A stretch of DNA of 64,000 bases, taken from positions 26,405,972 to 26,469,971 of the forward strand of contig OZ316891.1 in NCBI GenBank assembly GCA_973895155.1, read 5' to 3'. The notes beneath the pieces were generated by a model that saw only the letters and a program-made list of their open reading frames with translations, did no database searches and was not told the origin of the DNA. This document shows positions 1 through 64,000 of this stretch, one piece after another. The DNA comes from Marsupella aquatica (Eukaryota; Plantae; Marchantiophyta). The translations under genes and the position numbers were made by a program. Position 1 is the first letter of the stretch; each line of letters opens with the position of its first letter.

Positions 1-432
1 CCGACGACTATTAAGGAGGCGCCGCTCCCTCTTCGTCCGATACTTCAATGGGCTCTCCATGGGGAGCCCAACCTACCTTGGCATACACCCAGTACCTCCA
101 GATTTGGACCCGATATACTAATCGGGTCCGAACTTTATGGAACAAACACTTTAGTGACCGCCTTGAGGTTGACATCTCTTTGATTCAGGAATGTGATTTT
201 GGGGGGTTCTAAAAATGGATTCGATCACTCTCAAGGAATGGACGTAACTACTTCATCTCGCAAATTAGCCCCGTCATTGGGGCTGATGGGGTTCTTGAGG
301 TTGAGACGGATCCAATCATTGCGGTTTAGCACAAATATTGGACTCCTTGTACGCTTACACATCTCCGCCGAATATTGAGGACTTATGGCGACAACGCGAA
401 GCTAGTGTCCCGCAGCGACCCAGGTTGCGGGA
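1..432 (+). mobile_element. LINE (non-LTR retrotransposon) ORF2 remnant, 5' part, split by copia-1
   Basis: Removing copia-1 and one TSD copy joins ...PQRPRLR to DINGPVTLEELGCGLARMADGRCPRSDGFPAEWFK, the typical pre-RT segment of LINE ORF2. This part has stops and frameshifts. Confidence 0.7.
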
Positions 433-759
433 TGTAGGATCGAAACGGACAGCATGATGTCTCATAATCGTCAGTCGTACAATACTTCGGTACACCGACA
501 CAAAGATATGTGGTTCACCCCCCGTCTGGGCTATGTCCACGGCCGCACCCAGAGTTTCACTATGAACACAAAAAGTACATATCACCATAGCTCCATGGTC
601 CAAGCTCTCTCTCTCTTTCTCACAAAGTTCTCAACTAAGTGTTCTCTCTCCATGGGACACCAAGAGGGTTATCCTTTCATGAAGAGTCTAGTCAACTAAT
701 GTTAACTTTGGTTAACTTACTCTAGTTAACCTAGCCAAGGTTGAGTCAAAACCCTAACA
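433..759 (-). repeat. 3' LTR of copia-1
   Basis: TGTAGGATCG...CCCTAACA, near-identical to 5932-6260; adjacent PPT (AAAGGGGAGT on - strand, 761-770). Confidence 0.95.
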
Positions 760-814
760 AACTCCCCTTTGACTCTAGCCTTGAGCTAGCTGCTAGCAAT
801 CTAAAGCTAAGATC

Positions 815-3800
815 TACAGTGAATTGCAATGTCTTGTAAAATCACCATGAGGAATAACCTTGGTTAACATGTCAACTGGATTGAGTTTACCCTCAATCTT
901 GACTAGCTCAACCTTTCCTGCTCACACTGCCTGTCTGATGAAGTGATACCGGATATCTATGTGTTTAACTCTGTCATGTGTCATTTGGTTGGCAGCAATG
1001 TGTAAAGCACTATTGCTATCACAATGGAGAAGCACAATGCGTTGTGTAATCCCCAAATCTTTCACCAAGTTGCTTAACCAAATCGCTTCCTTAGTTGCTT
1101 CAGCTGCTGCCACATATTCAGCTTCAATAGAAGATTGAGATATGCATTTATGCTTTGTGGACCTCCAACTCACACATCCACCCGCAAGAGTGAAAGTGTA
1201 TCCTGAGGTGGACTTCCTCTGGTCCAAATCTTCTCCATAGTTAGAGTCCACATAGCCAATCAATGATTCTGCATCTTCACTGTGTGCATCAAACAACAGT
1301 CCAACAGTAGAGGTTCCCTGCAGATAACGTAGTATCCACTTCATTGCTTCCCAATGTATCTTTCCTGGATTAGCCATGTACCTGCTCACCAATCCAACAG
1401 CATGTGCTATATCGAGCCTGATATAAACCATAAGATACATTAAATTACCCACAGCACTATCATAGGGAACCTTAGACATATGACCTCTCTCAATTGCATC
1501 TGTGGGGCAGGATACAACTTAAAGCTTAAAATGTGATGCCAAAGGAGTACTCACAGACTTGGCACTTGCCATATTGAACTTGACAAGAACCTTATTAGTG
1601 TACTTACTTTGTGTCAACCACAATTTGCCATTTTGCCTATCCCTATGAATTTCCATGCCCAATATGCACTTAGCAGCACCCAAATCTTTCATACTAAACT
1701 CAGAGCTCAATTGAGCTTTCAGCTTAGTAATGTCAGATTTATTCTTTGCTACTATGAGCATATCATCCACATAAAGAGCTAGCAAGATAAAACCAAAAGT
1801 TTTATCATTCACTCTTTTCATGTATAGACAGCAGTCATGCACACTTTGAATAAATCCAAGTAACAACATAAAGTCTTTGAACCTCTTATTCCACTATCTT
1901 GGACTCTGTTTCAATCCATACAAGGATTTTAACAGCTTGCACACCAGATGCTCCTTGCCTCTTTTGACATACCCTTCAGGCTGTCTCATGAAGATCACCT
2001 CTTTCAGCAAACCATATAGGAAAGCTATAACAACATCCATCTATTCCAAGCAGAGATAAAAAATAACCACAAGTGCCATGAGTAAGCAAAGGGTAGCTTG
2101 TATGATCACTGGAGAGAAGACATCACTATAGTCCACACCTTTGCGTTGTGTAAAACCCTTGGTAACCAGCCTTGTCTTGTAAATCTTCTCCTCGTGATCA
2201 GTACCTTCTTCTTTCACCTTATACACCCACTTGCAATCAACTGCTTGCTTTTCTTGAAGCAGCTCTTCTAGTTGCCACATCTTGTTGTCATAGAGTGACT
2301 TTATTTCCTTATTCATGGCGGCAATCCATTCTGGCTTCTCAAGGGAAGCCATGGCCTCTGAATAAGTGGATGGTTCTCCATCCTCAATGATCAACATATT
2401 CCCAGAATCGTCAGCATCTTCATCATCAATATTCATGTGATCAGATAGAAACCAAGTTCCAAATCGTTTAGGCTCCTTTTGAGGTCTTGATGAAGATCTC
2501 CTTGATGATTCTGGCACTTCAGCAGTTGGTTCTGATGCTGATGGTACTGGTGTTGGCGCTGACACTGGTTCATGAGCATATTCAGGCTCAATCTCCCCCT
2601 CAATTTTGTCAATATCTGGAGTTTCCACCATTTTTTCCCCCTCTTTCAATGAGGAAACCTCATTGAATGAGACATCGATGCTGATTACCAGCTTTTGTGC
2701 CAAAGGGTCCCATAGGCGATACCCTTTCACTCCTTTCTGATAACCAAGAAATATGCACTGCACAGACTTTGGATCAAGTTTAGTGCGTGATATTGGAGGC
2801 AAGAGAGCATATGCCTCACAACCAAACACACGTAATTTGGTATAATCAGCAGGTCTTTGGTGTCACATCTCAAAAGGAGTCTTACAACCAATGTTGCTAA
2901 TTGGAGAAAAAGTTAGCAAATAAGTTATCATATTAACAGCTTCAGCCCAGAAGATCTGTGGAAGACCTGCTTGACTTAACATACTCCGCGAACGCTCCAA
3001 CAAGGTTCTGTTGAGCCGTTTTGCAACACCATTTTGTTGTGAAGTATACACATTGGTCAAATATCGAGTAATGCCTTCATGCTCACAATATAGGTTGAAC
3101 TCGTTGGAAACATACTCACCGCCATTGTCTGAGCGAAGATACTTCACCTTCTTTCCTGTTTGTGTCTCAACCTGTGTTTTCCACTTCTTGAAGATTAAAA
3201 ACACCTCCGACTTCTCACGCATGAAATAAATCCAAATCATGTGTGAATAGTCATCAATAAATGAGACATAGTATTTCATGCCTGAAAAGGAAAGAACTAG
3301 GGATTCTCACACATCAGAATGAATATAATCGAGTATATCCTTGGAGGTATGATGAGCAATGTTAAAACTTACACGATGTTGTTTGCCAAGAATACAATGC
3401 TGACAAAATTCCAGCTTGCAAGACTTTGCACCGGGCAAGAGTTTCTGCTTACATAGCACCGCCAATCCTTGTTCATTCATGTGATCTAGTCGTGCATGCC
3501 ACAAGCGTGTCTGGTCCTCCTCTGATAAAACCACATTAACATTGTCAAGGATGGTGTCTCCATCCAAGATATATAAATTTCCCTTCTTTTGGGCTTTCAT
3601 GACATTGAGAGATCCCTTCTTCACTTGCAAAATACCATCAACTATCTCCACTAACATCCAATAGTGTCCAAAGCTCCAAGAGAAATCAAATTCCTTTTGA
3701 GATGAGGAATATGTTTGACATTTGTTAACATTCAAAGAACGCCATCAGACATCTGAATTTTTAATGTACCCGTGCCAATTATCTGGCAGGGTTAATCATT

Positions 3801-4724
3801 CCCCATCAAGACACTTCTAGTAGTGGATTCATAGGAATGAAAAAAAGCTCTTGTCGGAGTCATGTGATAAGAACAAGTAGAATCCAAAATGCAATCAAGT
3901 TCATGCACGATAGAAGAATCGGTGCACAATGCAAATCCTTCATCATCAGACACAGCCAAACTAGCCTGATAAAAAATAATCTTTGGTTTGTTTTTGTAAT
4001 TCCTTTTGATGTGGCCTGTCTTGCCACAATTCCAACACTCTACACCTTTTGAATCCAAAATCTTGGATCGAGAGCGTTGAGGAATTGATATTTTTGGTTT
4101 AAATTGACTCTTTGATACTGATAAAGCAAAAGAGGAAGCATGAGAGGTTACATGCATTTTCTTCCTACTGTCATCCGCAAGAAGAGTGCTCACTGTCTCA
4201 TCATAGGAAATTTGATCCTTACCATAGAGTATGGTCTGAGTCAAATGCTCGTACGATTTGGGCAAAGAGATTAGAAGAAATAAAACTTTCTTCTCATCTT
4301 CAACTTTTTCATCGAGAGTGGCCAACTCGGACACTATCAAGTTAAAGGTATCAATATGATTGGCAAGTTTTGTACCTTCCATCATGTGCAGTGTCATCAA
4401 TTTCAAAGTAGTGTATAAGCGAGTTGCCAAGAATTTCTTTTGGTACATCTGTTTGAGTCGTTCCCACAGCTTTGTCAGTGAATCCTCAGTCAACACTTGG
4501 AGTAGAACATCAGATGCCAAGTGCAACCGGATTAAGCTGAGAGCTCGTGCACAGATGTCCTTCCAATCCTCCTCAGACATTGCCGATGGTTGACTTTTCA
4601 ATGCTGCGCCCAAACCTTGCGAAACTAACACGTCTTGCATTTGAACTTGCCATAACGTAAAATTATTGTGGCCGGTAAATTTCTTCACCTCATATTTGGC
4701 ACTAGTGACTTTTGATGGAGCCAT
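815..4724 (-). pseudogene. copia-1 gag-pol, fragmented by stops and frameshifts
   Basis: Gag VKKFTGHNNFTLW, zinc knuckle CWNCGKTGH, PR ILDSTCSYHM, GAG-pre-integrase LWHARLDH, INT RSDNGGEY, RT LYVDDML, RH YVDSNY...KHIDIRYHF. Confidence 0.95.
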
Positions 4725-5917
4725 TGTACACCCCTAGGACCTTGAAGTGCCAAAAATCACTTTACAGCTTCTCAATTTCACGCAAATATGCACAGCAGCA
4801 CATGGCAGCACGACAGCATCAACCACAAAATGACCAAAAATGAAAGTTGTTGAAATTGAAATCCAAGATCACTCCTGGGTAACCTAGAAGGTATCGGATT
4901 TTTTCCCAAAATCTGTTTGGCAAAAACATATCTCAGTTGAGATATTTTTACCGTCGAGTAAGAGGGGGTCAAAACATCAAAATTGGACCCCTAAGGAGAA
5001 TCAATTCACTAAAATCCGCAAGAAAAGTCGGTTTGAGAAATAGTTTGCACAAGCCCCTACTCAACTCCCTCAAGTATGCCTTTGCAAAATATTGTGTTGA
5101 TACAACATCAAATGATTTGCCAAAATTTTGATTTCGTCGCAAAAACGAGCTTGCTGGAAAAGTATCTTTTCCTTAAATTCTTGCAACCCTTGTACAGACC
5201 CTGTGGGAAATTTTTCAGAGCTGCCTAGGGGCTGCCATGTGCCCTCTTGTCCCCCTCAAACCCCCTATCATCCTCCTCGACCCTTTTTTTGCGTCCGCGC
5301 GCCGTCTCGCGCGAGTAAATACTCGTGACAGACTTACCCCCCGGCGGGATATCTAAGATATCTTTTGGGGGTTTTAACGAAAAGCAAAACTTATTTCAGA
5401 TTCTGAAACTAGACTTCAAGGCGCTTCAAATCGATATAAAGAACTCTGAAAACGGTGAAGAATTGAGGGAGATAGAATTCGATTAAGATCACTAATTTTG
5501 ACCTAGCCACCATAGCCGGGAATTTTGAGCTCAACTCAATCCAAGAGTTCTTTGCAACAACTCAATGAAACACATTGATTTCTTCATCACCGTATTCCAT
5601 AGCAACACCACTCGCACCAACTTTCCTTCAATGATCATGAATGTCTTACAAGAAACCAAAATCATATCACTGAAGCCACGTTCCCCTCAGTAATCAAGTC
5701 GGGGCCTCAAAAATCGTCAAAAAACCGTCTAATATGAAGATTGAAATTGTTCAGCCATATATGAACAATCTCTCGACTAAACGTGCAATTTTCTACTCCG
5801 TAAACCTCCTTATCCGATCACCACTTTGTATGTCAATGTTCACACTTCCATCGTGCCCCCAAAAATCGTCAATCAATCACGATAAACCGTTAAGACATTA
5901 GCTGATCCCGAACCGAA

Positions 5918-5929
5918 GCTCTGATATCA
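5918..5929 (-). promoter_or_regulatory. Primer binding site, tRNA-iMet type (one mismatch)
   Basis: TGATATCAGAGC on - strand just inside the 5' LTR; canonical is TGGTATCAGAGC. Confidence 0.85.
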
Positions 5930-5931
5930 AT

Positions 5932-6260
5932 AGTAGGATCGAAACGGACAGCATGACGTCTCATAATTGTTAGTCATACAACACTCCGATACACCGACAC
6001 AAAGATACGTGGTTCACCCCGTCTGGGCTACGTCCACGACCACACCAAGAGCTTCACTATGAACACAAAAAGTACATATCACCATAGCTCCATGGTCCAA
6101 GCTCTCTCTCTCTCTCTTTCTCATAAAGTTCTCAACTAAGTGTTCTCTCTCCATGGGACACCAAGAGGGTTATCCTTTCATGAAGAATCTAGTCAATTAA
6201 TGTTAACTTCGGTTAACTTACTCTAGTTAACCTAGCCAAGGTTGAGTCAAAACCCTAACA
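5932..6260 (-). repeat. 5' LTR of copia-1
   Basis: Matches 433-759; followed by TSD CGGGA. Confidence 0.95.
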
Positions 6261-7585
6261 CGGGACATCAATGGCCCTGTTACTCTAGAGGAACTTGGGT
6301 GTGGTCTGGCCCGAATGGCAGACGGACGTTGTCCTAGATCGGATGGATTTCCTGCTGAGTGGTTTAAGATCATCCTTAAGGACCCGTGTTTTGGTTGCTC
6401 AGGGTTTGTCCCACCTACGCTGATTTTTTTACGCAAGTCATCCTCTGCATCATCAACTCTATATTTATGGATGGGGTCCCTTCCGACCATAACGTTGCTT
6501 GGGTTTGTGCCATTTCCAAGGGTGGTCAGGATCTTAAGGACCCGAAGAAAACTCAAGGGATTGCCCTCATTGAGGTCCTCCTTAAATTGGTGGCTGGGAT
6601 TGTTAGCGAGCGCTTATCACAAAAATTAGAAGAAACAGGGTTCTTTATCAAATCACAAGCTGAATTCCGGAAAGGACAGGAAATGATGGCCCAGGTCATT
6701 GCACTTTGAGACTGCTTCCTTAGACAATCTGAATAGGGACTAGCTTCAGACTTAGGTTGCGTTCCTCGATCTTCGCAAGGCTTATGACTCAGTGGTCCAT
6801 TCGGCACTATTCTTCAAACTTAGGCGTGCAGGGGTCCATGACAAGTGTCTACATTTTATCCAGTCCCTCTATCAATTGGTGATGATCGCTGTAATAGTTG
6901 GCCCTCACCTCACGGCTAACATTCAAGTTAGACGTGGGGTGAGGCAGGGGTGCCCATTATCCCCTCGTCTATTCAACATCTTCATCAATGACTTCATTGT
7001 TGAAGGGGGGGACCTAGGTATCGGAGTCCCGGGGCTAGACCTGTAAAGGCTCCTCGCCCTCTTGTTTGCAAATGACATTGCGCATATTGCAGCAGCTGAA
7101 TGTAACCTCCGTCGGGCCCTTGCCCAAGCCGACGCTTGGGCCACATTATGTTAACTTGAATTCGGACCTGCCAAGTCGGGGGTCATGGTATTCAACTACA
7201 ACGGGGAACATGAGCCCTTCACGCTACAAGGACAAACTTTGGAATGAGTTAAGTCATATGTGTATTTGGGGATCCACTTTGAGGAAGACCTGGGATCTTC
7301 AGGGATGTTGCAGACCCTTATCCGTGAGAGAGAAATTATTGGGAAATAAACTCTGATGCAATACTCTGCCACCCTCCGCAATACCACTATACCCATTTGG
7401 GTACGGCTCCATGTTTTGAAAACCCTAGTGCTACCGACCATGACATATAGTTGTGAACTGTTTGCTTTCGTCAGCCATGGACGGCTCCGCGCCCTTGAAG
7501 CCGTCATTATTAAAGGGTTGAAGTGGATTGCGGGGAAGAGTGCAACTTCCAAACAGGTGGCAGGAGCAGTGCTATTGCACGAGTT
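6261..7585 (+). pseudogene. LINE reverse transcriptase, decayed and 3'-truncated
   Basis: QAEFRKG, FLDLRKAYDSV, GVRQGCPLSPRLFNIFIND, LLFANDIA (YADD box), YVYLGIHF; frameshifts; ends abruptly against the methyltransferase remnant. Confidence 0.9.
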
Positions 7586-7586
7586 C

Positions 7587-9588
7587 TGACATAGATGTTG
7601 CTACACGTGTATTTTTGCCTCAACGTCTTGCCACTTTTAGTGAGCGTTGTCCTGGGAATAGTAAGCTCTCAAGAACACGTCGGGTGCTTGGCTGCATGTG
7701 CTAATTATACTATTTATCATTTGTAAGAGATCTCATGCTTAGAACCAATCCCCTTGAGAGCCTTGTCCCCTCCCGACCATTTCTCAAGTTCTTTGGGTTC
7801 TCCTATGCCTCTTGCGGTTTTCTCCACATAAGTTGGATGGGAAGGGGAAGGGCGTACCATTTTCCATAAGGACTCCTAAGCATTTTTGGTACCAAGAGAT
7901 ATGTGTGATCTACTCCAGATATTGGCAATAACACCAGAGTAGTCGGGGTTAGTACCACACTCCACAAATCTCTCCTCCAAGTGATAATCTTCTCTACGTG
8001 CTTCTTTAAAATCTCAGCTATGATCTCTCATCTATTACACTATTATGAACACACTCACATCCTCATTTGTGCATCTATATAGTATTATGGATCCCTTCTT
8101 TTTCAAACTTTTGTGTAAGAATCTGCATAATATATACCTTTCTCTTTACTATCAATTTAATGCTCACTGTAGAACGCAAATTCAGAATCTACGAATTCTT
8201 ATTCAAATCAATATATACATCCATACTTCCTATATGCTTTCTAATTAAGAGAGGTTCAGCAGCAGAACCGTCCCTACTTGATCACAGGTTTGTAGACATT
8301 ATATCTATGGTATTTGTGGCATAGCCGACCTTGCCAGATTCAAAGCTCCATCTTTAAGGTACTCGAGTGGTGGCAATGCCTTCCATGACCAAGAATCAAG
8401 AAACTTAGAATCCTTTTACCATAGAAATTGGTGGCATAGCCATTTCGTTAGTCCTAGAACCGATGTTCAAGTATTCCTCTAATGTAAATACATACAATAT
8501 GCACTCTATGCACTCTCTATCCTCACATTCATACGCTTGAAATGCTGGAAAATAGATTCCCCTGGGAGGGCGAGCCTCCCTCTTATTTATAGTTGGAGCC
8601 AGACCACGCTATATCCTAGAACATACTAAAATTTATTAGAACTTACTAGAACTTATTAAACTTTAATTTTTTATTACGGTAAATTCTAGAACTTACTTTT
8701 TACCATAGTAAATTTTGGAAGTTACCAAAATTTACCTTTTTACTATGATAGATTCTAGAAGTTACCAGAATTTATCTTTTTACTATGGTAAATTCTAGAA
8801 GTTACTATTTACTATGGTAAATATTGAAATTTACCAAAACTTATAATTTTACTTGGTAAAACCTAAAAATCTACTTGTTACCATGTAAATCTTACTGAAA
8901 ATCTTTACTTTTATATTTTCATACAAAACCAAGTTATTCTTCATATATTTTAATTTCCTTACGACACCATTATCCCTAGCTTTTTCCTACCATGGCATGG
9001 CGGTCTGCTATCACATTTATTCCCCCAGATATCAAACTTATCCAACCACGCCACATCCAGTTACTAGGCCCTATCCACTTGGTGGTTGTTGGATGGGAGT
9101 GCCAAGGATTTTCTACAATAGGCACAGGTGGGGGATTACAAGATCGTCGTTCAATGTTGTTCAAGGATCTACTTTGGGTACTTGGTTGGATACAACAACG
9201 CAACCCATGTGTGGGTTACATTTTGGAGAATGCACCTACACAGTTTGACTCTCGGACAGATGTGTTGAAAGATATTGTTGTTGTTCAACACTTGTTGGGT
9301 GACCCATTCCTCATTGATGCAGCTCAATGTGGGTCTTATGCCTATCGTTTACGGAATTTGTGGACTAACCTGACACCACATAATACTGTTAAGTTGGCTC
9401 TGTTGGAGACTAAGCCAAATCCTATACAACAATTACAACAAATTTTGGATCCTGATAGTCTTTCCCGACCGGTGGTACGGACTGAACGTGCACCGTTCTT
9501 TCCAGCCAATAGCATAGGCACGCCACGGGCAGTATGGCCCACGCTACTTTCCTTTCTTGGTTCCTTTGCATTTTGGGGAGAAGGACCA
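7587..9588 (+). pseudogene. C5 DNA cytosine methyltransferase (copy B) from a gypsy pol, interrupted by solo LTR 7658-8966 and cut at 9589 by another gypsy
   Basis: 7587-7656 (DIDVATRVFLPQRLATFSE) and 8967-9588 align colinearly with copy A at 34890-35975; motifs GWECQGFS, ILENA, AYRLRNLWTN. Confidence 0.88.
7658..8966 (-). mobile_element. Solo LTR of a Ty3/gypsy family related to the 42919 element
   Basis: Termini TGTCGTAAGG...CCCAGGACA on - strand; AT-rich repeated U3; CTATAAATAAG TATA box near 8590; same layout as LTR 42919-44094; methyltransferase codons resume on both sides; TSD is degenerate. Confidence 0.75.
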
Positions 9589-9810
9589 TGTCACCCCATG
9601 TTGCATTTGAGTTGCAACTTTGTTGCTTACACATGTGTTGTGAGTTTGAGAGGGTGACCTGCTATAGCAGGTCACCTTGTAGGGGTGACCTCTTCACCCA
9701 GGTTACCATGCCTTTGTGCCATGGGGGTATACCTTGGAGAATGAGGGATTAGCTCCTCATTCTTCCAAGTTGAATCTCCCGGCACTAGTAGAGTTCATGT
9801 GGCTGTGGCT

Positions 9811-9813
<3 letters not shown>

Positions 9814-9844
<31 letters not shown>
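9814..9844 (+). repeat. (GA)n microsatellite in LTR region
   Basis: Uninterrupted GA dinucleotide run. Confidence 0.9.
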
Positions 9845-9846
<2 letters not shown>

Positions 9847-11879
9847 TGTATGTCGGTTGGCATGTAGAGCGATATTGACAGGGTTCTGCTATGTGTATAG
9901 ACTTGGAGTCCCGCATGGCTAGCGGGTGAGTTGGCTCGACTTAGTGATACCTTGCAGCGAGGCCCCATTTTGCAAGAGATTATTTGGAAGAATTAGAGGA
10001 GGAGAGCGGATGCTCTCAATTTTTTTGAATTGTGCGGACCAGCGGAGGTGCTCGGTGATTTGTTCGTTTGTTCGTTGGTGGGAGATTGTTGATCGTTAGT
10101 TGACGTTGTTGGTTGGCAACGATTACCCGAGTGCGGAAGCGCTGTCAAAAATCAGTGAGAGTATTCTGATTTCAACTCTAAATTTCTTGAAATCTGGTTG
10201 CACTTTCATCACAAATCGTTGATGCAAAGAAGCTATGCATGACCCACTTATTAGTCATTTGATTAGCGTTGTCATGGAGATGTGCGGAAGCTTTGTTTGG
10301 CTCTGGTTAGAGGAGGCTTGTTGCAGATTTTTGTGATGAACAAAGGTCGTGCGGAAGCCATGCCCAAATTTTGGTAGAAACTCTGTTGGATGGATAACCA
10401 CTAGAAATTTTATTGCGATTTCGGATGGAGCATGCCGTTGTGGTTGCATTGGCAAAGTTTGAGTGAAAAATAGCTTAAAAGATGGACGTTATGCGTTGTT
10501 GATGTTTGCTGGAATTCTGGTTCATTGTTGACGGTTTTCTGGCGGAATTTGGTGACGGAATTCGTGACAAGATTTCAACTCAAATTGTGGTGCAATTGAT
10601 TATTTTATGGAGTTACATTATTCATACATTTTGTGTCTAGTTTGGAGGTAAATAGGGAACTACAATAGTTTGGAGACTAGGGTAGGTTTGGACCCTACCT
10701 TAGCCTAGGAGACAAGGGCATCCCAAGGCCAAAAGCCTGGGTAGTTGGTGGCATACTTATTTTGGGAAGAAAACCACTTTGGGGGATCCAAGAGAAATTG
10801 GCTTTTTGTGTGAAGGGCTCAAGACCTGACCACCCACCTCCCGTGGTTGTTAAAACCAAAAACAACCACAACACCTTGTGTTATCTTTAGCCCATTTTTT
10901 AATCTTTTGCCACATTTGTTACCCTTAGTGTCTTTTGTACCTTCTTAGTCCCTTGTGACCCTCGCTTTTTTTTATGCCTCGTTTTACCCTCTTTGTATTT
11001 CTTTAATTTTGTTTTGTATGTACCATTTTTTACTTTGAAGCAAAAGAAAGAGGGATTGGGTAGAGAATCTTTTCAATATTAAAAGGAGAGCCAAAGATGG
11101 ACATAGTATTCGTGCTTGGCAAGTGCCCTGCCCAAGGAAGGTACAAGGGACCAGACCAAGTACAAGGTTCAAAGGAAGGTGAAGAGTCACCTATGACAAG
11201 GGCTGTCCACTAGGTCAAAAGTACGAGAATGTGAGGGGGGAAATCATTTGTGTACCTCTTGTTTTATTTTTTTGTCTGTTTATTTTTTCTCTTTCTTTGT
11301 GTCTCTCTTTTGGTTTAAAACCAACAAAAAAAATACAATAGGGGATCCCACGTATGGAGGAGTCCATAAAGAGGAGCCCATGTGAGCGTCAGCCTTTTAG
11401 TTCCCATCATTATTTTAATCCTGTGTTTAAATTTGAAAAAGGGGTCTATGTATAATTTGGCCATATTTTTCCATCTTTTGGCCGTATTTTTATCATTTTG
11501 AATGTATTTCCAACCATTTCCTTTGTGTATCTCTTTTGGTGATTTGTCCGACAGAAAATCCGAGAGCTGATTTTTGGGGACTTCTTGGATCCATTTTGAC
11601 CCCCCTTTGGTTGAGAGACCATAGCTCGACCATTCGACGCCCATTTTTCTCAAACACCGATTACAGGGCTGGATGCGGCGGCTTGTTGGCTATCAGAATC
11701 ACTTGAATGTCTGGACACAATTCTGACACATTTTATTTTTTGGCCATTTTGAGGTGGTCTTGTTGCAGTCGTTGGCAGTAGTTGCTGCCAAGTGATTGTT
11801 GTGCCGCGAGAGTGCCACAGTTTGTTGCATAGCCAAATTGAAAATAAGAGTGACTTGCAATGGTGCCCAATTTTGACCC

Positions 11880-13353
11880 GTGGAAGCAGACAAGGACACT
11901 GTGTCAACTGGGAGCGGCACTGGTATAGACCCTGTAGTGGAGGAGGCAACTCGGCTACTGTCCTTGTTGTCACTGCATTCCCATATTAGTCCTTACAATT
12001 GGGATATGGAGCATTCCATGGATAGCCGAATTCAAAGGTTTCCAAGAGATGTTGGCACCATAGAGTTGCCATATTTCATTATGGAGTTTGAGCGGTGGTG
12101 TGATCAACAAAAGTTGCACAGCACGTCATTCTTCCCTTTCATGGTATTGCAGACATTATTCCAGCACTTGGAGGGGCCACCCAAGCATGACTATGAGGAG
12201 TTCTAGACGCTGCATGTTGAGCACATTGAGTCTTGGAGACGCAAGTGGTCTCCAAACTATGTCTCACTCACAGGTGAAGATATGTCCTCCAAGAAGGAAG
12301 AGGGTGCTAGCAGCTCTAGCACATCATTGCCAATACCCAGGTTCAACCTGCTGGTGGAGTTCTTCAAGATGTTGAAGAAGAATTATCAGGGTATTTGCGT
12401 GAACAAATTGTTGAGCCTCCAGACATTCAATAGGATGGAGGGTGAGAGTTTGCGCAAAGCATACACGCGCATGAGGCGGTTCATCAATACCACAGAGTCA
12501 AAGTATTGATGCCCAGGCTATCTAAATTTGGTATCAGGCCATGGATAAGGATTTGAGAAATCGGGTTCTATTTTTGGCATTGGCCACTGATGAGAAACTG
12601 ACACTGGAGAAAGTTTTCCTACTTTCTGATACCATTGACATAAACCAGTCAAAGGAGAAGGTTGTCACCCTTAGATTTGGCAAGGAGTCCCTTGGAGGCA
12701 GTGTTGCTAGTACATCTAGTGGGCAGCAACCACATCAATTGGGGAATGTGCCAGGGAGGGCACAGCCCAATGCTCCCGGTGGTGCTGTTGCTGGTGGCAG
12801 GAGAGCAGCACCACCCCAACGTCCCTTTCAGCCTTCTTATGCCACTCAAGTGGAGTACTGGAGTTGTAAGGGACCTCATAACCAACATGATTGCCCTGAT
12901 AGGAAGGGTCCACCACGTGCAGAGCAGGGCGGAGCTGCCTCTAGACAACCTAATCTTAGGTGTTGTGACCATTGTCACCGAGATGGGCATACTTTTGACA
13001 AGTGTTTTGAGCTGCATCCAGAGATGCAATTTGGTGCTGCCCATAGGGAAGTTGCTCCTAGAGGTCGTAGAGGCCCCCGCCCTGGTCATGGAGGTAACAG
13101 GGTAGTCCCCGTAGCCAGTGCACAAACCACCAATCCAGTTGTAGCCATCAGGATCCAAGAGTTGGAGAAACAATTGGCAACAGCCAATTTGGCGTTGCGG
13201 GCCCCTAGCAAAGTTGAGGCCTCTAGTTCCCGCACCATGGATAGTTCCCAGATTGCTCTTGGATTCAGTGACTTGGATTACATGTGCAGTGTTGCACAGT
13301 TAGACAGTGGTGCAACTATCACCAGAGTAGTGGCTAGGGTTGTTGAGCCATGA
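11880..13353 (+). pseudogene. gag: gag with two CCHC-type zinc knuckles
   Basis: LLSLQTFNRMEGESLRKAYTRM capsid-like segment; YWSCKGPHNQHDC and CDHCHRDGHTFDKC; in-frame stops. Confidence 0.8.
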
Positions 13354-13889
13354 GGTATTTCCGTGAAGTTGGATCCACAACGAGGGGAGGCTAGCCGGCA
13401 ACAGAGATTACCATAGAGTTTTACATTGATGGATGTTGCACAGACTTCTACTATGGCACCAGTTGCTGCCAGTAGTGGACCTTCTGGCCACTCTCGTGAT
13501 CACGTGGGGCCACCCAACATTGATTCTGACATGGTAACTAGCCCAGTGTTGGGGGCGGCTAGAGCCTTGTGTTAGGGTCCATTGTTTTCTTGTGCTCAAT
13601 TATCTTCCCTTGGAGTTCCTGTTGCAGATGTGTTGCACCAGGCAACTGCATTGTATGATACTAGAGCAGTTTTGGCATCTAGTTATGACACAACTGGTCC
13701 ATAGGTTGGCCCAGATGGCGCCAAGTCTTGTCATTCTTTGTTGAGAGTTGCTGAGACTTCTTGGTAGGCTTTTGCTGCTCGATTGAGTGAGCTCACTGCC
13801 AGACCAGCCTTTGATCAGAGTGTTGTGACTCCCGGTGTGGTTGTGGTGGACAACCATGTTGATGTCTTTATATTGGTTGGCCCTAGTGG

Positions 13890-14345
13890 CACGGTGTTTA
13901 AGCGGTTTAGAGAGCTTGGATTGAAGTTGCATCCTGGCAAAAATAAGTTTTTCCATGACCTCATTGCATATTTAGGGCATACCATTTATCTAGGTGGATT
14001 GGGTATGCAATAGACAAAGGTGAAGGCAATTGCTGGCATCCCTCAGCCTACAGATGTGAGTAGAGTCCGAGCATTTTTGGGGCTTGCAAACTTCTATCAA
14101 AGGTATGTGAAAGGATTCAATGCAATTGCAAAACCTTTGACGTTACTTACAAGACTGGACCATGAGTGGCAGTGAGGTGCTGAACAGGATAGGGTTTTTC
14201 ATCAATTGAAGGAGAAGCTCACGTCAGCACCCATCTTGAGGAGACCTATCAGGGGACGTCCATTTAGGTTGCATACTGATTGGAGCATGGTGGGACTTGG
14301 AGCAGTGCTCATTCAGCAGGATGATGAGGGAAGAGAGTTTGTGGT
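13890..14345 (+). pseudogene. pol: RT C-terminus and RNase H N-terminus
   Basis: LKLHPGK..YLGH, VRAFLGLANFY, APILRRP..FRLHTDWSMVGLGAVLIQQDDEGREFVV, then cut by the LTR at 14346. Confidence 0.88.
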
Positions 14346-15087
14346 TGTCGTGTTAGAGTACATCGATGTACCAGCTGTGTGATGACTGCAAACCTATCTA
14401 GTAAATGCACTTGCTATCCTATCAACTATCCACTGGCATGCAGAAATAGAAACAAAAAAATATCTGATCTACTCTAATAACAAAATATGAGACGAAGTGA
14501 GTCCGGAGTCAGCAAATGTGTGGTACGCTATACTAAAGGGCGAAAAACCGTGAAGCAGCAATGTAAGTGCTAACCCACGATAAAAAATGACTGTCACTTT
14601 TGTAATCGGCGGAGACGCTAAGTAGCTATCACAATGTGTACGAATGGTGAGCTCCTCCTAACAAGAAATGAGCAAGTATAACTGGATTCACTTAAGAACT
14701 GAAGTGAATGAAGCAAGACCTAGGAGGTATACCCCCTGGGTCCCAAGGGATGGGCTGCCTCACCAGATAAGGCAATCTGTGAGGAGCCCTCCCAGCCATT
14801 GAGACCTCTCCATAAGAGACAAAATAGTGGTGTGCAAGATAGAATAATCTCATATTAGGCTAACCTACCAGCTAACTAACTTAATTGACTACATGACCCT
14901 ATCCGGTACCGCCGTCTCCTAGGTGGTGGTAAGGCGGGTTGAATCCCAAGCCGCAACCCTAGCGTCAGTCGCTCACCAGCCGCTACGTCTATTTGGCAGT
15001 GCCCTAAATTAATCATGATCACCGCTAACTAGGATAGTCGCTCAAACTCGAGTATGTGATTAAGCGCCGATGAGGGTTTGCATGACA
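14346..15087 (-). repeat. 3' LTR of the DNMT-PHD gypsy
   Basis: Inverted termini TGTCGTG...CATGACA; interrupts the RNase H of the host element after GTGGT; partner LTR not in window. Confidence 0.7.
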
Positions 15088-15089
15088 AT

Positions 15090-15219
15090 TGTCGTGCTAG
15101 AGTGCATTGATGTACCAACTATGTTGTGACTGCAAACCTGTATAGTGAATACACTTGCTATTCTATCAGCTGTCCACTAGCATGCAAAAATAGAAACAGA
15201 AAAACATTTTATCTACTCT
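15090..15219 (-). repeat. 130-bp duplicate of the LTR end (copy of 14346-14475)
   Basis: Colinear ungapped match with scattered substitutions; separated from the LTR by AT. Confidence 0.9.
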
Positions 15220-15234
15220 CCCCTAGGTGGTGAT

Positions 15235-15541
15235 CTACTGGCCTCGTCGATTGGTGGTAGAATGATGTTGCCTAGTGCAGGCATCACAAAACCACTGACA
15301 TTCTGGAATATTGTGCAAGAGGTGTAAGACAAAACAAATGAAAGCCGTTGTTACAACGATCGCAAAGCAACATAAGATGAGCATCATCAATGCGACGACA
15401 AATTTGACAAAGATGATCCATAGATGGAACCCAGTATGCAGTAATTACAGTAGGATGAAGATTAGGTAGGTGGCATGGGGCACAATTTTTGAAGCGATCA
15501 TTGATGGTATGACCATCTGACCTTCCAACAAAAGCACTCAA
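15235..15541 (-). pseudogene. PHD finger at the C-terminus of integrase
   Basis: CQICRRIDDAHLMLLCDRCNNGFHLFCLTP, then after a frameshift LHNIPECQWFCDAC, giving the C4HC3 pattern. Confidence 0.9.
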
Positions 15542-16635
15542 GATACCCGTACTTCCTTGATTTGAAGAATAATCTGACCTGCGGAGGTGTCCAAAATATT
15601 TAGAGTCTGTCGTTGTAAGTAGATATAATCTCCAACTTCAAATTTGTAGATTTTGGGACGGTAGCTGCCACCACGGGTGTAAGCATAGCGCAAAGTATCC
15701 CGATGTTGAGCAATGTGAAGGTTTTGCATGGCCATAGGCATGACTCGCTTGAACAAAGCTGCTTTGTCTAAAATGACCTGAGCCCAAACCTTCTCATTGT
15801 CTAGGTCCACTATCTGGACCATGTGCAATGCAATGGCAGAGGGTGGTACCAGATGTCGACCAAATAATAGAAAATAAGGAGAAAATAATGAAAGAGCTGC
15901 ATGCTTGGACATACGGTAACCCATAGCAATATAGGGTAATTGTAGATCCCAATCAGCCTTGCTTTTGGTAAGGCAAATCTTGCGTTGCCCTTTCTTACAT
16001 GTCTGGATCATGCATTCTGCAAGACCATCAGCTTGTGGATGATCGCATGATGTCCTCCTATGATCAATGAGCGCATGGTCAAGGAGGTCTTGAAACTCTC
16101 CTCTAAACTCTGTTCCCTGATCAGTTAAGCATTCAGCACATGCACCAAATTGGTTGAGAACCTGTTGTAGAAATGTCTGGCTGGTGCTGTGGGATGACTT
16201 GTTACGCAGTGGCACTAACTCAATCCATTTTGAAAAGTGCTCAATCATAATCATCACAAAGATATTACCCCTAGGTGTAATTGGTAAGTCACCAGCCAAG
16301 TCACAAGACCAAAGGTAGAATAACCCCTCAATTGGCAGAGGTCGCAACTACATCTGGCGGTCAGAGGATAAACTCTTTACTCGATTGCATTCTGCACATC
16401 GAGCCAACACATCCCTCACTTGTGTGTACATACCTCGCCACGTGAAGTGAGGAGTGAGCAAGTTGTGAGTTTGTTTGATGCCAAAATGCCCCAACTTTGA
16501 ATGGACCTTTTGTATCAGTGCTGGTCTTTGCAACACACGCGGAACCACTCGATCCCCTGATGGGAATAGCCGGGTCAAATGGTTACCCTTCCATGCATAC
16601 CGACATGCTCTATGTTGGATGCGCTCTCTCTCCAT
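15538..16635 (-). pseudogene. pol: Gypsy integrase (H2C2 zinc site, rve core)
   Basis: HSKLGHFG...CAEC; WSCDLAG, LTDQGTEF, HPQADGLAE. Confidence 0.92.
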
Positions 16636-16814
16636 GAGGGTAGCATTAGAAGGGAAATCCTCCTATTGTATGTAGTGTAGGGTTGCATAATCATTCCATA
16701 TATCTGCAGATGTAGCCTCAGCAACTTGCACATCTGCCAATAGTGCCAAGCAAGCAGTAGCGGTTGGTTAAGTGGTAGCATCAAAATCTTGTCTTGTAAC
16801 CGTGTGATCTTCTG

Positions 16815-16996
16815 TTGTACTCAGAGGACTGCATGACATTGCATCAACATTCTGGTGGGTGACTCCTGGTCGATGGATGATGTCAAAAGTGTACTCCTAC
16901 AAGATCAATGCCCACCTAGCCAGCTTACTAGTCAGTTTGTTATTAGTCATCAACCATTTAAGTGGCTGATGGTCTGTGAACAACACAAACTTCTTA
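16815..16996 (-). pseudogene. pol: RNase H C-terminal half
   Basis: KFVLFTDHQPLKWL...LARWALIL.EYTFDIIHRPGVTHQNVDAMS; continues the frame broken at 33552. Confidence 0.9.
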
Positions 16997-17330
16997 CACT
17001 AGTAGAAACCGGGGGGTATTTAGACCCCATTAAACGACTATTCAGTACCGTATAGGACTTGGAAACGACTGGGAAGGACTCTAGTCCTTTATAGGACTGC
17101 GAGTCGTATGTTTTGTTACTATAATCAACTGAGTCCTTTATAGAACTGGTTTATAAGTCGTTTAATAGTTTGGATTTTCAGTCTATTTTAGTCTTTGTGT
17201 GGGTAGCTTTGGTGAGTCATTTTTAGTCTTTTATGGGCTGCGATGATGAGTCGTTGGGAACGACTAAAAAGGTTATGGAGGGTAGTCTTTAAATATACTT
17301 TGTGGGGTATGTATAAGTCTTTTATGTCAA
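16997..17330. repeat. Left TIR and subterminal GACT/AGTC-core repeats
   Basis: AAACGACT, AGGACT, GAGTCG and TAGTCTTT repeated in both orientations; the same motifs occur at 33395-33530. Confidence 0.8.
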
Positions 17331-17822
17331 CTGGATATGAGTGATGAAGACCCCACTATACTACTTGGAATGAACCCACTCTTGTGCACAAATAACATAT
17401 TGCATTCATGTTTTATTGTGTACTTGGAATGAACTCACTCTATAAGTTCACCATTCATCATGTTAACATTAGAATACATAGTTTCAGAAAGCCATCTTCT
17501 ATACCATGTACACTAATATGAATTCACAGATTCAAACTTCATAGACTACAAAGAAGGTCACAAAGTATTCCTGTATACCATACACACTAATACTGAAATG
17601 ATAAAATAGATTCAAGTATCATAGACAATCACCATAGAGCCATAGTTTGACATCAATCACTTGTTTCATACATACAGAATTCAGAAATATCAATGTCACA
17701 CACAACGTCTCCTTCATCCTCTTTACCAAATGGAAAAATTGGTACAGATATTTCTTGGATCTTTCCAAGGCAATGTCAAAATGTGACACAATTCACATGA
17801 TGCTATCTACACTTGCATTCAG

Positions 17823-18311
17823 TCACTGCAGACTAACACACTCTGATGGCCAGAGCACAAGAGATCCTACTGCATCTGCAATTATTTCCTGAGGTGGATC
17901 ATCGTCTCTATTCGGAAATGGCAAATTACAATCAGATACAATCACTGTAGTCAACAACACTACTACATGGTCATCCGGGACCACTTTGCCATGGAATTTT
18001 GCATGATCCGGTCGCAAAATGCCTGTACCCACACATACCTGCGAGTCATCCTCCCATGATAGAAGATTATGGACTGGCTCTGCTGTGGCTATCACCTCCA
18101 CCTTACCCTGGCTGTTTTTCTTGGCTTTCCTGGGTGGCTTATACATGACATTATTCATACCTTGGTTGCGAGTCATGACTTTGGCATGAGTGTTTTGTGC
18201 TGGTGATCGAGAATTGGCTACACTCTTCTTCAAAGAATCTGCATCCATATTTGACACTTCTGATTGTGTAGCAGGATTTCCCTGCGACATCATCTCAGTA
18301 TCTGCCAACAT
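17823..18311 (-). CDS. Last exon of CACTA TnpA-like gene (Tnp1/En-Spm C-terminal domain)
   Basis: VGTGIL..HGKVVPDDHVVV...LPFP....IADAVGSLVLWP motif typical of CACTA second-gene C-termini. Confidence 0.7.
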   Translation of the reverse strand: MLADTEMMSQGNPATQSEVSNMDADSLKKSVANSRSPAQNTHAKVMTRNQGMNNVMYKPPRKAKKNSQGKVEVIATAEPVHNLLSWEDDSQVCVGTGILRPDHAKFHGKVVPDDHVVVLLTTVIVSDCNLPFPNRDDDPPQEIIADAVGSLVLWPSECVSLQ

Positions 18312-18989
18312 TGTACTTGCTTCAATTGAAGCATCTACAATCTTGCATCCAATGTTGCTCCCAAGTTTCGACGTCGCTTCACCCTACTCCCACTTGGTTG
18401 AGAGTCTGTCAACTCTGCATCAACTACAATTCAGTGTCATGTCCAACATAAGTCAATCACTCATCACATGTGCTAAATGTACATGTCACCAACCACAAAG
18501 TTGTCACTATCTCCTTACCATTATGAACAGCCTTCTTCCCCTTCTTTGCCATTGCCATATGCTCCATGTCTGCTTCTGTTGATCAATAAACACACCACAA
18601 TATTCAGGTTGAATCTATTAACCACTGAATTGTTGCTCAACATTCATATAGAGGAATTTAAAGCATCAGCTTACCTGATACCTCCTTGGCTATGGTCACT
18701 GAGGCACTGGGCACATCTTCTTCATTATTGCTCTTTGAATCACCTGATACATCAATCATGATGTCACTTCAGATCCCAGTTCATCCAACCAGTTCTTACA
18801 GAAAAGATTACCTCCAACCGGCTTAAGCTTCACAAAACTCCATGCACTTTTCAAATGTAATGTATTGGATCATAGCAGGTTACCTGTCTCAGCAACCTTC
18901 TTGCCCTTTTGCTTACTAATTACAGGGTCCTTCTCTGCCTCCACTCTTCCTGCATTCAAACCATTCACTCAATTCATGAAAACTTACTT

Positions 18990-19271
18990 CTAACATTTGA
19001 ACATAGGACACAATGAACAATGGGCCGGTGTCATTTCCATACCTGTGTCAGATTTGCCAATTCCCTTTTTTGTTAACAAGGACACACTTTGTACAATGTT
19101 GCCCTCATTGTTTGGTTGGGAACCACCCAATTTTTCAATCACAAGCTTGAAATTAGATTCCACTGATGCAAGAAGGTTCGCTACAAATGCCTCCACAATA
19201 TCCAAACGATCAGCCAATTTACTTTCCACTCGAGGGAGTCCACACTCTAATGACTTCAACCGTTCACACAT
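18990..19271 (-). CDS. Probable internal exon of TnpA-like gene, coiled-coil
   Basis: Heptad-like RLDIVEAFVANLLASVESNFKLVIEKL; same strand; flanked by GT/AG-like sites. Confidence 0.4.
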   Translation of the reverse strand: MCERLKSLECGLPRVESKLADRLDIVEAFVANLLASVESNFKLVIEKLGGSQPNNEGNIVQSVSLLTKKGIGKSDTGMEMTPAHCSLCPMFKC

Positions 19272-19622
19272 CTCTGTGAGAGTTGTAACAGTTCCCTGTC
19301 ATAACACAGCTTACATATCTCAGATAACTGTCCCCAAGAACTGGTTGCTTACTTCCTACTACATTTCTTTCTGATGCTCAAGGCCAAATAGTCACAGAAC
19401 ATATAGAATTACAACATAATCACCTGTTTGGAAGTTACACTTGTCACCTCACTCCTTTGTTTCATGAACTCCTCTCTCACTTCTTGTGCTGATGGTTCTT
19501 CACCTGTCAATTTCTTCTGCAGTCCACATCAACATACATATGAATGAAACCAAGTGTTGATTGTCAATGAAAATGTAATAATGGTAGCAAGATGATAAGT
19601 TTGAGGCTTACTATCAGGCATG

Positions 19623-20285
19623 TCACTGCCTTACCAATTGTTCTTTCACTGGAGCATAACTTCCTCTCCCAGCCTGTGAAAGGTGTTTCACTTTGCCTCG
19701 AGCATTTGACATCAGTTCACTCTTGCTCTGTCCAGCCTCCGACATGAACCCTTTGATTAACCGTGTCCATTGATCCAGTTCCAATGATGGGGGTGGTGGC
19801 ATTCTCCTGTTAGAACCATTGTCTATCCACATCCTTTTCAACCTATGCCTCTCTTGTTTCAAAATCCTCATTGCATAATCTGATATGCAATCCTCAACTG
19901 GGCCCTTACCATCATTACCAACATACTCCCACCGTTCAAGAATGTCCTTGCAGATAGCAGCCCAATCAGCTTTGTTCTGACTCCTAAACTCTGTAATGCT
20001 CAAATCTAACCAACGCAATACTTCTCCTCTTAGGTCAGAATGCCAACAGTTCTTACCATCACATGTGGGAGTTATCCAACCTTCGGAATTCACTTCTACT
20101 TTACCAAATTTGTTACTGTCTCCTGCCTTGGTACTCCCTGAAGCGCTACTAGGTGTCCCTCCACGGCCTGGTGTCCCCCCACGGCCTGGGGTCCCTCCAC
20201 GGCCTGATCTCCCCCCACGGCCTGGATTGCATTGTCCAAACCTCCCTGGAGTCCCTGCACATTTACAGGATCCATTTATAGTCAC
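19623..20285 (-). CDS. CACTA TnpA-like exon (Ptta/En/Spm transposase_24-like) with GRGGTP repeats
   Basis: RHRLKRMW..PPPSLELDQWTRLIK..SELMSNARGKVKHLSQAGRGSY; 18-bp repeats at ~20155-20225 encode GRGGTP. Confidence 0.75.
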   Translation of the reverse strand: MTINGSCKCAGTPGRFGQCNPGRGGRSGRGGTPGRGGTPGRGGTPSSASGSTKAGDSNKFGKVEVNSEGWITPTCDGKNCWHSDLRGEVLRWLDLSITEFRSQNKADWAAICKDILERWEYVGNDGKGPVEDCISDYAMRILKQERHRLKRMWIDNGSNRRMPPPPSLELDQWTRLIKGFMSEAGQSKSELMSNARGKVKHLSQAGRGSYAPVKEQLVRQ

Positions 20286-20618
20286 TTACATTAGGTAAGT
20301 ATGAATCATAAATCCCGCTGCCAAATATACAGTGGACTTCAGAGCAATTCTGCAATGACCAAGTTACCTCTCCCTTGGCGCATAGATGGTTCTGGACCAC
20401 CTGTCCTATTGCTTTGTCTTGATGAATTAGGGGCGTTTCTCTCGCCTGTGAATGATTGCCTCCTATCTGAACGTGGATGGCCTTTGTTGTTTTCGTGATT
20501 GTCCCAATCAGAGTCTGCATACCAACAGGTACATGCCACACTCATGGACCTGTAAGATAAACTCTTTGCCCTAGCTACACATCAGATAAGTGCATATTGA
20601 GCTAAATCTCTACTACCA

Positions 20619-20990
20619 TCACAAAATCACTAGCACAAGGCACTTACTTGTCCAATCATCCTCCTCACCTTTCCATTGCCCTCTGTACCCGTCTCTACCA
20701 CGCTCTGGGTGTTCATATTCATCCCATCCATCTTCTGCTCCATCATAGTCATCATCATAATCATCAGGCGTCCCTTGCCAATAACTCTGGCTCCTTCTAG
20801 GGTATGGATTATGTGATTTCTCTCTAGCTGCCCACCTACCTGGGACTTGATGAGGGCCCTGTGCATCTTGCACAGGTGCATTTTTCTGTGAGCCCCCTGC
20901 ATCTGGGTCTCCATCCATATCCAATCTTTCCTCTTCACCCCACTCTCCAAGCCCCATGTCTGTCTCCATGTCATCACCCTCTTCCCCCAT
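20619..20990 (-). CDS. Acidic, Gly-rich probable first exon of TnpA-like gene
   Basis: ATG ORF rich in D/E/G; GTAAGT donor near 20650. Confidence 0.45.
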   Translation of the reverse strand: MGEEGDDMETDMGLGEWGEEERLDMDGDPDAGGSQKNAPVQDAQGPHQVPGRWAAREKSHNPYPRRSQSYWQGTPDDYDDDYDGAEDGWDEYEHPERGRDGYRGQWKGEEDDWTSKCLVLVIL

Positions 20991-21167
20991 AGCTTTTGCA
21001 CAGCACCCACAACCAAACAGGGAGAATCAGCACACTAAATTCAAAGTATCAATCAATTTCATGCATATCCAACTATCCTAAACATCATTCCAGGCAGCAA
21101 TTCCCGTTATGTGACTCTGTGCAGGTAGTCATCCTCAACCTCATACTTGCCAATCGCCAGCTGTTGC

Positions 21168-24100
21168 CTATTGCAAATCATCAACCTCATCATATTCCAT
21201 TTGCCTAGGTTCATCATATGTCTCTCTCAATGTTAAGGGGATGTAGTCAGTCCCTGCCCGAGTTGGAAGTACAGTCTCATGACTAGGATGCTCGAATGCA
21301 GCATGGTCATCCAAACTGAACTCTACTTTACTTCCATCCATCCGCCTGTTCCGTGCTTGGCTATGGCATACCACCCTCCAGCCATGTGACTCCTCCACAT
21401 CTGCAAAGAAAGCCTGTTCAACTTGGCTAGGGAAAACAAAAGGCTCAGACCATTCTGGTACTCTGGACCTAAAATTGGCCAACAAGAACCCATCATGATC
21501 ACGCTTCATGGTGGCCCTTGGTCTCTGCCACTCTGATTTCACCCATGATCCCTTCATCAATATCACTGGGACACTTGTGTTACCATAATTCAACACCCAA
21601 ATGTCGGTCAACTCCCCCACGTAACCCATCTTCATCCACCCCCTCTGTTCTTCAGAGGTTCTCTGCTCAAACACAGAAATCAAACCACAATCATATGATA
21701 CACAATGGTCACCCTGCTCATCCCTCACTCGATAATGATTTCCATAAGCTCTCATCCGTTTGTAGGTCAGAATAGACAATCGTGGTGGCACAGATAGAAG
21801 ATACAAATCCTTCTCCATATCTGGGTGATGTCTACTATGCTCTCGAATTGTCACCCGAATCCACTGCTCGAACTGTGGGAAGGGATCCTGCTGCCCAGAG
21901 TGTGCAGCTTTTTGCATATCATATTCCCTGCATTATGAGGTACAGGCATAGTTAGGTCTAAACAACACATGACAACCTAAGATCACCCTTGGAACAGACA
22001 AGAAGCATCACAACAAAGGCAAGTCAATTCAATCACTCACCTCCACCATGGTTGCATAGGCTCTGTGTTTGCCAGCACATATGAATGAGCCTTGTCTCGA
22101 ATCGCAACAGGCAGCTGAACAGCACGTCCCACACCTTCAACAACCTCGCCACTCACTCCATCATCTTCACCAGATTTCCAAACTCTTGTCATAGCTTCAC
22201 CAGACCCAGCCATGTACTCTGTTAGGAATCCCAACGTCTCATCCTTAATGTACCCCAATGCCATGGAAGCCTCTGGCCTGTAGTATGTTCTCACATGACC
22301 TTTCAACAACTTCATGTATCGCTCCATAGGGTACATCCATCTGGTACTGACTGGCCCATACTGCCCTAGCTCTTCTACCACATGGATTAGGAGATGAGTC
22401 ATAACATCAAAGAAAGCAGGGGGGAAGTATATCTCCAAGTCACAGAGGACATAAGCAGCATCCTGCTTCAACTGCTCCAATCCTTGGGGATCCCACACTT
22501 TCACACATATACGGCGAAATACATTGCACAGTCGAAGAATGACATTACGGACTGGTTTCTGCATGAGACCTCTGAGGCATAGGGGCAGAATGTGCTGCAT
22601 CAACACATGGTAGTCATGTGTTTTCATACTGCCAAGTTTATTCTTTGTAATATGCTTCTTGAAGGCACCAGCATAGCCAGAGGGCACTTTCAGACAACTC
22701 AATCTATACAAGAATGTCTTCCATTCATCCTGTGTGCACACATAGGGAGCTTGGAACTTGAGAAGTACATTGGGATTGCTTGCATGGGGCTTCAACCAAA
22801 GGTGAGGGCGAATCCCCTTCTGTTGCATATCAGCTCGAACTGCTCCTGTATCTTTCTCACCCGACAAGAACTTCAGCAAGCTCTCACAAATATTTTTCTC
22901 AATGTGCATGACGTCCACATTGTGTTTGCTAGGCTCGAATTCCTGCACTCCACAAAGCAAAGAATTCAACAACAGAAACACTAATTAACCACATAGGAGG
23001 ATTGTAACCAACATCAATCCACCATTGCTCCAATCTAAAATTGCAATCATACAGGGGCTGGAGGCTAAGTACATTACCCTCCAGTACTCCAACTCCAAGT
23101 CCATCAAGGTCTGTCTTTTCACACCGTGTTTCACCACTGGATCCTCAAGTTCTCGATCAGTGGCACTTCTCTTGTCCCAATCAGCCTTCCTGGCTGCCCA
23201 CCTCAGGACTTGCTCTCTGGTGACCCTCTGTGGTGGGCCACGAAGCTCTGTTTTGTTGTTGAAGTGTGCAATTTGAGACCGTGTGTGCCTGTAAGGATGA
23301 TCAACAGGCAGATACCTTCTATGCCCCTGAAATTTCATACTGTGCAGGGCATGCGACCACTCACTTGTCACATTTTTCCCACATGGTGTGCACCCCACAT
23401 AGCCCTTTGTCACTCGTCCAGATATGATGCCATGGCCTGGGTAATCTGCTATATCCAGCAAACAAATTGCATGCAGTCTAAAGGGGCTGGGTCAAAGAAG
23501 CCCCTTCAGAACATCATGGGTTAACACCCCTTCTATCCACAAAGTCTTCCACTCTTCCACTGCTGGAGCCAACATGATATCTATGAATTGCTCGGTCACA
23601 GAAGCTGGTCCAGGGATTAACAGCACCATCATGACAAAAAACCTCTTTGTAGTCATCCATGGGGGAAGGTTGTAATTTAGCAGCGTAACCGGCCAACATG
23701 AATAACGGTTGTTTTTGTCTCCAAATGGGTTTACTCCATCCAGTGATAGACCAAATCGAAAGTTCCACTTCTTTGCAGCAAACTGTGGCCACCTCTCATC
23801 AACAAATTTCCAATGGTTGGAATCTCCAATGTGACGCTGCAGGCCATCACTGCTCTTGTTATCAGGAGTCCATGTCATCAGCTTGGAAATGGCAGGGCAT
23901 CTAAACAGACGTTGTAGTCTAGGAATGAGAGGAAAATGACGAAGAACCTTGGCAGGGTGTGTACATTTCCCTACATTCTTGTACCTGTGCTTACCACAAT
24001 GAGGGCATGTCAATTTATCTGCATGCTCTTTGCGAAAGAGAACACACCCATCAGGGCATGCGTCAATAGACACATAGTTCAGCCCAAGGTTAGACATCAA

Positions 24101-24868
24101 TTTCCTAGCCTCGTACATATTTTTTGGAATTGAATTACCATCTGGTAACACATTTCGGCGCAGGAAGGTCAACAACTCTGTCACAAATATATTGGGAACA
24201 TTGTGATTGCCACAGATGTTCAACAACAACACGACAAAACCCAGCTTGGAGCAGTTCGACCCCTCGTAGATAGGAATGCAAGCTTCTTTGATGTGTTTTG
24301 GGCCCCCAAACACCCACTCCCTCTCTGCTGCACCTTCCCCAATGTCAAAGTCAGGTTGAGCTTGGCCGTCGCCAATGTGTGGCTGCGGTTCATTGTCCTC
24401 TTCTGATTCCACTGTGTCGTAAAAAGCATCAAGGTCTTCAAAAATCTCTTGAACCATTCTTGGGACATCCATCCCACCGTCCTCAGTGACTGCCTCTGCA
24501 TCTCCATCTTGGTCATCCACGTTCTCATGTTGGACCCCAGGACCATCCTCTGCACAGTCTATGTCCTGCTCTACGTAGTCTCTACGCCTAGCTGTATTAG
24601 AATCCACAAAGTCAGCTCTCCACTCTTCATCAGAGGAGTCTTCTTCTGCTGGTACATTCCAAACCCTCCACCGAGGGTGCCTTTCATGCCGCAGCAGGTG
24701 AAGGTGCACAGTGTTCAAACTCAATGACTTGAATCCTTGGCACTGTGTGCATGGGCATCTCATCCTCCTACTCCTACCTTGGGCGGCCCGGGCTTGTTCA
24801 TGCATCCACAATTTAGAATCATGATGCCTAATCCTAAATGGGTTGTGAAGAGGCAACCTTGGAGCCAT
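21168..24868 (-). CDS. tnpD: CACTA TnpD/Tnp2 transposase, 3 exons, one in-frame stop at 23492-23494
   Basis: CPCTQC, DACPDGCVLF, LSLDGVNPF, YSCWPV..YNLPP, DYPG, DVMHIEKN, MKTHDYHVLMQ, RWMYPMER, EPFVFPSQVEQAFF; introns at about 23077-22943 and 22040-21929. Confidence 0.93.
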
Positions 24869-25194
24869 CACTATACACACGCACTCAGCACCCTGTCATT
24901 TTATTATGCAAGTGAAAAATACACTTCCTGTTAAGGATTTCACCCCCGACTGTACTTGCCAAAATACGTAATGTTCCAAAAAAACAAAAAAACAAAAAAT
25001 ATAGGTGCCTGAGTCATGTACCTATTCTCAAGTGAATGAGACAAAATTCCTAAATGTTTGAGGGTGTCAACTCCTCCGCTGTCCTCACATGTACTGCCTC
25101 TGCACGTACATCCATGACCATATCAGAGTCCAATCATGTATAGTCATAGACACAGGTGCCAGGTGCGAGACCGGTGTGAGATGTCCTCATCTTA

Positions 25195-25764
25195 CTACCA
25201 CATCAAATACGGATACCAATCCTGTTGTCGATGCCACTCAGCCCTGAGGTACTCAGGCATGTACATTAAGTCATCAAGGTCTAAACCCTGCTCATGCCAT
25301 GGTGGTCTTCGATCCGTGCCTACAAGCAGTGGCAGCAGTGCCCTCCATGGTGCACATGTTGCTACCAAGTCCCTCCACTGGGTACTAATTAGTCTATATT
25401 TGCAGATATCTTGTGCGCCAGACACCACAAGAACCCTCGGCCAGACATGTGTAAGAACTATATCATCTGCCAAATCAGGCAACAAGGAACCACCTACAGC
25501 ATCGTGCTTGTCTAACTCATCTGCTGAAAAGTAAATGTCCTCTTCCGACTGTGCATCCTCATTCACCACAGCATTCACAACACATCCAAGGTCTGCAGGC
25601 ATTATCTCGGATGGAGCTACACTCTGTCTGGTTACCAATCCACACAAGTAAGCCCAAGCAGTAGCCATGCACGATGCAACCCGTAGGAGGACCCTACATA
25701 GGGCCTGACGGTCTGGAAGAGGCAGCATACCCACCAAAGTCTTCAGCCAAACAGAGCCCAGCAA
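25195..25764 (-). CDS. F-box-like cargo ORF
   Basis: LLPDLADDIVLTHVWPRV...ICKYRLISTQWRDLV fits the plant F-box motif; no kelch/LRR domain follows; start codon uncertain. Confidence 0.65.
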   Translation of the reverse strand: MLGSVWLKTLVGMLPLPDRQALCRVLLRVASCMATAWAYLCGLVTRQSVAPSEIMPADLGCVVNAVVNEDAQSEEDIYFSADELDKHDAVGGSLLPDLADDIVLTHVWPRVLVVSGAQDICKYRLISTQWRDLVATCAPWRALLPLLVGTDRRPPWHEQGLDLDDLMYMPEYLRAEWHRQQDWYPYLMW

Positions 25765-25904
25765 GTAGATTCACAGTCACACCCCACGCAGCAGGAAACA
25801 ACAATCACTTCAACTGCGACCAACCATGACAAGATGAGTTAGTTCAAGGATCACATTTATTACAAAATTGTGTTTTATACAAAAATATGAGGGACTCCTA
25901 CTCC

Positions 25905-26753
25905 TCACTCTCTCCCACCTTTGCTAAGCATACATCTCTGCTGAATCTTGGAGGGCCAGGCCTCAAAAATATCAAAGTCCCAAGCATTCTGTCGCTTCCC
26001 TCTAGCTGCTGATTCCAGAAGCCAATCAGGGGAAAGCACCCAAAGATTGTTGTTCATGACAAAATCACGCACTGTTGTCTTAAAGAATTTTCTGCATATT
26101 TTCATGTATGACAGACCTACAACATGAGTGGAGGTTTCTGTTAGACTCTCCTCCACTGTCCCACCTAGCTCAACAACTATAGACTTGTACAGTCTGCACT
26201 TAGTCTCCCCAATTCCTTCTTCTGCAAATACCACACTGAACCCCTTCATAATGGTATTTCTCTCCTTGCCATGCTTATTCAATATAGCATCTGCACGCAT
26301 AGGATGGTGTCCTATGTTGACAACAGGTCCATATTGGACAGAAGCAAAGTTGGGTTTCTCTGCCGCTGCTTCATAGGCTTCCTTTTCAGCCAAAGCCTCT
26401 GCAGTGGCCTCCTCACTCTCCCACAACTCATATTGCTCAGTACTCTGTACACACCTATGTTTAACAGAATCGGTCAGCCAAGAGACTTCAACTACTTTTA
26501 GACCTTGGTTGGTAATGGCAGAATCAATGAAGGACCATGACCACTTGTTCATCACATCCAGCCATGTCCCCGCAACAACATGTGTAGTCTGTGGAGTGAT
26601 GTCCTTGACTTCAGTCCCATGGAACTCTGAGAATCGTTTTTGTACGATTGGCCAACTCACTTGGGTGAACCCATAGTGGCCAGGAATCAAAATGGCTTTG
26701 ATTCCAGCCAACAGAGGCGGGTGGTCAACCTTTGTACGTTTCCTAGAGGCCAT
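25905..26753 (-). CDS. Tandem BRCT-domain cargo protein
   Basis: Two repeats: ITPQTTHVVA...VVEVSWLTDSV and ELGGTVEESLTETSTHVVG...VLSPDWLLESA; N-terminal basic RKRTK. Confidence 0.85.
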   Translation of the reverse strand: MASRKRTKVDHPPLLAGIKAILIPGHYGFTQVSWPIVQKRFSEFHGTEVKDITPQTTHVVAGTWLDVMNKWSWSFIDSAITNQGLKVVEVSWLTDSVKHRCVQSTEQYELWESEEATAEALAEKEAYEAAAEKPNFASVQYGPVVNIGHHPMRADAILNKHGKERNTIMKGFSVVFAEEGIGETKCRLYKSIVVELGGTVEESLTETSTHVVGLSYMKICRKFFKTTVRDFVMNNNLWVLSPDWLLESAARGKRQNAWDFDIFEAWPSKIQQRCMLSKGGRE

Positions 26754-27351
26754 GTACACACGGGCCACCTAATCACTGCAGACCGGAAGATAATGCGTTC
26801 ACCTGATAATCGGAGGGCCCTTAAAATGCTGCGTTTATAACTTGGTCCAGTCCAGTCGTCTGGTGAGTCTCTGCTCCGATTCCAAACGGGAGAAATATTG
26901 GGACAAACGTACTAGACACCTGCAAGCATGCACCTCATAGTTTGAATATGTGCCTTCACAATATTGAAGGTGACAAGTGCAATTGTTTTGTGATGCCACA
27001 TACAGATGTTGTAAATGGGCAGACATTCAATGAGAATACAAAATGTTGGTACACTTTAAGGGAATTCTCGCAAATTAAATAGCCTTGTAACTTATATGCT
27101 CATAATGAGAAGTCCTGATTTAATTTAAGCAGTGTCATGTAAGTCGTGATCAAAATGATTGCAGAGTTAAAAAAGTTCCTAGAAGGCTTAAGGGCAGTTT
27201 TTGAAGGCATGTACCCAGGAACAAGTAATGAACTTAGGGTACTTGTTGCCTAAGCATCCTCTCCTACAGAGGTCCTTCTTCTCAAAATTGGAATGTCTGC
27301 AATCTCCAAGGTATCCACATCAGGTGCACTATGCATGTATATTATTCAGGT

Positions 27352-28032
27352 TCAAAGCCAAGAAATGTGATCTCTCATGGGAGTGTGCAAAGTAGGATCT
27401 ATGGCATGGCGATGACAATAGAAGATCCATCGATCAACACCATGTGCAGAGTGATCATAGATGTGTCTGTCACAAGCATAGCCTTCTGCTTGACGCTCCT
27501 TCAAACAATGAAAGTGCCACATGGTGGGACACCTAACACAGTGGACTATGTCCACCCAGAAATCTTCATCGTGCTGACCACATGCCTTGCACTTATGAAG
27601 TGGGCAAGCTGTGGCAAGATCGGGCAAACATGAAAAACAAAAGAACCTCACACAATATCTGTCAGGGCATTTCCTAACAAGTGGTGGAGCATCAACAGAG
27701 CCCTCATAAGACCCCAACTTCCCACACTGTGCACACTTAGCCTGCTTCTCCAAACAATCAGTGCACATCCAGCCTCCCTGGTGTGCTGACGGGAGGCCCA
27801 CCCCTGGACAGTTGTTTTCTGCAGCAAGGTCAGACTCCGGGTTGAGGTGGAAATGCCTCATGCAAGGGCCCTCACATATGGCTAAGCCACCACCATCGTC
27901 ACAAATGGCACAACAATGAGCTGCCTTCTGGAAAATCTGACTTGCGGAGAAGTTACTACCATCTGGCCCAACTACACCTGTGTTGCTCACCTCTGTCCCC
28001 CGCTTCTTGGCTCGGATTTTAGGGCGTGCCAT
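27352..28032 (-). CDS. EDM2: EDM2-type composite PHD-finger cargo protein (reader module only)
   Basis: CAICDDGG..CEGPCMRHFH, CAQCGKLGS, CPLHKCKAC, CVRCP..HFHCL, IFYCHRHAIDPTLHTPMRDHI; colinear with the EDM2 PHD region as recalled (CAICDNGG..CEGSCLRSFH..CPLHKCSVC..YCQEHEIDEELLTPVRDHV). Confidence 0.85.
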   Translation of the reverse strand: MARPKIRAKKRGTEVSNTGVVGPDGSNFSASQIFQKAAHCCAICDDGGGLAICEGPCMRHFHLNPESDLAAENNCPGVGLPSAHQGGWMCTDCLEKQAKCAQCGKLGSYEGSVDAPPLVRKCPDRYCVRFFCFSCLPDLATACPLHKCKACGQHDEDFWVDIVHCVRCPTMWHFHCLKERQAEGYACDRHIYDHSAHGVDRWIFYCHRHAIDPTLHTPMRDHISWL

Positions 28033-28701
28033 GCCTACGCATGAGATAGATAGTACAATTTAGCAGAGTGCACGGACAATACAATTTAGTGCAGTGTACA
28101 AAAAGTACAGTGTAGCATATAGACTAGAGTGGCAATTGCTACTGCAATGAAATGTTCACACACATGTGCAGAGTAGACATACTTTTTGGTTTGTTGAGCC
28201 CACACTAAAAACTGATCCCCTCGTACAATAGCTCCACCTACACCTCAATTTTGTGGCTATGATTCACCAAAGGAGATCTGCAACAAGATTTAATGCATTT
28301 GAATCACATATAACAGTCGTGACATGTAAAACAGGCATTTTTTGAACAGGATTGGTATCAAGCACTGTGATCAGGGTTGTAATTTATACATCCTAAATAG
28401 GCTATGATAGTGAATGAGACAAATAAGTTAGGCAGAAATCACTTTTTCCAGGTTATCACATGGCCCATTAATTCCAGTCTTTGAAAGGAGACTTTTAAGT
28501 GAGCTTGCTAGCCTCTTAAATTAGGATATTGTACTTAGTGCAGCCATAATAGGATAAGTTATGTACTGTTGACCCTAAACCCTGGACCCAAAATTGGTCA
28601 TAATTCAAAATCTTAAGTAAATATCCTCTCTGTTCAAGTCAAAGTGTTAAGTTATAGGTCAATGGTCTCTGGTTTGTGCATGCGGTGTGACAAGTGGTCC
28701 T

Positions 28702-29151
28702 CTAGAGCGTGTGATCCAAACATGTGTAGACACCAAAGTGACCGGTGGTGGGGTCTGGGAGGGCAGGACAAGTGACATCGCCAGGCACACTGCAGGATGG
28801 CGAGTGGTTCCAGATGATACATTGTGCTCTGTGAAAAAACCGACATCCAAGAGAACGGTCATCCAACTCTAGGCCAGAAGCCCTACAGGCAGGACAGTCA
28901 TATTGGCAACTGTGCACACACCCTTGGGCCCTAATTTGTGGCGGGTCATGTATGAGAGACAGAAATACCAAGGATGTTGGGAAGGGTGGAGAAGCAGGTA
29001 CAGGCCGGCTGTAGTTGTTCCTGGCAACAACTGGGTACTCAAAGTACCATGCAGACTGGGCTGGAAGGATCCCAAGTCTGACATACTCAAGGCGCAACAT
29101 CTCTGCCTTGCGTGCAAGCCGCACATGTTCAGCGTTGCGGGTCCTCACCAT
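28702..29151 (-). CDS. Cys/His-rich ORF of unknown function
   Basis: ATG start, 149 aa, CVHSC..DCPAC...C..FH...C..WNH; same strand and spacing as the other cargo ORFs. Confidence 0.45.
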   Translation of the reverse strand: MVRTRNAEHVRLARKAEMLRLEYVRLGILPAQSAWYFEYPVVARNNYSRPVPASPPFPTSLVFLSLIHDPPQIRAQGCVHSCQYDCPACRASGLELDDRSLGCRFFHRAQCIIWNHSPSCSVPGDVTCPALPDPTTGHFGVYTCLDHTL

Positions 29152-30534
29152 AAGTGTTGCTTTTGTGGAGATGTCGTGTGTTCACGTCCTCTGATAAGCA
29201 CCTTCGATCAGCAAGGTGAGCAGGAGCTGTACTTGCCTCACCAACAGCAACCAACCTTAAATTATCAGTTCCCACTCACTGTGTCATTCCATTGGTTCCA
29301 GCTAGGGGTCACAGTGTAAACATAGCATGAAACACTCCTAATCAACTTGCTTACAAACTACAATATCCAGAAAGAGTGAAAGTCTCACCCTCCAGTGAGC
29401 AGCAGAGAGGTAGTTCACTAGATGTGTTGATGTGCAGTTAAACCTCCACTATTGCTTACTTCTGGTGTATGCTGCTCAGAAGAAGACATATTAGTAGCAG
29501 CAAATTGCAAATAATGGCCATAAGCAAACTGTGAGAGTTTGCAGAATGCTACGACAAATCCATCACAGCAGTGCTCCACAGGAATGAAACCAAGCAAAAT
29601 TTGGTGACCTCGGCCAATGACAAGGCCAATGTAGTGAACAATCCTTGACCGATCAGGATATGGATTGGAATTACAATTAGTCAGCTCTTCTTCTTTGTTT
29701 TCTAACTCTGGGGGAAATGAGCATGACCAGGGAATTCTTTGAGAAATAGAAGTGCACAGGGAAAATGAAATTGGCTCATTCAGCTGCGCAAGACCGGCCA
29801 TTGCAGCAAACTTGGACAGTTGTTCCGCAATACATAAAATACCCTGACTTACATGCAATCGATACAATCTGCTTCTGTTGGCTGTCCTATAGCTCACGGT
29901 AGTGCCGTTGGGATAGGGTAAGTAAATATTGCCATAGCTGAAGCACATTGAGCTTGCAGCAAGAAGTGAAGGAGCATGGCCAAAAGCAGAAAAGACAGAC
30001 AGGTTTTACAAGAAGAAACTAACAACCGCCAATCTGCTCAAATCCGCTGCATAGATCAAACCCTCCAAACTACACAGCCCTCCTTTGAAAACAATCCAAT
30101 GTGCTTTGGCTGGTGGATGACAAGGACTGGGAGAAGAGGAAACGTCTACACAATCAATCCCAATGACGGGACACAGAGACCAGGCACAGAGAGGAGTTGT
30201 GCTTAGACAAAAACCACAAATTGTAGCATGGGCGCCATAGCATTGGGCGGCAATGGGAAGAATTACATCAAATGAGTGGACAGAGAATTAATGAACAGTC
30301 CGGTTATAGGCAAACAGCGACTGATGCCCTGATGCAATGAAACACGCATTGACATAGCGGAGGGACATAAAAACTACATAAGCCAACTTACTGACCTTTT
30401 AAGGCCCACAATTTCAAGGGGAGGGACAAAGACAGCAATAACAGACGCAGAGACAAAGCTGTACTCTGTCAATTGAGTAGGCAAGTGGGTGGGTGAAGAT
30501 CAACAACCAATGTAGCAGCGCAACCAGAGTAGCA

Positions 30535-30650
30535 ACAAAGAAGCAGGTTGCCCTCAATCTCCTATTTTTCAAGCAGCTCGTGCTCGCGGTCAATCTCCTA
30601 TTCTGCAAGCAGCTCACGCTCGTCCCTCTTGTTCTGCAAGCAGGTCATTC
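30535..30650. repeat. Degenerate 33-bp tandem repeat, about 3 copies
   Basis: AAGCAGCTC.TGCTCGCGGTCAATCTCCTATT units. Confidence 0.6.
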
Positions 30651-33394
30651 TTGTCGGCGATGGTGCAAGCTGTCCTCCTAAACTCTGACACTCAAAATGA
30701 AAAGACCAAGCACCTCCAATCTGTTTGATCCCTTCCGCAAGCAGCCGAGCGGCAGACGATAATGTAGGGATCAAGAACCAAGTGCCAGGCGGACATTGCA
30801 CAAAATGAGGACCAGGGGCAGAGACAAAATCTACCGAAATCTATCGAAATCTACTTCTTGGGGTCCAGCCCACGGATGGACATCATGCAAGGTGGTCAAA
30901 AATGGTAAGTGCAATTGTTGGAGAGCTGTACTCGCGATTACTAACGGTGCATCCACAAAACGCGTCATCAAGTTGTCAGTGCGGCCACAACAATTTTGAC
31001 AGTCTCAGGATCACAGGTCCACAAACAAGTTGCAAATGAAGACACACAACGTCCAGGAGGGAAAGTCCGCAACACTAACCCTTTGTAAAGCCCCCGAGCT
31101 TACCTTCTAGCTGCCGACGCAAAGAGAAAACCTACTCGGACACTGAAGCAACCCTAAACTCAAAGTCTCACCTTAGCGCAACAACTCCTGGATTGGATTC
31201 AGCTAGCTCAGGCTCAATGAAGCATGTCGCCTCGGGCTCTCCGGATCCTCCCAAGGCAGCAAACAAGTTAGGGTCCACGGTCCTTGTACCTTCACCACAC
31301 CGTTGTGTCCTTCCCAATGCCTCCTCTGTAGTTGCGTCTTGTCTGCAACTCTACAGCTCCCCGTGTTGCTCTGCCGCACTTAGTTATATTCCAACGCCCG
31401 ATCGTGACCAAAAAGAGTTTTCTCCTGCTGGACAGCACTAGGCATTTATTCAATCTCTTGATCACGCGTAAGCAGCTACAGGTATGAATCACTCAGTTGG
31501 CAGCTCAATACGCTTACAGCAAGAGGGCGCAATAGGTAGAAGCTCGCGCTACCTAGACCAGCACAAGGACAAAGCATTAACATTGAAACTGTACCATGGA
31601 GCTGGAGAAAACCACAGAGTAATTGAAGCCTAACAATACCCTTCTTAGCTCCCGACTCCAAACTCTCGGCTCCCAGTTTGCAAGAACAAGCACTATGAAA
31701 ATATGGATTCCCACATTGACTGTGTCCGCAGAACAGATGCAACCCGCATGCAACTTCACCAGCTCAACGGCAGCTTGACAACTGAAGGACCTCCCAATGA
31801 GCCTCACGGCCTCCCGATGCTCGTTATGGGTGCAGCAAAAGGGTCTATACCACAACTGTGACCGAGATTGTCACCCAAAACCTTGAAGAAACCCCAACCT
31901 CCGACTCCTCAAACTCCGACAAGCTCCTCACGAACGTTGCAGTAGCCACAACCTTCTTCGCCCTACCAGCCAAAAACTAAATGTCCCTAAAGGAGATCGA
32001 GCAGGAATGCAGGTCTATGAGTAGACTGCAAGCGCAAGGTTAGATCACTGCAACTGCCTGAACACTGCTCCTCGAGAGCATAAACAAGCACATAACGCGC
32101 GGGAAGTTCACTCCGCAATGGTCGCAAAAAGTGGGCAACACTGAAAGGAAAACCCTACGTAAAACCCCGAACACTCCACCCCTCACGTTCTAAGTTCAAT
32201 GACAATGGCGAAAACTCCAAAGAGACTCCCAAAGTGAAGTTTAGTGCCTGAAACCGAATTAGGGGAAGCCACTCAGCCTTACCGTTTGAGTGAGCCGTTG
32301 AGTGTCACCCAAAGTGGGACAAAGCTACAAAGTGTTACTGCATGGCCAACTTAGGCAATGAATGGTCATATTTGCACATACATGGTCGGTAGTGACATTT
32401 TATTGCACGCTGTAATCAGGATTAAGGTTGCCCAACATTATATCCGATCCTAAAATGCAATATTCCCGGTGCAAGAATGTGACCTAGCTCTAATGTATGA
32501 AAAAGGACCGGTACAAATCTACCTTTGTGCATCTTGACCTTTTATAGATGGATTTAGTAATGGCCAAGAATATCTTGACCATCCCTCCATGGTCCAACCT
32601 CCATGAACCCCACTTCATTAAACCCAAAACCTTTTTGGTCACAAATAAGGAAATTTAATGAGTTATGCCCCTTGCTATCACCCTCTTTATAGATTTATTT
32701 TTTTGTTTGAAATTTTACATTTATTCCGCGTGAACCCCACGGATGGGGGAACCAGTAGGCCAAATGGCATCATAAAACCTCAACACCCAAAGGAGGCAAT
32801 AATAAAGAGTTACTCAACCAGGGTCATCAGATCAGGCAAAGATTGCGAAGCCGTTCTTCTAGTGGTCCATGCAACAAGTAACAACTAGGGAATAAGCACT
32901 AGAAGGCGCAGTAGGTCAGCATAGTGTAAGTGTAAAGTGTCAAAGCATTGTCTAGTACTAAATTAATCCACCTGATTAGTAAGAAGGGGGTGTATACTGT
33001 AATGGGAAAAAGAAAAAAAAACCAAGGCATGAGCAAGGGCCACCAAGAGTGGTGCAGCTATAAGCTATAGGGATTGAACACAATGCGGGGGGGGCAGTGG
33101 CACTATGTATGAGGAAATCATGGGAGTATCGGTGTCAAATGAGTCGACAAAACTCCCAGATAGCCACACAGTATAAATCAATCTCATAGAAGGCTGCCAT
33201 CAATGGAGGAAACAATTTGACACGACCCACATCTGAGAGTGTGAATTCGCTCGATCTCCAGCAGTTCTTTGGCACTCGATAGACGTCGGTGCTTTCGGCT
33301 CAAAGATGAAGGAGAATTACCCCTCCTCAACATAGAGTGAACATTACCCATGATGTGCTAGACTATTCACCCTTCACAAAGTAGCAAGGTTACT

Positions 33395-33551
33395 TCTCAT
33401 AGTCTTTTAGTGAACCATAAAACTCTCATAGTCTTTTCTAGTCTTCAACAAAACCGGTGCAATGGGTGCGAGTCGTTTTAAGTATGGAAAAAGGACTTAG
33501 TGGGCATAGTCCTATAAGGTATGGTCTAAATTGCCCCGGTTTCTACTAGTG
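33395..33551. repeat. Right subterminal repeats and TIR of CACTA
   Basis: TAGTCTTT, GAGTCGTTT, AAGGACT; ends CCCCGGTTTCTACTAGTG. Confidence 0.85.
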
Positions 33552-34800
33552 TTACCATATAGGTATGGTCGAAAATATACCACAACCCATATCATAGCAA
33601 GTAGCTCTCCTTCATAGGATGAGTAGTTGTTTTTGCCTTGTTGTTATTGTGTAAAGCATAGGCAACAACATACTCTGGTTCACCATCATCCTGCTGTCCT
33701 AGAATGGCTCCAAGACCAATAGCACTCCAATCAATGTGAAGAATGAAAGGGATCCTGAAATTGGGATGCCAAAGAACTGGGTGTGTAGTCAGTACTGCTT
33801 TGATCTTTTCAAATGCAGTCTGTCGTTCTGCGGTCCAACACCATGGGGTTTCCTTTTTCAATAATTGATTTAGAGGGCTTGCAATGGTACTGAAATTCTC
33901 AACATGTGTGCGGTAGTAGTTACACAGACCTAGAAAGATACATAGTTTGTTGACATCTATAGGTGTCTTCATGTTGTTGATAGCCAGGACCTTGGCCTCC
34001 TCTGGCATGAGTCCATCTGGAATCACTTGGTGTCCCAAATAGATCACAGTGTTCACCCTAAATTCGCATTTCTTGGGATGATATTTGAGATTAGCTTTTC
34101 TGAGCCTTTTGAACAGATCCTCCAAATCATCCATGTGCTGGTCAAATGAAGGGCTGTGCACTACAACATCATCAATGTAACATTTTATGTGTGCTGCACC
34201 TTCCTTCACTATATCTATGACCTTCTGAAAGAAGATGGCTGCATTCACTATGCAAAATGGCAGGCATAGCCATTCCCACAACTTGTCACTGCCATGGAAT
34301 GCAGACTTCTTTCTGTCCTTCTTTGCCACAATGATTTGGATGAACCCTTGCCGTAGATCTAAAATAGAGAAATATCGAGACTTTTCTAGCCCATCAAAGA
34401 TCTCTTCTGGTGTGGGGACATGATATCTATCCAACTGAGTTACCAGATTGAGTGCCCGATAATCCCCAGACATCCTCGTCTCTGACCATAGACCGCTGCT
34501 ATCCTTCAGATTTGCTTGCATGATTGTGGGAGCAGCAAAAGGGGAACTTGAAGGTCTGATGAGACCTGCCTCATGTAGTTCCTTGCATCTGGCATCCACC
34601 AACTCCCACTCATGCTGGCTTAGTCAATGCTGCTTCCAAAATATCGGTATCTCCTTAGTCAATGGAATTGTGAATTCCATTATGTTGCACTTCCCTAAAT
34701 CCTTCATAGAGAATGCAAAGCAATCTTTGTACTCATTGATGAGTTTCTTCATTTGGAGCTTCTGGGTTTGCCGTTAGTTGTTCTCCCATGGTCCACTCAA
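33552..34800 (-). pseudogene. pol: Gypsy RT and RNase H N-terminal half of the DNMT element
   Basis: DYRALN, LDLRQGF, YIDDVVV, YLGH, FLGLCNYY, LHIDWSAIGLGAILGQ. Confidence 0.95.
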
Positions 34801-34889
34801 AATTCTCAGCTGAAGGGGGTGGCTCCTCTTTTGATTCGTCTTCCTCTATATTTGTAGAAGAGTTGTGGCTAAAAGCACGTGGTTGAAGA

Positions 34890-35975
34890 TTAACTGGGAC
34901 CTCTCCCCCCAAACCATTGGTTTGAAACCTGTGGAAGATGTAAATCTATGGGAGAAAGTGTCTCAATAGCAGCTACCGCCTTCGTGGTATGTTGCGCGTT
35001 GGTGAGCATTTGAAAAGCCAAGCAGGAGGACAGTACCCATGAAAATCCTGTGAGGTCAAGCGCTTGGCCTAGCAATTTGTTGCGTTGATGTTTTGTAAGA
35101 CTAGGGTGCAGAGTGCTCCCTGTCTGAAATCCCATAGCGCGCTCGCGCTCCTCTAGGGATGGTGGCTGCCACTGTTGTCTGGCCTGTCGGAATACCAGCC
35201 CTAGACCATCTCCCCAAAATGCAAAGGAGCCCGAGAAGGATAGTAGTATGGGCCATACTGCCCATGGTGTGCCTATGCGGTTGGCTGGAAAGAACGGTGC
35301 ATGTTTAGTCTGTACCACTGATCGAGGCAGACTGCCAGGATCCAAAATTTGTTGTAATTGTTGTGAAGGATCTGGCTTAGTCTCCAACAGAACCAACTTA
35401 AGAATATTATGTGGTGCTAGGTTAGTCCACAAATTGCGTAAACAATGGGCATAAGACCCGCATTGAGCTGCATCAATGAGGAATGGATTGCTCAACAAGT
35501 GTTGAACAACAGCAAAATCTTTCAACACATCAGTCTGAGAGTCAAACTGTGTAGGTGCATTTTCCAAGATGTAACCCACACATGGGTTGCGTTGTTGTAT
35601 CCAACCAAGCACCCGAAGTAGATCCTTGAACAACATTGAATGGTTATCTCGTAAACCTCCACCTGTGCCTACTACAAAAAATCCTTGGCACTCCCAGCCA
35701 GCAACTACCAAATGTATAGGGCCTAGTAACTGGATGTGGCGTTGTTGGATAAGTTTGATATCCGGAGGAAGAAATGTGAGAGCAGGCTCCCATGCTGTGG
35801 TAGAAAAGAGTTGGAAATACTGTTTACTTAGGGTGGCAAGATGTTGAGGCAGCAATAAGCGTGCGGCAACATCTGTGTCATAGTACACATACTTGTGTAT
35901 CCGTAATCCATACTTGAGAGCGGCCTCAAGCCCAGTAGCTAGTCCCCCAAATAATTCCACAAATGTGATGCCTTT
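34890..35975 (-). CDS. C5 DNA cytosine methyltransferase domain (DNMT3-like, copy A) inside gypsy pol
   Basis: Motif I VELFGGLATG, IV AGWECQGF, VI ILENA, VIII AHCLRNLWTN (copy B AYRLRNLWTN), IX EERERAMGF, X RNKLLGQALD, in canonical order; more than 350 open codons. Confidence 0.9.
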   Translation of the reverse strand, partial: KGITFVELFGGLATGLEAALKYGLRIHKYVYYDTDVAARLLLPQHLATLSKQYFQLFSTTAWEPALTFLPPDIKLIQQRHIQLLGPIHLVVAGWECQGFFVVGTGGGLRDNHSMLFKDLLRVLGWIQQRNPCVGYILENAPTQFDSQTDVLKDFAVVQHLLSNPFLIDAAQCGSYAHCLRNLWTNLAPHNILKLVLLETKPDPSQQLQQILDPGSLPRSVVQTKHAPFFPANRIGTPWAVWPILLSFSGSFAFWGDGLGLVFRQARQQWQPPSLEERERAMGFQTGSTLHPSLTKHQRNKLLGQALDLTGFSWVLSSCLAFQMLTNAQHTTKAVAAIETLSPIDLHLPQVSNQWFGGRGPS

Positions 35976-37661
35976 TGTGATGCCTAGCCAAGAATCATTA
36001 GGCCAGTTTAAATAGTAAAATCAGGAGTGTACCCTAGGAAACACCTTAGTATAGTAACAAAAACAGGGAAAATATAAACAATTAAGGGTAACTATGGAAC
36101 CCGAGCCGAGGCTGAAAGTAAGGACACCAGGGGAGGGAACACGATTAGGGTTAGGGCACGCTAAGTACCGGCGGCTATGGGTAACCAACGGGAAGGAAGA
36201 CCAGCCAGGGGGGTAAGGACCGATCGCAAGGAATGACGATTCATTTGCAAGCACAAGCCAAGCGGACGACTACGGGAGGCCAACTACTGTCCGCTGCTCA
36301 GGCAAGCACTCAGGGTGGAAGCAGATACCGACAATCAACTCAAGAAGAGTATGAGCAACATCAATCAAGTTGCTCATTTTTGGGGATACCTGTTAGAACG
36401 GGCAACTGAGTACATTGGGACATACGAGGACAAAGAATTGGAGAGAGCGGCTCGAGAACGGTAGGAGCTTGCTCGGCTATGGGAGCTGCAAAAGTCTGCC
36501 TTCTTAGGAGGAGAACTCATTACAGCTAAATTCTTGTGGACGCCTACTGCCGACAAACTCGATGATCTGCTGTTTTGTGAGGACAGAATAGTCGGCATTC
36601 GGGGGGCCATCAACCGCTGTAACGACATACATTGGGAGTTGAAGGGTAGCACGGAGGGGTGGACAAAGGCAACCGTGCTAGGAGAAACATCCACAGTAGC
36701 CGCTATGAAGAGGAAAGGGAATAACAATGAAGAAGCCACCCCTGCGAAAAGAATGAGGTCGGCAGCACCCAGGAAACCAACAGAGCAGGGAAGCAGGAGG
36801 CAAGCGGAAGCCAAAGAGGAGGAGGTCGACCCCGTCAATGCCATTCCAACAAGAGATGACACCTAGAAAGGCTGGGCGGCAACCCTCCCCGAGGAGGTGC
36901 AATTACACTTTGCATGGGAAGAGGATGCATGCTTTACGGCTATGCAGACTCGGAAATACCAGGGCTTCATGGCCGGATCCGGCTTGGAAGCCTTCGTAAA
37001 GTTACCATGGCTGAAGCCGGAGGTGTCAGGTTCAGACTTACTAGAATTCATGGGATCATGGGAGCCGAGACCAATTCCATAAGGGTGTATGGGAAGGATT
37101 TCTATCTCACTCCTTGGGTGATTGCCAAAGTGTTTGGCTTGCCGATGGGCAATAAGACCAAAGTAGATACCAGGAAGACCTTGCCAGACAAGGAGTTCCG
37201 GTCGTTTCCAGGGCCATCAACAAAGAATGGCTTCTTCCAAAACACCTGCATAAACCCGCACATAGGAGAAATGATCAATTTCTTGCGGGTGACCATGCAT
37301 TGCAACTTGCCGAGGGCAGAGATCGGCAAGGTATAGGTCTATCTGGCGGAGAGGCCAGACCCAAGCTGAGACTACAACGGGTACCTCCTCACCCAACTAA
37401 AGAAGATCTTGAAGGAGGAATAGCTGGTGATCGGCATGGGAAGCGTGTCCCGACTTGGTTATCATATGCCGCTGTTGTGCCGGTATGCCCGAAGTCAGAT
37501 ATTCGCCCCGGTACTGCCCCTGCAGGCAAGAGCACCAAAGGAGGTTATGGAACCGAGGCTAGCAATAGAGAAACCAACCCAGCCCGATAGTCCTACAATC
37601 GAGCAGGTGTTTAGGCCGAGGAAGGAGGACTTGCTGATGCAGCAACCAGGCATGCACCACA
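35976..37661 (+). repeat. 5' LTR, internally deleted
   Basis: 36521-37656 matches 49382-50178, then jumps via ATGCA to the LTR end ATGCACCACA (seen at 53149-53158), followed by the PBS. Confidence 0.85.
36351..37656 (+). pseudogene. N-terminal part of the LTR-encoded accessory ORF
   Basis: ATG at 36351 in frame with 36534 and 36897; GLEAFVKLPW..LLEFMGSW..RVYGKDFYLT..IAKVFGLP, homologous to 62788-63200. Confidence 0.7.
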
Positions 37662-37665
37662 TTTT

Positions 37666-37683
37666 TGGCGCTAGATGGAGGGG
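37666..37683 (+). promoter_or_regulatory. Primer binding site, tRNA-Asn type
   Basis: TGGCGCTAGATGGAGGGG, one mismatch from the complement of the plant tRNA-Asn 3' end as recalled (TGGCGCTAGAAGGAGGGG). Confidence 0.8.
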
Positions 37684-37899
37684 GCATTTCTTAAGCCGTG
37701 AGATATGAAGTTAGGGAGGAAACATAGGTAATGACTGAAACTACGCCGAGGGAGGAAAGAGCGATTCAATGGGAGAGAGCTCGTCTGCAGCAGCTCGCCG
37801 GGTGGCATGATACACAGCGACTGAGAGGGGCAGAAAGAGCTAGTCACTCCGTAACTCAAAAGTGGCGTCGAAGAAGACATACCAAAAGAAGAGTCGGTA

Positions 37900-40727
37900 A
37901 GGAGGAGTGAGTCCCCAACCGACATGGGGGAACCGGAGGCACGGCCAGAAGAGAGGCCTGGGACCAGACTGAGCCAATGGTCGCGCATTCATTACAAGGC
38001 ATTTCATGGAAGAGGAGATGAGGATCCGGATGAATGGTTGGATGACTTCGAAGGAACCGCTGCAGCAAATGGAGAATCAGCCATCAAGATGTAGATTCTT
38101 CCTGGCCTGTTCAAGGGTGAGGCTAGGCCCTAGTACAGAGCATTGGATCATGTGGAAGATCAAGCCATCTGGCATACCTTCAAATCATTATTTGTAAAGG
38201 AGTTTTGACCCATTGGAACCTCAGAGCTAGCAGTGCTGAAGTTGGGACGACTTCGGTTCAAGGAGAACAAATCCTTCAGAAAGTTCTTGCAACGCTTCCA
38301 AAAGCTGGTAAGACGTACAAAGACCAATGCATCTAAAGGTATGCAACTTCAATGGTTGGTAAATACTTTGCCATAAAAGATGAGTTTTGCAATTAGGAAG
38401 GAGAACCCAGAGACTTTAGCCGAGGCAATTAGAGATATTCAATTGTACATTAATGCGGACATCACAAGCCGGAAGAAATAGCTTAAGTCTGAGAGTTCCT
38501 CATCGGAGGAAGGATCACCCCATAAGAAAAAAGATAAGAAAAAGAAACATTCTAAGAAGTCAAGAAGTGATAACTCAAGCTCGGATAGTGGAAGTAGCAA
38601 GAGTGAGTCATCTTCTAGTTCCGAAGAAGAAAAATCTCGGAAAAAGAAGGGTAGAAGGAGGGGGAAGTTGAAAGTCAAGCTAGAAGCTAAAACACCAGAT
38701 AACATCGTAGCTCTTACCAAGCAGCTTAAGGCTATAATAGCATAGGTAAAGCCAAAGAAGAAGGTAGTACTCGAGGATAGCTCTATATGGTGTGCCTTAT
38801 GTTATAAAACCGGACACCATAAAGATGCATGTCCTAAACTTAATACTAGTCATGTTCGGCATGTGGCTGAGGTCAGACCATGTCAGGGAGAAGTAGAGTA
38901 CTTTCTAGGGGATGCCGCTGATAGTGTTTTTGGCATCAGTGAGACTGGAGCACGAGACCTATCCAACCGACCTACATCTCTCTGGTCAGGATTATGGAAC
39001 AATCCGGGAGAGATGTATCCTCGGATTATTCAAAATCCGTCAGTACCTCCTAGGCCGAATGTGCAAAGATTTGCGGCATGCTATAATTGTGGTCAACCTG
39101 GCCATTTTGCTAGAGAATGCTCGAATGCACGCAAACAAGGTGATGGACAACCAGCTCAGCTATGTATGGGATGCCGACAGGAGGGTCACATGCTAGGACA
39201 ATATTCTTCTTGGTTGGCAGGACTTGCCGTAAATCATAAGCTCTTGCCGGTCAAGGTCTTGCCTCCGTGTACTACCCCAGGAGGAGTTCAAATCAACCAC
39301 ATTGAACTCGGATGGCAAGTGGATGCCGAGGCAGAGTTTGGACCATCTGATGATGAGGCCGAGGCCCTATCAACATTTTCAGAAGAGGATTTGGATCATG
39401 ATTGCTACCGGGTCTCTACTCAATCCACCAGAAGGAAGGAAAGGTGGGATGGGCTGGCCAAAAATAAAGGGAAGGTTAAAGAAGAAAAGATCGACTCTTC
39501 GTCAACATCAACAGAAGGAGAAGGAAGGGCGCCGACAACACAGGTAAGCCATGAGCCCACCAATGAGCTCAATCCTTCACAGGACAGCGACTTCAATCGA
39601 GACCACCCTAAGTTGTTTTACCCCTATATTACGGCTAGTGTTAAGGAACAACTACGAGAATTGGAAACCCTGGAGAATACCAAAGCCATAGCCAAAGATG
39701 TGAAACGAGCAAAAGCGTTGTTTGCTTCGGAGGATCCAGGGCTGTGGAAACTAGCGTGGAAAAACAGGCCAAAGCCAATATAGAGACACCGGCAGAAGAG
39801 AAACCGATAGTCCCCTACGACCTGGTTAAAGATGTACTAGAATCTAGAGTCTCGGCAATAGTAGGTCAGCTGTTGAAAAATAGCCCTTATTTCTGGAAGC
39901 AGTTAAGGAAGGCCATTCTCGGCAAGCCGAGATTACCCAAGGTAGCAACCAGATCTGACGTGCTGATGATAGAAGAAGATCAAGGAGCCCCAGCATTACC
40001 ATTAATGATTCAAGGAGAAATATTACTAAGGGTACCCATTGATGGAGGATCAAGGGTATGTATTATGATTGATTCAATAGCAAAAGGATGGGGACTAACG
40101 CCGAAGATGACTGGAAGAGTGTTGAACATGGCCAATGGGTATCAGGTCATTCCCACGGGAGTGTTAACCGGCATCAAGACTGAGATAGGAGGGATCTTCT
40201 TTAGCATTAACTATGTAGTAATGAAGCCGGTAAAACCTACATCATTTCGGCTATTGATTGGCAAGCCATGGTTGTATCTAGCCAAGGTAATAGAAGATTG
40301 GGGGAAGAAGGAGTTCACTTTTGGAACCCCCGCTATCACGGTATCTTGGGACACCAAGGATGACCGTAGGAGAAGCATCAGGGAGGTAGACGGGTATGAC
40401 AGTGGACTGGAGTCAGCAGATGAGGTACGTTGGCTAGAATGCCTCACTAACCTGACCGCAGAAAGTATCTTTGGACCAAAAGTATCTCCCAGCGAACTAT
40501 GGCAAGAACCTATGGAGAGTGACTTGGAGGAATGTGAAGACGAAACCGAGGATTGCTTTGCCATAGAGTCCACCTTTTTAGCTTCAATTCCGGAGGAAGC
40601 ACAAGAAGTGGACCAGTTGGATGAAATGGCTAAGTGGGGAGCTGCACCCGAGCCAGTGGATTTTCCTCAGGCGTTGTGGCAGAGCCGGCAGGATCCACAA
40701 TGCCGTCTATCATCGGCAATAAATTAA
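37900..40727 (+). pseudogene. gag: gag (zinc knuckles) and aspartic protease
   Basis: FHGRGDEDPDEWLDDF, CALCYKTGHHKDAC, CYNCGQPGHFAREC, PIDGGSRV, LLIGKPWL. Confidence 0.85.
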
Positions 40728-41039
40728 ATACCAAGGAATTGGCATACAAGCCGATTACGAGGGCAGAACAAATTGAGGCCCTATTAGAAGCTGGAAGAGC
40801 ACAACGACCTGACCCTCAGGAGGCAGGAATGGATGAGATACACAGAAACAAGCCAGAGCCGAGGCCGGAAGGGAAGCTGACCACCAATTCAAAACCGAAT
40901 AGACCGGCAAGGGGACACTCTACGGATAACCAGGGAGAAACCAACTCGGCTAGTACCGTCAAGATTCCAGTTTATGGAGGTATGAGACTAGAGAGGTTGG
41001 AGGCCGAATTGGACCCAAACTTGAAGAAGCAGATGAATT

Positions 41040-42918
41040 TGATCCAAGCACGGCAATATCAAAAGCTCGACTTAGGAGAAGGAAGGGAACTGAACTTGGG
41101 ACAGGACCTAGCACCTGAGCTTGAGAAAAAAATCAGTGAATTACTGATTGAATTTTAGGATGTGTTCGCATGGAGTCACCAAGACCTGAAGGGAGTAGAC
41201 CCAAAATTAGGAGAACATTGAATTGATCTCATGTTAGGGGCCAAATCATTTCGACAACCAATTCGAAGAATGAACCCTAAGTATTCCCTGATGGTCAAAA
41301 CTGAAATTGACAAACTAGTGGAAGCCGGATTCATCACTCCAGTCCTGCATTCAGACTGGGTGTCTCCAATTGTGATAGTTCCCAAGAAAGCTGGACCCGA
41401 TGGTAAACCCAAGATCCGAGTTTGTTAGGATTACAGGAAGTTGAATGAGGCTACGTTAAAGGACCATTTTCCTTTACCCTTTACTGATATGGTACTAGAC
41501 ATGGTAGCCAGTCATGAATTATACTCATTCATGGATGGGTACTCTGGTTATAACCAAATCAGGATTAGGCAGGAGGACCAAATCAAGGCGGCCTTCATCA
41601 CGGAATGGGGGATCTATGTCTTCAATCGTATGTCGTTTGGACTCTGTACCGCACCAGCTATGTTCCAGCAATTAATGGTGAACATTTTCCATGACTAGTT
41701 GAGAAAGTTCATGGAAATCTTCATTGATGACTTTGCAGTATTTGGGAAAGCATTGAAACATGCTAAATACCTAAGGAAGACCTTCATGAGATGCAGAGAG
41801 GTAGGTCTCAAGTTACACCCAGATAAATGTTTCTTTGGAGAACAGAGGGTGTGCTGCTAGGGCACAAGTATCGAAGAAGGGCATTGAGATTGACAAGGGT
41901 AAGCTAGCAGTATGGCTTGATATCATGCAACCTAAAAACATAAAGGATGTGAGATCCTTCTTGGGTTGCATTGGGTATTATCGCCAATTTATCAAGGATT
42001 TTGCCAAGCTAGCTTTACCATTAACCAACATGCTCAAGCAAGCGCAGACTTTGAACCCACAGCAGAAAGAGTAACAGCTATGGTGGAATTAAAGCAAAAG
42101 TTAGTGGAGGCCCCAGTCATGATAGCACCAGACTGGAACAAGGATTTTCATGTCTTTGTAGATGTCTCAGGCTTCTGTATCGGCTCAGTACTAAGTCAAT
42201 TAGATGAGAAAGGAAGGGACCATCCCATATACTTTGCAAGCCGCCAGCTTGCCGATGCCGAACAAAACTACTCCACCACAAAAAGAGAAGCTTTAGGAGT
42301 CATTTATTCATGTAAATTTTTTTGGCATTATTTGCTAGGGTACAAAGTAATCTTTCATACTGATCATGAAAGTTTGAAGTACCTAGTAAATAAGCCGGAC
42401 CTTACAGGCAGGGTAGCAAGATGGATTTTGTTATTACAGGAATTTGACTATGAGCTAAAAATCAAGTCGGGAAAGCTACACGCCAATGCCGACTTCTTTT
42501 CAAGGATGATCTAGGTGAACCTGCCACAGATTGCATTGATGACCAATTTCCCGACAAAAAGCTATTCGTTATGGAAATAGCTGATACATGGTACCCTGAG
42601 ATTTTGCAATTTCTCAACACGTCCAGATTACAGCCAGGGCTAACCCGAGAACAAGCCGTAGTCTTTCTATGGAAGGTCAGACAGTATCAATACATTAAGG
42701 GTGTGCTACACAGGTATGGAATCAGCGGCACGATTCAAAGGTGTTTGGAGAAGGGGAGGTAAAACGAGTCTTACGGGCTATGCATGGGGAGGAGGCCGGC
42801 GGACATTTTTCTCTAGTAACCATGTCTAAGAAGATATTAAATGCCGGTTACTGGTGGCCCACCTTGCACAAAGATGTCTATCAGTTTATCAAACAATACA
42901 ATCCTTGTCAATGAGCGG
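41040..42918 (+). pseudogene. pol: RT, RNase H and start of integrase
   Basis: WVSPIVIVPKK, KDHFPLPF, MDGYSGYNQI, FIDDF, VDVSGFCIG, TDHESLKYL, ARWILLLQEFD, H..AGGHF; cut at 42919. Confidence 0.93.
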
Positions 42919-44094
42919 TGTCGTGATTTTCTCTTAAGTTATAAAAAATTGTTTGTTTTAATATGTTATAGATTATATAAGTAATTTAGTAGTTAGATTA
43001 TTAAATTTAAACTTTATTAAACTTCTTTAGCTATATTAACGGACTATAGAAGTTCCACCAATGCATATGAGTAGTTCCACCAACTACAATAATATTCACC
43101 AACGCATAGTGGTTCTACCAACGCATAGTAGGTCCACCAGTGCATAGTAGTTCTACCAACGCACGTAGGTCCACCAACGCATAGTAGGTCCACCAACGCA
43201 TAGTAGGTCCACGAACGCATAGTAGTTCCACGAACGCATGGTAGTTCCACCTACTAAAAGTAGTTTCACCAACTATGAATAGTACTAGCACACTCTTAGG
43301 TATTAGATGTTTGACACTTGGCCTTTATCCAAGTGTTTGGGCTTGATCCATGCCCTCTTGGTGTGCACTATAAATAAAGTGGCGAGGGGCACTCTTCCCT
43401 CATTCCACAGTGTTTATCATTCAAGGTTATGAAGCTCTTTTGTGCCTTGAACATAGTAGTGGGGCGTCCTTTGGCCCGGATAGCAAACGAATGAGTGGTA
43501 GATTTATAGATGGGACCTTAGGGAATAAGGTTTCTTTGGGAATATAGGGGTGGGGCGTCCTTTGGCCCGGATAGCAAAGGAATAGGAGAGTCATCATGAA
43601 TCCAGGAGAGAGAGTTATCCCTGATCTTCCCCTTCGTAATCCGTTTTTTATTAGAGTCCATCTTTTAGATAAACCATCTATGAGGCAACATCTAACCTAT
43701 CATTTTGGAGCTCAATTTGCAACTGCTGTTATGGTTTCTAATGAGCCAATAATATACCCAGTGGTGTCGTATCGAGAGGAGTGGGAGTGCATCATCTTTG
43801 TCCTTTATTGAAGTCATGGATCTGAATAGGAGTCCGAATGATATTCCTGTTTCATTTTCTCTTGGAGATATTAGGATCATATGTCGTAAGAAAACTAATT
43901 TTTGTGATGTGTTGGTCCGCAAGTATGGTGAAATAGGGTTTAACAGTATTTTAGTTTCACCTGAACCTTTCTTAATACCCACTACCCTTGTTACTAGAAT
44001 TATCATTTTGATTTTAGTGTAGAACTTATAAGCATGCAAGGTTAACTTCAAAAGAGCCAACATGCTCTTGCCAGAAAACACGGTCACCCGGACA
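42919..44094 (+). repeat. 5' LTR
   Basis: TGTCGTG...CCCGGACA; CTATAAATAAA TATA box near 43368; PBS follows after 4 nt. Confidence 0.85.
43045..43275 (+). repeat. ~19-bp tandem repeat in LTR U3
   Basis: TAGTAGGTCCACCAACGCA and variants, about 11 degenerate copies. Confidence 0.85.
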
Positions 44095-44098
44095 TAAG

Positions 44099-44116
44099 TG
44101 GCGATCATACTGGGGA
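44099..44116 (+). promoter_or_regulatory. Primer binding site, probably tRNA-Arg
   Basis: TGGCGATCATACTGGGGA directly after the LTR. Confidence 0.75.
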
Positions 44117-44240
44117 ACCGCTGGATTTGGAAGTTAGCTTGTGCATGTTTGAGTTCGAATGAATGAAGAGAGATATGGTTTTGGAACTTTGAGTTCTTAA
44201 CTTGTTTATATTATTAAGTCAAGAGGGAAGAATTACAATC

Positions 44241-46805
44241 ATGGGAACTGAGATGAATCCAACTGACATGGAGAGGTTTTCATCCTTGATTGCTGCTTAC
44301 TTACATGGAATGAAGGAGAAGGAGATGGAGGAGAACAAGAAGAAGGAGTTGCTTGGTAGGACCACGAAGTACCTACACTCGATTCTTACCAAGCAAGGAG
44401 AATTTGATGGGCGAAATGTAACCAAGTATCTCAAGGGGTACTGGATGGAGGCTACAATTCATAAGATTGATGCAGAAGTTGCAGTCAAGGAGTTTGTATC
44501 TTTAGTAGAACCTGAACTCAAGGGAATTATTACTACCTTGATAGATGGAGCTACTGGGGAGAAAGCATGGAAGGTCTTTGAGTTGAAGATGAAAGAAGAA
44601 TTTCAGCTTGAAGATCCAGATCGGGTTACTCAAGCATCTTTCCTTGATTGGGTGGCCGATAGAAGCAAGAAGTTGGGACCTCAAGAACTGATAAGGGAAT
44701 TTACGAAGAAGTTCAATCAGCTTCCTGAGATTGGTTCTGAAGTTATCAAGGTACAGAAGGCTACTTTACTTATCCGAGCTACTAATGAGAAGCTTCAAGA
44801 CGAGTTGGAGCTTGCTCTGGAATTGATGAACCCAAGTCGTGGAGCCAGTCCACCAACTTGGGAGGAGATTGAGATTGCTGTGCTTAGGATCAGCCAAAAG
44901 CATAGAAGAAAAAAACTGAGTCATGAAGGTGCTCTACATGCGGTTGCACCTGTGACTTCTATGAGGAGAATGGAGAAAATAGAGTCAACAACTGGTAGGG
45001 GTGAGAAAAGCATGGACAAAATGGATGAGTTGTCTGAACTCATGAAAAATCTTACCATTCTTGCCACCCAAGTCTTCGAGCAGATGGGAGGAGGTGCATC
45101 AAGACCAGTGTCAAGAGGTGGTCCAGGAGCCGGGAGTTCCATTGGCGAAGCAAGGAGTTGGAATTGTATTTGGTATGATAGTAAGGAGCACTCAAGGCGT
45201 GAATGTGGGGAGCTTTCTGTTGCTCTGAGATAGAGAATAGTCAAGTTCATTGATCATGATGGCATAAGAAAGCTTGCTTATCATGATTTAGGAGAGCTTA
45301 TTCCAGTAAACACAAACAAGGGCGGTATGAAGGTGTTGGTGGAGAGAAGAATGACTGAACATCATACTTCAGCCATTGCAGCAACTTTTGGAGATCAGGA
45401 TGAGCATGAAGCAGATGTTTACACCCTCTTTGGGAGTTCTTCGTCAACAGAGATAGACAAGAAGAGACTAGCAGAGTTTGTAAGGAGGAAGTCAGGTTGG
45501 AGTGATCCAGTGTTGATCTCTTCTTTCACTGCAGAAGTGGGATCTCTATGGGATTCTATGGTAGAGGAGAAACGAAAGTCGTCGGAACCTTTGGAAGAAC
45601 GTGCCAAAGGAAAACAAAAGGTTGAGCCTGGACCCTCTATTTTGCAGCCATCATCAAGAGTCCCAACAAGGAAGAGTGTTTGATTTGAAGATAGAGGAAA
45701 TACAACAAAGGAGCCTACTTCGACTCCTTCATCCTCAAAGGAGATGGAAGTGGTAAAAAAAGAGAAGGTGGAAAAGAAAGGACCTGGTTGGGTCCTTGGA
45801 AGAGATGTTGAGCAGCACATTGCGTATGATCAAGTTGCTGAGAAGTTTTGGAAAGCGGAGGTGAGCGGAGTCACCAATGAAGAGTTTTTTGCTTGCATGA
45901 ACTCCAAGGCTCAAGATGCATTACTTGCAAAGGTGAAACGAAAACGATTTTACAAGGAAGGACCTCATGCCTTGGGAATGGAGGTTTTTTCTGATGTTGA
46001 TGAAGATGGAGAAGGTTCAATTGTTTCTCAAGCCAGTGTGGAGTGTGAAGTGTATCAAGTGAATGCGGAGAAGATCCCTAGACCACAGATGCTAGGGTCT
46101 TCAACAAAGGAAGTTCCTGAACCAAAGATGCCAGGAGTTGAGGTATTGGAGATGTGGAAACCATTGGCGAAAGCAACAACAGGATTTGCAGTGACCCAGG
46201 ATATGACAAAAATTAGTCGTGAAGAGGTGCTCAAGGCCTCACAAAGTGTGTGGGTCATGTGTGCTTCAGCTATGAAGAATTTTGATTCAGGAGACGACAA
46301 GGAGTCCATCTTGGAGCCATTTTGGGCAAGAACTTGCTCGGTTGTGGAGGTAGAGCTTGTAGGAATGGAGGGCAAAGCTCGAGCATTGATTGACACAGGA
46401 TCTGAGGTGAATCTAATGTCAAGAAGCATCTATGATCTTGGGCAATGGATGATTGATTGTGATACTCAATGGTCTGTCAACTCAATCAATCGTTCAAAGA
46501 ATATGCTTTGGGGAGGATGCCCTGGAGTATCAGTGAAGGTTGGCCATGTGATAGAACCAACTAACATCTTTGTGCATGATAGCTTGCCCTATGATCTCAT
46601 TCTAGGGCAGCCTTACATTACTCAAGCTCGAATGGAGTACAAGGTCCTACCAGATGGCACTCATATGGCAAAGGTAAGGAGTCGGGATGAATTGCGGGTT
46701 ATCCAATTTCCTGTAGTGAAACCTGGACATTGGAGGAATCGGAAGGAGTTGAGAGGACCTGAACCCAAGGAGGGAAATGAGGATTTCCGGAAGGCGTCTC
46801 GTTAA
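44241..46805 (+). pseudogene. gag: gag-protease ORF with two premature stops
   Basis: ORFs 44202, 45327 and 45744 share one frame; FDGRNVTKYL, CIWYDSKEHSRREC, ALIDTGSEVN, LILGQPY. Confidence 0.88.
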
Positions 46806-46844
46806 GCAATGCGGGAAGGCGGGGCGCCATCGCCAATGACCCGC
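46781..46844 (+). promoter_or_regulatory. Putative -1 ribosomal frameshift signal (slippery heptamer plus H-type pseudoknot)
   Basis: G GAT TTC in phase; 5-nt spacer; stem 1 46793-46801/46820-46828; stem 2 GCGGG 46811-46815/CCCGC 46840-46844; -1 frame open into RT. Confidence 0.7.
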
Positions 46845-49381
46845 TGGTGACTTGGAATGTGAATAGTTTGTTGGCAAGCTCATTTGAAGGTGAAAGCTTG
46901 CATTGTCGAATTTCTTATGTGAAAGTGTGTGAAGCTACTAAAAAATTCAAAAAGAAAATTGCAAGGATTGAGGATACTATGCAAATACATGGATTGCTAG
47001 AGGAAAGTGAAGAGATTGAAGGCCTTCTAGATGAAGAAGGAGTAGAAGTATCTTTGAGAGAAATAATTGAAGGTCTTTTAGAGGGGAAAGCTCATATGGA
47101 AATCAATCATGAGCTGTATGGCGAGTTGTCTCAATTTGTTGAGGTCAACACCAAGTACAAAACAGTGGAGAAGAAAGTGAGACCAGCAGCAATTCCTTTA
47201 CCTTTGGATGCTAGGGAGATTTTGGAGAAGGCAGGTAAAGAGACCAGTCTTAGAGATCGGACTAAGATTGGCCACAAATTCACGAAGGAGACCCTTAATC
47301 AACTAAGGATTGGTGATGATGGGTTGCTGACAAAAGAAGAGAGAGAAGAGTTTCAGCAAATGATTGGTGAGCATGGTAAGGCTTTTGCCTTTTGTCCTGA
47401 AGAGATGGGATGTGTGGATCCTAGTGTTGTTACTCCTATGGTAATTTTCACTGTCCCGCATGTTCCTTGGGACTTGAAACCCATTCCAGTGCCCAAGGCT
47501 TTGTTACCTAAACTTATTGATCTATTAAAGGAGAAGCTTTCCACTAGGATTTTGGAAAGAACAGATGCACTTTATTCTAATCGTTGGTTTACCATTCGTA
47601 AGAAAAATGGTAAACTTAGATTTATTCAGGACATGCAACCACCTAACAAGGTTACTATTCGCAATACTGGAATAGGACCTATAGTAGATGAGTTTGCGGA
47701 AGAATTTGCTGGTAGAGCCATCTATTCATGGTGACCTCTATTCAGGCTATGATCAGTTTCAGTTGGCTCAGAGTAGTAGAGATATCACCACTATGAGGAC
47801 ACCTTTGGGGCTACTTCGCATGTGTACCTTGCCTCAAGGGGCAACCAACTCGGTGGCTCACATGCAAAATGCCATGAATAAGGTATTACACCGTTTCATT
47901 CCAGAGAAGACACAGCCATTCCTTGATGATATGCCAATCAAGGGATGCTTGGAGACAAAGAAAGATGAGACTATACGTGAAGATGGTTTGCGACAATTTG
48001 TATGGGAGCACATTCAAGATGTGAAAGCAATCTTGAAGAGGTTGATTGAGGTTGGGCTCACTCTTTCTGGTGAGAAATCTTCATTTGGGCTTCGTGGAGT
48101 CCTAATTGTAGGACAAATTTGTGGAGTTAATGGGAGGAAGCCAAATGGAGGAAAAGTAGATGCAATCAATCAGATGAAAGATTGTAGGACAACTTCGGAG
48201 GTGCGAAGGTTCCTTGGCGCTTGCTTGTTCTATAGGATCTGGATTCCTCACTTTGCACATATTGCTGATCCTTTGTACGGATTATTGAGGAAGAATGTGC
48301 ACTTTGTTTGGACAGAGGCACATAAGGAGGCTATGCAAAGGTTAAAGGAGACCTTACTTAGCCCCCTTGTTTTACGTCCCTTATGCTATGATGGAAGACC
48401 ATCATTGTCACTGTAGATTCAAGTCCTGATGCTGCTGGATGGGCGGTAGGGCAGGATGATGAGGAGGGGAGAAGATTTGCAGCAAGGTTTGGAGCTAAGA
48501 TCTTTTCAGCAAGGCAAAGGCATTACCCTCAAATCAAGCGAGAGTTGTGGGGAGCAAGGATAGCCTTGTGTCAAGAAAAAGTCTACTTGATTGGAGCACA
48601 AGTCATTCTTGAGACTGATTGTTTACCACTTTTATGGATGATTGCTAACTGTGATACTCCAGACATTGCTATGCTACGTTGGATAGCTTTTATTAGGATG
48701 ATCAACCCCGAGCTTCGACACATTTCTGGAAAAGATAATCCAGTAGCAGATATGCTTTCAAGAGCCTGCTATGATCAGAATGAAGTGGAGGCAGTTCAAG
48801 TGATGAATGGAGAGTTTGAGGTCTTAACATTTCGAGAGGAGCTCTATTCTGGAGAGTTGCTCTTGATTGGAAAGTACCTTAGTACTCTTCAAAGGCCTGT
48901 TGAAATGATAGAAGAGAAGTTTCAACAATTACGGAAGAAGGCTTACAAGTTCATGCTCAAGGATGGTGTTTTATGGAGAAAGTCTTTGAAGAAAGGACAT
49001 GTTCCTTGTAGAGTTCTTGATACAGATGAAGAGAAGAAGAGAGTCTTATGGGATTCTCATGATGTTGTTGAAGCAGGACATCGAGGAGTTAGAGCTACCT
49101 ATGAGCGGGTTCAAAGGTGGTACTGGTGGTCAGGCATGTATGTGGATGTAAAATCTTATGTTGGATCTTGTGAGAGTTGTCAGTATTACTCTAAAGTTTG
49201 GTTTAGAGATGGACTTAATCCCACTAGTCCTCTTTCTTTACATTTTCAGTGGGCAGTAGATGTGGTGCACATGCCATGGGGAATTAGGGGGGCAAAGTAC
49301 CTTGTCCTTGCAAGAGAAGATTTATCTTCTTATGTTGAAGGAAGGGCTTTAACCTCTAACACTACAGAAGCAGTATGCAGG
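46781..49381 (+). pseudogene. pol: RT-RNase H-integrase (truncated)
   Basis: DLYSGYDQ, LPQGATNSVA, FLDD, VRRFLG, ETDCLPL, H...GHRG...CESC, WAVDVV. Confidence 0.92.
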
Positions 49382-52300
49382 TACAGCTAAATTCTTGTGG
49401 ACGCCTACTGCCGATAAACTCGATGATCTTCTGTTTTGTGAGGACAGAATAGTCGGCATCCGGGAGGCCATCAACCACTGCAACGACATACACTGGGAGT
49501 TGAAGGGTAGCACGGAGGGGTGGACAAAGGCAACCATGCTAGGAGAAACATCCACGGCAGCCGCTATGATGAAGAAAGGGAACAACAACGAAGAAGCCAC
49601 CCCTACAAAAAGAACGAGGTCGGCGGGACCCAGGAAACCAGCAGAGCAAAGAAGCAGGAGGCAGGCGGAAGCCAAAGAGGAGGAGGTCAACCCCGTCAAT
49701 GCCGTTCCAACAAGAGATGACACCTGGAAAGGCTGGGTGGCGATCCTCCCCGAAGAGGTCCAATTACACTTTGCACGGGAAGAGGATGCATGCTTTACGG
49801 CTATGCAGACTCGGAAATACCAGGGCTTCATGGCCGGATCCGGCTTGGAAAGGCACAGGTCTATCTGGCGGAGAGGCCAGACCCAAGTCGAGACTACAAC
49901 GGGTACCTCCTCACCCAACTAAAGAAGATCTTGAAGGAGGAATAGCTGGTGATCGGCATGGGAAGCGTGTCCCGACTTGGTTATCATATGCCGCTATTGT
50001 GCCGGTATGCCCGAAGTCAGATATTCGCCCCGGTACTGCCCCTGCAGGCAAGAGCACCAGAGGAGGTTATGGAACCGAGGCCGGCAATAGAGAAACCAAC
50101 CCAGCCCGACAGTCCTACAATCGAGCAGGTGTTTAGGCCAAGGAAGGAGGACTTGCTGATGCAGCAACCAGGCATGCAGAATCTGCTAAAATTGATGGAG
50201 AAGGAAAGAAGAACAGCAAGGGCAACGGGACCGGTATAGAATACTCCTAAAGCCAACTTACCAAGGAAAACCCCTTTACCGGGGTCAAGGAGAGAAGGAG
50301 GCCGGAACACAAGCCGGGAGTCCGAATGTATGTAGGAGCTTCAAGTCCCGAAGCCGAGGAAAAGCAGCCCGAAGCTCCTGGTCACGACTGGGAGAAGATG
50401 AAATCAACGTGGAAGCCTGAGGAACCAGGACCCGTGATCTGTGAGGCCGTGTTCACGGCAAGACCAGGATAGCAGCCGGGAGAGCCGGTAGTCCAAGCCG
50501 AGGAGGAGGCGGTAGAAGGCTACGACAATGATGACTCTGGCTACGGGTCGGACCATCATGTTCCAGGAATAAGGACCTGTGGCAGGTTCATCCCCACTCT
50601 TCCAAGAGTAGTTTGAGGGGACCCGACCCAGCAGAGCAGCCCCAAGTCTCCCCCACCAGATGTCGCTCCCCCGAGCTTTGACGGCATAAAATAGACGGCT
50701 CAGGAATTTCAGGAATGACTAAGGGAGGAAGAAGAGGCAGCCCTGGCCAGGGAGAAAGATTTACCAGGAGGAGAATGGCCAGAGGACATCAGGCGGCTTG
50801 CAGAAAAACAAAGCAGCCCTCCAGCCACGATAGAAGAAATTCGCAAGGCGGCTTGGGAACAAAGGCCGCGGTGGATGATGCCGATGACTTCTACTCACTC
50901 TGCCTATGCTAAAGAACGATCCATGGAGTACGGGAAGATGTGTGGGGAACTTGCGCTCGACATCTTTGGGGAGGAGTTGGAGCAGGGACCCTTTTTCCAG
51001 AGGGAAATGTTGGAGAAGCGCCGATTAGAAGAAGCGGTGGCTTTCGAGAGAAGCAAGAAGGATGAGGTCATCCGTCGGCTTAGGGCAAGGGAAGCCAAGG
51101 TAGAAGACCTAAAGGCGGCCAAGAAAGCCCAAGATGAGTTGCGGATCAAGCGGCATGAGCTCAACATCATGCAGGGGCAATTGGATACAGCGCAGTCTGA
51201 TAATCAGATTATCAAGGATAAACTGACTCGGACCCAAGGTGAGCTGGCCGATTCAATCAAGGAGAAGGAGAAGTGGAAGCAAGAGCTAAGAGACGCAAAG
51301 GAGGCCCACATAGCAGCCAACAATCGGGCCATGGCGGAAACTCAGAGAAGGGAAAGGGCGCTGAAGGGGGAACTCAAGGATATCCGTGGAGCCCTTGAGC
51401 AGAAGGAAGCCGAGTTAGGAAAATCCTATCAGGCGATCATTGTGCTACGGCAGGAGCTCGCATCCATGACAACCAGCTTCAAGGCCGACCTCCGTGAGAA
51501 AGATGATTAGCTCGACCAGACTTATGCCAAGATGAATAAAATGGAGTCTGAGGTCGTTACGAAGCTTGACAAGGAGCTGAGAGCAACCCAGGAGGAGAGG
51601 GCTACCTTAAAGAAGGAATTGGAGGAAGCCTAGAAGGAGCAGGAGGAGGCGCGCAAGGACCTGGATGAATTGCAGGAGGAGTTGGAGGAAAGCACGCGGA
51701 AGATGGAGAACTTACAGCGACAAACCGACAACCAAATGGAGCGGCTAAAGAAACAAGCCGCAATATTTAAGTGCTTGGCTTTCTCAGGTCCAACTCCAAT
51801 TGGGGCAACCAAGTTGCCAGGAGTAGTACTGGCCGAAGGACAAGCCGAGATACTCGCACCGGTGCCGGAGGTAAGTGGCAAGGGGAAGGGGCCAGCTGCC
51901 AAACCAAAGAAGAAGAAGAAGCGGAAACCTTCTAGGTCAGGGAGTAATACGGCTCCTCAAGCCGTCATGACCAAGGAGGTAAACCCAGCACCAACCTCAG
52001 GCAGGGTCACGGCAGAGGATCCAACTGCCCTAGAAGGCAGGGATGGCAAAGCCGAGGCCAGGATACTTGGTGATGAAACCAGGATACCGGATCCACCACT
52101 AGAGCATGCCAGGGAGGCCGTGGCCGATGCTGAGGCCGAAGCCGAGGGTGGACCCAGTCAGGCCGATGGAGAGTTGACTCAGTCCGGAGCAGGTAATCTG
52201 TCAGAGGACGGACCTACGGTAGTGGCTGCGGAGGAAGTGTTGGGGGCGTCCATTGAGGACCAGACATCGTTGCCATGACGGTGGTGGAGGGCCACTCCTT

Positions 52301-53158
52301 TTAAGGAGGGCAGACGTGGAGGGAGGAGGCGTGAGTGGGCAGGGCGGGCTCAGATCTCCAAGTTTAGAATTAGGATCAGGACCAAGGGGCGGCCCTGACA
52401 CTTAGCTTAGTGAGATTGCGGATCCACTGGTAAGAGCAACACTTGTGCTCCTGCCTCGATGTACATAGGTAGATTACAGTTAGGTAGATTAGGCTTACGC
52501 TACAAGGAATTAGGCGGATCCACTACCAGGATAAGTACCTGGGCAGCGGGGAGTTCAGGGCCTTCTTCCTTAGCAAGTTTTTAGTGCACCAGCAGGGCTG
52601 GAATCAAGTAGTTAAAGAAGCTCTCGGTTAGTTATACTGTGACCCTTGTGTATATTCATGTTTCCTCATACCTAAGAGATGAATAGAGTTGGCCTCACGG
52701 CTTAGTAGATCTTGTATATGAGAAGTACTGTTTGTATGGCAAGTGCATGGTATAACTCAGTCAGAAGGAGTCATTTTGCTATTTGTGTGTCGCATTAACC
52801 TGTTTGAAGATTGCCCACATCAACCAAGAAGGGAGTAAGCAAGGTAGTAAGAGTTGGATGTGTCGAGCTGAGAGAGGTCTTAGCGGCTTACCCAAGCCAG
52901 TTGGGGAACATACCTAAAGGAAAACCGAGAGAGGAGGACAAGGGAAGGCCTAGAATAGGCCGGCTACGTATCTCATGACCCGATGAAGGATCTGTCCAGT
53001 ATATGTGAGTAAAATGTTAATAGTAATAGTAGTAGAAGGAAGTTAACAGCGTCCCATGCCGCTAAGCCGCAAAATCGGCCTCGCCAAGAGTGAAACCTGC
53101 GGGAATCGGCTTGTGCAGAGGGGTTTCTTGGGTTTAGGGAGCCATGGGATGCACCACA
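49382..53158 (+). repeat. 3' LTR of the tRNA-Asn gypsy (5' end lost)
   Basis: Repeats 36521-37656 except for a ~340 bp deletion; ends GCACCACA plus TSD. Confidence 0.85.
49395..52278 (+). pseudogene. LTR-encoded accessory ORF, with long C-terminal coiled coil and basic NLS-like stretch
   Basis: Colinear + strand fragments; E/K/L-rich heptads 50875-51760; KPKKKKKRK. Confidence 0.7.
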
Positions 53159-54755
53159 CCTTTTGGTGGAGGGCATTACCGGATAGGTGTATTGGATACT
53201 GGTGAAGCAATGTAGTAGGCATGTGGCTTATCTTGAGTGTGCGTTGCACAACACTCCAACGCTTTTGTCATGCGGACTTGTGCCTTCTCCAGTAATAACT
53301 GTGTATCTAGGGAATACTCTATCTTGGTAGCAATAGCGATAGTAGTATCATGAGCCACCAATGGAACTTGATCTGGTCTATAATCTCTAGAGTCAAAAAT
53401 ATAATCCATGGTGTCCCAGGTGTGTGACACAGACGGGTACTCTACCTCATACATGGATGGACTCGGGACCAACTCCGCCATATTGGCCTCTTTGAACACT
53501 GTGTGTGACGGTGGGATTATTTGTCGGCCATGCAATGTCAATGGGATAATTCCCATTTGGTGCCCGCCAATCTCCCAATCAGGCCTGTAATAGGCAATCT
53601 CCATCCAGTTGTCGATCATGATATCTGGCGGGAATAGTACTTCTTGGCCAAGCAGTAGATTATATAGTGTAGCCTTGGTCACAAGGCAGCACATGTGAAT
53701 GGTCAACGCGGTGCTGGACTTGGGATTGAAACAAATTTGCATCGGCTTGGAGGTTTCCACCAATCTGTCTCCACTGCACCGCTGGCCAGTCTGATGTTCC
53801 ACTTTGTTGGTCGTAAGGCATCGCTAGTGATACCTAGAGATTCGGCAAAGTGCTGACTGATGATGGCAGGTTGTGCCCCAGTGTCAAGGATGACAATCCT
53901 GGGTGTGGCCCCTTGAATAGTAACGGCAGATTGTCGATTATCAACCATTACTATTCCAACCTTTGACACTGCATGTTGGTTAGGCTCAACAAAAGGCAGA
54001 TCCTGAGTGAGCATGTGGATATGCTAGGACCGATCAGTTGTCACCAAAGAACGAGGTACAAGTAGTGTATCCACTAATGATGGTGGTGGAAGTTACGTGG
54101 CTGTGACTTCACTGGGAAACTAGACAGCTTCTGCCAATGCCGCTGGTGTGGTGACAGCAGTGTCAGTAGGTGAGACAATTAGGCCAGGCCCACCTTGTGC
54201 TGATAGTGTTCCTGCACCTTGGAGCAATGCTATGATCCTCTGTGGTGTAATTCCCATCGCTTCACAAGAAAATAGTGGGGTCTGCATCAACCGCTTGGTG
54301 AACTCTGCTTCTGAAAGTGCGAGCCTCTTGTTGAAAACTTGGCTAGCGTCCAGCCTAGATGCTGAGGCAATAGGTGGCACACTCACAGTGGGTATTCCTG
54401 ACGGCGTGGGCAGCACTATAGTTGGTTGACTCCCCTCATTGGTGTCCAGGGGCAACTACCGATGATTGTTAGAAATGATGTCGTGTTCTTCTTCCATGGA
54501 CATCTGACGGAAACTGCGAGGCATAGAGCTTCTTGGCTATGCTTCTCTGGGGGTAGTGTAGTAGTGGCAGTCTGGTTGTCTCCTGCAGCCTTATCCCGTG
54601 CGGATCTAGTGACTACATACCCATTCAAGTCATAAGGTAACGAGGTGCTTGGGTTGCTACCTCCAGTTGATGGTGAAGGAGCCTTCTACAAAGCCTGTAC
54701 CAACAATGCAGACATCTGATTGTCAAAAGCTTCAAATAGCTCTGCCGTGAGAGCG
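53159..54755 (-). pseudogene. gag C-terminus and aspartic protease of the DNMT gypsy
   Basis: IVILDTGAQPAIIS and YNLLLGQEVL; reads on into PPPKGITFVELFGG once the 35976-53158 insertion is removed. Confidence 0.85.
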
Positions 54756-55088
54756 TGTGACACGGGTAACGTGTCACTTGACCGAACCCAGGTCGTAGAT
54801 TAGGACTTATACGGTCATTAGGACCGTAGCCATAGCGTAGAATAGCACGTATAGCCGTCAAGTTGCCATTATGATTAGATTAGGAGTAGGTTAAGATAAC
54901 CAAATAATTACGAGTTCAGGAAAGGGATTATTACGCACGACCGAGGTACGGTGGCGGCAGCGGAGTAAAAATCAGTTAGAAGAATCACGCTTGGACCGAG
55001 GCGCCGACTTCAGCTCGTTATCAATGACCAAACGGCCTGACCTTCTCACGCTCGGGCTCGTCCTGGCACCCCCATAAGAGAGGAGCCG

Positions 55089-55952
55089 ATGGCACTACGG
55101 GCCATTTGCTCATGTTTACCTTTTTGGGATTTGCGGATGCTGCCATCCGCTCGCCTTTTTGATTGAATCCAGTCGACCTTTACGAGGAGATTATCGAGGG
55201 GGAAGAGCGGAATGTGGCGAGATTCAGTCAGGACGAGCGAGGCCTCCGCGAAAAAGGACCAGCCAGGTGGAAACGCGGACGCAACGAACCGGACTACGAG
55301 GTTAGTATGACCCTCACAGCCTTGGGATTTTGGACCTTGTTTGGCGAGGTAGGTGCTAAGTTCTCCGAGACTTACTGGTACTCTTGCCCCGAGAAAGCCG
55401 CTTACGAACGAAGGTATGCGAAGCTGGTAACCAAGGTAGCACTGGTTAATTGCGAAAGGACAGCCATCACCAGGGATTCTAGCTACAACGAGCTGCGAGA
55501 CTACATCACCAAACTATATCTCAGCGAGGAAGGGCTTAGAGGCGATTCTTGAGGTTCCAGCTAAGTTCTTTAAGCTGAAGGGCAACCAGCGGCTTACTCA
55601 AGCGGAGTTCAACAAGATTCCGGGGTACCTAGACCAGCAGATCGCAGCCGAAAAGCGCCAAGAAGACATCAGCAGACAACGGGAAGCGGCGCGTAATCTC
55701 ACGTTCCTTGGGGAAAGCTCCAACGCCTTCAACTGGGATATGGCTACCCCAGTGCCTCAACCGATGACCACCGGAGTACCGCCGAACCAGTCCCAAGTCC
55801 GTCCAGTAATCAACACAGAGTGTTCTTTGGGTTCCGAGTGAGCTAGTCCGCAACTCGAACAGCGTCCTCGTAAGCGGTCAAGGACTACGACGGCCCCCGA
55901 ATCAACACGGACCGACGCCGCGCCTGCACCTGCCCTGGCAAACCCCCCGACC
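55089..55952 (+). pseudogene. N-terminal part of accessory ORF of the 54756 element
   Basis: ORF fragments including 55163-55552; continues at 62660 after the copia. Confidence 0.5.
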
Positions 55953-56284
55953 TGTTAAGGATTGCTCTTAGTCTTGTGACTCATAGGTTACGGCACTTAG
56001 GCTAACCACAGTTAGGATCTTAGCTGAGGTTAGATTAGTCGTGTGTGACCTTGTATATACTAGGGCTAGTGTAAGCCGTTGGAGGGTGGTGCTTACTCAT
56101 TGTAACAGAACAACAAGAGGAAGAGAGAGAGCATGTGTGTTCGTCTACTCTTGAAGTAAAGCTTGAGTGTTCGTGTGGACGTAGCCTTGGAGAAGAGGTG
56201 AACCACGTAGAGATTGTGTCGACTACGTGTGCATGGAATGAGTCATGGTTGTATGGTCGTTGCGAATGACGTCTTAGTTCAACA
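55953..56284 (+). repeat. 5' LTR of copia-2
   Basis: TGTTAAGG...TTCAACA. Confidence 0.97.
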
Positions 56285-56286
56285 AT

Positions 56287-56298
56287 TGGTATCAGAGC
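56287..56298 (+). promoter_or_regulatory. Primer binding site, tRNA-iMet
   Basis: TGGTATCAGAGC. Confidence 0.95.
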
Positions 56299-57155
56299 AA
56301 GCCTGGGAGGTGACGTTGAGGTGATCAAAATTTTCGTGACGTGTTGGTGACAGTTTTTCCAGCGGTTAGAGTTGGTGGATTTCACGGAGATCTATCGCAT
56401 GGAACTTGGAGGTGTTGGGCTCAACGGATAGATCGGGGCAAGGGCTTTCCGACGGTGCAAAGAAATCTCTGAACGAAGTTTGTGGTGCGGAGGAATTGAC
56501 ATTTCCGTCGTTCTGGATTTTTTGTGATTCGTGTTCGACGGTTTTCTTCGACGGTTCTTTTTGGGGGGAACTGAGATTGTTTTCCCGACGATGTGAGCTT
56601 TGTGGTGCACGAGACGTCACAACCTTTAGCTCAAATCGTAGATCGGGCAAAGCTGATCATTTCGGTAGCTGGTTTGCTATCGAGGGTGTAGTGAGTGCGA
56701 TGTACCAAGCAAAAGAGCCGTTCTGAGTTTCTGACTGGCTATGGAGTCTTCTTTTGACTGAAGCGGGGTTTCTAGTCGTTGCGTTCGACTCAAAGGAAGA
56801 AACGGGAAGTGCAACGGCTGAACGGAGAGATCGCGGTGCAGTGGTCGTTTTGAGTCCAAGATTGACACTTGACGTGGAGTGAAGGAGTCATGACGGGAAT
56901 TTTTTACTCTGCTAGAGTTGCAAACGGTGCCGGTGCAATTCGGTAACATTTCCCGTCGACAACTAGTCTTTATCTGGTGTAAAGTGATAACGGCAGTGTG
57001 AGTAACCCAACAATTTTTATTTTTTATTTTTTGTGCACATTTTGCCTTAGAATAGGGCCTTTTTGGTGGTGTGTATACACACCCTCCCGACCCTTGCACC
57101 CCTGTCAATACCCCGTTGGCGACCCCCTCCTCCTCCTCGCTAATACTCCCATCGC

Positions 57156-57327
57156 GGACGTCCCGGCCGTCCCAGACGTCACGGCCGGTGCGAACGTTGC
57201 GGCCGTCCTGGACGTCGCAGCCGGCGCGGACGTCGCAGCCGGCACGGACGTCCCAGCCATCCCGGCCGTCCCAGACGTGACGGCCGGCGCGGACTTCGCG
57301 GCTGTCCCGGACGTCCTGGTCGTCGCA
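57156..57327 (+). repeat. GC-rich 18-bp (2x9) tandem repeat in the copia-2 leader
   Basis: GGACGTCGCAGCCGGCGC and variants, about 9 copies. Confidence 0.85.
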
Positions 57328-58010
57328 GCTCCATCCCTGCCCATTTTGACTCGGTTTTTGACTCCCCGACCCCCTGTGCACTGCCTGCGCCTTTTTTAAG
57401 ACAATATTTTTGTGTTCTTAAACCCCCTTAGGCCCGGTTTTTTAATCCTTTCCAGGCTCCTCATTGGTTAAGCGGCATCTCGGGCCCGGTGACCCACCAA
57501 ATTAATCGCTTAGACAGGGGGAACGGCCCCCTGTGAGACCTGTTTCACAGTCCAAGGAATATTCCAAAAAAACAGAGAGCTGTTTTTCGGCCTTTAGTCG
57601 AAGATTCCAAGGTCCGAACGGTAACTTTTTCGGATCTTTTTTGGCGAGAACGTAGCCACTGAAGCTAGCAACGTGGTGCACCACTCGATTTCCATTCTCG
57701 ACGACGGGTGGTACTTGGATATTTTCTTATTCCCCGAGGTGGTCAAAACGGGAGAGAATTTTTGAGTTTTACCCACCCCGACCGAAATATGAAAAAGTTT
57801 TTCGTCGGAACTCGGTTTCGATTTCGGATTTCAGCGTTGGCTTGCTAGGTTGGTGGGCTAAGTGGCAGTGACAAGTTTCAAGGTTTCTGGAAAGTTGCGA
57901 AAAACGACATTTTTTCGTGATTTGGATTTGAGTCAACGCGAAGGAAGGAAGGAAAAAGCATATAGGGAGCAGCACAGCAATAGCACGTGGAGAACGTTGG
58001 GAGGACAACG

Positions 58011-61000
58011 ATGGCATCCAAGTTTGGAGGTGTCAAGTTTGAGGTGGAAAAATATGATGGGCGCACAGATTATTTGCTATGGGAGAAGCAGGTTAAGGGA
58101 ATTCTTCGTGCTATGGGCCTAGATCATCTGCTATCGACTCGGGAGGAGTCTAGCAGTGAGGAGGAGATCCCGTTGAGGAAATGGAGGCAAGAGCAAGTGA
58201 TTGCTGTGAATGCGGTTATGCTGTATCTGAAGCCGCATATCATTAAGAAGCTGGACGACTACGAGGATTGCGTATCCTTATTCAAGGCCCTCAGAGAGAA
58301 GTACTACCGAGAGGATGCCTCAGATCGGTTGTACAAGAAGTCTCTCTTGATGAGCTTGAGACTAAAAGAAGGAGGCAAGCTTCGAGATCACTTGGATGAA
58401 TTCGACAGCCTAGCTGTAGATTTATCAAATCTTGGCAAGGGAGTGGAAGATGAAGATAAGGCATTGCTTCTTCTCAGTTCCTTACCCCCATCATATCAAG
58501 GTTTGAAGCAGGTTCTCTTGTATAGAGATCTCAAAACCATTTCATATGATGAGGTGGTAAGCTCTTTGTTGTCAGATGATGCACAGAAGAAACTGGGTCA
58601 TGCCCAGACACCATCTTCATCTGGTAGTGCATTGAATGTGAACCGCGGGAGGACTCAACAGCGGATGACTGGTGAAAACAGGTCCTTTTCACAAACGTAC
58701 CACTCACGGAATAGAGGCAAGGAGAAGGCTCGGTCTAAGTCTAGATCCAGGTCTAGAGAGAAATCTCTAGAAAGGAAACCAATTATATGCTGGAAATGTA
58801 ACAAGCCTGGCCACATGAAACGAGACTGTCGAGTCAAGCAGACTCATCAACCATCAGCGAACGCAGCCACTGATGTTGATATGATTGACTTGCTTGATGA
58901 TGAAATCTTGTGAAGTCCAGATGTTGCCCTTTGCATTTCATCCAGTAACAACGGTGATGAATGGATTTTAGACTGTGCCTGTACCTATCATATTTGTTGT
59001 ATGAAAGAGTTTTTTAGTTCTTACTCAGTATCAACCGGTTGCGTGTTGATGGGGAATGATCATCCTTGTCAAATTATTGGAATTGGATTCGTGAAAATTC
59101 GGATGTTTGATGGAGCTGTGCGAACAGTGAGTAATGTCAGACACATACCTGACATGAAAAAGAACTTGATTTCTCTTGGAATGCTGGAAGCAAATGGATG
59201 TCGGTGGAGTTCTGCTGATGGTATTCTTCAAGTGTCAACCGGAGGCAAGGTTGTCATGAAGGGTAAGCGGCACAGGAATCTATACCTGTTGGAGGGCAAC
59301 ATGATTTGTGAAGAAGCCAATGTAACTAGATCTCAATGCGAGATGACTCAGTTGTGGCACTGCAGATTGGGACACATGAGTGAAAAGGGTTTGGCGGTAC
59401 TTCGCAGGCAAGGACTTCTTTCTAATTTGGAATCTACTAAGCTAGATTTTTGTGAACACTGTGTGCTTGGGAAGCAGCACAGGAGAACCTTTGGTGTTGG
59501 AACTCACAATACCAAAGCTATACTTGAGTATGTACATAGTGATGTGTGGGGTCCAGCCCCAACTCCCTCACTTTCTGGAAAATTGTACTATGTCACGTTC
59601 ATTGATGATTACTCACGGTATGTGTGGATCACATTTCTACACGCCAAGTCTGAAGTTTTTGGCACTTTTAAGAAGTGGAAAGCCCAAATTGAGAATCAGA
59701 CTGGCTCCAAGGTGAGATATCTGCGATCAGATAACGGCGGGGAGTATAGTTCAAGTGAATTTGAACTATATTGTGCAGAGCAAGGGATTACTCGTCATCT
59801 CATGACAGTTTATACTCCTCAACAGAATGGTGTTTGTGAGCGGCTAAACCGAACACTATTGGAGCGATCAAGGAGTATGTTGAGCCAATCAGGTTTACCG
59901 CATGAATTTTGGGCTGAAGCTATAAATACCACAGCTTATTTGGTAAATCTTTCTCCTTCAATCAATTTCAAGACGCCATTTGAAATGAGGTATGGACGGC
60001 ACGCAGACTATCAGGTTTTGAGAGTCTTTGGAAGTGATGCATATGCTCTCACACCTAAGCAGAATCGATCTAAACTAGATTCTACTTCCAAGAAGTGTCT
60101 TTTTCTTGGTTATCAACCAGGTGTGAAAGGTTACAGGCTATGGGATCCAGAAGCTTGTATGTTGCTTGTCAGTAGAGATGTATCCTTTAATGAATCCAGA
60201 TCATCAAAGGAGGGGGAGAATGCTCAGGCTTCCCGTACTGACAAAGGTAAATCTCCTATCCTTGACCATGTTGTGGGGGAGATTGGTCATGAGAGTTTTC
60301 ATGACATAAATGAAGGAGGTGCTCCGAGAATGGAGCTGGTTCCGGTAATGGAACAAGAGGAGCAGGCTATTGATGGAATACCTCAAATTCAACCAACAGA
60401 ACAAGATCAACCAGAATCATCAGCTAGAAAATCGAGACGTACTACTCGAGCTCCTACAAGGTATGGACAATGGACAGATTCATCAAGGTTAGATGATGTT
60501 GACATTGCACCTGATGATGATGACAGAGCACTGATCTTGGAAGAAGGAGAACCTTCTTCTTATCATGAGGCGTGCATTTCAGACGAGAAAGATGAATGGA
60601 ATGCAGCGATGCAGAGGGAGTTGCAATCTTTAAGTTACAATAGAACATGGGAGCTGGTGCAGCTGCCAAGTGATCAACAAGTGGTGGATAGCAAGTGGAT
60701 TTACAAGCTGAAGGACAACTCTTCAGATGGAGGAGACAAGATATACAAGGCAAGGCTTGTTGCCAAGGGATTCACTCAAGAGAAGGGAGTGGATTACAAT
60801 GAGGTCTTCTCTCTAGTTGCCAAGTATTCCACGATATGAATTTTGTGTCAACTTGTTGTGTTTTTTGATCTGGTGTTAGATCAAATGGATGTTGTTACTG
60901 CTTTTCTCTATGGCACCTTGGAGGAACAAATTTTCATGAGGCAACCACTGGGCTTTGTGAAGAAGGGCCAAGAGAGTTTAGTTTGCAGGTTACTTAAGTC

Positions 61001-62135
61001 CTTGTATGGATTGAAGCAAGCTCCTCGGCAGTGGAACAAGCGGTTCGATGATTTCATGCTTGCACAAGGATTCACTAGGATGGTGTATGACCCTTGTGTG
61101 TATACGAAATCAGTCAAGAATGGTGTGTTTGGTTTGCTCATTCTGGTGCTCTATGTGGATGACATGTTGATTGTGGCTAAGGATCAAACTGAGGTTGACA
61201 AACTCAAATCAAAATTGAGTTCTGAATTCCGAATGAAGGATCTTGGGAAAGCCAAGAGGATCTTAGGTATGGAGATTATGAGGAACTTTGAAACTGGACA
61301 GTTGTGGTTGAATCAAGGCAAGTATGCTGAAAAGGTACTTGCAAGATTCAACATGGAAAATTGTAAGCCAGTAAGTATTCCTTTGGCTCCACATTTCAAG
61401 TTATCATCGGCTTTCTGCCCCACGGATCCAGTGGAGAGAGGTTTGATGACTAAGGTTCCATATGAGAAGGCAGTGGGCAGTCTAATGTATTTGATGACAT
61501 GTACCAGGCCTGATCTAGCCCTAGCAATGGGCAAAGTGAGTAGATTCATGTCAAATCCAGGGAAGGTACATTGGGAGGCTGTGAAATGGATTCTCAGGTA
61601 TCTTAAGGGCACAATAGACTATGGTCTATTGTTTGATAGTAGATCAAACAAAACCAAATCTTTGGTTGGCTATGTAGATTCTGACTACGGAGGCTGTCTG
61701 GAAACAAGGAGGTCAACGACTGGGTATGTGTTTACTCTTGGAAGAGGATGCATAAGTTGGAGATCTACCTTGCAGAAGTGTGTATCTCAGTCTACTACAG
61801 AAGCAGAATATGTTGCAGCAGCAGAAGCAGCAAAGGAAGCAATTTGGTTGGATAAGCTGGTCACTGAGATGGGATTGGAGCATGGAAAAATGACTCTTCA
61901 TTATGACAGCCAAAGTGCGCTTCACCTAGCTATTAACCAGGTTATGGATAGCAGGGTGAAACACATTGACATCAGGTACCATTTTATTAGGCAAGCAGTG
62001 TCTGATAAAATGTTTGAGCTAGTCAAGATTGATGGAAAGCTCAACCCGGCTGATGCTTTTACCAAAGTGATTCCTTTGGAGAGTTACTCAAGACACCGTG
62101 CTACTTTGCAAGTTTTGCATTTGCAGCACAAGTAG
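58011..62135 (+). CDS. copia-2 gag-pol in a single frame with two in-frame TGA stops (58911, 60837)
   Basis: VEKYDG, CWKCNKPGHMKRDC, WILDCACTYH, LWHCRLGH, RSDNGGEY, YKARLVAKGF, LYVDDML, YVDSDY, KHIDIRYHF. Confidence 0.95.
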
Positions 62136-62327
62136 AGTAACTTAACAATATGTAATTTCTGTATATGGGTTACTCAATCCTGTTATGGCTACGGCTACCC
62201 TTAGTTAACCTTAAATGGTTTTTAGGGGGACACCTATGGTTTTAGGTGATTGTCTAGAATTTCCCGCTGAGTATCTCATATGGATAGCAGAAATTGCAGT
62301 CCCCAAGACTAGAGTCAAGGGGGAGTT

Positions 62328-62659
62328 TGTTAAGGATTGCTCTTAGTCTTGTGACTCATAGGTTACGGCACTTAGGCTAACCACAGTTAGGATCTTAGCT
62401 GAGGTTAGATTAGTCGTGTGTGACCTTGTATATACTAGGGCTAGTGTAAGCCGCTGGAGGGTGGTGCTTACTCATTATAACAGAACAACAGGAGGAAGAG
62501 AGAGAGCATGTGTGTTCGTCTACTCTTGAAGTAAAGCTTGAGTGTTCGTGTGGACGTAGCCTTGGAGAAGAGGTGAACCACGTAGAGATTGTGTCGACTA
62601 CGTGTGCATGGAATGAGTCATGGTTGTATGGTCGTTGCGAATGACGTCTTAGTTCAACA
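62328..62659 (+). repeat. 3' LTR of copia-2
   Basis: Copy of 55953-56284. Confidence 0.97.
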
Positions 62660-64000
62660 CGACCAACCAGACCCGACGGCCCCCGGATAACCCGAAGTCC
62701 AACTTATTATAGGTAATCCGCGTCCCCGAGGTAGTCTGGATCGCGATCAAGAAACTCGAACATGCGGACTATCTCAAGGAGCATCAGTTGGAGCGGTTCG
62801 CCCACTTACTATGGAGGCCGTGCGCCGCCGGGCCGAAGGAGATTTGTGAGTTCATCTCCAATTTCGACACTGATGCGTCGACCACCAAGGTTTCGGGGCA
62901 GGCCTTATCACTCACGGAGCATCGGTTAATGCAAATTTTCTGCCTACCAACCGGGCCGGTGCCGGTGGAAATCCGAATTCGGGATAAGGAGTATACGCCG
63001 CGGCACTTCAAACCCCAGGGTAAGACGGACAACGGATACAAGCAGGGGGCGTGCACCAACTTAACCTGTATGGAGCGGCTTAACTTCATACGGACTACCC
63101 TACACATGATTGAGCCACGATCCGAGATTTCCCTCTGCACGATCGTGCAGGTGGAACAGTACAAACGACGAAACTGGGCCCAATTCTTCTACCGAAGATT
63201 CTCGAGGGAGCTGAGGGTGGTATGGCTATTGGAGGGAAGACTTACTTGGGAAGTCATATCGCCATTATCCTCGCCTGGTACAAGACACGGCGGGAGGCCA
63301 GAGGAAAGAATATGGCCACCTCAGCCCCGGGTAATGTCACCCCCGCCCCAGAGGAGGCAACCCCGACTACGCGGACTACCGTCCCTCGGGCAAACCCCGA
63401 GCCGAAAGCCCCGATTAATACTCCGCAACCGCCCCCTATGGAAATTCCACCGCCTCCTTCCGTTGAGCCTCCGCTACCTGCAGTACAACCACCCCCAATC
63501 CCTCCACCACCTGAAGAAACCTTCCCCTCCCCAGCGCTGACTACGGAGGAGCTCATTGCCCCTGCCGAGGAACCACCGGTACCCGAGAGGATGGAGGACT
63601 ACCAAGTAGCCCCGGGGACCATGGCCTACGACCTGGTCCAGAAGTTTAGCCAGACTATGTCTGGGGAGCTGGCGACATACATCGGACAACAAGTCTCGGC
63701 GTACTTTCAGCCAGCCTTCTTCATGTTAGAGCACCAACCACGGATCGTCAGCCGCTTGGAAGAAGAACTCATGGCGAAGGGGAATGAGATCGGGCGTCTC
63801 CAGATGCTGGTAGAGCACCTCGAGGAGGAGGCAACGACCCGCCGCGAGGATTTAGTCCGCACTGTCGAACAGAGGGACGGACTAACCCAGGAGTTAAGCG
63901 AAGCGCAGGCCAAACTCAAGAAGCTGGACGACACCGTGCTTCAATTACGCTCAGAATCTTTGGCTCGGGTTACCAACCTGACCGACCTCAACAAACAATT
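62660..64000 (+). pseudogene. Accessory ORF of the 54756 element: conserved domain, Pro-rich linker, start of coiled coil
   Basis: LERFAHLLW..ICEFISNF..KVSGQALSLT..IFCLPTG..DNGYKQGAC aligns with 36985-37330. Confidence 0.7.

Follow-up and report, generated by a model that had tools for sequence, protein, structure and literature searches.

The window, a 64-kb stretch of DNA analysed over its whole length, contains the minus-strand remains of a retrotransposon with the order gag-PR-DNMT-RT-RH-INT-PHD. The 3' part of gag, the aspartic protease and a linker into the DNMT (53159..54533) were located by tblastn with the protein P0001 and with translations of the loci L001 and L059, and by the junction. 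They are followed by a DNMT3-like cytosine methyltransferase domain (35010..35975), recognized by phmmer similarity to DNMT3A, a motif table and the fold of a sister copy, and by a frameshifted reverse transcriptase with the 5' part of RNase H (33552..34797; Pfam RVT_1, E 5.7e-21). The 3' part of RNase H, with a stop at 16899, occupies 16780..16996, and the integrase, comprising an HHCC finger, a D-D-E core and a C-terminal region, lies at 15410..16746 (Pfam Integrase_H2C2, E 1.2e-14; rve, E 1.1e-10), with both the HHCC and the D-D-E residues present. The last coding feature is a C4HC3 PHD finger with a short tail to the stop codon (15235..15409), which exceeds the curated cut-off of PF00628 (E 2.4e-8) and matches PHD fingers of the PDB; this finger had already been recognized in the preliminary description, and its eight ligands are all identified.

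Two regions foreign to the retrotransposon interrupt these parts. Nested LTR-type insertion(s) at 35976..53158, with TG...CA ends and a 5-bp target duplication, cut the element just before DNMT motif I and part the DNMT from the protease and gag. A CACTA DNA transposon (16997..33551) encoding Transposase_21, DUF4216 and DUF4218 lies within RNase H, has matching inverted ends and is flanked by a 3-bp target duplication at 16994-16996 and 33552-33554. When this insert and one duplicate are removed in silico, RPYLYG joins KKFVLFTDHQPL in frame, and the empty site (joint 16993 to 33552) is spanned by contigs of other copies in 4/4 runs from two studies. The ends, the duplication and the empty-site contigs thus indicate that the two halves of RNase H belong together, so that the integrase-PHD part and the RT/DNMT part at 33552-35975 are one element. 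The exact rejoining of RNase H claimed in the preliminary description is therefore borne out, as is its assignment of integrase and PHD finger to the DNMT element, which the family-wide linkage reported below also supports. Besides the transposase, the CACTA transposon has BRCT (E 6.5e-14) and NSD-like PHD matches at 25905-28059 (minus strand), and its summed contig depth is far higher than that of the retrotransposon.

At the 3' end of the element, a B-A-B arrangement of repeats spans 14346-15219 on the minus strand. The inner copy of repeat B (15088..15219) is preceded by a short G-rich polypurine-like run and meets repeat A at a CA-nn-TG junction; repeat A (14476..15087) begins with TG and is placed as in the loci L001, L028, L036, L053, L059, and L076. 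The outer copy of repeat B (14346..14475) is 84.7% identical to 15089-15219 and carries the end motif common to related loci. Its CA terminus is the 3' end of the element, inserted into the RNase H region of a plus-strand neighbour. By analogy with these loci, a second copy of repeat A probably once stood at the 5' end; neither a 5' repeat A nor the start of gag was found in the 64-kb window, where only the 3' one of the two element ends is seen.

The plus-strand neighbour, at about 12000-14345, is a related element that has RT and RNase H and, in its gag, a weak match to P0001/L011; protease, DNMT and the start of RT seem to be missing from it. A second partial DNMT copy on the plus strand (8957-9588) is 87.6% identical to 35206-35810 and retains both motif VIII arginines. 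The window also contains a young copia element at 55953-62659 (plus strand), with LTRs 99.1% identical and a 5-bp target duplication, and an older one at 434-6260. An ORF of a neighbouring copia element finds its best named match (59%) in the liverwort Riccia fluitans, which, together with the mostly streptophyte protein cluster matched by the DNMT (below), points to a non-seed land plant as the likely host.

The copy in the window is dead. Stops occur at 16899, 16770, 16665, 16350, and 15540 in the RNase H-integrase frame read from 16995, and frameshifts are found near 15520, between integrase and PHD, and near 15318, within the PHD. All eight C4HC3 ligands are recognizable (15409-15277) but are spread over two frames, the last two lying in the other frame because of the frameshift near 15318. 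Contigs from 4/4 runs carry a short indel at 15317/15318, so that sister copies are unlike the window copy at this break. The DNMT retains its catalytic Cys and Glu-Asn, while the first Arg of motif VIII is changed. Owing to the stops and the two frameshifts, the "one polyprotein" of the preliminary description applies to the family, the nearest subfamily of which has a single reading frame, and not to the window copy itself. An uninterrupted arrangement, which it had proposed to look for, does exist in the family: one ORF of 2358 aa reads PR-DNMT-RT-RH-INT-PHD.

Terminal repeats and classification

Related loci share the layout A-coding-B-A-B, TG...CA ends, the CA-nn-TG inner B/A junction and 4-bp target duplications. 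The B-A-B arrangement is present in 24 of the 53 loci with >=800 nt after the PHD, and partial or absent in 29. Target duplications are perfect over 4 bp in six of the ten loci with both ends, two of these six being one insertion; they show no sequence preference, and none of the perfect ones is NCGN. A complete direct 5' LTR was not found, as repeat B adjoins the 5' repeat A in 0/21 loci, nor was a tRNA primer site, since TGG does not follow the 5' repeat A in any of the 20 loci shown. A 15-base complement between the middle of repeat A and the A-internal boundary was found in two of six loci (L001 and L037), with 13, 10, 8, and 8 bases in the others, and is consistent with self-priming.

The order PR-RT-RH-INT, the Gypsy-type RT and RNase H, the HHCC/DDE integrase, the TG...CA ends and the duplication within the 4-6 bp range are those of Ty3/Gypsy elements, while the two complete direct LTRs and the tRNA primer-binding site of this superfamily are absent. 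With the Selgy and Phygy lineages of REXdb (PMC6317226) the family shares the character of non-chromodomain Ty3/Gypsy elements of non-seed plants and a 4-bp target duplication. These lineages, however, are listed with tRNA primer sites (tRNA-Ala in Selgy, tRNA-Trp in Phygy) and without an extra domain. Selgy elements measure 4.4-6.7 kb and Phygy targets NCGN, whereas the present relatives are 9.3-10.4 kb long and show neither a primer site of the TGG kind behind their 5' repeat nor an NCGN target. By these descriptions, and by the split A-coding-B-A-B layout, both lineages as tabulated in REXdb are excluded. A PHD finger at the integrase terminus had been attributed to Selgy in the preliminary description; this was not upheld, as the main text of the REXdb paper (PMC6317226) never uses the term "PHD", its table shows no extra domain for Selgy, and no paper containing both terms was found in the literature searched. 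A chromovirus is likewise rejected, no chromo family match being found in the window or in any full-length member scanned.

Predicted activities of the DNMT domain and the PHD finger

The closest solved structures to the DNMT by sequence are DNMT3A/B/C (phmmer E 4e-8), which are also the best folds (TM 0.73-0.74) for the model of a sister copy (pLDDT 96.6). Pfam DNA_methylase scores in the family are weak or absent, with no match for P0091, and the domain is thus easily missed. Among the 82 DNMT homologs of the motif table, with about 33-48% identity to a family member, the catalytic Cys, the Glu-Asn pair and the second Arg are present in all and the first Arg in 81. The residue before the catalytic Cys is the usual Pro in only 12 of them and Glu in 61, giving W-E-C in motif IV.

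The altered motif IV and the poor Pfam scores could indicate a non-catalytic or altered DNA-binding domain, in which case the element would possess a reader and no writer. The inactivity of the KnitGypsy-Dnmt3 domain in yeast, where no methylation was detected, points in the same direction, a result called inconclusive by its authors (PMC5890265). Such a loss of catalysis is nevertheless improbable in view of the near-invariance of the catalytic residues among such divergent sequences, the retention of the full DNMT3 fold in the model and the reported activity of the related DNMT3s of Symbiodinium retrotransposons (PMC5890265). Judged from its conserved residues, the DNMT of the family is probably active on DNA. 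CpG depletion of the window copy (observed/expected 0.33-0.43) is no stronger than that of its neighbours (0.32-0.52), and neither CpG nor CHG depletion singles the element out within the window.

The PHD finger follows the integrase core at a distance of 147-188 aa (median 165). The strict C4HC3 pattern is found in 113 of 116 PHD homologs; the column counts that follow leave out the window row. The position of the H3K4me3-cage Trp is occupied by Gly in 107/116 and by Trp in at most one, Asp follows the third Cys in 109/116, and the P-x-G-x-W motif is retained. We take the cage Trp to denote H3K4me3 reading, and an acidic residue following the third Cys, together with the P-x-G-x-W pocket, to denote reading of unmodified H3. 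Lacking the cage Trp and having the acidic residue and the pocket motif, the PHD of the family resembles, in its sequence, readers of unmodified H3.

Its solved relatives (best 60 of 85) are led by the PHD fingers of WSTF, CHD4, KMT2D, ATXR5, and KDM5 (PHD1), and include those of BAZ2A/B, PHF21A, UHRF1, and AIRE. Among these, KDM5A/B PHD1, PHF21A, and AIRE are reported to prefer unmethylated H3K4 (PMC6979384). The same source gives the H3 tail as bound by only 31 of 123 human PHD constructs in a screen. The general statement of the preliminary description that PHD fingers read histone H3 tails, given there as established, was accordingly too strong. Histone H3 itself was not found among the fetched metagenome loci.

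Linkage of DNMT and PHD across the family

The DNMT search of longer proteins yielded 18 matches. From the 237 matches of the RH-INT search the best 120 were analysed, which makes 137 distinct proteins in all. DNMT and PHD occur together in one ORF in 81 of the 137. The order RT-RH-DNMT-INT-PHD is found in 65/137, and DNMT-RT-RH-INT-PHD in five, including P0022, which also has the protease and contains all six Pfam domains in order. A search avoiding the integrase as query served as a control for bias: among the best 150 of 1083 DNMT matches in a 50%-cluster library, 53 of the 56 DNMT+integrase proteins with a complete core and sufficient room have a PHD behind the integrase.

Among the best 80 of 455 metagenome loci, which were fetched, DNMT lies upstream of RT in 44 of the 46 loci with RT, PHD and enough upstream DNA, and a PHD stands behind the integrase in 62 of the 63 loci where the latter is complete. 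A common frame without a shared stop joins DNMT and RT in 35/47, and integrase and PHD share a frame in 51/63. These counts are not independent, because several of the insertions are represented by two loci. The family is large, with 169 clusters at 50% identity matching the DNMT at E 1e-30 or better, and the top cluster in the protein Atlas for the DNMT query is mostly streptophyte. Named hosts of the RT-RH-DNMT-INT-PHD type are the green algae Haematococcus and Tetrabaena, with a partial form in Chromochloris and Volvox, while Closterium has the second DNMT position, before RT.

Several further features were observed in these searches. In the RT-RH-DNMT-INT-PHD proteins the PHD is followed by a further tail, whose median length is 324 aa (12 aa in the other type), and a few of them (P0005, P0066) contain a G-patch. 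The Atlas top cluster for residues 560-929 of P0019, an integrase-PHD segment, has Mollusca as its commonest recorded phylum (score 0.91), a lead suggesting that integrase-terminal PHDs may also occur in animal elements.

The nearest relatives of the window element are identical in the RT+INT tree (support 1.00) and in the DNMT tree (0.997). Proteins with the DNMT after RNase H form one clade in both the DNMT tree (0.96) and the integrase tree (0.95), the latter clade including 13 members without DNMT in the ORF. This agreement indicates joint inheritance of DNMT and integrase-PHD and a single change in the position of the DNMT; no direction is claimed for this change, as the FastTree roots are arbitrary or weak. 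The sole Klebsormidium match, P0057, is partial, has no DNMT, and was left out of the RT+INT tree because of its short RT match.

Between lineages, the divergence of third and second codon positions (L010 versus L011) is 0.47/0.12 for the DNMT and 0.48/0.04 for the PHD, in a protein-guided alignment that somewhat favours higher third-position divergence. The dN/dS values of 0.29-0.41 among copies of the nearest subfamily were rejected as evidence of selection. Controls shifted by +1 frame gave similar values (DNMT 0.40, RT 0.35) and first codon positions diverge as much as third, so that these ratios reflect decay with a high transition bias.

Proposed mechanism and relation to known elements

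In the reading that we favour, with a probability of roughly 0.45, the PHD finger likely tethers the integrase to nucleosomes with unmodified H3, and the DNMT3-like domain likely methylates the new DNA of the element itself. The PHD, whose spacing from the integrase core is constant, would dock the integration complex on nucleosomes whose H3 tail is unmodified, and a DNMT travelling in that particle would methylate the newly inserted element DNA. By analogy with chromoviruses, which also have a histone-reader module at the integrase C terminus, a chromodomain there and a PHD here, the PHD finger probably plays the part of the chromodomain and biases insertion away from H3K4-methylated promoters. 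In Chlamydomonas, the PHD-bearing Gypsy-7a is reported to insert into intergenic regions 2.6 times above chance, a bias that, according to the authors, may stem from selection (PMC9940879).

The two modules do not always occur together. P0046, P0071, P0073, and P0099 have a PHD and no DNMT, with a gap between RNase H and integrase of only 271-286 aa, and are nested in the clade with DNMT after RNase H. Conversely, Closterium P0014 has a DNMT and ends without a PHD, and three of the above 56 DNMT+integrase proteins with room have none. That some relatives have dropped one module and kept the other argues against an obligatory form of the coupling between chromatin-guided integration and self-methylation that the preliminary description proposed.

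In one branch, the loci L010 (4661-4663) and L011 (5083-5085) carry an in-frame stop between DNMT and RT in the context TAG-CAR-YYA, a known leaky-stop context (PMC11166343); a search pairing CARYYA with retrotransposon found nothing. This stop leaves the DNMT at the end of a Gag-level ORF, P0001 ending at the same point, and the DNMT would there be made mostly without the PHD.

Such cases are what would be expected if DNMT and PHD were independent passengers of one lineage, co-occurring by descent, the PHD aiding targeting and the DNMT having an unrelated role, for example shielding or marking cDNA or altering host methylation. This appears somewhat unlikely, as both are kept in the great majority of members, in chlorophyte as well as streptophyte hosts, despite the two DNMT positions.

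A further alternative is a processed protein that keeps DNMT, integrase and PHD together, so that the PHD would control the DNMT in cis, like the ADD domain of animal DNMT3, and the docking site would be methylated. The order RT-RH-DNMT-INT-PHD of the 65 proteins, in which the median spacing between DNMT and integrase core is 219 aa, would suit such control, as would the unmodified-H3K4 pattern of the PHD and the absence of ADD from plant and algal cellular DNMT3s (PMC12344493). In the subfamily of the window element, however, RT and RNase H lie between DNMT and PHD, and in L010/L011 the stop codon separates them, making control in cis very unlikely. The comparison with ADD drawn in the preliminary description is apt in respect of the sequence pattern of the finger; in the arrangement, the DNMT lies upstream of RT/RNase H and far from the PHD. 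Under the favoured mechanism of tethering and self-methylation, the protease would probably cut the DNMT from RT and integrase; DNMT and PHD would then cooperate as parts of a particle rather than as one enzyme regulated in the manner of ADD and DNMT3.

A bolder extension of this mechanism is that the lineage, whose hosts range from green algae to land plants, reassembled from separate parts the way in which animal DNMT3 works. A reader of unmodified H3K4 on the integrase would pick the site and a co-delivered DNMT3 would methylate the insertion, so that each jump would seed de novo methylation in chromatin without H3K4 methylation. Throughout the change of its position in Pol the DNMT would have been kept, and its dose would be set in one branch by stop-codon readthrough. 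In this full form the proposal is unlikely.

Both halves of the combination are already known separately, a DNMT3 in Gypsy elements (PMC5890265) and a PHD in Gypsy Gag-Pol (PMC9940879). The statement of the preliminary description that it knew of no DNMT+PHD combination agrees with the literature searched, most subscription papers lying outside it, where DNMT3 and PHD in one element were not found described; figure 4c of PMC5890265 may show a PHD.

The closest system is KnitGypsy-Dnmt3 of Klebsormidium nitens (de Mendoza et al., 2018; PMC5890265), which shares the Gypsy domains, a DNMT3-related domain in the Pol ORF and DIRS-like A-coding-B-A-B repeats, the likeness being one of description, as its published sequence lies outside the comparison. 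Apart from that figure, no PHD appears in the text or three supplements of that source. The present family differs from KnitGypsy-Dnmt3 in an apparent land-plant host and in its occurrence in chlorophytes with the other DNMT position.

Gypsy-7a_cRei of Chlamydomonas reinhardtii (PMC9940879), likewise compared by description, shares the Gypsy Gag-Pol and the PHD, there proposed to limit harmful insertions; it measures 15.4 kb and has near-identical left and right LTRs, and its domain list as given in that source contains no DNMT. EpiLTRs of Cymbomonas and Euglena (bioRxiv 10.64898/2026.05.21.726589) are LTR elements, too, in which a cytosine methyltransferase is accompanied by a module that reads histones. 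This module is a chromodomain, however; EpiLTRs possess an adenine methyltransferase as well, and their DNMT, sister to DNMT4, is stated to be distinct from Gypsy-DNMT3. PHDs have been called widespread in retrotransposons (PMC6673714; bioRxiv 10.1101/2021.11.30.470311).

Why retrotransposons carry their own silencing enzyme has been described as an open question (PMC5890265). The present family combines a DNMT3 with one particular predicted reader of chromatin, and its size and its members in the culturable algae Haematococcus, Chromochloris, Volvox, Tetrabaena, and Closterium make this question testable. Land plants such as tracheophytes were stated in 2019 to lack methylase-bearing transposons (PMC6338049); if the host of the window element is a land plant, the range given there needs extending. 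An element of this family likely steers its own landing site and may mark its own new copies.

Follow-up and report, generated by a model that had tools for sequence, protein, structure and literature searches.

The minus strand of a 64,000-nt stretch of Marsupella aquatica DNA (the window) carries four intronless ORFs in tandem ahead of a transposase gene. How such a series of genes is expressed, what it encodes, and how it might serve the sequence carrying it are the questions addressed here. An earlier note on this DNA had proposed that one leader exon is spliced to alternative acceptors, giving an operon-like set of chromatin, repair, and ubiquitin effectors.

A CACTA element with four additional genes

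The ORFs are located inside a complete CACTA (En/Spm) element on the minus strand (16997..33551; 16,555 bp, 16.6 kb). Its terminal inverted repeats (TIRs), at 16997 and 33551, begin with CACTA, as in the rest of the superfamily, and are identical over 18 nt (CACTAGTAGAAACCGGGG); the sequence TTA, a target site duplication (TSD) of the 3 bp typical of CACTA elements, flanks it on both sides. The insertion site is the RNase H region of a Ty3/Gypsy-like retroelement, as shown by RT/RNaseH and integrase Pfam matches on the flanks. Subterminal repeats with a core GACT motif, likewise characteristic of the superfamily, occur in five copies (33406-33513) next to the 5' TIR (33400..33551, minus strand) and in 11 copies (17039-17289) next to the 3' TIR (16997..17300, minus strand), and not at all in the interior. 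A search of the element against Rfam gave no match.

The tnpD gene (21168..24868, minus strand) consists of three exons, with introns at 23077-22943 and 22040-21928; its spliced frame of 1151 codons matches the Pfam families Transposase_21, DUF4218, DUF4216, and Transpos_assoc, as is usual for TnpD of CACTA elements, and is interrupted in this copy by an in-frame stop at 23494-23492. Although a joint in run X2 at 22033-22150 shows GT..AG ends, it was classified as a DNA deletion, since it falls within a tnpD exon, flanked by two similar 7-mers. The tnpA-like gene (17823..20990, minus strand) has nine predicted exons separated by eight introns of 93-140 nt which preserve the frame. Its many exons and its place are those expected of tnpA, and its Transposase_24 match (E 0.014) is below the cut-off. 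The last exon is frameshifted in this copy, and all four compared runs of one set have 4 extra nt at 18341.

The four co-oriented ORFs are uninterrupted and, as had been noted, intronless, and they lie directly upstream of tnpD (start codon at 24868). A 176-aa ORF at 29948-29418, considered as a further member, was rejected, since Pfam gives no match above cut-off for it and most of it falls outside the part shared with the related run X9. The element resembles maize En/Spm in its CACTA TIRs, 3-bp TSD, subterminal repeats, and a many-exon tnpA-like gene downstream of tnpD, but it is twice the size and has four extra conserved genes ahead of tnpD when compared with the maize layout given in PMC2613891. 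The large En/Spm families described in Chondrus crispus (16-20 kb, 4-5 ORFs; PMC6431247) are similar to it in size and ORF count, and are likened to it by these alone.

The accessory proteins and their conservation

ORF1 (28702..29151, minus strand) encodes a 149-aa protein with an MVRTR start and a C-x-H-S-C-x3-C-x2-C-R motif; the earlier description as Cys-rich was apt, the product being Cys/His-rich and of no known family. Of its 10 matches, two consisting of Cys-rich repeats (P0015 and P0018) were set aside; the eight homologs left show 28-56% identity, and seven of them share the start Met. This family has no Pfam match, no PDB sequence match under E 0.4, and no usable Atlas match; fold searches with the structure model (pLDDT 69) gave Foldseek E values >1 and a best VIA Z of 4.6, which is not proof of a new fold. 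ORF1 is probably a nuclear protein with predicted zinc binding.

ORF2 (27352..28032, minus strand; 226 aa) is a stand-alone PHD finger cassette of the EDM2/NSD type with a basic N-terminus. The EDM2 label proposed previously finds support in the alignment (30% identity over 210 aa, E 6e-23) with a 1293-aa plant protein of RFD plus PHD architecture, L002, which on that layout, without a database label, can be read as EDM2; it finds less in Pfam, where the NSD/EDM2-type models match below their cut-offs. The first Atlas match (0.93) is from Streptophyta. ORF2 shares with EDM2 and with stand-alone EDM2-like PHD proteins the whole cassette from the CAICDDGG to the RDHI motif, at about 30% identity. 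Unlike plant EDM2, however, it consists of the cassette alone, lacking the N-terminal RFD and the C-terminal methyltransferase-like region; it is also intronless and transposon-borne, has a shorter PHD2, and lacks an acidic residue ahead of the first Cys. Five of 115 candidates were retained as homologs (217-245 aa, 36-82% identity). Together with ORF2 they make up six cargo-type PHD proteins with 53 invariant columns, all ending at an HISW motif, which in the tree group separately from four host proteins (100/100, on long branches). All four host proteins have this acidic residue, two positions ahead of the first Cys, and all six cargo-type PHDs lack it. Since the residue helps to bind unmodified H3K4, the histone binding of the cargo-type PHDs may differ from that of the host proteins. 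A metagenome scan with the PHD alignment yielded nine loci among 221 candidates (eight grass-type EDM2-like transcripts and one unrelated PHD protein), with no transposase in any of them, and nothing was found in the viral contigs searched for PHD and TnpD.

ORF3 (25905..26753, minus strand; 282 aa) contains two BRCT domains with a mutual identity of 24%, as previously labeled: PF00533 matches in two stretches (E 6.5e-14), with 52 bits against a cut-off of 21. The homolog P0006 shows 62% identity and the same start position. Phosphopeptide-binding tandem BRCTs of the BRCA1 type have closely packed repeats and a phosphate pocket of Ser/Thr-Gly and Lys; in ORF3 the repeats are about 55 aa apart, and the alignment with BRCA1, which is weak (E 0.1), places other residues at the presumed pocket positions. 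ORF4 (25195..25728, minus strand; 177 aa) has an acidic patch and, after it, a weak F-box-like motif; three homologs show 51-55% identity. The F-box match, on which its designation as a ubiquitin effector depended, has an E value of 0.082 (0.001-0.08 in the homologs) and scores 13-19 bits, below the cut-off of 20.5 in all four proteins. The structure model (pLDDT 37) is unusable.

All four ORFs therefore have homologs of similar length, at 28-82% identity, in which the start and the end are mostly kept, which indicates that they are selected genes rather than randomly captured fragments. The search for ORF2-4 covered proteins whose length was 0.55-1.75 times that of the query; the homologs are known as proteins alone, without genomic context, and their location in CACTA elements is therefore not implied. 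In eight compared runs of 11 (X1, X2, X5, X6, and X8-X11; summed contig depth was excluded as a measure of copy number), the relative X9, about 87-95% identical, covers the four ORFs and tnpD/tnpA evenly: 24 of 30 bins are covered, including all of 16.9 to 29.8 kb, at a depth of 1.6-13. X1, X2, and X5 cover 30 of 30 bins, and X10 and X11 contain just short pieces of diverged families. The cargo content does not, therefore, differ at random between copies; such random differences had been named in advance as one finding that would refute the earlier proposal.

Pack-CACTA elements are defined as non-autonomous carriers of gene fragments without a transposase, whereas here tnpD and tnpA are present and the ORFs are complete and conserved. 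That the ORFs are nonetheless passive cargo, host fragments hitch-hiking with leftover splice sites and without function for the element, seems very improbable. This copy is admittedly broken by the tnpD stop and the tnpA frameshift, and promiscuous splicing of CACTA-captured host fragments has been described (Tgm-Express1, PMC1947982; Tpn1, PMC5105172). Against this, full ORFs, starts, ends, and Cys/His columns are conserved down to about 30% identity; the grass EDM2-like transcripts keep four intron-like inserts within the PHD cassette where ORF2 is intronless; and the matches for ORF2, ORF3, and ORF4 are all from Logan, none being of NCBI or UniRef source.

Acceptor sites and promoters

The six AG motifs proposed as acceptors are all present (29191, 28035, 26776, 26769, 25814, and 24893), but ranks and shuffles did not bear out that they exceed chance. 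With an acceptor matrix built from the element's own 10 introns, which all end in CAG, so that TAG is penalised, they rank among 1187 AGs, in order from 29191 to 24893, in the top 12% (TATCAG, 29191..29196, minus strand, 39 nt ahead of the ORF1 ATG), 54%, 7%, 62%, 49%, and 10%. In 2000 dinucleotide shuffles with the ATG-free length fixed, no single site reached P<0.05 (best 0.13), and the set gave P 0.075 with five ORFs and 0.19 with tnpA included; without length conditioning P was 0.012-0.018, partly due to the long ATG-free leaders. The acceptors as a set are thus at best marginal (P 0.07-0.19 at fixed leader length) in a weak test, which only 5 of 10 true acceptors passed. Of the motifs noted upstream of these sites, CTAAC before 25814 fits the YTRAY branch motif, while GCTAA before 28035 does not.

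The motifs might then simply be due to chance, the genes being unspliced and having small promoters of their own in the spacer or the upstream gene. An AG occurs every 14 nt; for five of the six ORFs, 70-100% of the shuffles have a YAG in an ATG-free stretch as long as that observed; and TATAAA occurs in three of five spacers, which is itself not beyond chance (P 0.16). This explanation is nevertheless unlikely: out-of-frame ATGs lie 7 nt before ORF2 and 28 nt before tnpD, removable only via an acceptor, and the sequence ahead of ORF2 has an intron-like composition and an alignment break in X9 at 28090-28183.

Most of the acceptors have a local GT donor 95-165 nt upstream, including those of ORF2, ORF4, tnpD, and tnpA (95-148 nt), whose candidate introns have a GC content of 0.34-0.39 (the 10 internal introns: 93-140 nt, GC 0.39), although donor and acceptor pairs are not significant (P 0.07-0.14). 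The candidate 5'-UTR intron of ORF2 (28035..28182, minus strand; 148 nt) ends 2 nt ahead of the ATG and resembles the internal introns in GC (0.39) and T (0.37). Its 5' part is unalignable in X9 and X2, with both flanks aligning, and X9 also shows breaks within introns A3 and A4. It would be preceded by a putative 95-nt, ATG-free 5'-UTR exon (28183..28277, minus strand; acceptor TTGCAG 28278, donor GTATGT 28182). Ahead of ORF4, a candidate 95-nt intron with the CTAAC motif (25814..25908, minus strand) contains TATAAA (25879) and AATAAA (25861), and splicing it out leaves the length of ORF3 unchanged, its C-terminal end becoming GGRD in place of GGRE. The candidate 5'-UTR intron of tnpD (24893..25021, minus strand; 129 nt, GC 0.34, T 0.39) has a weak donor and the acceptor TGACAG 24 nt before the ATG; a 112-nt one is predicted for tnpA (21146-21035, minus strand). 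The candidate ORF3 intron (26919-26776; GC 0.49) is unlike an intron. No joints at the 10 predicted introns were found among those listed for the eight runs (15 of 84 and 15 of 18), which has no bearing on expression.

As regards promoters, a CpG-rich, ATG-poor block (30550..32350, minus strand), with 10-14 CpG per 300 nt vs. 0-9 over most of the element, is the candidate main promoter and leader. The 5' region includes TATAAA at 32691 and 32546, a telobox-like motif at 32157, and strong donors at 31171, 31103 (top 0.3% of GTs), and 30395. Ahead of ORF3, a second CpG-rich, ATG-free block (26754..26950, minus strand; TATAAA 26839, acceptors 26920, 26776, and 26769, donors 26919 and 26802) has 11 CpG in 250 nt vs. 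a mean of 3.8 and 173 ATG-free nt (P 0.006), and may be an internal promoter or an ORF3 5'-UTR exon. TATAAA also occurs at 28388, before ORF2, and at the ORF4 site given above.

The proposal of a single subterminal promoter, with one leader exon spliced to alternative acceptors of six ORFs and the cargo lying in a long first intron of tnpD/tnpA, appears possible but doubtful. The ORFs all have the same orientation. Three spacers of just 176, 326, and 177 nt are tight for a 3' end and a promoter, and neither tnpD nor tnpA is preceded by a TATA; both points favour splicing from a distant upstream site. In addition, the ATG-free stretches before the starts total 437 nt vs. 181 expected (P 0.008), with a YAG in each; very strong donors occur in the 5' CpG block (31103, 30395, 29852, and 29459); TGACAG and TATCAG also terminate two internal introns of the predicted tnpD/tnpA set; and in maize, according to PMC2613891, tnpD sits in intron 1 of tnpA. 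On the other hand, with leader length fixed the acceptors do not exceed chance, any 5' UTR should have an ATG-free leader, and most sites have local donors. The leader candidate 32130-31104 contains nine ATGs, and the 5' 4 kb due to hold the leader is uncovered in X9 (29803-33168), whose contig continues unlike the element for 179 nt past 29470; the deletions listed in other copies include some of 198, 844, and 1291 nt in this region. The premise of one En/Spm promoter holds for maize, where tnpA and tnpD arise by alternative splicing, but not for Arabidopsis EN/SPM2, 5, 6, and 9. In these, TnpD and TnpA are described as being encoded by two genes arranged head-to-tail (PMC13547354), which according to CAGE start independently (bioRxiv 10.64898/2026.08.24.746577). 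The genes of the present element are likewise head-to-tail and non-overlapping.

The local donors, the second CpG/TATA block, and the unconserved 5' region fit several promoters at least as well as a single leader. We tentatively favour the view that the accessory genes, which likely serve the element against chromatin silencing, are transcribed from at least two promoters into mRNAs of their own, with short introns in the 5' UTRs. ORF1 and ORF2 would be driven by the 5' CpG-rich promoter (32.35-30.55 kb). ORF3 would be expressed unspliced from the second CpG/TATA promoter (about 26.95-26.8 kb), and splicing from donor 26802 could supply ORF4 or tnpD. Under this layout, some choice of acceptor is expected and a single common leader is not.

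Possible role in counter-silencing

The accessory genes likely help the element to cope with host silencing, since one of them resembles the chromatin-reading portion of a host protein active on silenced transposons. EDM2 is reported to bind H3K9me2 chromatin and suppress proximal polyadenylation (PMC7529245), and Spm elements activated by TnpA are reported to retain H3K9me and internal methylation (bioRxiv 10.64898/2026.08.24.746577). On the element, the ORF2 protein would act as a reader of H3K9me2-type chromatin, a role that EDM2 has in the host, and would either promote full-length transcripts across the silenced interior or act as a competitor of the host reader; that of ORF3 would engage DNA break repair where the element excises, and that of ORF4 would be an SCF adaptor or decoy. 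A bolder version, which we consider improbable, combines these roles with one terminal promoter: in a six-gene cassette using alternative acceptors over about 12 kb of silenced chromatin, the element's own stripped EDM2-type PHD reader would hold off early polyadenylation, allowing the transcript to extend to tnpD/tnpA, and its BRCT and F-box-like partners would steer repair and protein turnover.

Like VANDAL MULEs (VANC, KAONASHI/Ulp1), this is an autonomous type of DNA transposon retaining accessory genes, some from host chromatin factors, VANC being derived from MAIN-like proteins (PMC13547354; PMC13317346); superfamily and domains differ, however, and anti-silencing is demonstrated for VANDAL and a candidate role here. 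Pack-CACTA, Tpn1, and Tgm-Express1 also combine CACTA ends with host-derived sequence and splice sites, but they are non-autonomous and carry fragments, whereas the cargo here is complete, intronless, conserved, and located beside the transposase. For the Arabidopsis EN/SPM families, the main text of PMC13547354 contains neither "PHD" nor "F-box", and passages on these families mention no BRCT cargo. A search of published papers found no account of such CACTA cargo, and a 2026 preprint speaks in general terms of Spm accessory proteins.

The element provides a clean test case for the expression of six same-orientation ORFs in a multi-gene DNA transposon, and the PHD cassette, the BRCT and F-box-like genes, and the new Cys/His family are four compact candidates for other routes of counter-defence. 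The known counter-silencing factors VANC and TnpA target DNA methylation at sequence motifs. If the reading based on a single promoter and a PHD reader were true, the element would exert counter-defence via RNA processing instead of DNA methylation.

Structure and setting of the CACTA element

The cassette lies within a complete CACTA transposon of 16,555 bp (16997–33551), all the genes of which are located on the minus strand. An 18-nt sequence, CACTAGTAGAAACCGGGG, is identical at both ends of the element, TTA is present at both flanks, and a short GACT-core motif is confined to the two ends, with five copies at the 5' end and 11 at the 3' end. The element is inserted in a Ty3/Gypsy-like retroelement, where it splits RT/RNase H from the integrase region, and a contig from the DNA sequencing run X8 skips the element entirely. 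In the same retroelement, a PHD finger follows the integrase (15284–15637, E 2e-8). The ORF upstream of RT (34890–36020, minus strand; 8980–9654, plus strand), which presumably resembles a DNA cytosine methyltransferase, gave no Pfam match; a second copy of about 86–88% identity is located at 8957–9584. A third exact occurrence of CACTAGTAG, at 9783–9791 (plus strand), has no evident partner within the window and may mark one end of a further CACTA element. The window also carries two Copia-like LTR retroelements (434–6260 and 55953–62659, whose paired LTRs show about 93 and 99% identity, respectively) and degenerate tandem arrays at 43052–43292, 57116–57335 and 8646–8853, with spacings of 19 nt, 9 nt and about 40/70 nt.

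The tnpD gene (24868–21168, minus strand) shows Transposase_21, DUF4218 and DUF4216 matches and contains two introns, and the tnpA-like gene (20990–17823, minus strand) has many exons and eight predicted introns. All ten predicted introns end in CAG, and they are 93–140 nt long with a GC content of 0.39. Both genes are damaged in the present copy: a single in-frame stop interrupts tnpD at 23494, and the final exon of the tnpA-like gene is 4 nt shorter than in all four DNA runs compared. The fact that these runs carry the missing 4 nt also supports the intron model. In maize, tnpD is described as sitting in intron 1 of tnpA (PMC2613891), while separate head-to-tail genes are reported in four Arabidopsis EN/SPM families (PMC13547354).

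Conservation of the four cargo genes

A search of 1.84 billion representatives at E up to 0.001 gave 10 matches to ORF1 (29151–28702, minus strand, 149 aa), which is Cys/His-rich; two of these matches were dropped as repetitive junk. The remaining eight homologs (144–200 aa, 28–56% identity) all carry the Cys/His motif, and seven share the same start Met; neither a family nor a fold match was found for ORF1. A co-oriented 176-aa ORF located upstream (29418–29948, minus strand), which has no family match above the cut-off, may be spurious.

The searches for homologs of ORF2–ORF4 took in proteins 0.55–1.75 times the query length, as protein sequences without genomic context, so that these homologs cannot be placed in CACTA elements. 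ORF2 (28032–27352, minus strand, 226 aa), of the EDM2/NSD PHD type, has five homologs among 115 candidates (217–245 aa, 36–82% identity, 53 invariant columns). It is 30% identical over 210 aa to a 1293-aa plant protein with an RFD and PHD layout, which we read as EDM2 from that layout; the remaining EDM2 domains are absent from ORF2. In a ten-row tree, from which the metagenome loci L004 and L006–L009 were excluded because they were partial, retained introns or were unrelated, the six cargo-type PHD proteins cluster apart from the four host proteins on long branches. The acidic residue ahead of the first PHD Cys, which helps to bind unmodified H3K4, is present in all four host proteins and absent from all six cargo-type ones. 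Grass-type transcripts (L001, L003 and L004–L007) encode short stand-alone EDM2-like PHD proteins with a basic MARKK-like start. Their layout is similar to that of ORF2, but grass transcripts keep four intron-like inserts within the PHD cassette whereas ORF2 is intronless, so that the cargo gene is likely to have come via an RNA step or to have shed its introns.

ORF3 (26753–25905, minus strand, 282 aa) has one homolog among 755 candidates, at 62% identity. With 24% identity between them, its two BRCT domains may stem from duplication of a single domain. They may resemble the BRCT domain at the N-terminus of plant DNA polymerase lambda; the best PDB matches are LIG4 (E 0.006), then BRCA1 and TdT (E 0.29). 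ORF4 (25728–25195, minus strand, 177 aa) has three homologs among 100 candidates (51–55% identity), and in none of the four proteins does the F-box match reach the Pfam cut-off.

The DNA runs X1, X2 and X5 cover 30 of 30 bins across the element. In the low-depth relative X9 (about 87–95% identity), even coverage extends over tnpA, tnpD and the four cargo ORFs, and 29803–33168 is uncovered. Since no listed contig spans the cassette, the gene order in other copies is seen piecemeal only. The cassette of conserved cargo genes described in the earlier note is borne out, and is a solid, fairly surprising finding. Judging from their homologs, the cargo ORFs are real, selected genes. Captured fragments are described as spliced at random in Tgm-Express1 (PMC1947982) and Tpn1 (PMC5105172), and Ulp1/KAONASHI capture is reviewed in PMC13317346; that the present ORFs are similarly passive cargo is very unlikely.

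In X6, the summed depth is much higher over the PHD gene (27596–28179) than over tnpA, and in X10/X11 only a short stretch of the BRCT gene (26437–26997) and tnpD show depth. This is a hint that other organisms harbour diverged high-copy families with these genes.

Candidate acceptors and promoters, and possible modes of expression

The earlier note had also proposed that a single leader exon near the right end is spliced to alternative acceptors before each ORF. The six acceptor motifs it named are all present at the coordinates given there, but do not stand out among the 1187 AGs of the element: 29191, 26776 and 24893 rank in the top 12, 7 and 10%, and 28035, 26769 and 25814 at 54, 62 and 49%, based on a small matrix built from ten internal acceptors, which penalises TAG. 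The summed best acceptor within the ATG-free stretch gave P 0.012 over the five ORFs, or 0.018 once tnpA was included (500 dinucleotide shuffles per upstream region). These stretches are long (437 nt in total vs. 181 expected, P 0.008, dinucleotide shuffles); any translated gene is expected to have a long ATG-free leader. When their length was fixed, the acceptor signal dropped to P 0.075 and 0.19, respectively. No single acceptor was then under P 0.13; a similar test passes just five of ten true acceptors, so real sites may be among them. For four acceptors, a GT donor lies upstream at a distance that matches the element's own introns, and the sequence in between is intron-like in composition (GC 0.34–0.39). 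The candidate introns precede ORF2 (28182–28035, 148 nt), ORF4 (25908–25814, 95 nt), tnpD (25021–24893, 129 nt) and the tnpA-like gene (21146–21035, 112 nt), all on the minus strand; the local donor and acceptor pairs are not significant (P 0.07–0.14). A comparative hint speaks for the candidate intron before ORF2: the X9 alignments break at 28090–28183, as they also do within the predicted introns A3 and A4, and the left edge of this break is shared by X2. A 95-nt ATG-free segment lies upstream of the donor of this candidate intron, behind a strong TTGCAG at 28278. That the motifs occur by chance ahead of unspliced genes seems unlikely.

The natural site for the proposed leader is the main CpG-rich block (32350–30550), which holds strong donors. 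A leader common to all the ORFs would fit three spacers of just 176–326 nt and the lack of a TATA ahead of tnpD and tnpA; however, this block is the least conserved part of the element, lying outside the X9 cover and showing deletions of 198, 844 and 1291 nt among the other copies listed. Since fast promoter turnover could explain this poor conservation, the single-leader model is weakened rather than refuted: it is somewhat doubtful, and the sequence alone does not favour it. The 5' 4 kb (29470–33400) varies among copies, being uncovered in X9 and showing deletions in X1 and X2, with a loose end of X1 at 29333; similarity to X9 stops close to the strong donor at 29459, some 11 nt above it.

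Upstream of ORF3, a 173-nt ATG-free block has 11 CpG per 250 nt (mean 3.8) and contains a TATAAA (26839) as well as a donor (26802). It may represent a second promoter or, with TTGCAG at 26920 preceding it, a non-coding exon; the occurrence of TATAAA in three of the five spacers does not exceed chance expectation (P 0.16). Independent start sites are reported by CAGE in Spm elements (10.64898/2026.08.24.746577). We tentatively propose that at least two promoters may give rise to separate mRNAs, short introns being removed from the 5' UTRs with a degree of choice among acceptors.

Possible functions and distribution

The PHD protein is the most specific functional lead. TnpA-activated elements are reported to retain H3K9me and internal methylation (10.64898/2026.08.24.746577), and EDM2 to bind H3K9me2 chromatin and suppress proximal polyadenylation (PMC7529245; PMC3632883). 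Provided that the interior of activated CACTA elements remains heterochromatic, an EDM2-like reader of the element's own could promote full-length transcripts; alternatively, it could compete with the host reader. The absence from ORF2 of the other EDM2 domains and of the acidic residue speaks against ORF2 simply reproducing what EDM2 does. Judging from their families, both ORF3 and ORF4 might be adaptors, the former in repair and the latter for SCF.

The element is a variant of a kind already known, DNA transposons that carry several genes and have co-opted domains of the host. A host chromatin factor has been put forward as the origin of VANC (PMC13547354), large En/Spm families with 4–5 ORFs are described in Chondrus (PMC6431247), and various unnamed accessory proteins are mentioned among 962 Spm proteins (10.64898/2026.08.24.746577). 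Our literature search returned no relevant paper on CACTA elements with BRCT, F-box or EDM2-type PHD cargo, which the supplements of the latter study may list. According to that 2026 preprint, TnpA-like proteins seem to be restricted to flowering plants (10.64898/2026.08.24.746577); if the host of the present element, a plant judging from the homologs, is not a flowering one, the range of these proteins would widen.

Follow-up and report, generated by a model that had tools for sequence, protein, structure and literature searches.

Why does a CACTA transposon carry a gene for a small three-finger protein, and what could that protein do for the element? The window, by which we mean the whole stretch of DNA analysed (64,000 nucleotides), was initially annotated as holding an EDM2-type PHD module inside a CACTA transposon. 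A scan for CACTA-type ends left a single pair, 16997 and 33551, that combined a full match with a target duplication: the outermost 18 bases agree, and TTA stands on each side. Contigs from three of four runs (X1, X3 and X5) represent the empty site, joining 16993 to 33552 and skipping 16,558 bases. The insertion interrupts a Ty3/gypsy element, whose integrase lies to the left of the CACTA element and whose RT/RNaseH lies to the right, on the same strand. Terminal repeats, TTA duplication, transposase and empty site together bear out the annotated location in a CACTA transposon, whose parts outside the finger gene are:

16997..33551, complete CACTA element of 16,555 bp, delimited by the terminal inverted repeat pair, the target duplication and the empty-site joint; its host is a Ty3/gypsy retrotransposon
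16997..17014, plus strand, left terminal inverted repeat of 18 bases with CACTA at its start; TTA duplication at 16994-16996
33534..33551, minus strand, right terminal inverted repeat; TTA duplication at 33552-33554
29418-29948, minus strand, further ORF inside the element, without family assignment
28702..29151, minus strand, Cys/His-rich ORF of 149 aa upstream of the finger gene, without a Pfam match or a usable Atlas match
25905..26753, minus strand, second cargo ORF of 282 aa with BRCT domains (Pfam BRCT E 6e-14, two stretches)
25195..25728, minus strand, third cargo ORF of 177 aa with a weak F-box-like stretch (Pfam F-box E 0.082)
21168..24868, minus strand, CACTA transposase with Pfam matches to Transpos_assoc, Transposase_21, DUF4218 and DUF4216 (Transposase_21 E 4.5e-34)
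19623..20285, minus strand, likely TnpA-like exon (weak Transposase_24 match, E 0.014)

All ORFs between the terminal repeats lie on the minus strand, in the order 29418-29948, 28702-29151, finger gene, BRCT, F-box-like, transposase and Transposase_24 exon, and poly(A)-like words occur between them. The transposase of this copy contains an in-frame TGA at 23492-23494. CpG is depleted across the element (observed/expected 0.37), and short words recur near both ends, as candidate subterminal repeats. Contig joints in X1 and X3 (22492-28713, 28234-29009 and 19023-19847) indicate internally deleted derivatives, and one of these joints removes the finger gene. The bin of the 149-aa ORF has the top summed depth within the element in both runs. 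The BRCT ORF gives weak BRCA1 matches only when compared with solved structures; it may be conserved cargo as well, and a role in recruiting repair is conceivable. Elsewhere in the window, a Ty3/gypsy frame weakly matches C5 DNA methylase at 34890-36020 (minus strand, E 0.007) and 8957-9657 (plus strand, E 0.12), the two copies being 86% alike; retrotransposon-borne methylases occur in some algae and plants. A young copia element, its LTR stretches 99% identical and its gag-pol frames long, occupies 55953-62627, and a 19-base repeat array lies at 43052-43292.

The finger gene itself comprises the following parts:

27352..28032, minus strand, stand-alone EDM2-type triple-finger ORF of 226 aa (P0001), supported by translation, Pfam, profile scores, ligands and structure model
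28035..28036, minus strand, possible 3' splice acceptor AG, 2 nt ahead of the start codon; a Gly-Met junction is also present in the relatives P0004 and P0134
28000..28029, minus strand, residues 2-11, histone-H3-like N-terminus, predicted disordered, with A1, R2, K4, A7 and K9 identical to the H3 10-mer
27754..27912, minus strand, finger 1 (C41-C93), PHD-type, with an EDM2-like long loop between ligands 5 and 6
27595..27735, minus strand, finger 2 (C100-H146), with a family-specific His-to-Cys change (C132) and a deletion of about 20 residues
27406..27591, minus strand, finger 3 (C148-H209), variant PHD with an EDM2-like long insertion
27355..27405, minus strand, C-terminal extension common to EDM2, ending RDHI-SWL (loose motif)

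The intact ORF with a basic N-terminus described initially is there: the frame runs from ATG to TGA without an internal stop and closes with ...YCHRHAIDPTLHTPMRDHISWL, the plus strand of the same span carries stops, and the 40 residues ahead of finger 1 contain 7 K+R against 2 D+E. The protein has 22 Cys and 16 His, and Cys or His occupies 24 of 24 positions aligned with the EDM2 three-finger ligands, with one His-to-Cys change at C132; the annotated wording, that most metal ligands are kept, was right in direction and understated. The claim of an intronless gene with its own start stands for the coding part, and 12 of 13 family members align at the start Met. The AG at 28036-28035, two nucleotides ahead of the ATG, makes a spliced upstream exon possible. 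The 226 residues contain no domain other than the three-finger module, and the ORF ends past it.

A structure model of the protein based on a 73-row alignment reaches pLDDT 88.4 and pTM 0.82, with residues 1-21 disordered (pLDDT <50); it supersedes a model from a 6-sequence alignment (pLDDT 51). Fold searches with this model recover PHD fingers piecemeal only, the best being NSD3 PHD5-C5HCH (Z 6.0, rmsd 2.6, 84 aligned). Finger 1 aligns to PHD1-type solved fingers at Z 3-4, and no EDM2 structure is among the matches.

We examined whether the module belongs with EDM2, as annotated, or with the generic NSD-type fingers that share its three-finger order. Profile A1, built on six family members (the finger protein and the five relatives nearest to it), gives 120 of 120 listed long matches 89.6-166.8 bits (median 110); these had been gathered using an alignment that included EDM2-like rows and were scored with A1 alone. 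They are mostly EDM2-named, many as ENHANCED DOWNY MILDEW 2 in the source. The same profile gives 103.8 bits to P0007, a full-length EDM2-like protein at locus L002, and 45.1 bits to NSD2 (residues 647-801, E 9e-11). With the finger protein as sole query, the two scores are 48.6 and 16.8 bits. Between ligands 5 and 6, finger 1 has 7-12 residues in 10 of 10 family rows and 8-14 in 120 of 120 long matches, against 2 in three of the four NSD-like rows, those that matched. The finger 3 gap is EDM2-like as well (medians of 29 and 31 against 21), the finger 2 gap is shortened (7 against 25-29), and the loose C-terminal RDHI motif is found in 99 of 120 long matches and all six family members. Because profile scores, loop lengths and C-terminal motif all agree with EDM2, we class the module as EDM2-type and not generic NSD-type, in line with the initial annotation. 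Pfam matches the protein to three NSD-named PHD families, all below cut-off; these best matches do not refute the EDM2 type, because the full-length EDM2-like P0007 matches the same families. An NSD-type cassette, with short loops in fingers 1 and 3 and no RDHI extension, does not describe the family.

The protein itself is not an EDM2, since it is without EDM2's other listed domains. The replication-foci, acidic and ELP methyltransferase-like domains are absent from it and present in P0007 and most long matches. In 116 of 120 long EDM2-like matches, at least one of the four positions ahead of finger 1 is acidic; none of the six family members checked has such a residue. The top Atlas match is a streptophyte cluster with the same domains (0.93), and the best of the long matches listed share 27-35% identity. 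Single-sequence search returned no longer protein among 393 candidates; profile searches found them. PHD-only EDM2-like proteins also occur near seed-plant EDM2, outside the family (L001:679-1665, L004 and L005; P0152, P0153, P0159, P0172 and P0175), and EDM2-type fingers appear fused to a protein kinase (P0257) and to a La-related protein (P0030, by the source's name), fusions that may be annotation artefacts.

The tree check proposed initially is less telling. In a tree of 35 rows, picked to cover each group under labels assigned in the analysis, with long-branch and partial rows excluded, eight family members form one clade (100/99) that lies apart from the seed-plant EDM2 clade on a stem of 0.83 changes per column. 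A quick 71-row tree recovers the same clade (98). The tree does not nest the family inside EDM2 with support, nor does it point to a donor. Two NSD-like rows split off at 96/88, and the best tree places the family and the NSD-like rows on one side of a branch (63/29) so weak that the family may be basal or drawn there by long branches. A sister relationship to a host-like group without the methyltransferase-like domain (P0135, P0138, P0147, P0151 and P0177) is not rejected (p-AU 0.5), and grouping with seed-plant EDM2 is borderline (p-AU 0.054). Grouping with four seed-plant-type PHD-only rows is weakly rejected (p-AU 0.041).

The finger protein has at least 11 stand-alone relatives at 33-82% identity with largely kept ligands, and further short stand-alone relatives stand at the top of the 150 matches listed from the 547 of an exhaustive profile search. 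In each of the 11 relatives, identity at the ligand positions far exceeds that at the rest (Fisher p 1.3e-2 to 1.5e-10); in P0005, for example, 24 of 24 ligand positions are identical against 52 of 152 others. Eight ligand losses occur among the 11 relatives, six of them Cys to Tyr, and the frame is lost part-way in P0134, P0136, P0166, P0253, P0259 and P0262. We infer that these Cys-to-Tyr changes and frameshifts are what the decay of methylated repeat copies would produce. The dN/dS check, which describes two contigs and not a population, came out divided: an X10 contig gives 0.30 across 56 codons, with 28 of its 30 differences listed (dN 0.13, dS 0.45, Fisher p 0.003), and an X11 contig of depth 2, for which the list has 14 of 18 differences, gives 0.89 with a stop codon.

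Summed contig depth in X1 is 136,000 and 250,000 in the finger-gene bins, 141,000-263,000 over the transposase and 15,000-16,000 in the flanks, figures that show only a like order of abundance, since summed depth is not copy number and no contig spans the whole element. In X3, finger-gene and transposase depths are of the same order as in X1. The finger gene therefore appears to be a regular part of the CACTA family. In X6, which carries another organism code, diverged contigs with depths up to about 750 each are confined to 27411-27965, inside the ORF, with flanks in the same stretch at 0-11; depth in this run is also raised over the transposase and the BRCT and F-box-like bins. Searches of viral contigs gave 42 pattern matches and no relative of the finger protein, and nine loci on metagenome contigs are EDM2-like transcripts and one unrelated PHD protein, with no transposon context. 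Ligand conservation in all 11 relatives, the dN/dS of 0.30 and the deep family clade support long-term selection rather than recent Pack-CACTA capture, as had been suggested from the single copy.

The initial annotation missed one feature, the H3-like N-terminus. After the start Met, the finger protein is identical at 5 of 10 positions to the H3 10-mer, taken as printed in the available portion of PMC5415848. Across 13 family N-termini, (A/T)R-x-K stands in H3 register in 10, and counts by H3 position are R2 12, K4 10, A1 10, A7 6, R/K8 6 and K9 6. The linker that follows (the next 20-30 residues; residues 10-35) varies in length and sequence. In a BLOSUM comparison against shuffles of residues 2-16, p falls below 0.05 in 9 of 13 members (0.006 for the finger protein) and above it in P0003, P0004, P0130 and P0255, family members that are not independent of one another. 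We rely on this test, since a six-position tail score (p 2.5e-5) was selected post hoc. The finger protein's H3-likeness score of 19 is not reached by any of 253 other proteins in the collection. Among those scoring highest are PHD-only EDM2-like proteins that do not belong to the family and long EDM2-like proteins with M-A-R starts. A-R-x-K starts occur in 4 of 20 short non-family proteins. M-A-R starts are found in 10 of 102 long EDM2-like representatives and in none of the 120 long matches scored with A1. Given these H3-like starts outside the family, the start may have been inherited from the host EDM2-family gene or have arisen twice. The long M-A-R starters are unnamed EDM2-like proteins (P0135, P0137, P0138, P0140, P0141, P0144, P0200, P0205, P0220 and P0236); P0137 matches the H3 10-mer at five positions, and one group among them is without the methyltransferase-like domain. 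Met-Ala starts are common, as are basic N-termini, and the tail may instead be a nuclear signal or a DNA-binding arm. Residues 2-27 have no match among solved chains at E 10. Taken together, the in-register start, its predicted disorder in the model and its conservation in relatives are consistent with an N-terminal H3 mimic.

Our best reading, plausible and still tentative, is that the CACTA element carries an intact, conserved EDM2-type three-finger gene with an H3-like start, encoding an old transposon accessory chromatin protein that would serve as a chromatin-binding decoy and ease silencing of the element. The gene would descend from an ancient capture of a plant EDM2-family gene by internal trimming. 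Finger 1 would bind either the outermost residues of the H3 N-terminus or the tail of the same protein, and the tail could be a bait or an on-off lid for the fingers. By competing with host histone readers and writers, the protein would relieve silencing of the element. A reader module that has a histone-like tail but lacks any effector domain suits a competitor better than a stand-in for EDM2. In finger 1, position 54 is acidic in each of the 10 members in which it is covered, and position 89 is Trp or Phe; the presumably corresponding positions of AIRE-type fingers hold R2 (acidic) and A1 (aromatic) of H3. EDM2 was recovered with H3K9me1/2/3 peptides, as stated in the available text of PMC6208443.

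Several observations weigh against a decoy: the X11 contig with its stop and dN/dS of 0.89, the four tails that fail the shuffle test, the weak branch on which the family falls with the NSD-like rows, the lack of any relative joined to a transposase in the data examined and the interrupted transposase of this copy. In BAZ2A, an acidic residue just before the first Cys lines the K4 pocket, and T3 is essential for some PHD fingers (both PMC5415848). Since that acidic residue is missing before finger 1, the finger protein may bind histones differently or no longer at all. The tail has Pro at position 3 in 6 of 13 family members.

We weighed this decoy reading against other roles. The fingers might read heterochromatic marks and, with the transposase or the TnpA-like protein, steer new copies into repeats where harm is small, comparably to the chromodomains that steer some retrotransposon integrases. 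The insertion in a Ty3/gypsy element, the bare reader module without effector domains and the abundance of the family in X1 and X3 are consistent with such a tether. We nevertheless consider it rather unlikely, because there is a single insertion site in a window that is mostly retrotransposon, and hence no enrichment, and because the role has no need of an H3-like tail.

Unlikely to a slightly greater degree is a selected accessory protein that has changed its job, becoming a scaffold for protein or DNA (for example with the BRCT or F-box-like cargo), with the N-terminus as nuclear signal or DNA-binding arm and no histone reading. The lost acidic residue before finger 1, the remodelled finger 2 and the two further interaction-type ORFs next door all suit this role. 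It leaves unaccounted for that R2 and K4 stay exactly in register from the start Met although the linker varies, and that finger 1 keeps its acidic residue at 54 and its Trp or Phe at 89.

The protein might also act as EDM2 does, binding the marked chromatin of the element and recruiting AIPP1/ASI1, and thereby let transcripts run past internal poly(A) sites as far as the transposase. Cargo ORFs and transposase share one strand and are separated by poly(A)-like words. At heterochromatic sites, EDM2 represses the use of proximal poly(A) sites (PMC7529245, whose available portion also gives the EDM2 domain list) and promotes COPIA4 transcripts (available portion of PMC3632883). This seems improbable to us, since the finger protein is without the replication-foci, acidic and methyltransferase-like parts of EDM2, and the host complex could serve without a transposon copy. 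AIPP1 binds the replication-foci domain of EDM2, the very part that is absent here. Least credible, and in our view very improbable, is a captured host fragment carried neutrally, with ordinary host genes as its conserved relatives: in the data examined no relative is joined to CACTA ends or to a transposase, one low-depth contig is near neutral and PHD-only EDM2-like proteins exist outside the family, but ligands are kept at 33-45% identity, multi-copy depth in another organism (X6) is restricted to the ORF, and several relatives are frameshifted or, in 6 of 8 ligand losses, changed from Cys to Tyr, as in decaying methylated repeats.

Returning to the decoy, we compared the finger protein with known systems. 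EDM2 of Arabidopsis and its plant homologues, which act in the AAE complex with ASI1/IBM2 and AIPP1/EDM3, share with it the order of ligands, loops that are long in both finger 1 and finger 3, and the RDHI motif at the C-terminus. They differ in size (about 1,300 residues against 226), in having the replication-foci, acidic and methyltransferase-like domains, with a basic H3-like start replacing the acidic region in the transposon-borne protein, and in a finger 2 that here has a 20-residue deletion and the His-to-Cys change. The PHD1-3 cassette of NSD1/2/3 has a homologous three-finger order; the profile of the family scores NSD at less than half of EDM2, and NSD proteins have short finger 1 and finger 3 loops, are without the RDHI extension and bear a SET domain that the finger protein lacks. 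Histone mimics such as influenza NS1 (H3K4-like) and G9a (H3K9-like) are likewise non-histone proteins in which a short H3-like motif sits in disordered sequence (PMC6028506). The putative mimic described here differs in standing at a true N-terminus, joined to a reader module and on a plant transposon.

Among transposons, Pack-CACTA elements likewise have CACTA ends flanking host-derived sequence (PMC13317346, in the part available). In the present element, the cargo is an intact ORF under selection, far from any host sequence found in a comparison made without the host's own genome, and the element also encodes a transposase. PHD fingers occur on plant TIR transposons in MULE transposases and one MULE accessory protein, as single Pfam PHD, PHD_4 or zf-PHD-like matches, and Table S6 of PMC12973397, as far as available, lists none for CACTA. 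That survey, which covered active TIR elements of 1,007 plant genomes, gives PHD-type domains for MULEs only, in its accessible portion, and screened elements of 2-12 kb, so that one of 16.5 kb would be missed. In the literature covered, with subscription papers and Repbase outside its scope, we found no PHD, EDM2-like or histone-mimic protein reported on a CACTA element.

The closest functional parallel, already drawn in the initial annotation, is VANC of the VANDAL (MuDR) elements, a transposon-encoded accessory protein from a host chromatin regulator (available parts of PMC13547354 and PMC5735166). VANC is derived from MAIN, a precedent for transposon capture of a chromatin regulator (PMC13547354, same portion), and shows that plant transposons can convert such a captured regulator into an anti-silencing factor (PMC5735166 and PMC13547354, likewise). 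The finger protein has no VANC or MAIN homology, matching PHD-type Pfam families only. VANC belongs to another superfamily and fold, binds DNA motifs and causes demonstrated hypomethylation, whereas the finger protein is a candidate anti-silencing factor. According to the accessible text of PMC12973397, few plant transposon-encoded counter-silencing proteins are known.

As a minimal EDM2 module that occurs naturally and is modelled with confidence, the finger protein would ease peptide-binding and structure work, and its H3-like start can be tested with short peptides. A bolder version, which we consider doubtful, is that a long-lived CACTA lineage has fused an H3 mimic to a captured EDM2 reader, the tail titrating H3K4 and H3K9 writers and readers or gating the fingers in a virus-style counter-defence; the H3-like N-terminus would then be an overlooked regulatory feature of EDM2-family proteins outside seed-plant EDM2. 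If the decoy reading is true, a trimmed heterochromatin reader kept under selection in a CACTA element would be a second route beside VANC, one that acts on histones and not on DNA motifs.

Follow-up and report, generated by a model that had tools for sequence, protein, structure and literature searches.

Does the DNMT3-like domain beside the reverse transcriptase (RT) of a Gypsy-type element in the window (the whole 64-kb stretch of DNA analysed here) belong to that element, and what would a retrotransposon do with a cytosine methyltransferase? A preliminary description had read the locus as a Gypsy element with a DNMT3-like domain between protease and RT, akin to charophyte elements. We find the same: DNMT3A ranks first by profile and by fold, and a protease lies upstream of the DNMT in 71 of 81 related loci. 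The copy in the window is dead: a Gypsy-type retrotransposon, interrupted twice, that runs from the protease through a DNMT3-type methyltransferase, RT, RNase H and integrase to a PHD finger and split terminal repeats.

The gag-protease linker and the N-terminal part of the aspartic protease (53769..54557, minus strand) are decayed, matching P0056 in a tblastn search at 28% over 270 aa with five stops. The protease DTG motif lies near 53885, and Pfam detects Asp_protease_2 at 53706-54023 (E 2.5e-6). A frameshift near 53765 splits the protease; after it, the C-terminal protease part and the protease-DNMT linker (53164..53763, minus strand) match P0056 residues 775-866 at 49%. Gag proper and the 5' A repeat of the element were not found within the 64-kb window. 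Another element appears to start near 54758.

The first interruption sits at the start of the DNMT. It is a block in which two or more Gypsy-type elements are nested (35976..53158, plus strand; 17,183 bases, beginning TG and finishing CA) flanked by a CCTTT target-site duplication (left copy 35971..35975, right copy 53159..53163). The preliminary description had removed this insertion on paper and joined protease to DNMT in frame past one stop; the two duplications, the matching frames and the single stop in the linker (53176-53178) bear this out. Contigs of three of the four sequencing runs connect 35970 straight to 53159 (the longest short side is 23-44 letters), and therefore an empty site exists. 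No RNA run was listed as containing the sequence, and entries with a small share were left aside.

The DNMT3-type C5 cytosine methyltransferase domain (34983..35969, minus strand) remains open over 329 aa. It is followed by the DNMT-RT linker and RT N-terminus (34624..34982, minus strand), disrupted by frame changes and stops, and by the RT with the first part of RNase H (33552..34623, minus strand; Pfam RVT_1 E 5.7e-21, RT_RNaseH_2 E 8.1e-18), a stretch that holds the RT YIDD motif at 34179 and a frameshift near 33635. The element had been taken to end at 33552. What lies there is the second interruption, a CACTA DNA transposon inside RNase H (16997..33551, minus strand; Pfam Transposase_21, DUF4218 and DUF4216) with matching terminal inverted repeats and a 3-base TTA duplication (16994-16996 and 33552-33554). 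RNase H resumes at 16995, and a query with the relative L082 picks up at residue 444 on either flank of the CACTA element. The preliminary description missed a second DNMT as well as the element's own integrase, PHD finger and split repeats.

The end of RNase H and a DDE integrase (H2C2, rve) occupy 15517..16996 (minus strand; five stops; Pfam rve E 1.1e-10), with a frameshifted PHD finger at the integrase C-terminus (15274..15412, minus strand). Next comes repeat B1 (15090..15219, minus strand), with a purine tract where it starts (15216..15223, minus strand). B1 ends CACGACA and is 85% identical to B2 over 131 bases; a G run stands at the B1 start in all seven peat-moss-type loci whose B1 start was read. 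Repeat A2 (14476..15087, minus strand) begins TGTCATG two bases past B1, and B2 (14346..14475, minus strand) forms the 3' end of the element, closing with CA. Because A1 is absent from the window, A2 was identified from its motif at the junction and by comparison with how relatives are laid out. Together with the integrase and PHD finger, the B-A-B repeats span 14346-16996. This 3' end is inserted into a likely sister element of the same family (9589..14345, plus strand), comprising a TGTCAC start, gag, an internal deletion, the RT end and RNase H. The second DNMT fragment (8971..9588, plus strand), of the same subfamily, shows 88% DNA and 80% protein identity and retains the motif VIII Arg. 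A neighbouring Copia element has its best named match in Riccia fluitans (59%).

A copy this heavily nested and broken, on whose methyltransferase Pfam makes no domain call, might have captured a host DNMT3 gene fragment once, or the join might be a chance product of nested insertions. We regard this as vanishingly improbable. The one-off insertion, already named as an alternative in the preliminary description, is refuted by the 71 of 81 loci with a protease upstream, and the same protease-DNMT order recurs in Calypogeia P0009 and Sphagnum P0049. The empty-site joint in three runs also argues against it, as do the lack of introns in the domain and of any Pfam match to DUF3444.

The C5-MTase motifs follow in the linear order described earlier: ELFGG (35957), GWECQ (35699), ENAP (35564), xLRNLW (35444), EERERAMGF (35153) and KLLGQA (35078). 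In a single-sequence search the best solved-structure match is DNMT3A (E 9.7e-8). A family-profile search places DNMT3A (2.5e-23) ahead of a DRM-type entry (2.8e-13) and M.HhaI (1.9e-9), and the predicted fold (pLDDT 94.7) has DNMT3A as its top Foldseek match (E 1.9e-18, TM 0.82 by target). The HMM check proposed at the outset gave a divided result: Pfam PF00145 (DNA_methylase) scores 12.5 bits on the window domain (E 0.099), below the 22-bit cut-off, and a Pfam search at E<=0.01 returned no DNA_methylase match for it, while the profile and fold searches put DNMT3A first. A precomputed DNA_methylase label is present on 29 of 53 relatives, and P0055 scores 36.5 bits; ESM Atlas gives DNA_methylase clusters at 0.96, from a single evidence source that involves no alignment. 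With an open frame, motifs in linear order and DNMT3A ranked first, the window domain reads as DNMT3-related, intronless and non-rearranged.

Motif I FxG, motif IV Cys and motif VI EN are all present in the window copy. Motif VIII, given earlier as RxRxxWxN, reads CxRxxWxN, its first Arg being Cys (35442-35444) where 122 of 130 relatives have Arg. Motif IV is E-C in place of P-C in the window copy and in 89 of 149 cluster representatives. This substitution, and the inactivity in yeast of KnitGypsy-Dnmt3 from Klebsormidium nitens stated in PMC5890265, would fit a domain kept for nucleic-acid binding, for structure or for action on RNA that is not a DNA methyltransferase in vivo. We consider this distinctly unlikely, given the near-invariance of the catalytic residues: among representatives of 150 clusters at 50% identity, mostly 30-40% identical to the query, the catalytic Cys is kept in 149/149, the Glu in 150/150 and the two Arg in 145/148 and 146/148.

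The family comprises at least 166 clusters at 50% identity with E<=1e-30. The DNMT follows RNase H and adjoins the integrase in 96 of the 150 cluster representatives, and a bigger sister group, chlorophyte elements included, carries it between RNase H and integrase. The trees, which include no host DNMT3 and no true root, group the window copy with the peat-moss type, fully supported for RT and for DNMT alike; in the DNMT tree it is sister to liverwort (Calypogeia) and peat-moss elements. The Klebsormidium elements are homologous and have the domain in the same position, but a sister relation of the window DNMT to the Klebsormidium group is rejected (AU p 0.0004). For the DNMT, dN/dS is 0.09-0.21 (8 pairs of peat-moss-type sequences) vs 0.12-0.33 for RT (4 pairs); between the two decayed DNMT copies of the window it is 0.42, and comparisons of the window with relatives are saturated. 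The DNMT is under purifying selection in relatives.

The domain had been called non-standard in land plants. We found no land-plant report of Gypsy-DNMT3 in the literature searched, and the main text of PMC6317226 contains neither 'PHD' nor 'methyltransferase'; the named relatives in Calypogeia and Sphagnum nevertheless qualify that statement. The copy, whose host is probably a non-flowering land plant, extends Gypsy-DNMT3, previously described in one green alga, to land plants. As for other sources of the domain, a viral one was rejected, with only one weak viral locus (E 2e-5), and so was a bacterial one: the 27 genome loci comprise a single true family member, L082, and 26 weak matches. L082 is a whole retroelement inside a cyanobacterial bin and is therefore likely a mis-binned eukaryotic contig; no second family copy was found in the genome holding it.

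A short linker followed by RT had also been described. The order DNMT-RT stands, and in the window copy the two are out of frame: the DNMT frame stops at 34890, and the linker shifts frame and has additional stops at 34776 and 34626. Where related loci include the end of the DNMT as well as the start of RT (60 loci), 45 keep one frame and 9 have a fully open linker, and P0055 is a single continuous DNMT-RT-RH protein. L082 has one in-frame stop between DNMT and RT; in its group the DNMT closes the gag-protease frame, ahead of the stop. The closest relative of the window copy stands at about 55%, none nearer having been found among the relatives searched. We rejected, as a family rule, a programmed frameshift at the G run that follows the DNMT, since 45 of the 60 loci show no change of frame and stops occur at scattered places in the linker; it may still apply to the subfamily of the window copy.

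Of 80 metagenome loci, some of which are the same site in different samples, 20 show a 3' B-A-B and 9 the full A-coding-B-A-B layout. Relatives have TG...CA ends, with exact 4-base duplications in five of eight full-length relatives tested, and a tRNA primer start TGG after the 5' A repeat was found in none of 10 relatives. With repeats split and no TGG primer site in relatives, this is not a canonical LTR retrotransposon. A DIRS or tyrosine-recombinase retrotransposon is ruled out by the rve integrase and by the 4-base duplications in relatives, and Troyka was rejected on its CG ends, 3-base duplications and restriction to animals (PMC12440569). Permuted insertions with B ahead of 5' A, which a circle with two equal junctions could produce, were not seen among the loci listed. 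L013 and L041 share flanks yet differ in B number, and single-B copies may be assembly collapse. Self-priming was not persuasive: the sequence that follows A matches the interior of A over 12 bases in one of three loci and over 8 bases in the others.

The nearest known system is KnitGypsy-Dnmt3 (de Mendoza et al. 2018, PMC5890265). It shares the Gypsy domains, a DNMT3-related domain in pol that is intronless and non-rearranged, purifying selection and an A-coding-B-A-B repeat layout as in DIRS; the window shows the 3' B-A-B, the 5' A not being found in it. K. nitens P0047 is a homologue of the window domain (33%, E 4.1e-31), and P0122 (71% to P0047) has the order Gag-protease-DNMT; in P0047, P0040, P0041 and P0122 only a few residues follow the DNMT. 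The window element differs in its host, likely a land plant, and in its motif IV, E-C here and P-C in Klebsormidium. In that paper, the authors call the yeast result for the Klebsormidium domain inconclusive, and SymbioDIRS-Dnmt3 of Symbiodinium, whose domains methylated CG in yeast, is the sole retro-DNMT shown there to methylate. SymbioDIRS-Dnmt3 is likewise described there with a DNMT3 domain in Pol, which takes two orders in a single group, and with A...B-A-B repeats. It relies on a tyrosine recombinase, however, whereas a DDE integrase is present in the window element, and relatives of that element show TG...CA ends and 4-base duplications. The host DNMT3 genes of non-flowering land plants (PpDNMT3a/b; Yaari et al. 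2019, PMC6453930) share the DNMT3-type catalytic domain and linear motif order; those genes stand alone with a C-terminal DUF3444, whereas the window domain lacks DUF3444 and lies between protease and RT. EpiLTRs and DAM-LTRs (bioRxiv 10.64898/2026.05.21.726589) are Gypsy elements with a DNA methyltransferase and a histone-reader domain, but the cytosine enzyme in them, a sister of DNMT4, is accompanied by an adenine methylase and a chromodomain, and their authors hold it distinct from streptophyte Gypsy-DNMT3.

We give about an even chance to the reading that, in intact relatives, the predicted polyprotein-borne methyltransferase acts on cytosines of the element's own new cDNA; the window copy is dead and itself unable to do so. 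The enzyme would be packaged in the virus-like particle alongside RT and integrase and would methylate the cDNA either ahead of integration or while it proceeds, probably at CG by analogy with SymbioDIRS-Dnmt3. Against this, no Gypsy-borne DNMT3 is known to be active: in PMC5890265 the Klebsormidium domain failed to methylate in yeast. The intact PHD finger of L082 matches those of CHD4, PHF12, UHRF1, KDM5 (PHD1) and PHF21A. These read unmodified H3 tails. The finger may direct integration to chromatin with an unmodified H3 tail, and a new copy would then arrive pre-marked like old host heterochromatin. The place where B meets A internally (CA, two bases, TG) may be the template or cut site that supplies the integrase's two ends, a role suggested by the lack of a tRNA primer site after the 5' repeat.

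A rival reading is a methyltransferase that works once the element has integrated: anchored by the integrase-PHD complex, it would modify the new insertion and the chromatin around it, setting the chromatin state of the site rather than of free cDNA. The PHD finger, which parallels the ADD domain of animal DNMT3, speaks for this, as do the DNMT's adjoining the integrase in those 96 representatives and, as one case, three family members nested in each other within the window; the protease-RT position offers no integrase link, however, and the L082-group DNMT ends with the gag-protease frame. We think it unlikely. Action in trans on other elements or the host genome, suppressing competitors or damping the element's own copy number, is raised in PMC5890265, and the summed contig depth of the DNMT region, which is not a copy number, is far under that of the nested Gypsy block. 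A shared benefit of this kind would be hard to maintain under the observed purifying selection, and in Physcomitrium host enzymes account for 93-97% of methylation per context (PMC6453930), which applies if the family occurs there; we hold it to be very unlikely.

CpG observed/expected is 0.20-0.47 in the window element, 0.32-0.45 in five neighbours without DNMT and 0.78 in the intact L082 frame. Because depletion in the element is no stronger than in its DNMT-less neighbours, there is no signature of extra self-methylation; CWG depletion likewise showed no difference between element and neighbours.

A wider reading is tentative and, in our view, rather doubtful: that an old Gypsy clade spanning the green lineage (chlorophytes, charophytes and at least three land-plant branches) bears a DNMT3 writer and an H3-tail reader; that the DNMT moved between two places in Pol at least twice, with Gag-level dose through stop-codon readthrough in one subgroup; and that tRNA-primer-free replication proceeds via a junction-bearing intermediate whose CA-nn-TG is cut by the integrase, each copy being inserted methylated.

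Gypsy-DNMT3 was known before from one hard-to-test alga and now extends to mosses, liverworts and the lineage of the window copy, near tractable bryophyte systems. The 166 or more clusters make many natural unbroken DNMT domains available, and annotation misses the domain because many copies fall below the Pfam cut-off. How elements with split repeats and an integrase-type junction copy their ends is a separate question. Plant hosts rely mainly on cytosine methylation to hold transposons in check, so one that had retained a working methylation writer over hundreds of millions of years would raise the question of who gains.

The methyltransferase stretch of the Gypsy element is open for 329 codons (35969-34983, minus strand) and carries the C5-methyltransferase motifs in linear order. 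The preliminary description had looked to a DNA_methylase hit to confirm it. Pfam DNA_methylase gave no match at E ≤ 0.01 in the window (the domain scores 12.5 bits, below the cut-off of 22), a result that formally counted against the domain and was overturned by more sensitive structure, profile and fold searches. DNMT3A is the top solved structure for the single DNMT sequence (E 9.7e-8), and also comes first with a 65-sequence profile (DNMT3A, 2.5e-23; DNMT3B, 2.7e-19; DRM-type entries, 2.8e-13 and below; M.HhaI, 1.9e-9). An AlphaFold2 model of the domain has a mean pLDDT of 94.7, and every one of the 32 matches listed by Foldseek is to DNMT3A, DNMT3B or DNMT3C (best E 1.9e-18), upholding the proposed DNMT3-like identity. 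The first arginine of the RxRxxWxN pattern claimed for motif VIII is a cysteine in the window copy. Host DNMT3 features were taken from the available part of PMC6453930.

The CCTTT-flanked insertion upstream of the domain is as first described: CCTTT at 35971-35975 and 53159-53163 flanks a block of 17,183 bases, with TG at its start and CA at its end. The frames agree on both sides, so the frame-preserving join also stands, with a single stop at 53176-53178. Contigs of three of the four sequencing runs, compared over 34001-54000, join 35970 to 53159, and thus an uninterrupted form exists. The protease is not in one piece but split by a frameshift near 53765; nor is the DNMT continuous with reverse transcriptase (RT), since its frame ends at stop 34890, and the linker before RT changes frame and holds further stops at 34776 and 34626. 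The window copy is dead. The inserted block itself (35976-53158, plus strand) holds a very abundant Gypsy, at a contig depth of roughly 10,000-40,000 in run X1, around a much rarer one (44700-49300; about 300-600), and its internal repeats (36521-37656 and 49382-50178) stop short of the block ends.

The element is also larger than the 33552-35975 first assigned to it, continuing past 33551. Its RNase H (RH) is split by a CACTA transposon (33551 to 16997, minus strand) whose ends match each other and which is flanked by a TTA duplication; alignment to L082, an intact relative, breaks at residue 444 before the transposon and picks up at residue 444 at 16995. Beyond are the integrase, a frameshifted PHD finger, a purine tract and the split terminal repeats: B1 (ending CACGACA), two bases, A2 (starting TGTCATG) and B2 (ending at 14346). 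Neither gag nor the 5' repeat was found within the window. A likely sister element (plus strand, starting at 9589) holds the 3' end of the described element within its RNase H, and itself begins inside a second, 88% identical DNMT copy (8971-9588). Three family members thus appear nested across 8971-14345 (plus strand), the sister interrupting a DNMT fragment at 9589 and being itself interrupted at 14345 by the element.

Upstream of its transposase the CACTA element holds frames with NSD-like PHD fingers (27352-28059), BRCT domains (25905-26768) and, by eye, a possible F-box-like stretch (25195-25770); it is a DNA transposon carrying chromatin-reader cargo. A young Copia (55953-62659, plus strand) has 332-base LTRs 99% identical and gag and pol in a single frame that is interrupted by stops at 58911-58913 and 60837-60839. 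The best named match of the neighbouring Copia is from the liverwort Riccia fluitans (59% over 90% of length), compared with about 39-46% for flowering-plant matches of near-full length. The host is probably a land plant that is neither a flowering plant nor a Sphagnum. The window also holds an older Copia (434-6260, minus strand; LTRs 93% identical), LINE-like RT fragments seen by eye (6380-7356, plus strand), and tandem arrays at 43052-43292 and 57116-57335 with 19-base and 9-base units.

Database protein searches returned 53 relatives of similar length, the ten best 42-51% identical to the DNMT, and 78 longer ones; at least 166 clusters were found at E ≤ 1e-30. Named relatives come from Calypogeia fissa (protease plus DNMT), two Sphagnum species, Klebsormidium nitens, Haematococcus lacustris and Monoraphidium neglectum. 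A metagenome scan confirmed 545 stretches, of which the best 80 were analysed, several being one site in different samples; the label peat-moss type, used here for these loci, comes from P0055, which represents them and matches a named Sphagnum protein at 85% identity across 123 residues. Protease lies upstream of DNMT in 71 of 81 loci (these 80 plus L082). DNMT end and RT start are both visible in 60 of the 81 (45 in one frame, 9 fully open), and linker stops are scattered among the loci.

Two domain orders occur. RT-RH-DNMT-integrase-PHD, the order in Haematococcus, is found in 96 of the best 150 cluster representatives and the window's order in 11, with 43 unplaced. Gag-protease-DNMT proteins of the L082 group end 62-142 residues beyond the DNMT domain. 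L082, the only group member with DNA, has, between gag-protease-DNMT and RT, a stop in frame with RT that reads TAG CAA TCA (L082:3489-3497); this fits a readthrough context known from plant viruses, and related proteins (P0057-P0072) end at about this position; readthrough here is possible, in a single case. Whole or partial elements also occur in bacteria-labelled assemblies (L082, a Synechococcales bin; P0011 and P0114, Obscuribacterales and Minisyncoccia records), likely mis-binned eukaryotic contigs.

Related elements end in TG and CA, with an exact 4-base duplication in five of eight full-length loci with a placeable start (a ninth lacks the TG start). The 3' B-A-B is present in 20 of the 80 metagenome loci and the full A...B-A-B in 9. 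The B/A junction pattern, occurring once in the window, was found in 21 of 82 scanned loci, and 24 of its 28 matches have a 2-base spacer; TGG followed the 5' repeat in none of 10 loci. These elements therefore combine integrase-type ends with DIRS-type repeats.

In a tree of 40 RT rows (quick search under LG+G4) the window copy joins the five peat-moss-type rows (support 100), and the 29 RT-first rows lie on one side of a branch (support 97). DNMT trees built with a quick search on 105 rows and a careful one on a hand-picked 36 of these place Calypogeia and the peat-moss type together as the sister group of the two window copies (100/100); a clade of the window copies with the Klebsormidium group was rejected (AU p 0.0004). 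The protein P0076 has DNMT before RT yet falls within the after-RNase-H group, so the position label needs two changes on the tree, a pattern suggesting that the domain moved a second time. With neither host DNMT3 sequences nor a true root, the trees indicate no donor and no order of events. Estimates of dN/dS are 0.09-0.21 for DNMT (8 pairs, peat-moss type), 0.12-0.33 for RT (4 pairs) and 0.42 between the two window DNMT copies, with saturation in most deeper pairs.

The catalytic Cys (119/119), Glu (121/124) and the two Arg (122/130 and 121/130) are conserved at the aligned positions of 131 database relatives. The best 150 cluster representatives, 24 of them also in the first set, give 149/149, 150/150, 145/148 and 146/148; of 149, 89 have Glu directly before the Cys and 46 have Pro. 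The catalytic residues are under selection. A non-catalytic or RNA role, beside which stands the inactivity of the Klebsormidium domain in yeast (PMC5890265, in the part available), seems improbable to us. That inactivity also counts against methylation by the DNMT of the element's own cDNA, as does our finding no sequence signature of extra methylation in the element; its CpG depletion does not differ from that of neighbouring elements. The DIRS-borne DNMT3 described in the same part methylates CG. Retroelement cDNA synthesis occurs inside the particle, where the DNMT, lying within the polyprotein, would be present, and we give self-methylation an even chance. The PHD finger is closest to those of CHD4, PHF12, UHRF1 and KDM5, which read unmodified H3 tails. 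Action in trans we think quite improbable, the least favoured of these readings; action at the insertion site is unlikely, though less so than a trans action or a non-catalytic role. Self-methylation of cDNA is the reading we prefer.

KnitGypsy-Dnmt3, with DIRS-like repeats, is described for K. nitens only in the available part of PMC5890265. Streptophyte retro-DNMT3 is mentioned as previously reported, land plants unnamed, in the available parts of bioRxiv 10.64898/2026.05.21.726589 and PMC12344493, whose supplementary trees may include land plants. A term search found no "methyltransferase" in PMC9946827 or PMC6317226, and identity with Troyka was ruled out from the available parts of PMC12440569 and PMC6890710. 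We found no published report of a land-plant occurrence in a literature search short on subscription journals. The feature is real and belongs to an already known kind of element; to this the window adds a third land-plant branch of the DNMT-Gypsy family and a complete anatomy spanning two large insertions, together with the scale of the family and its two domain orders.
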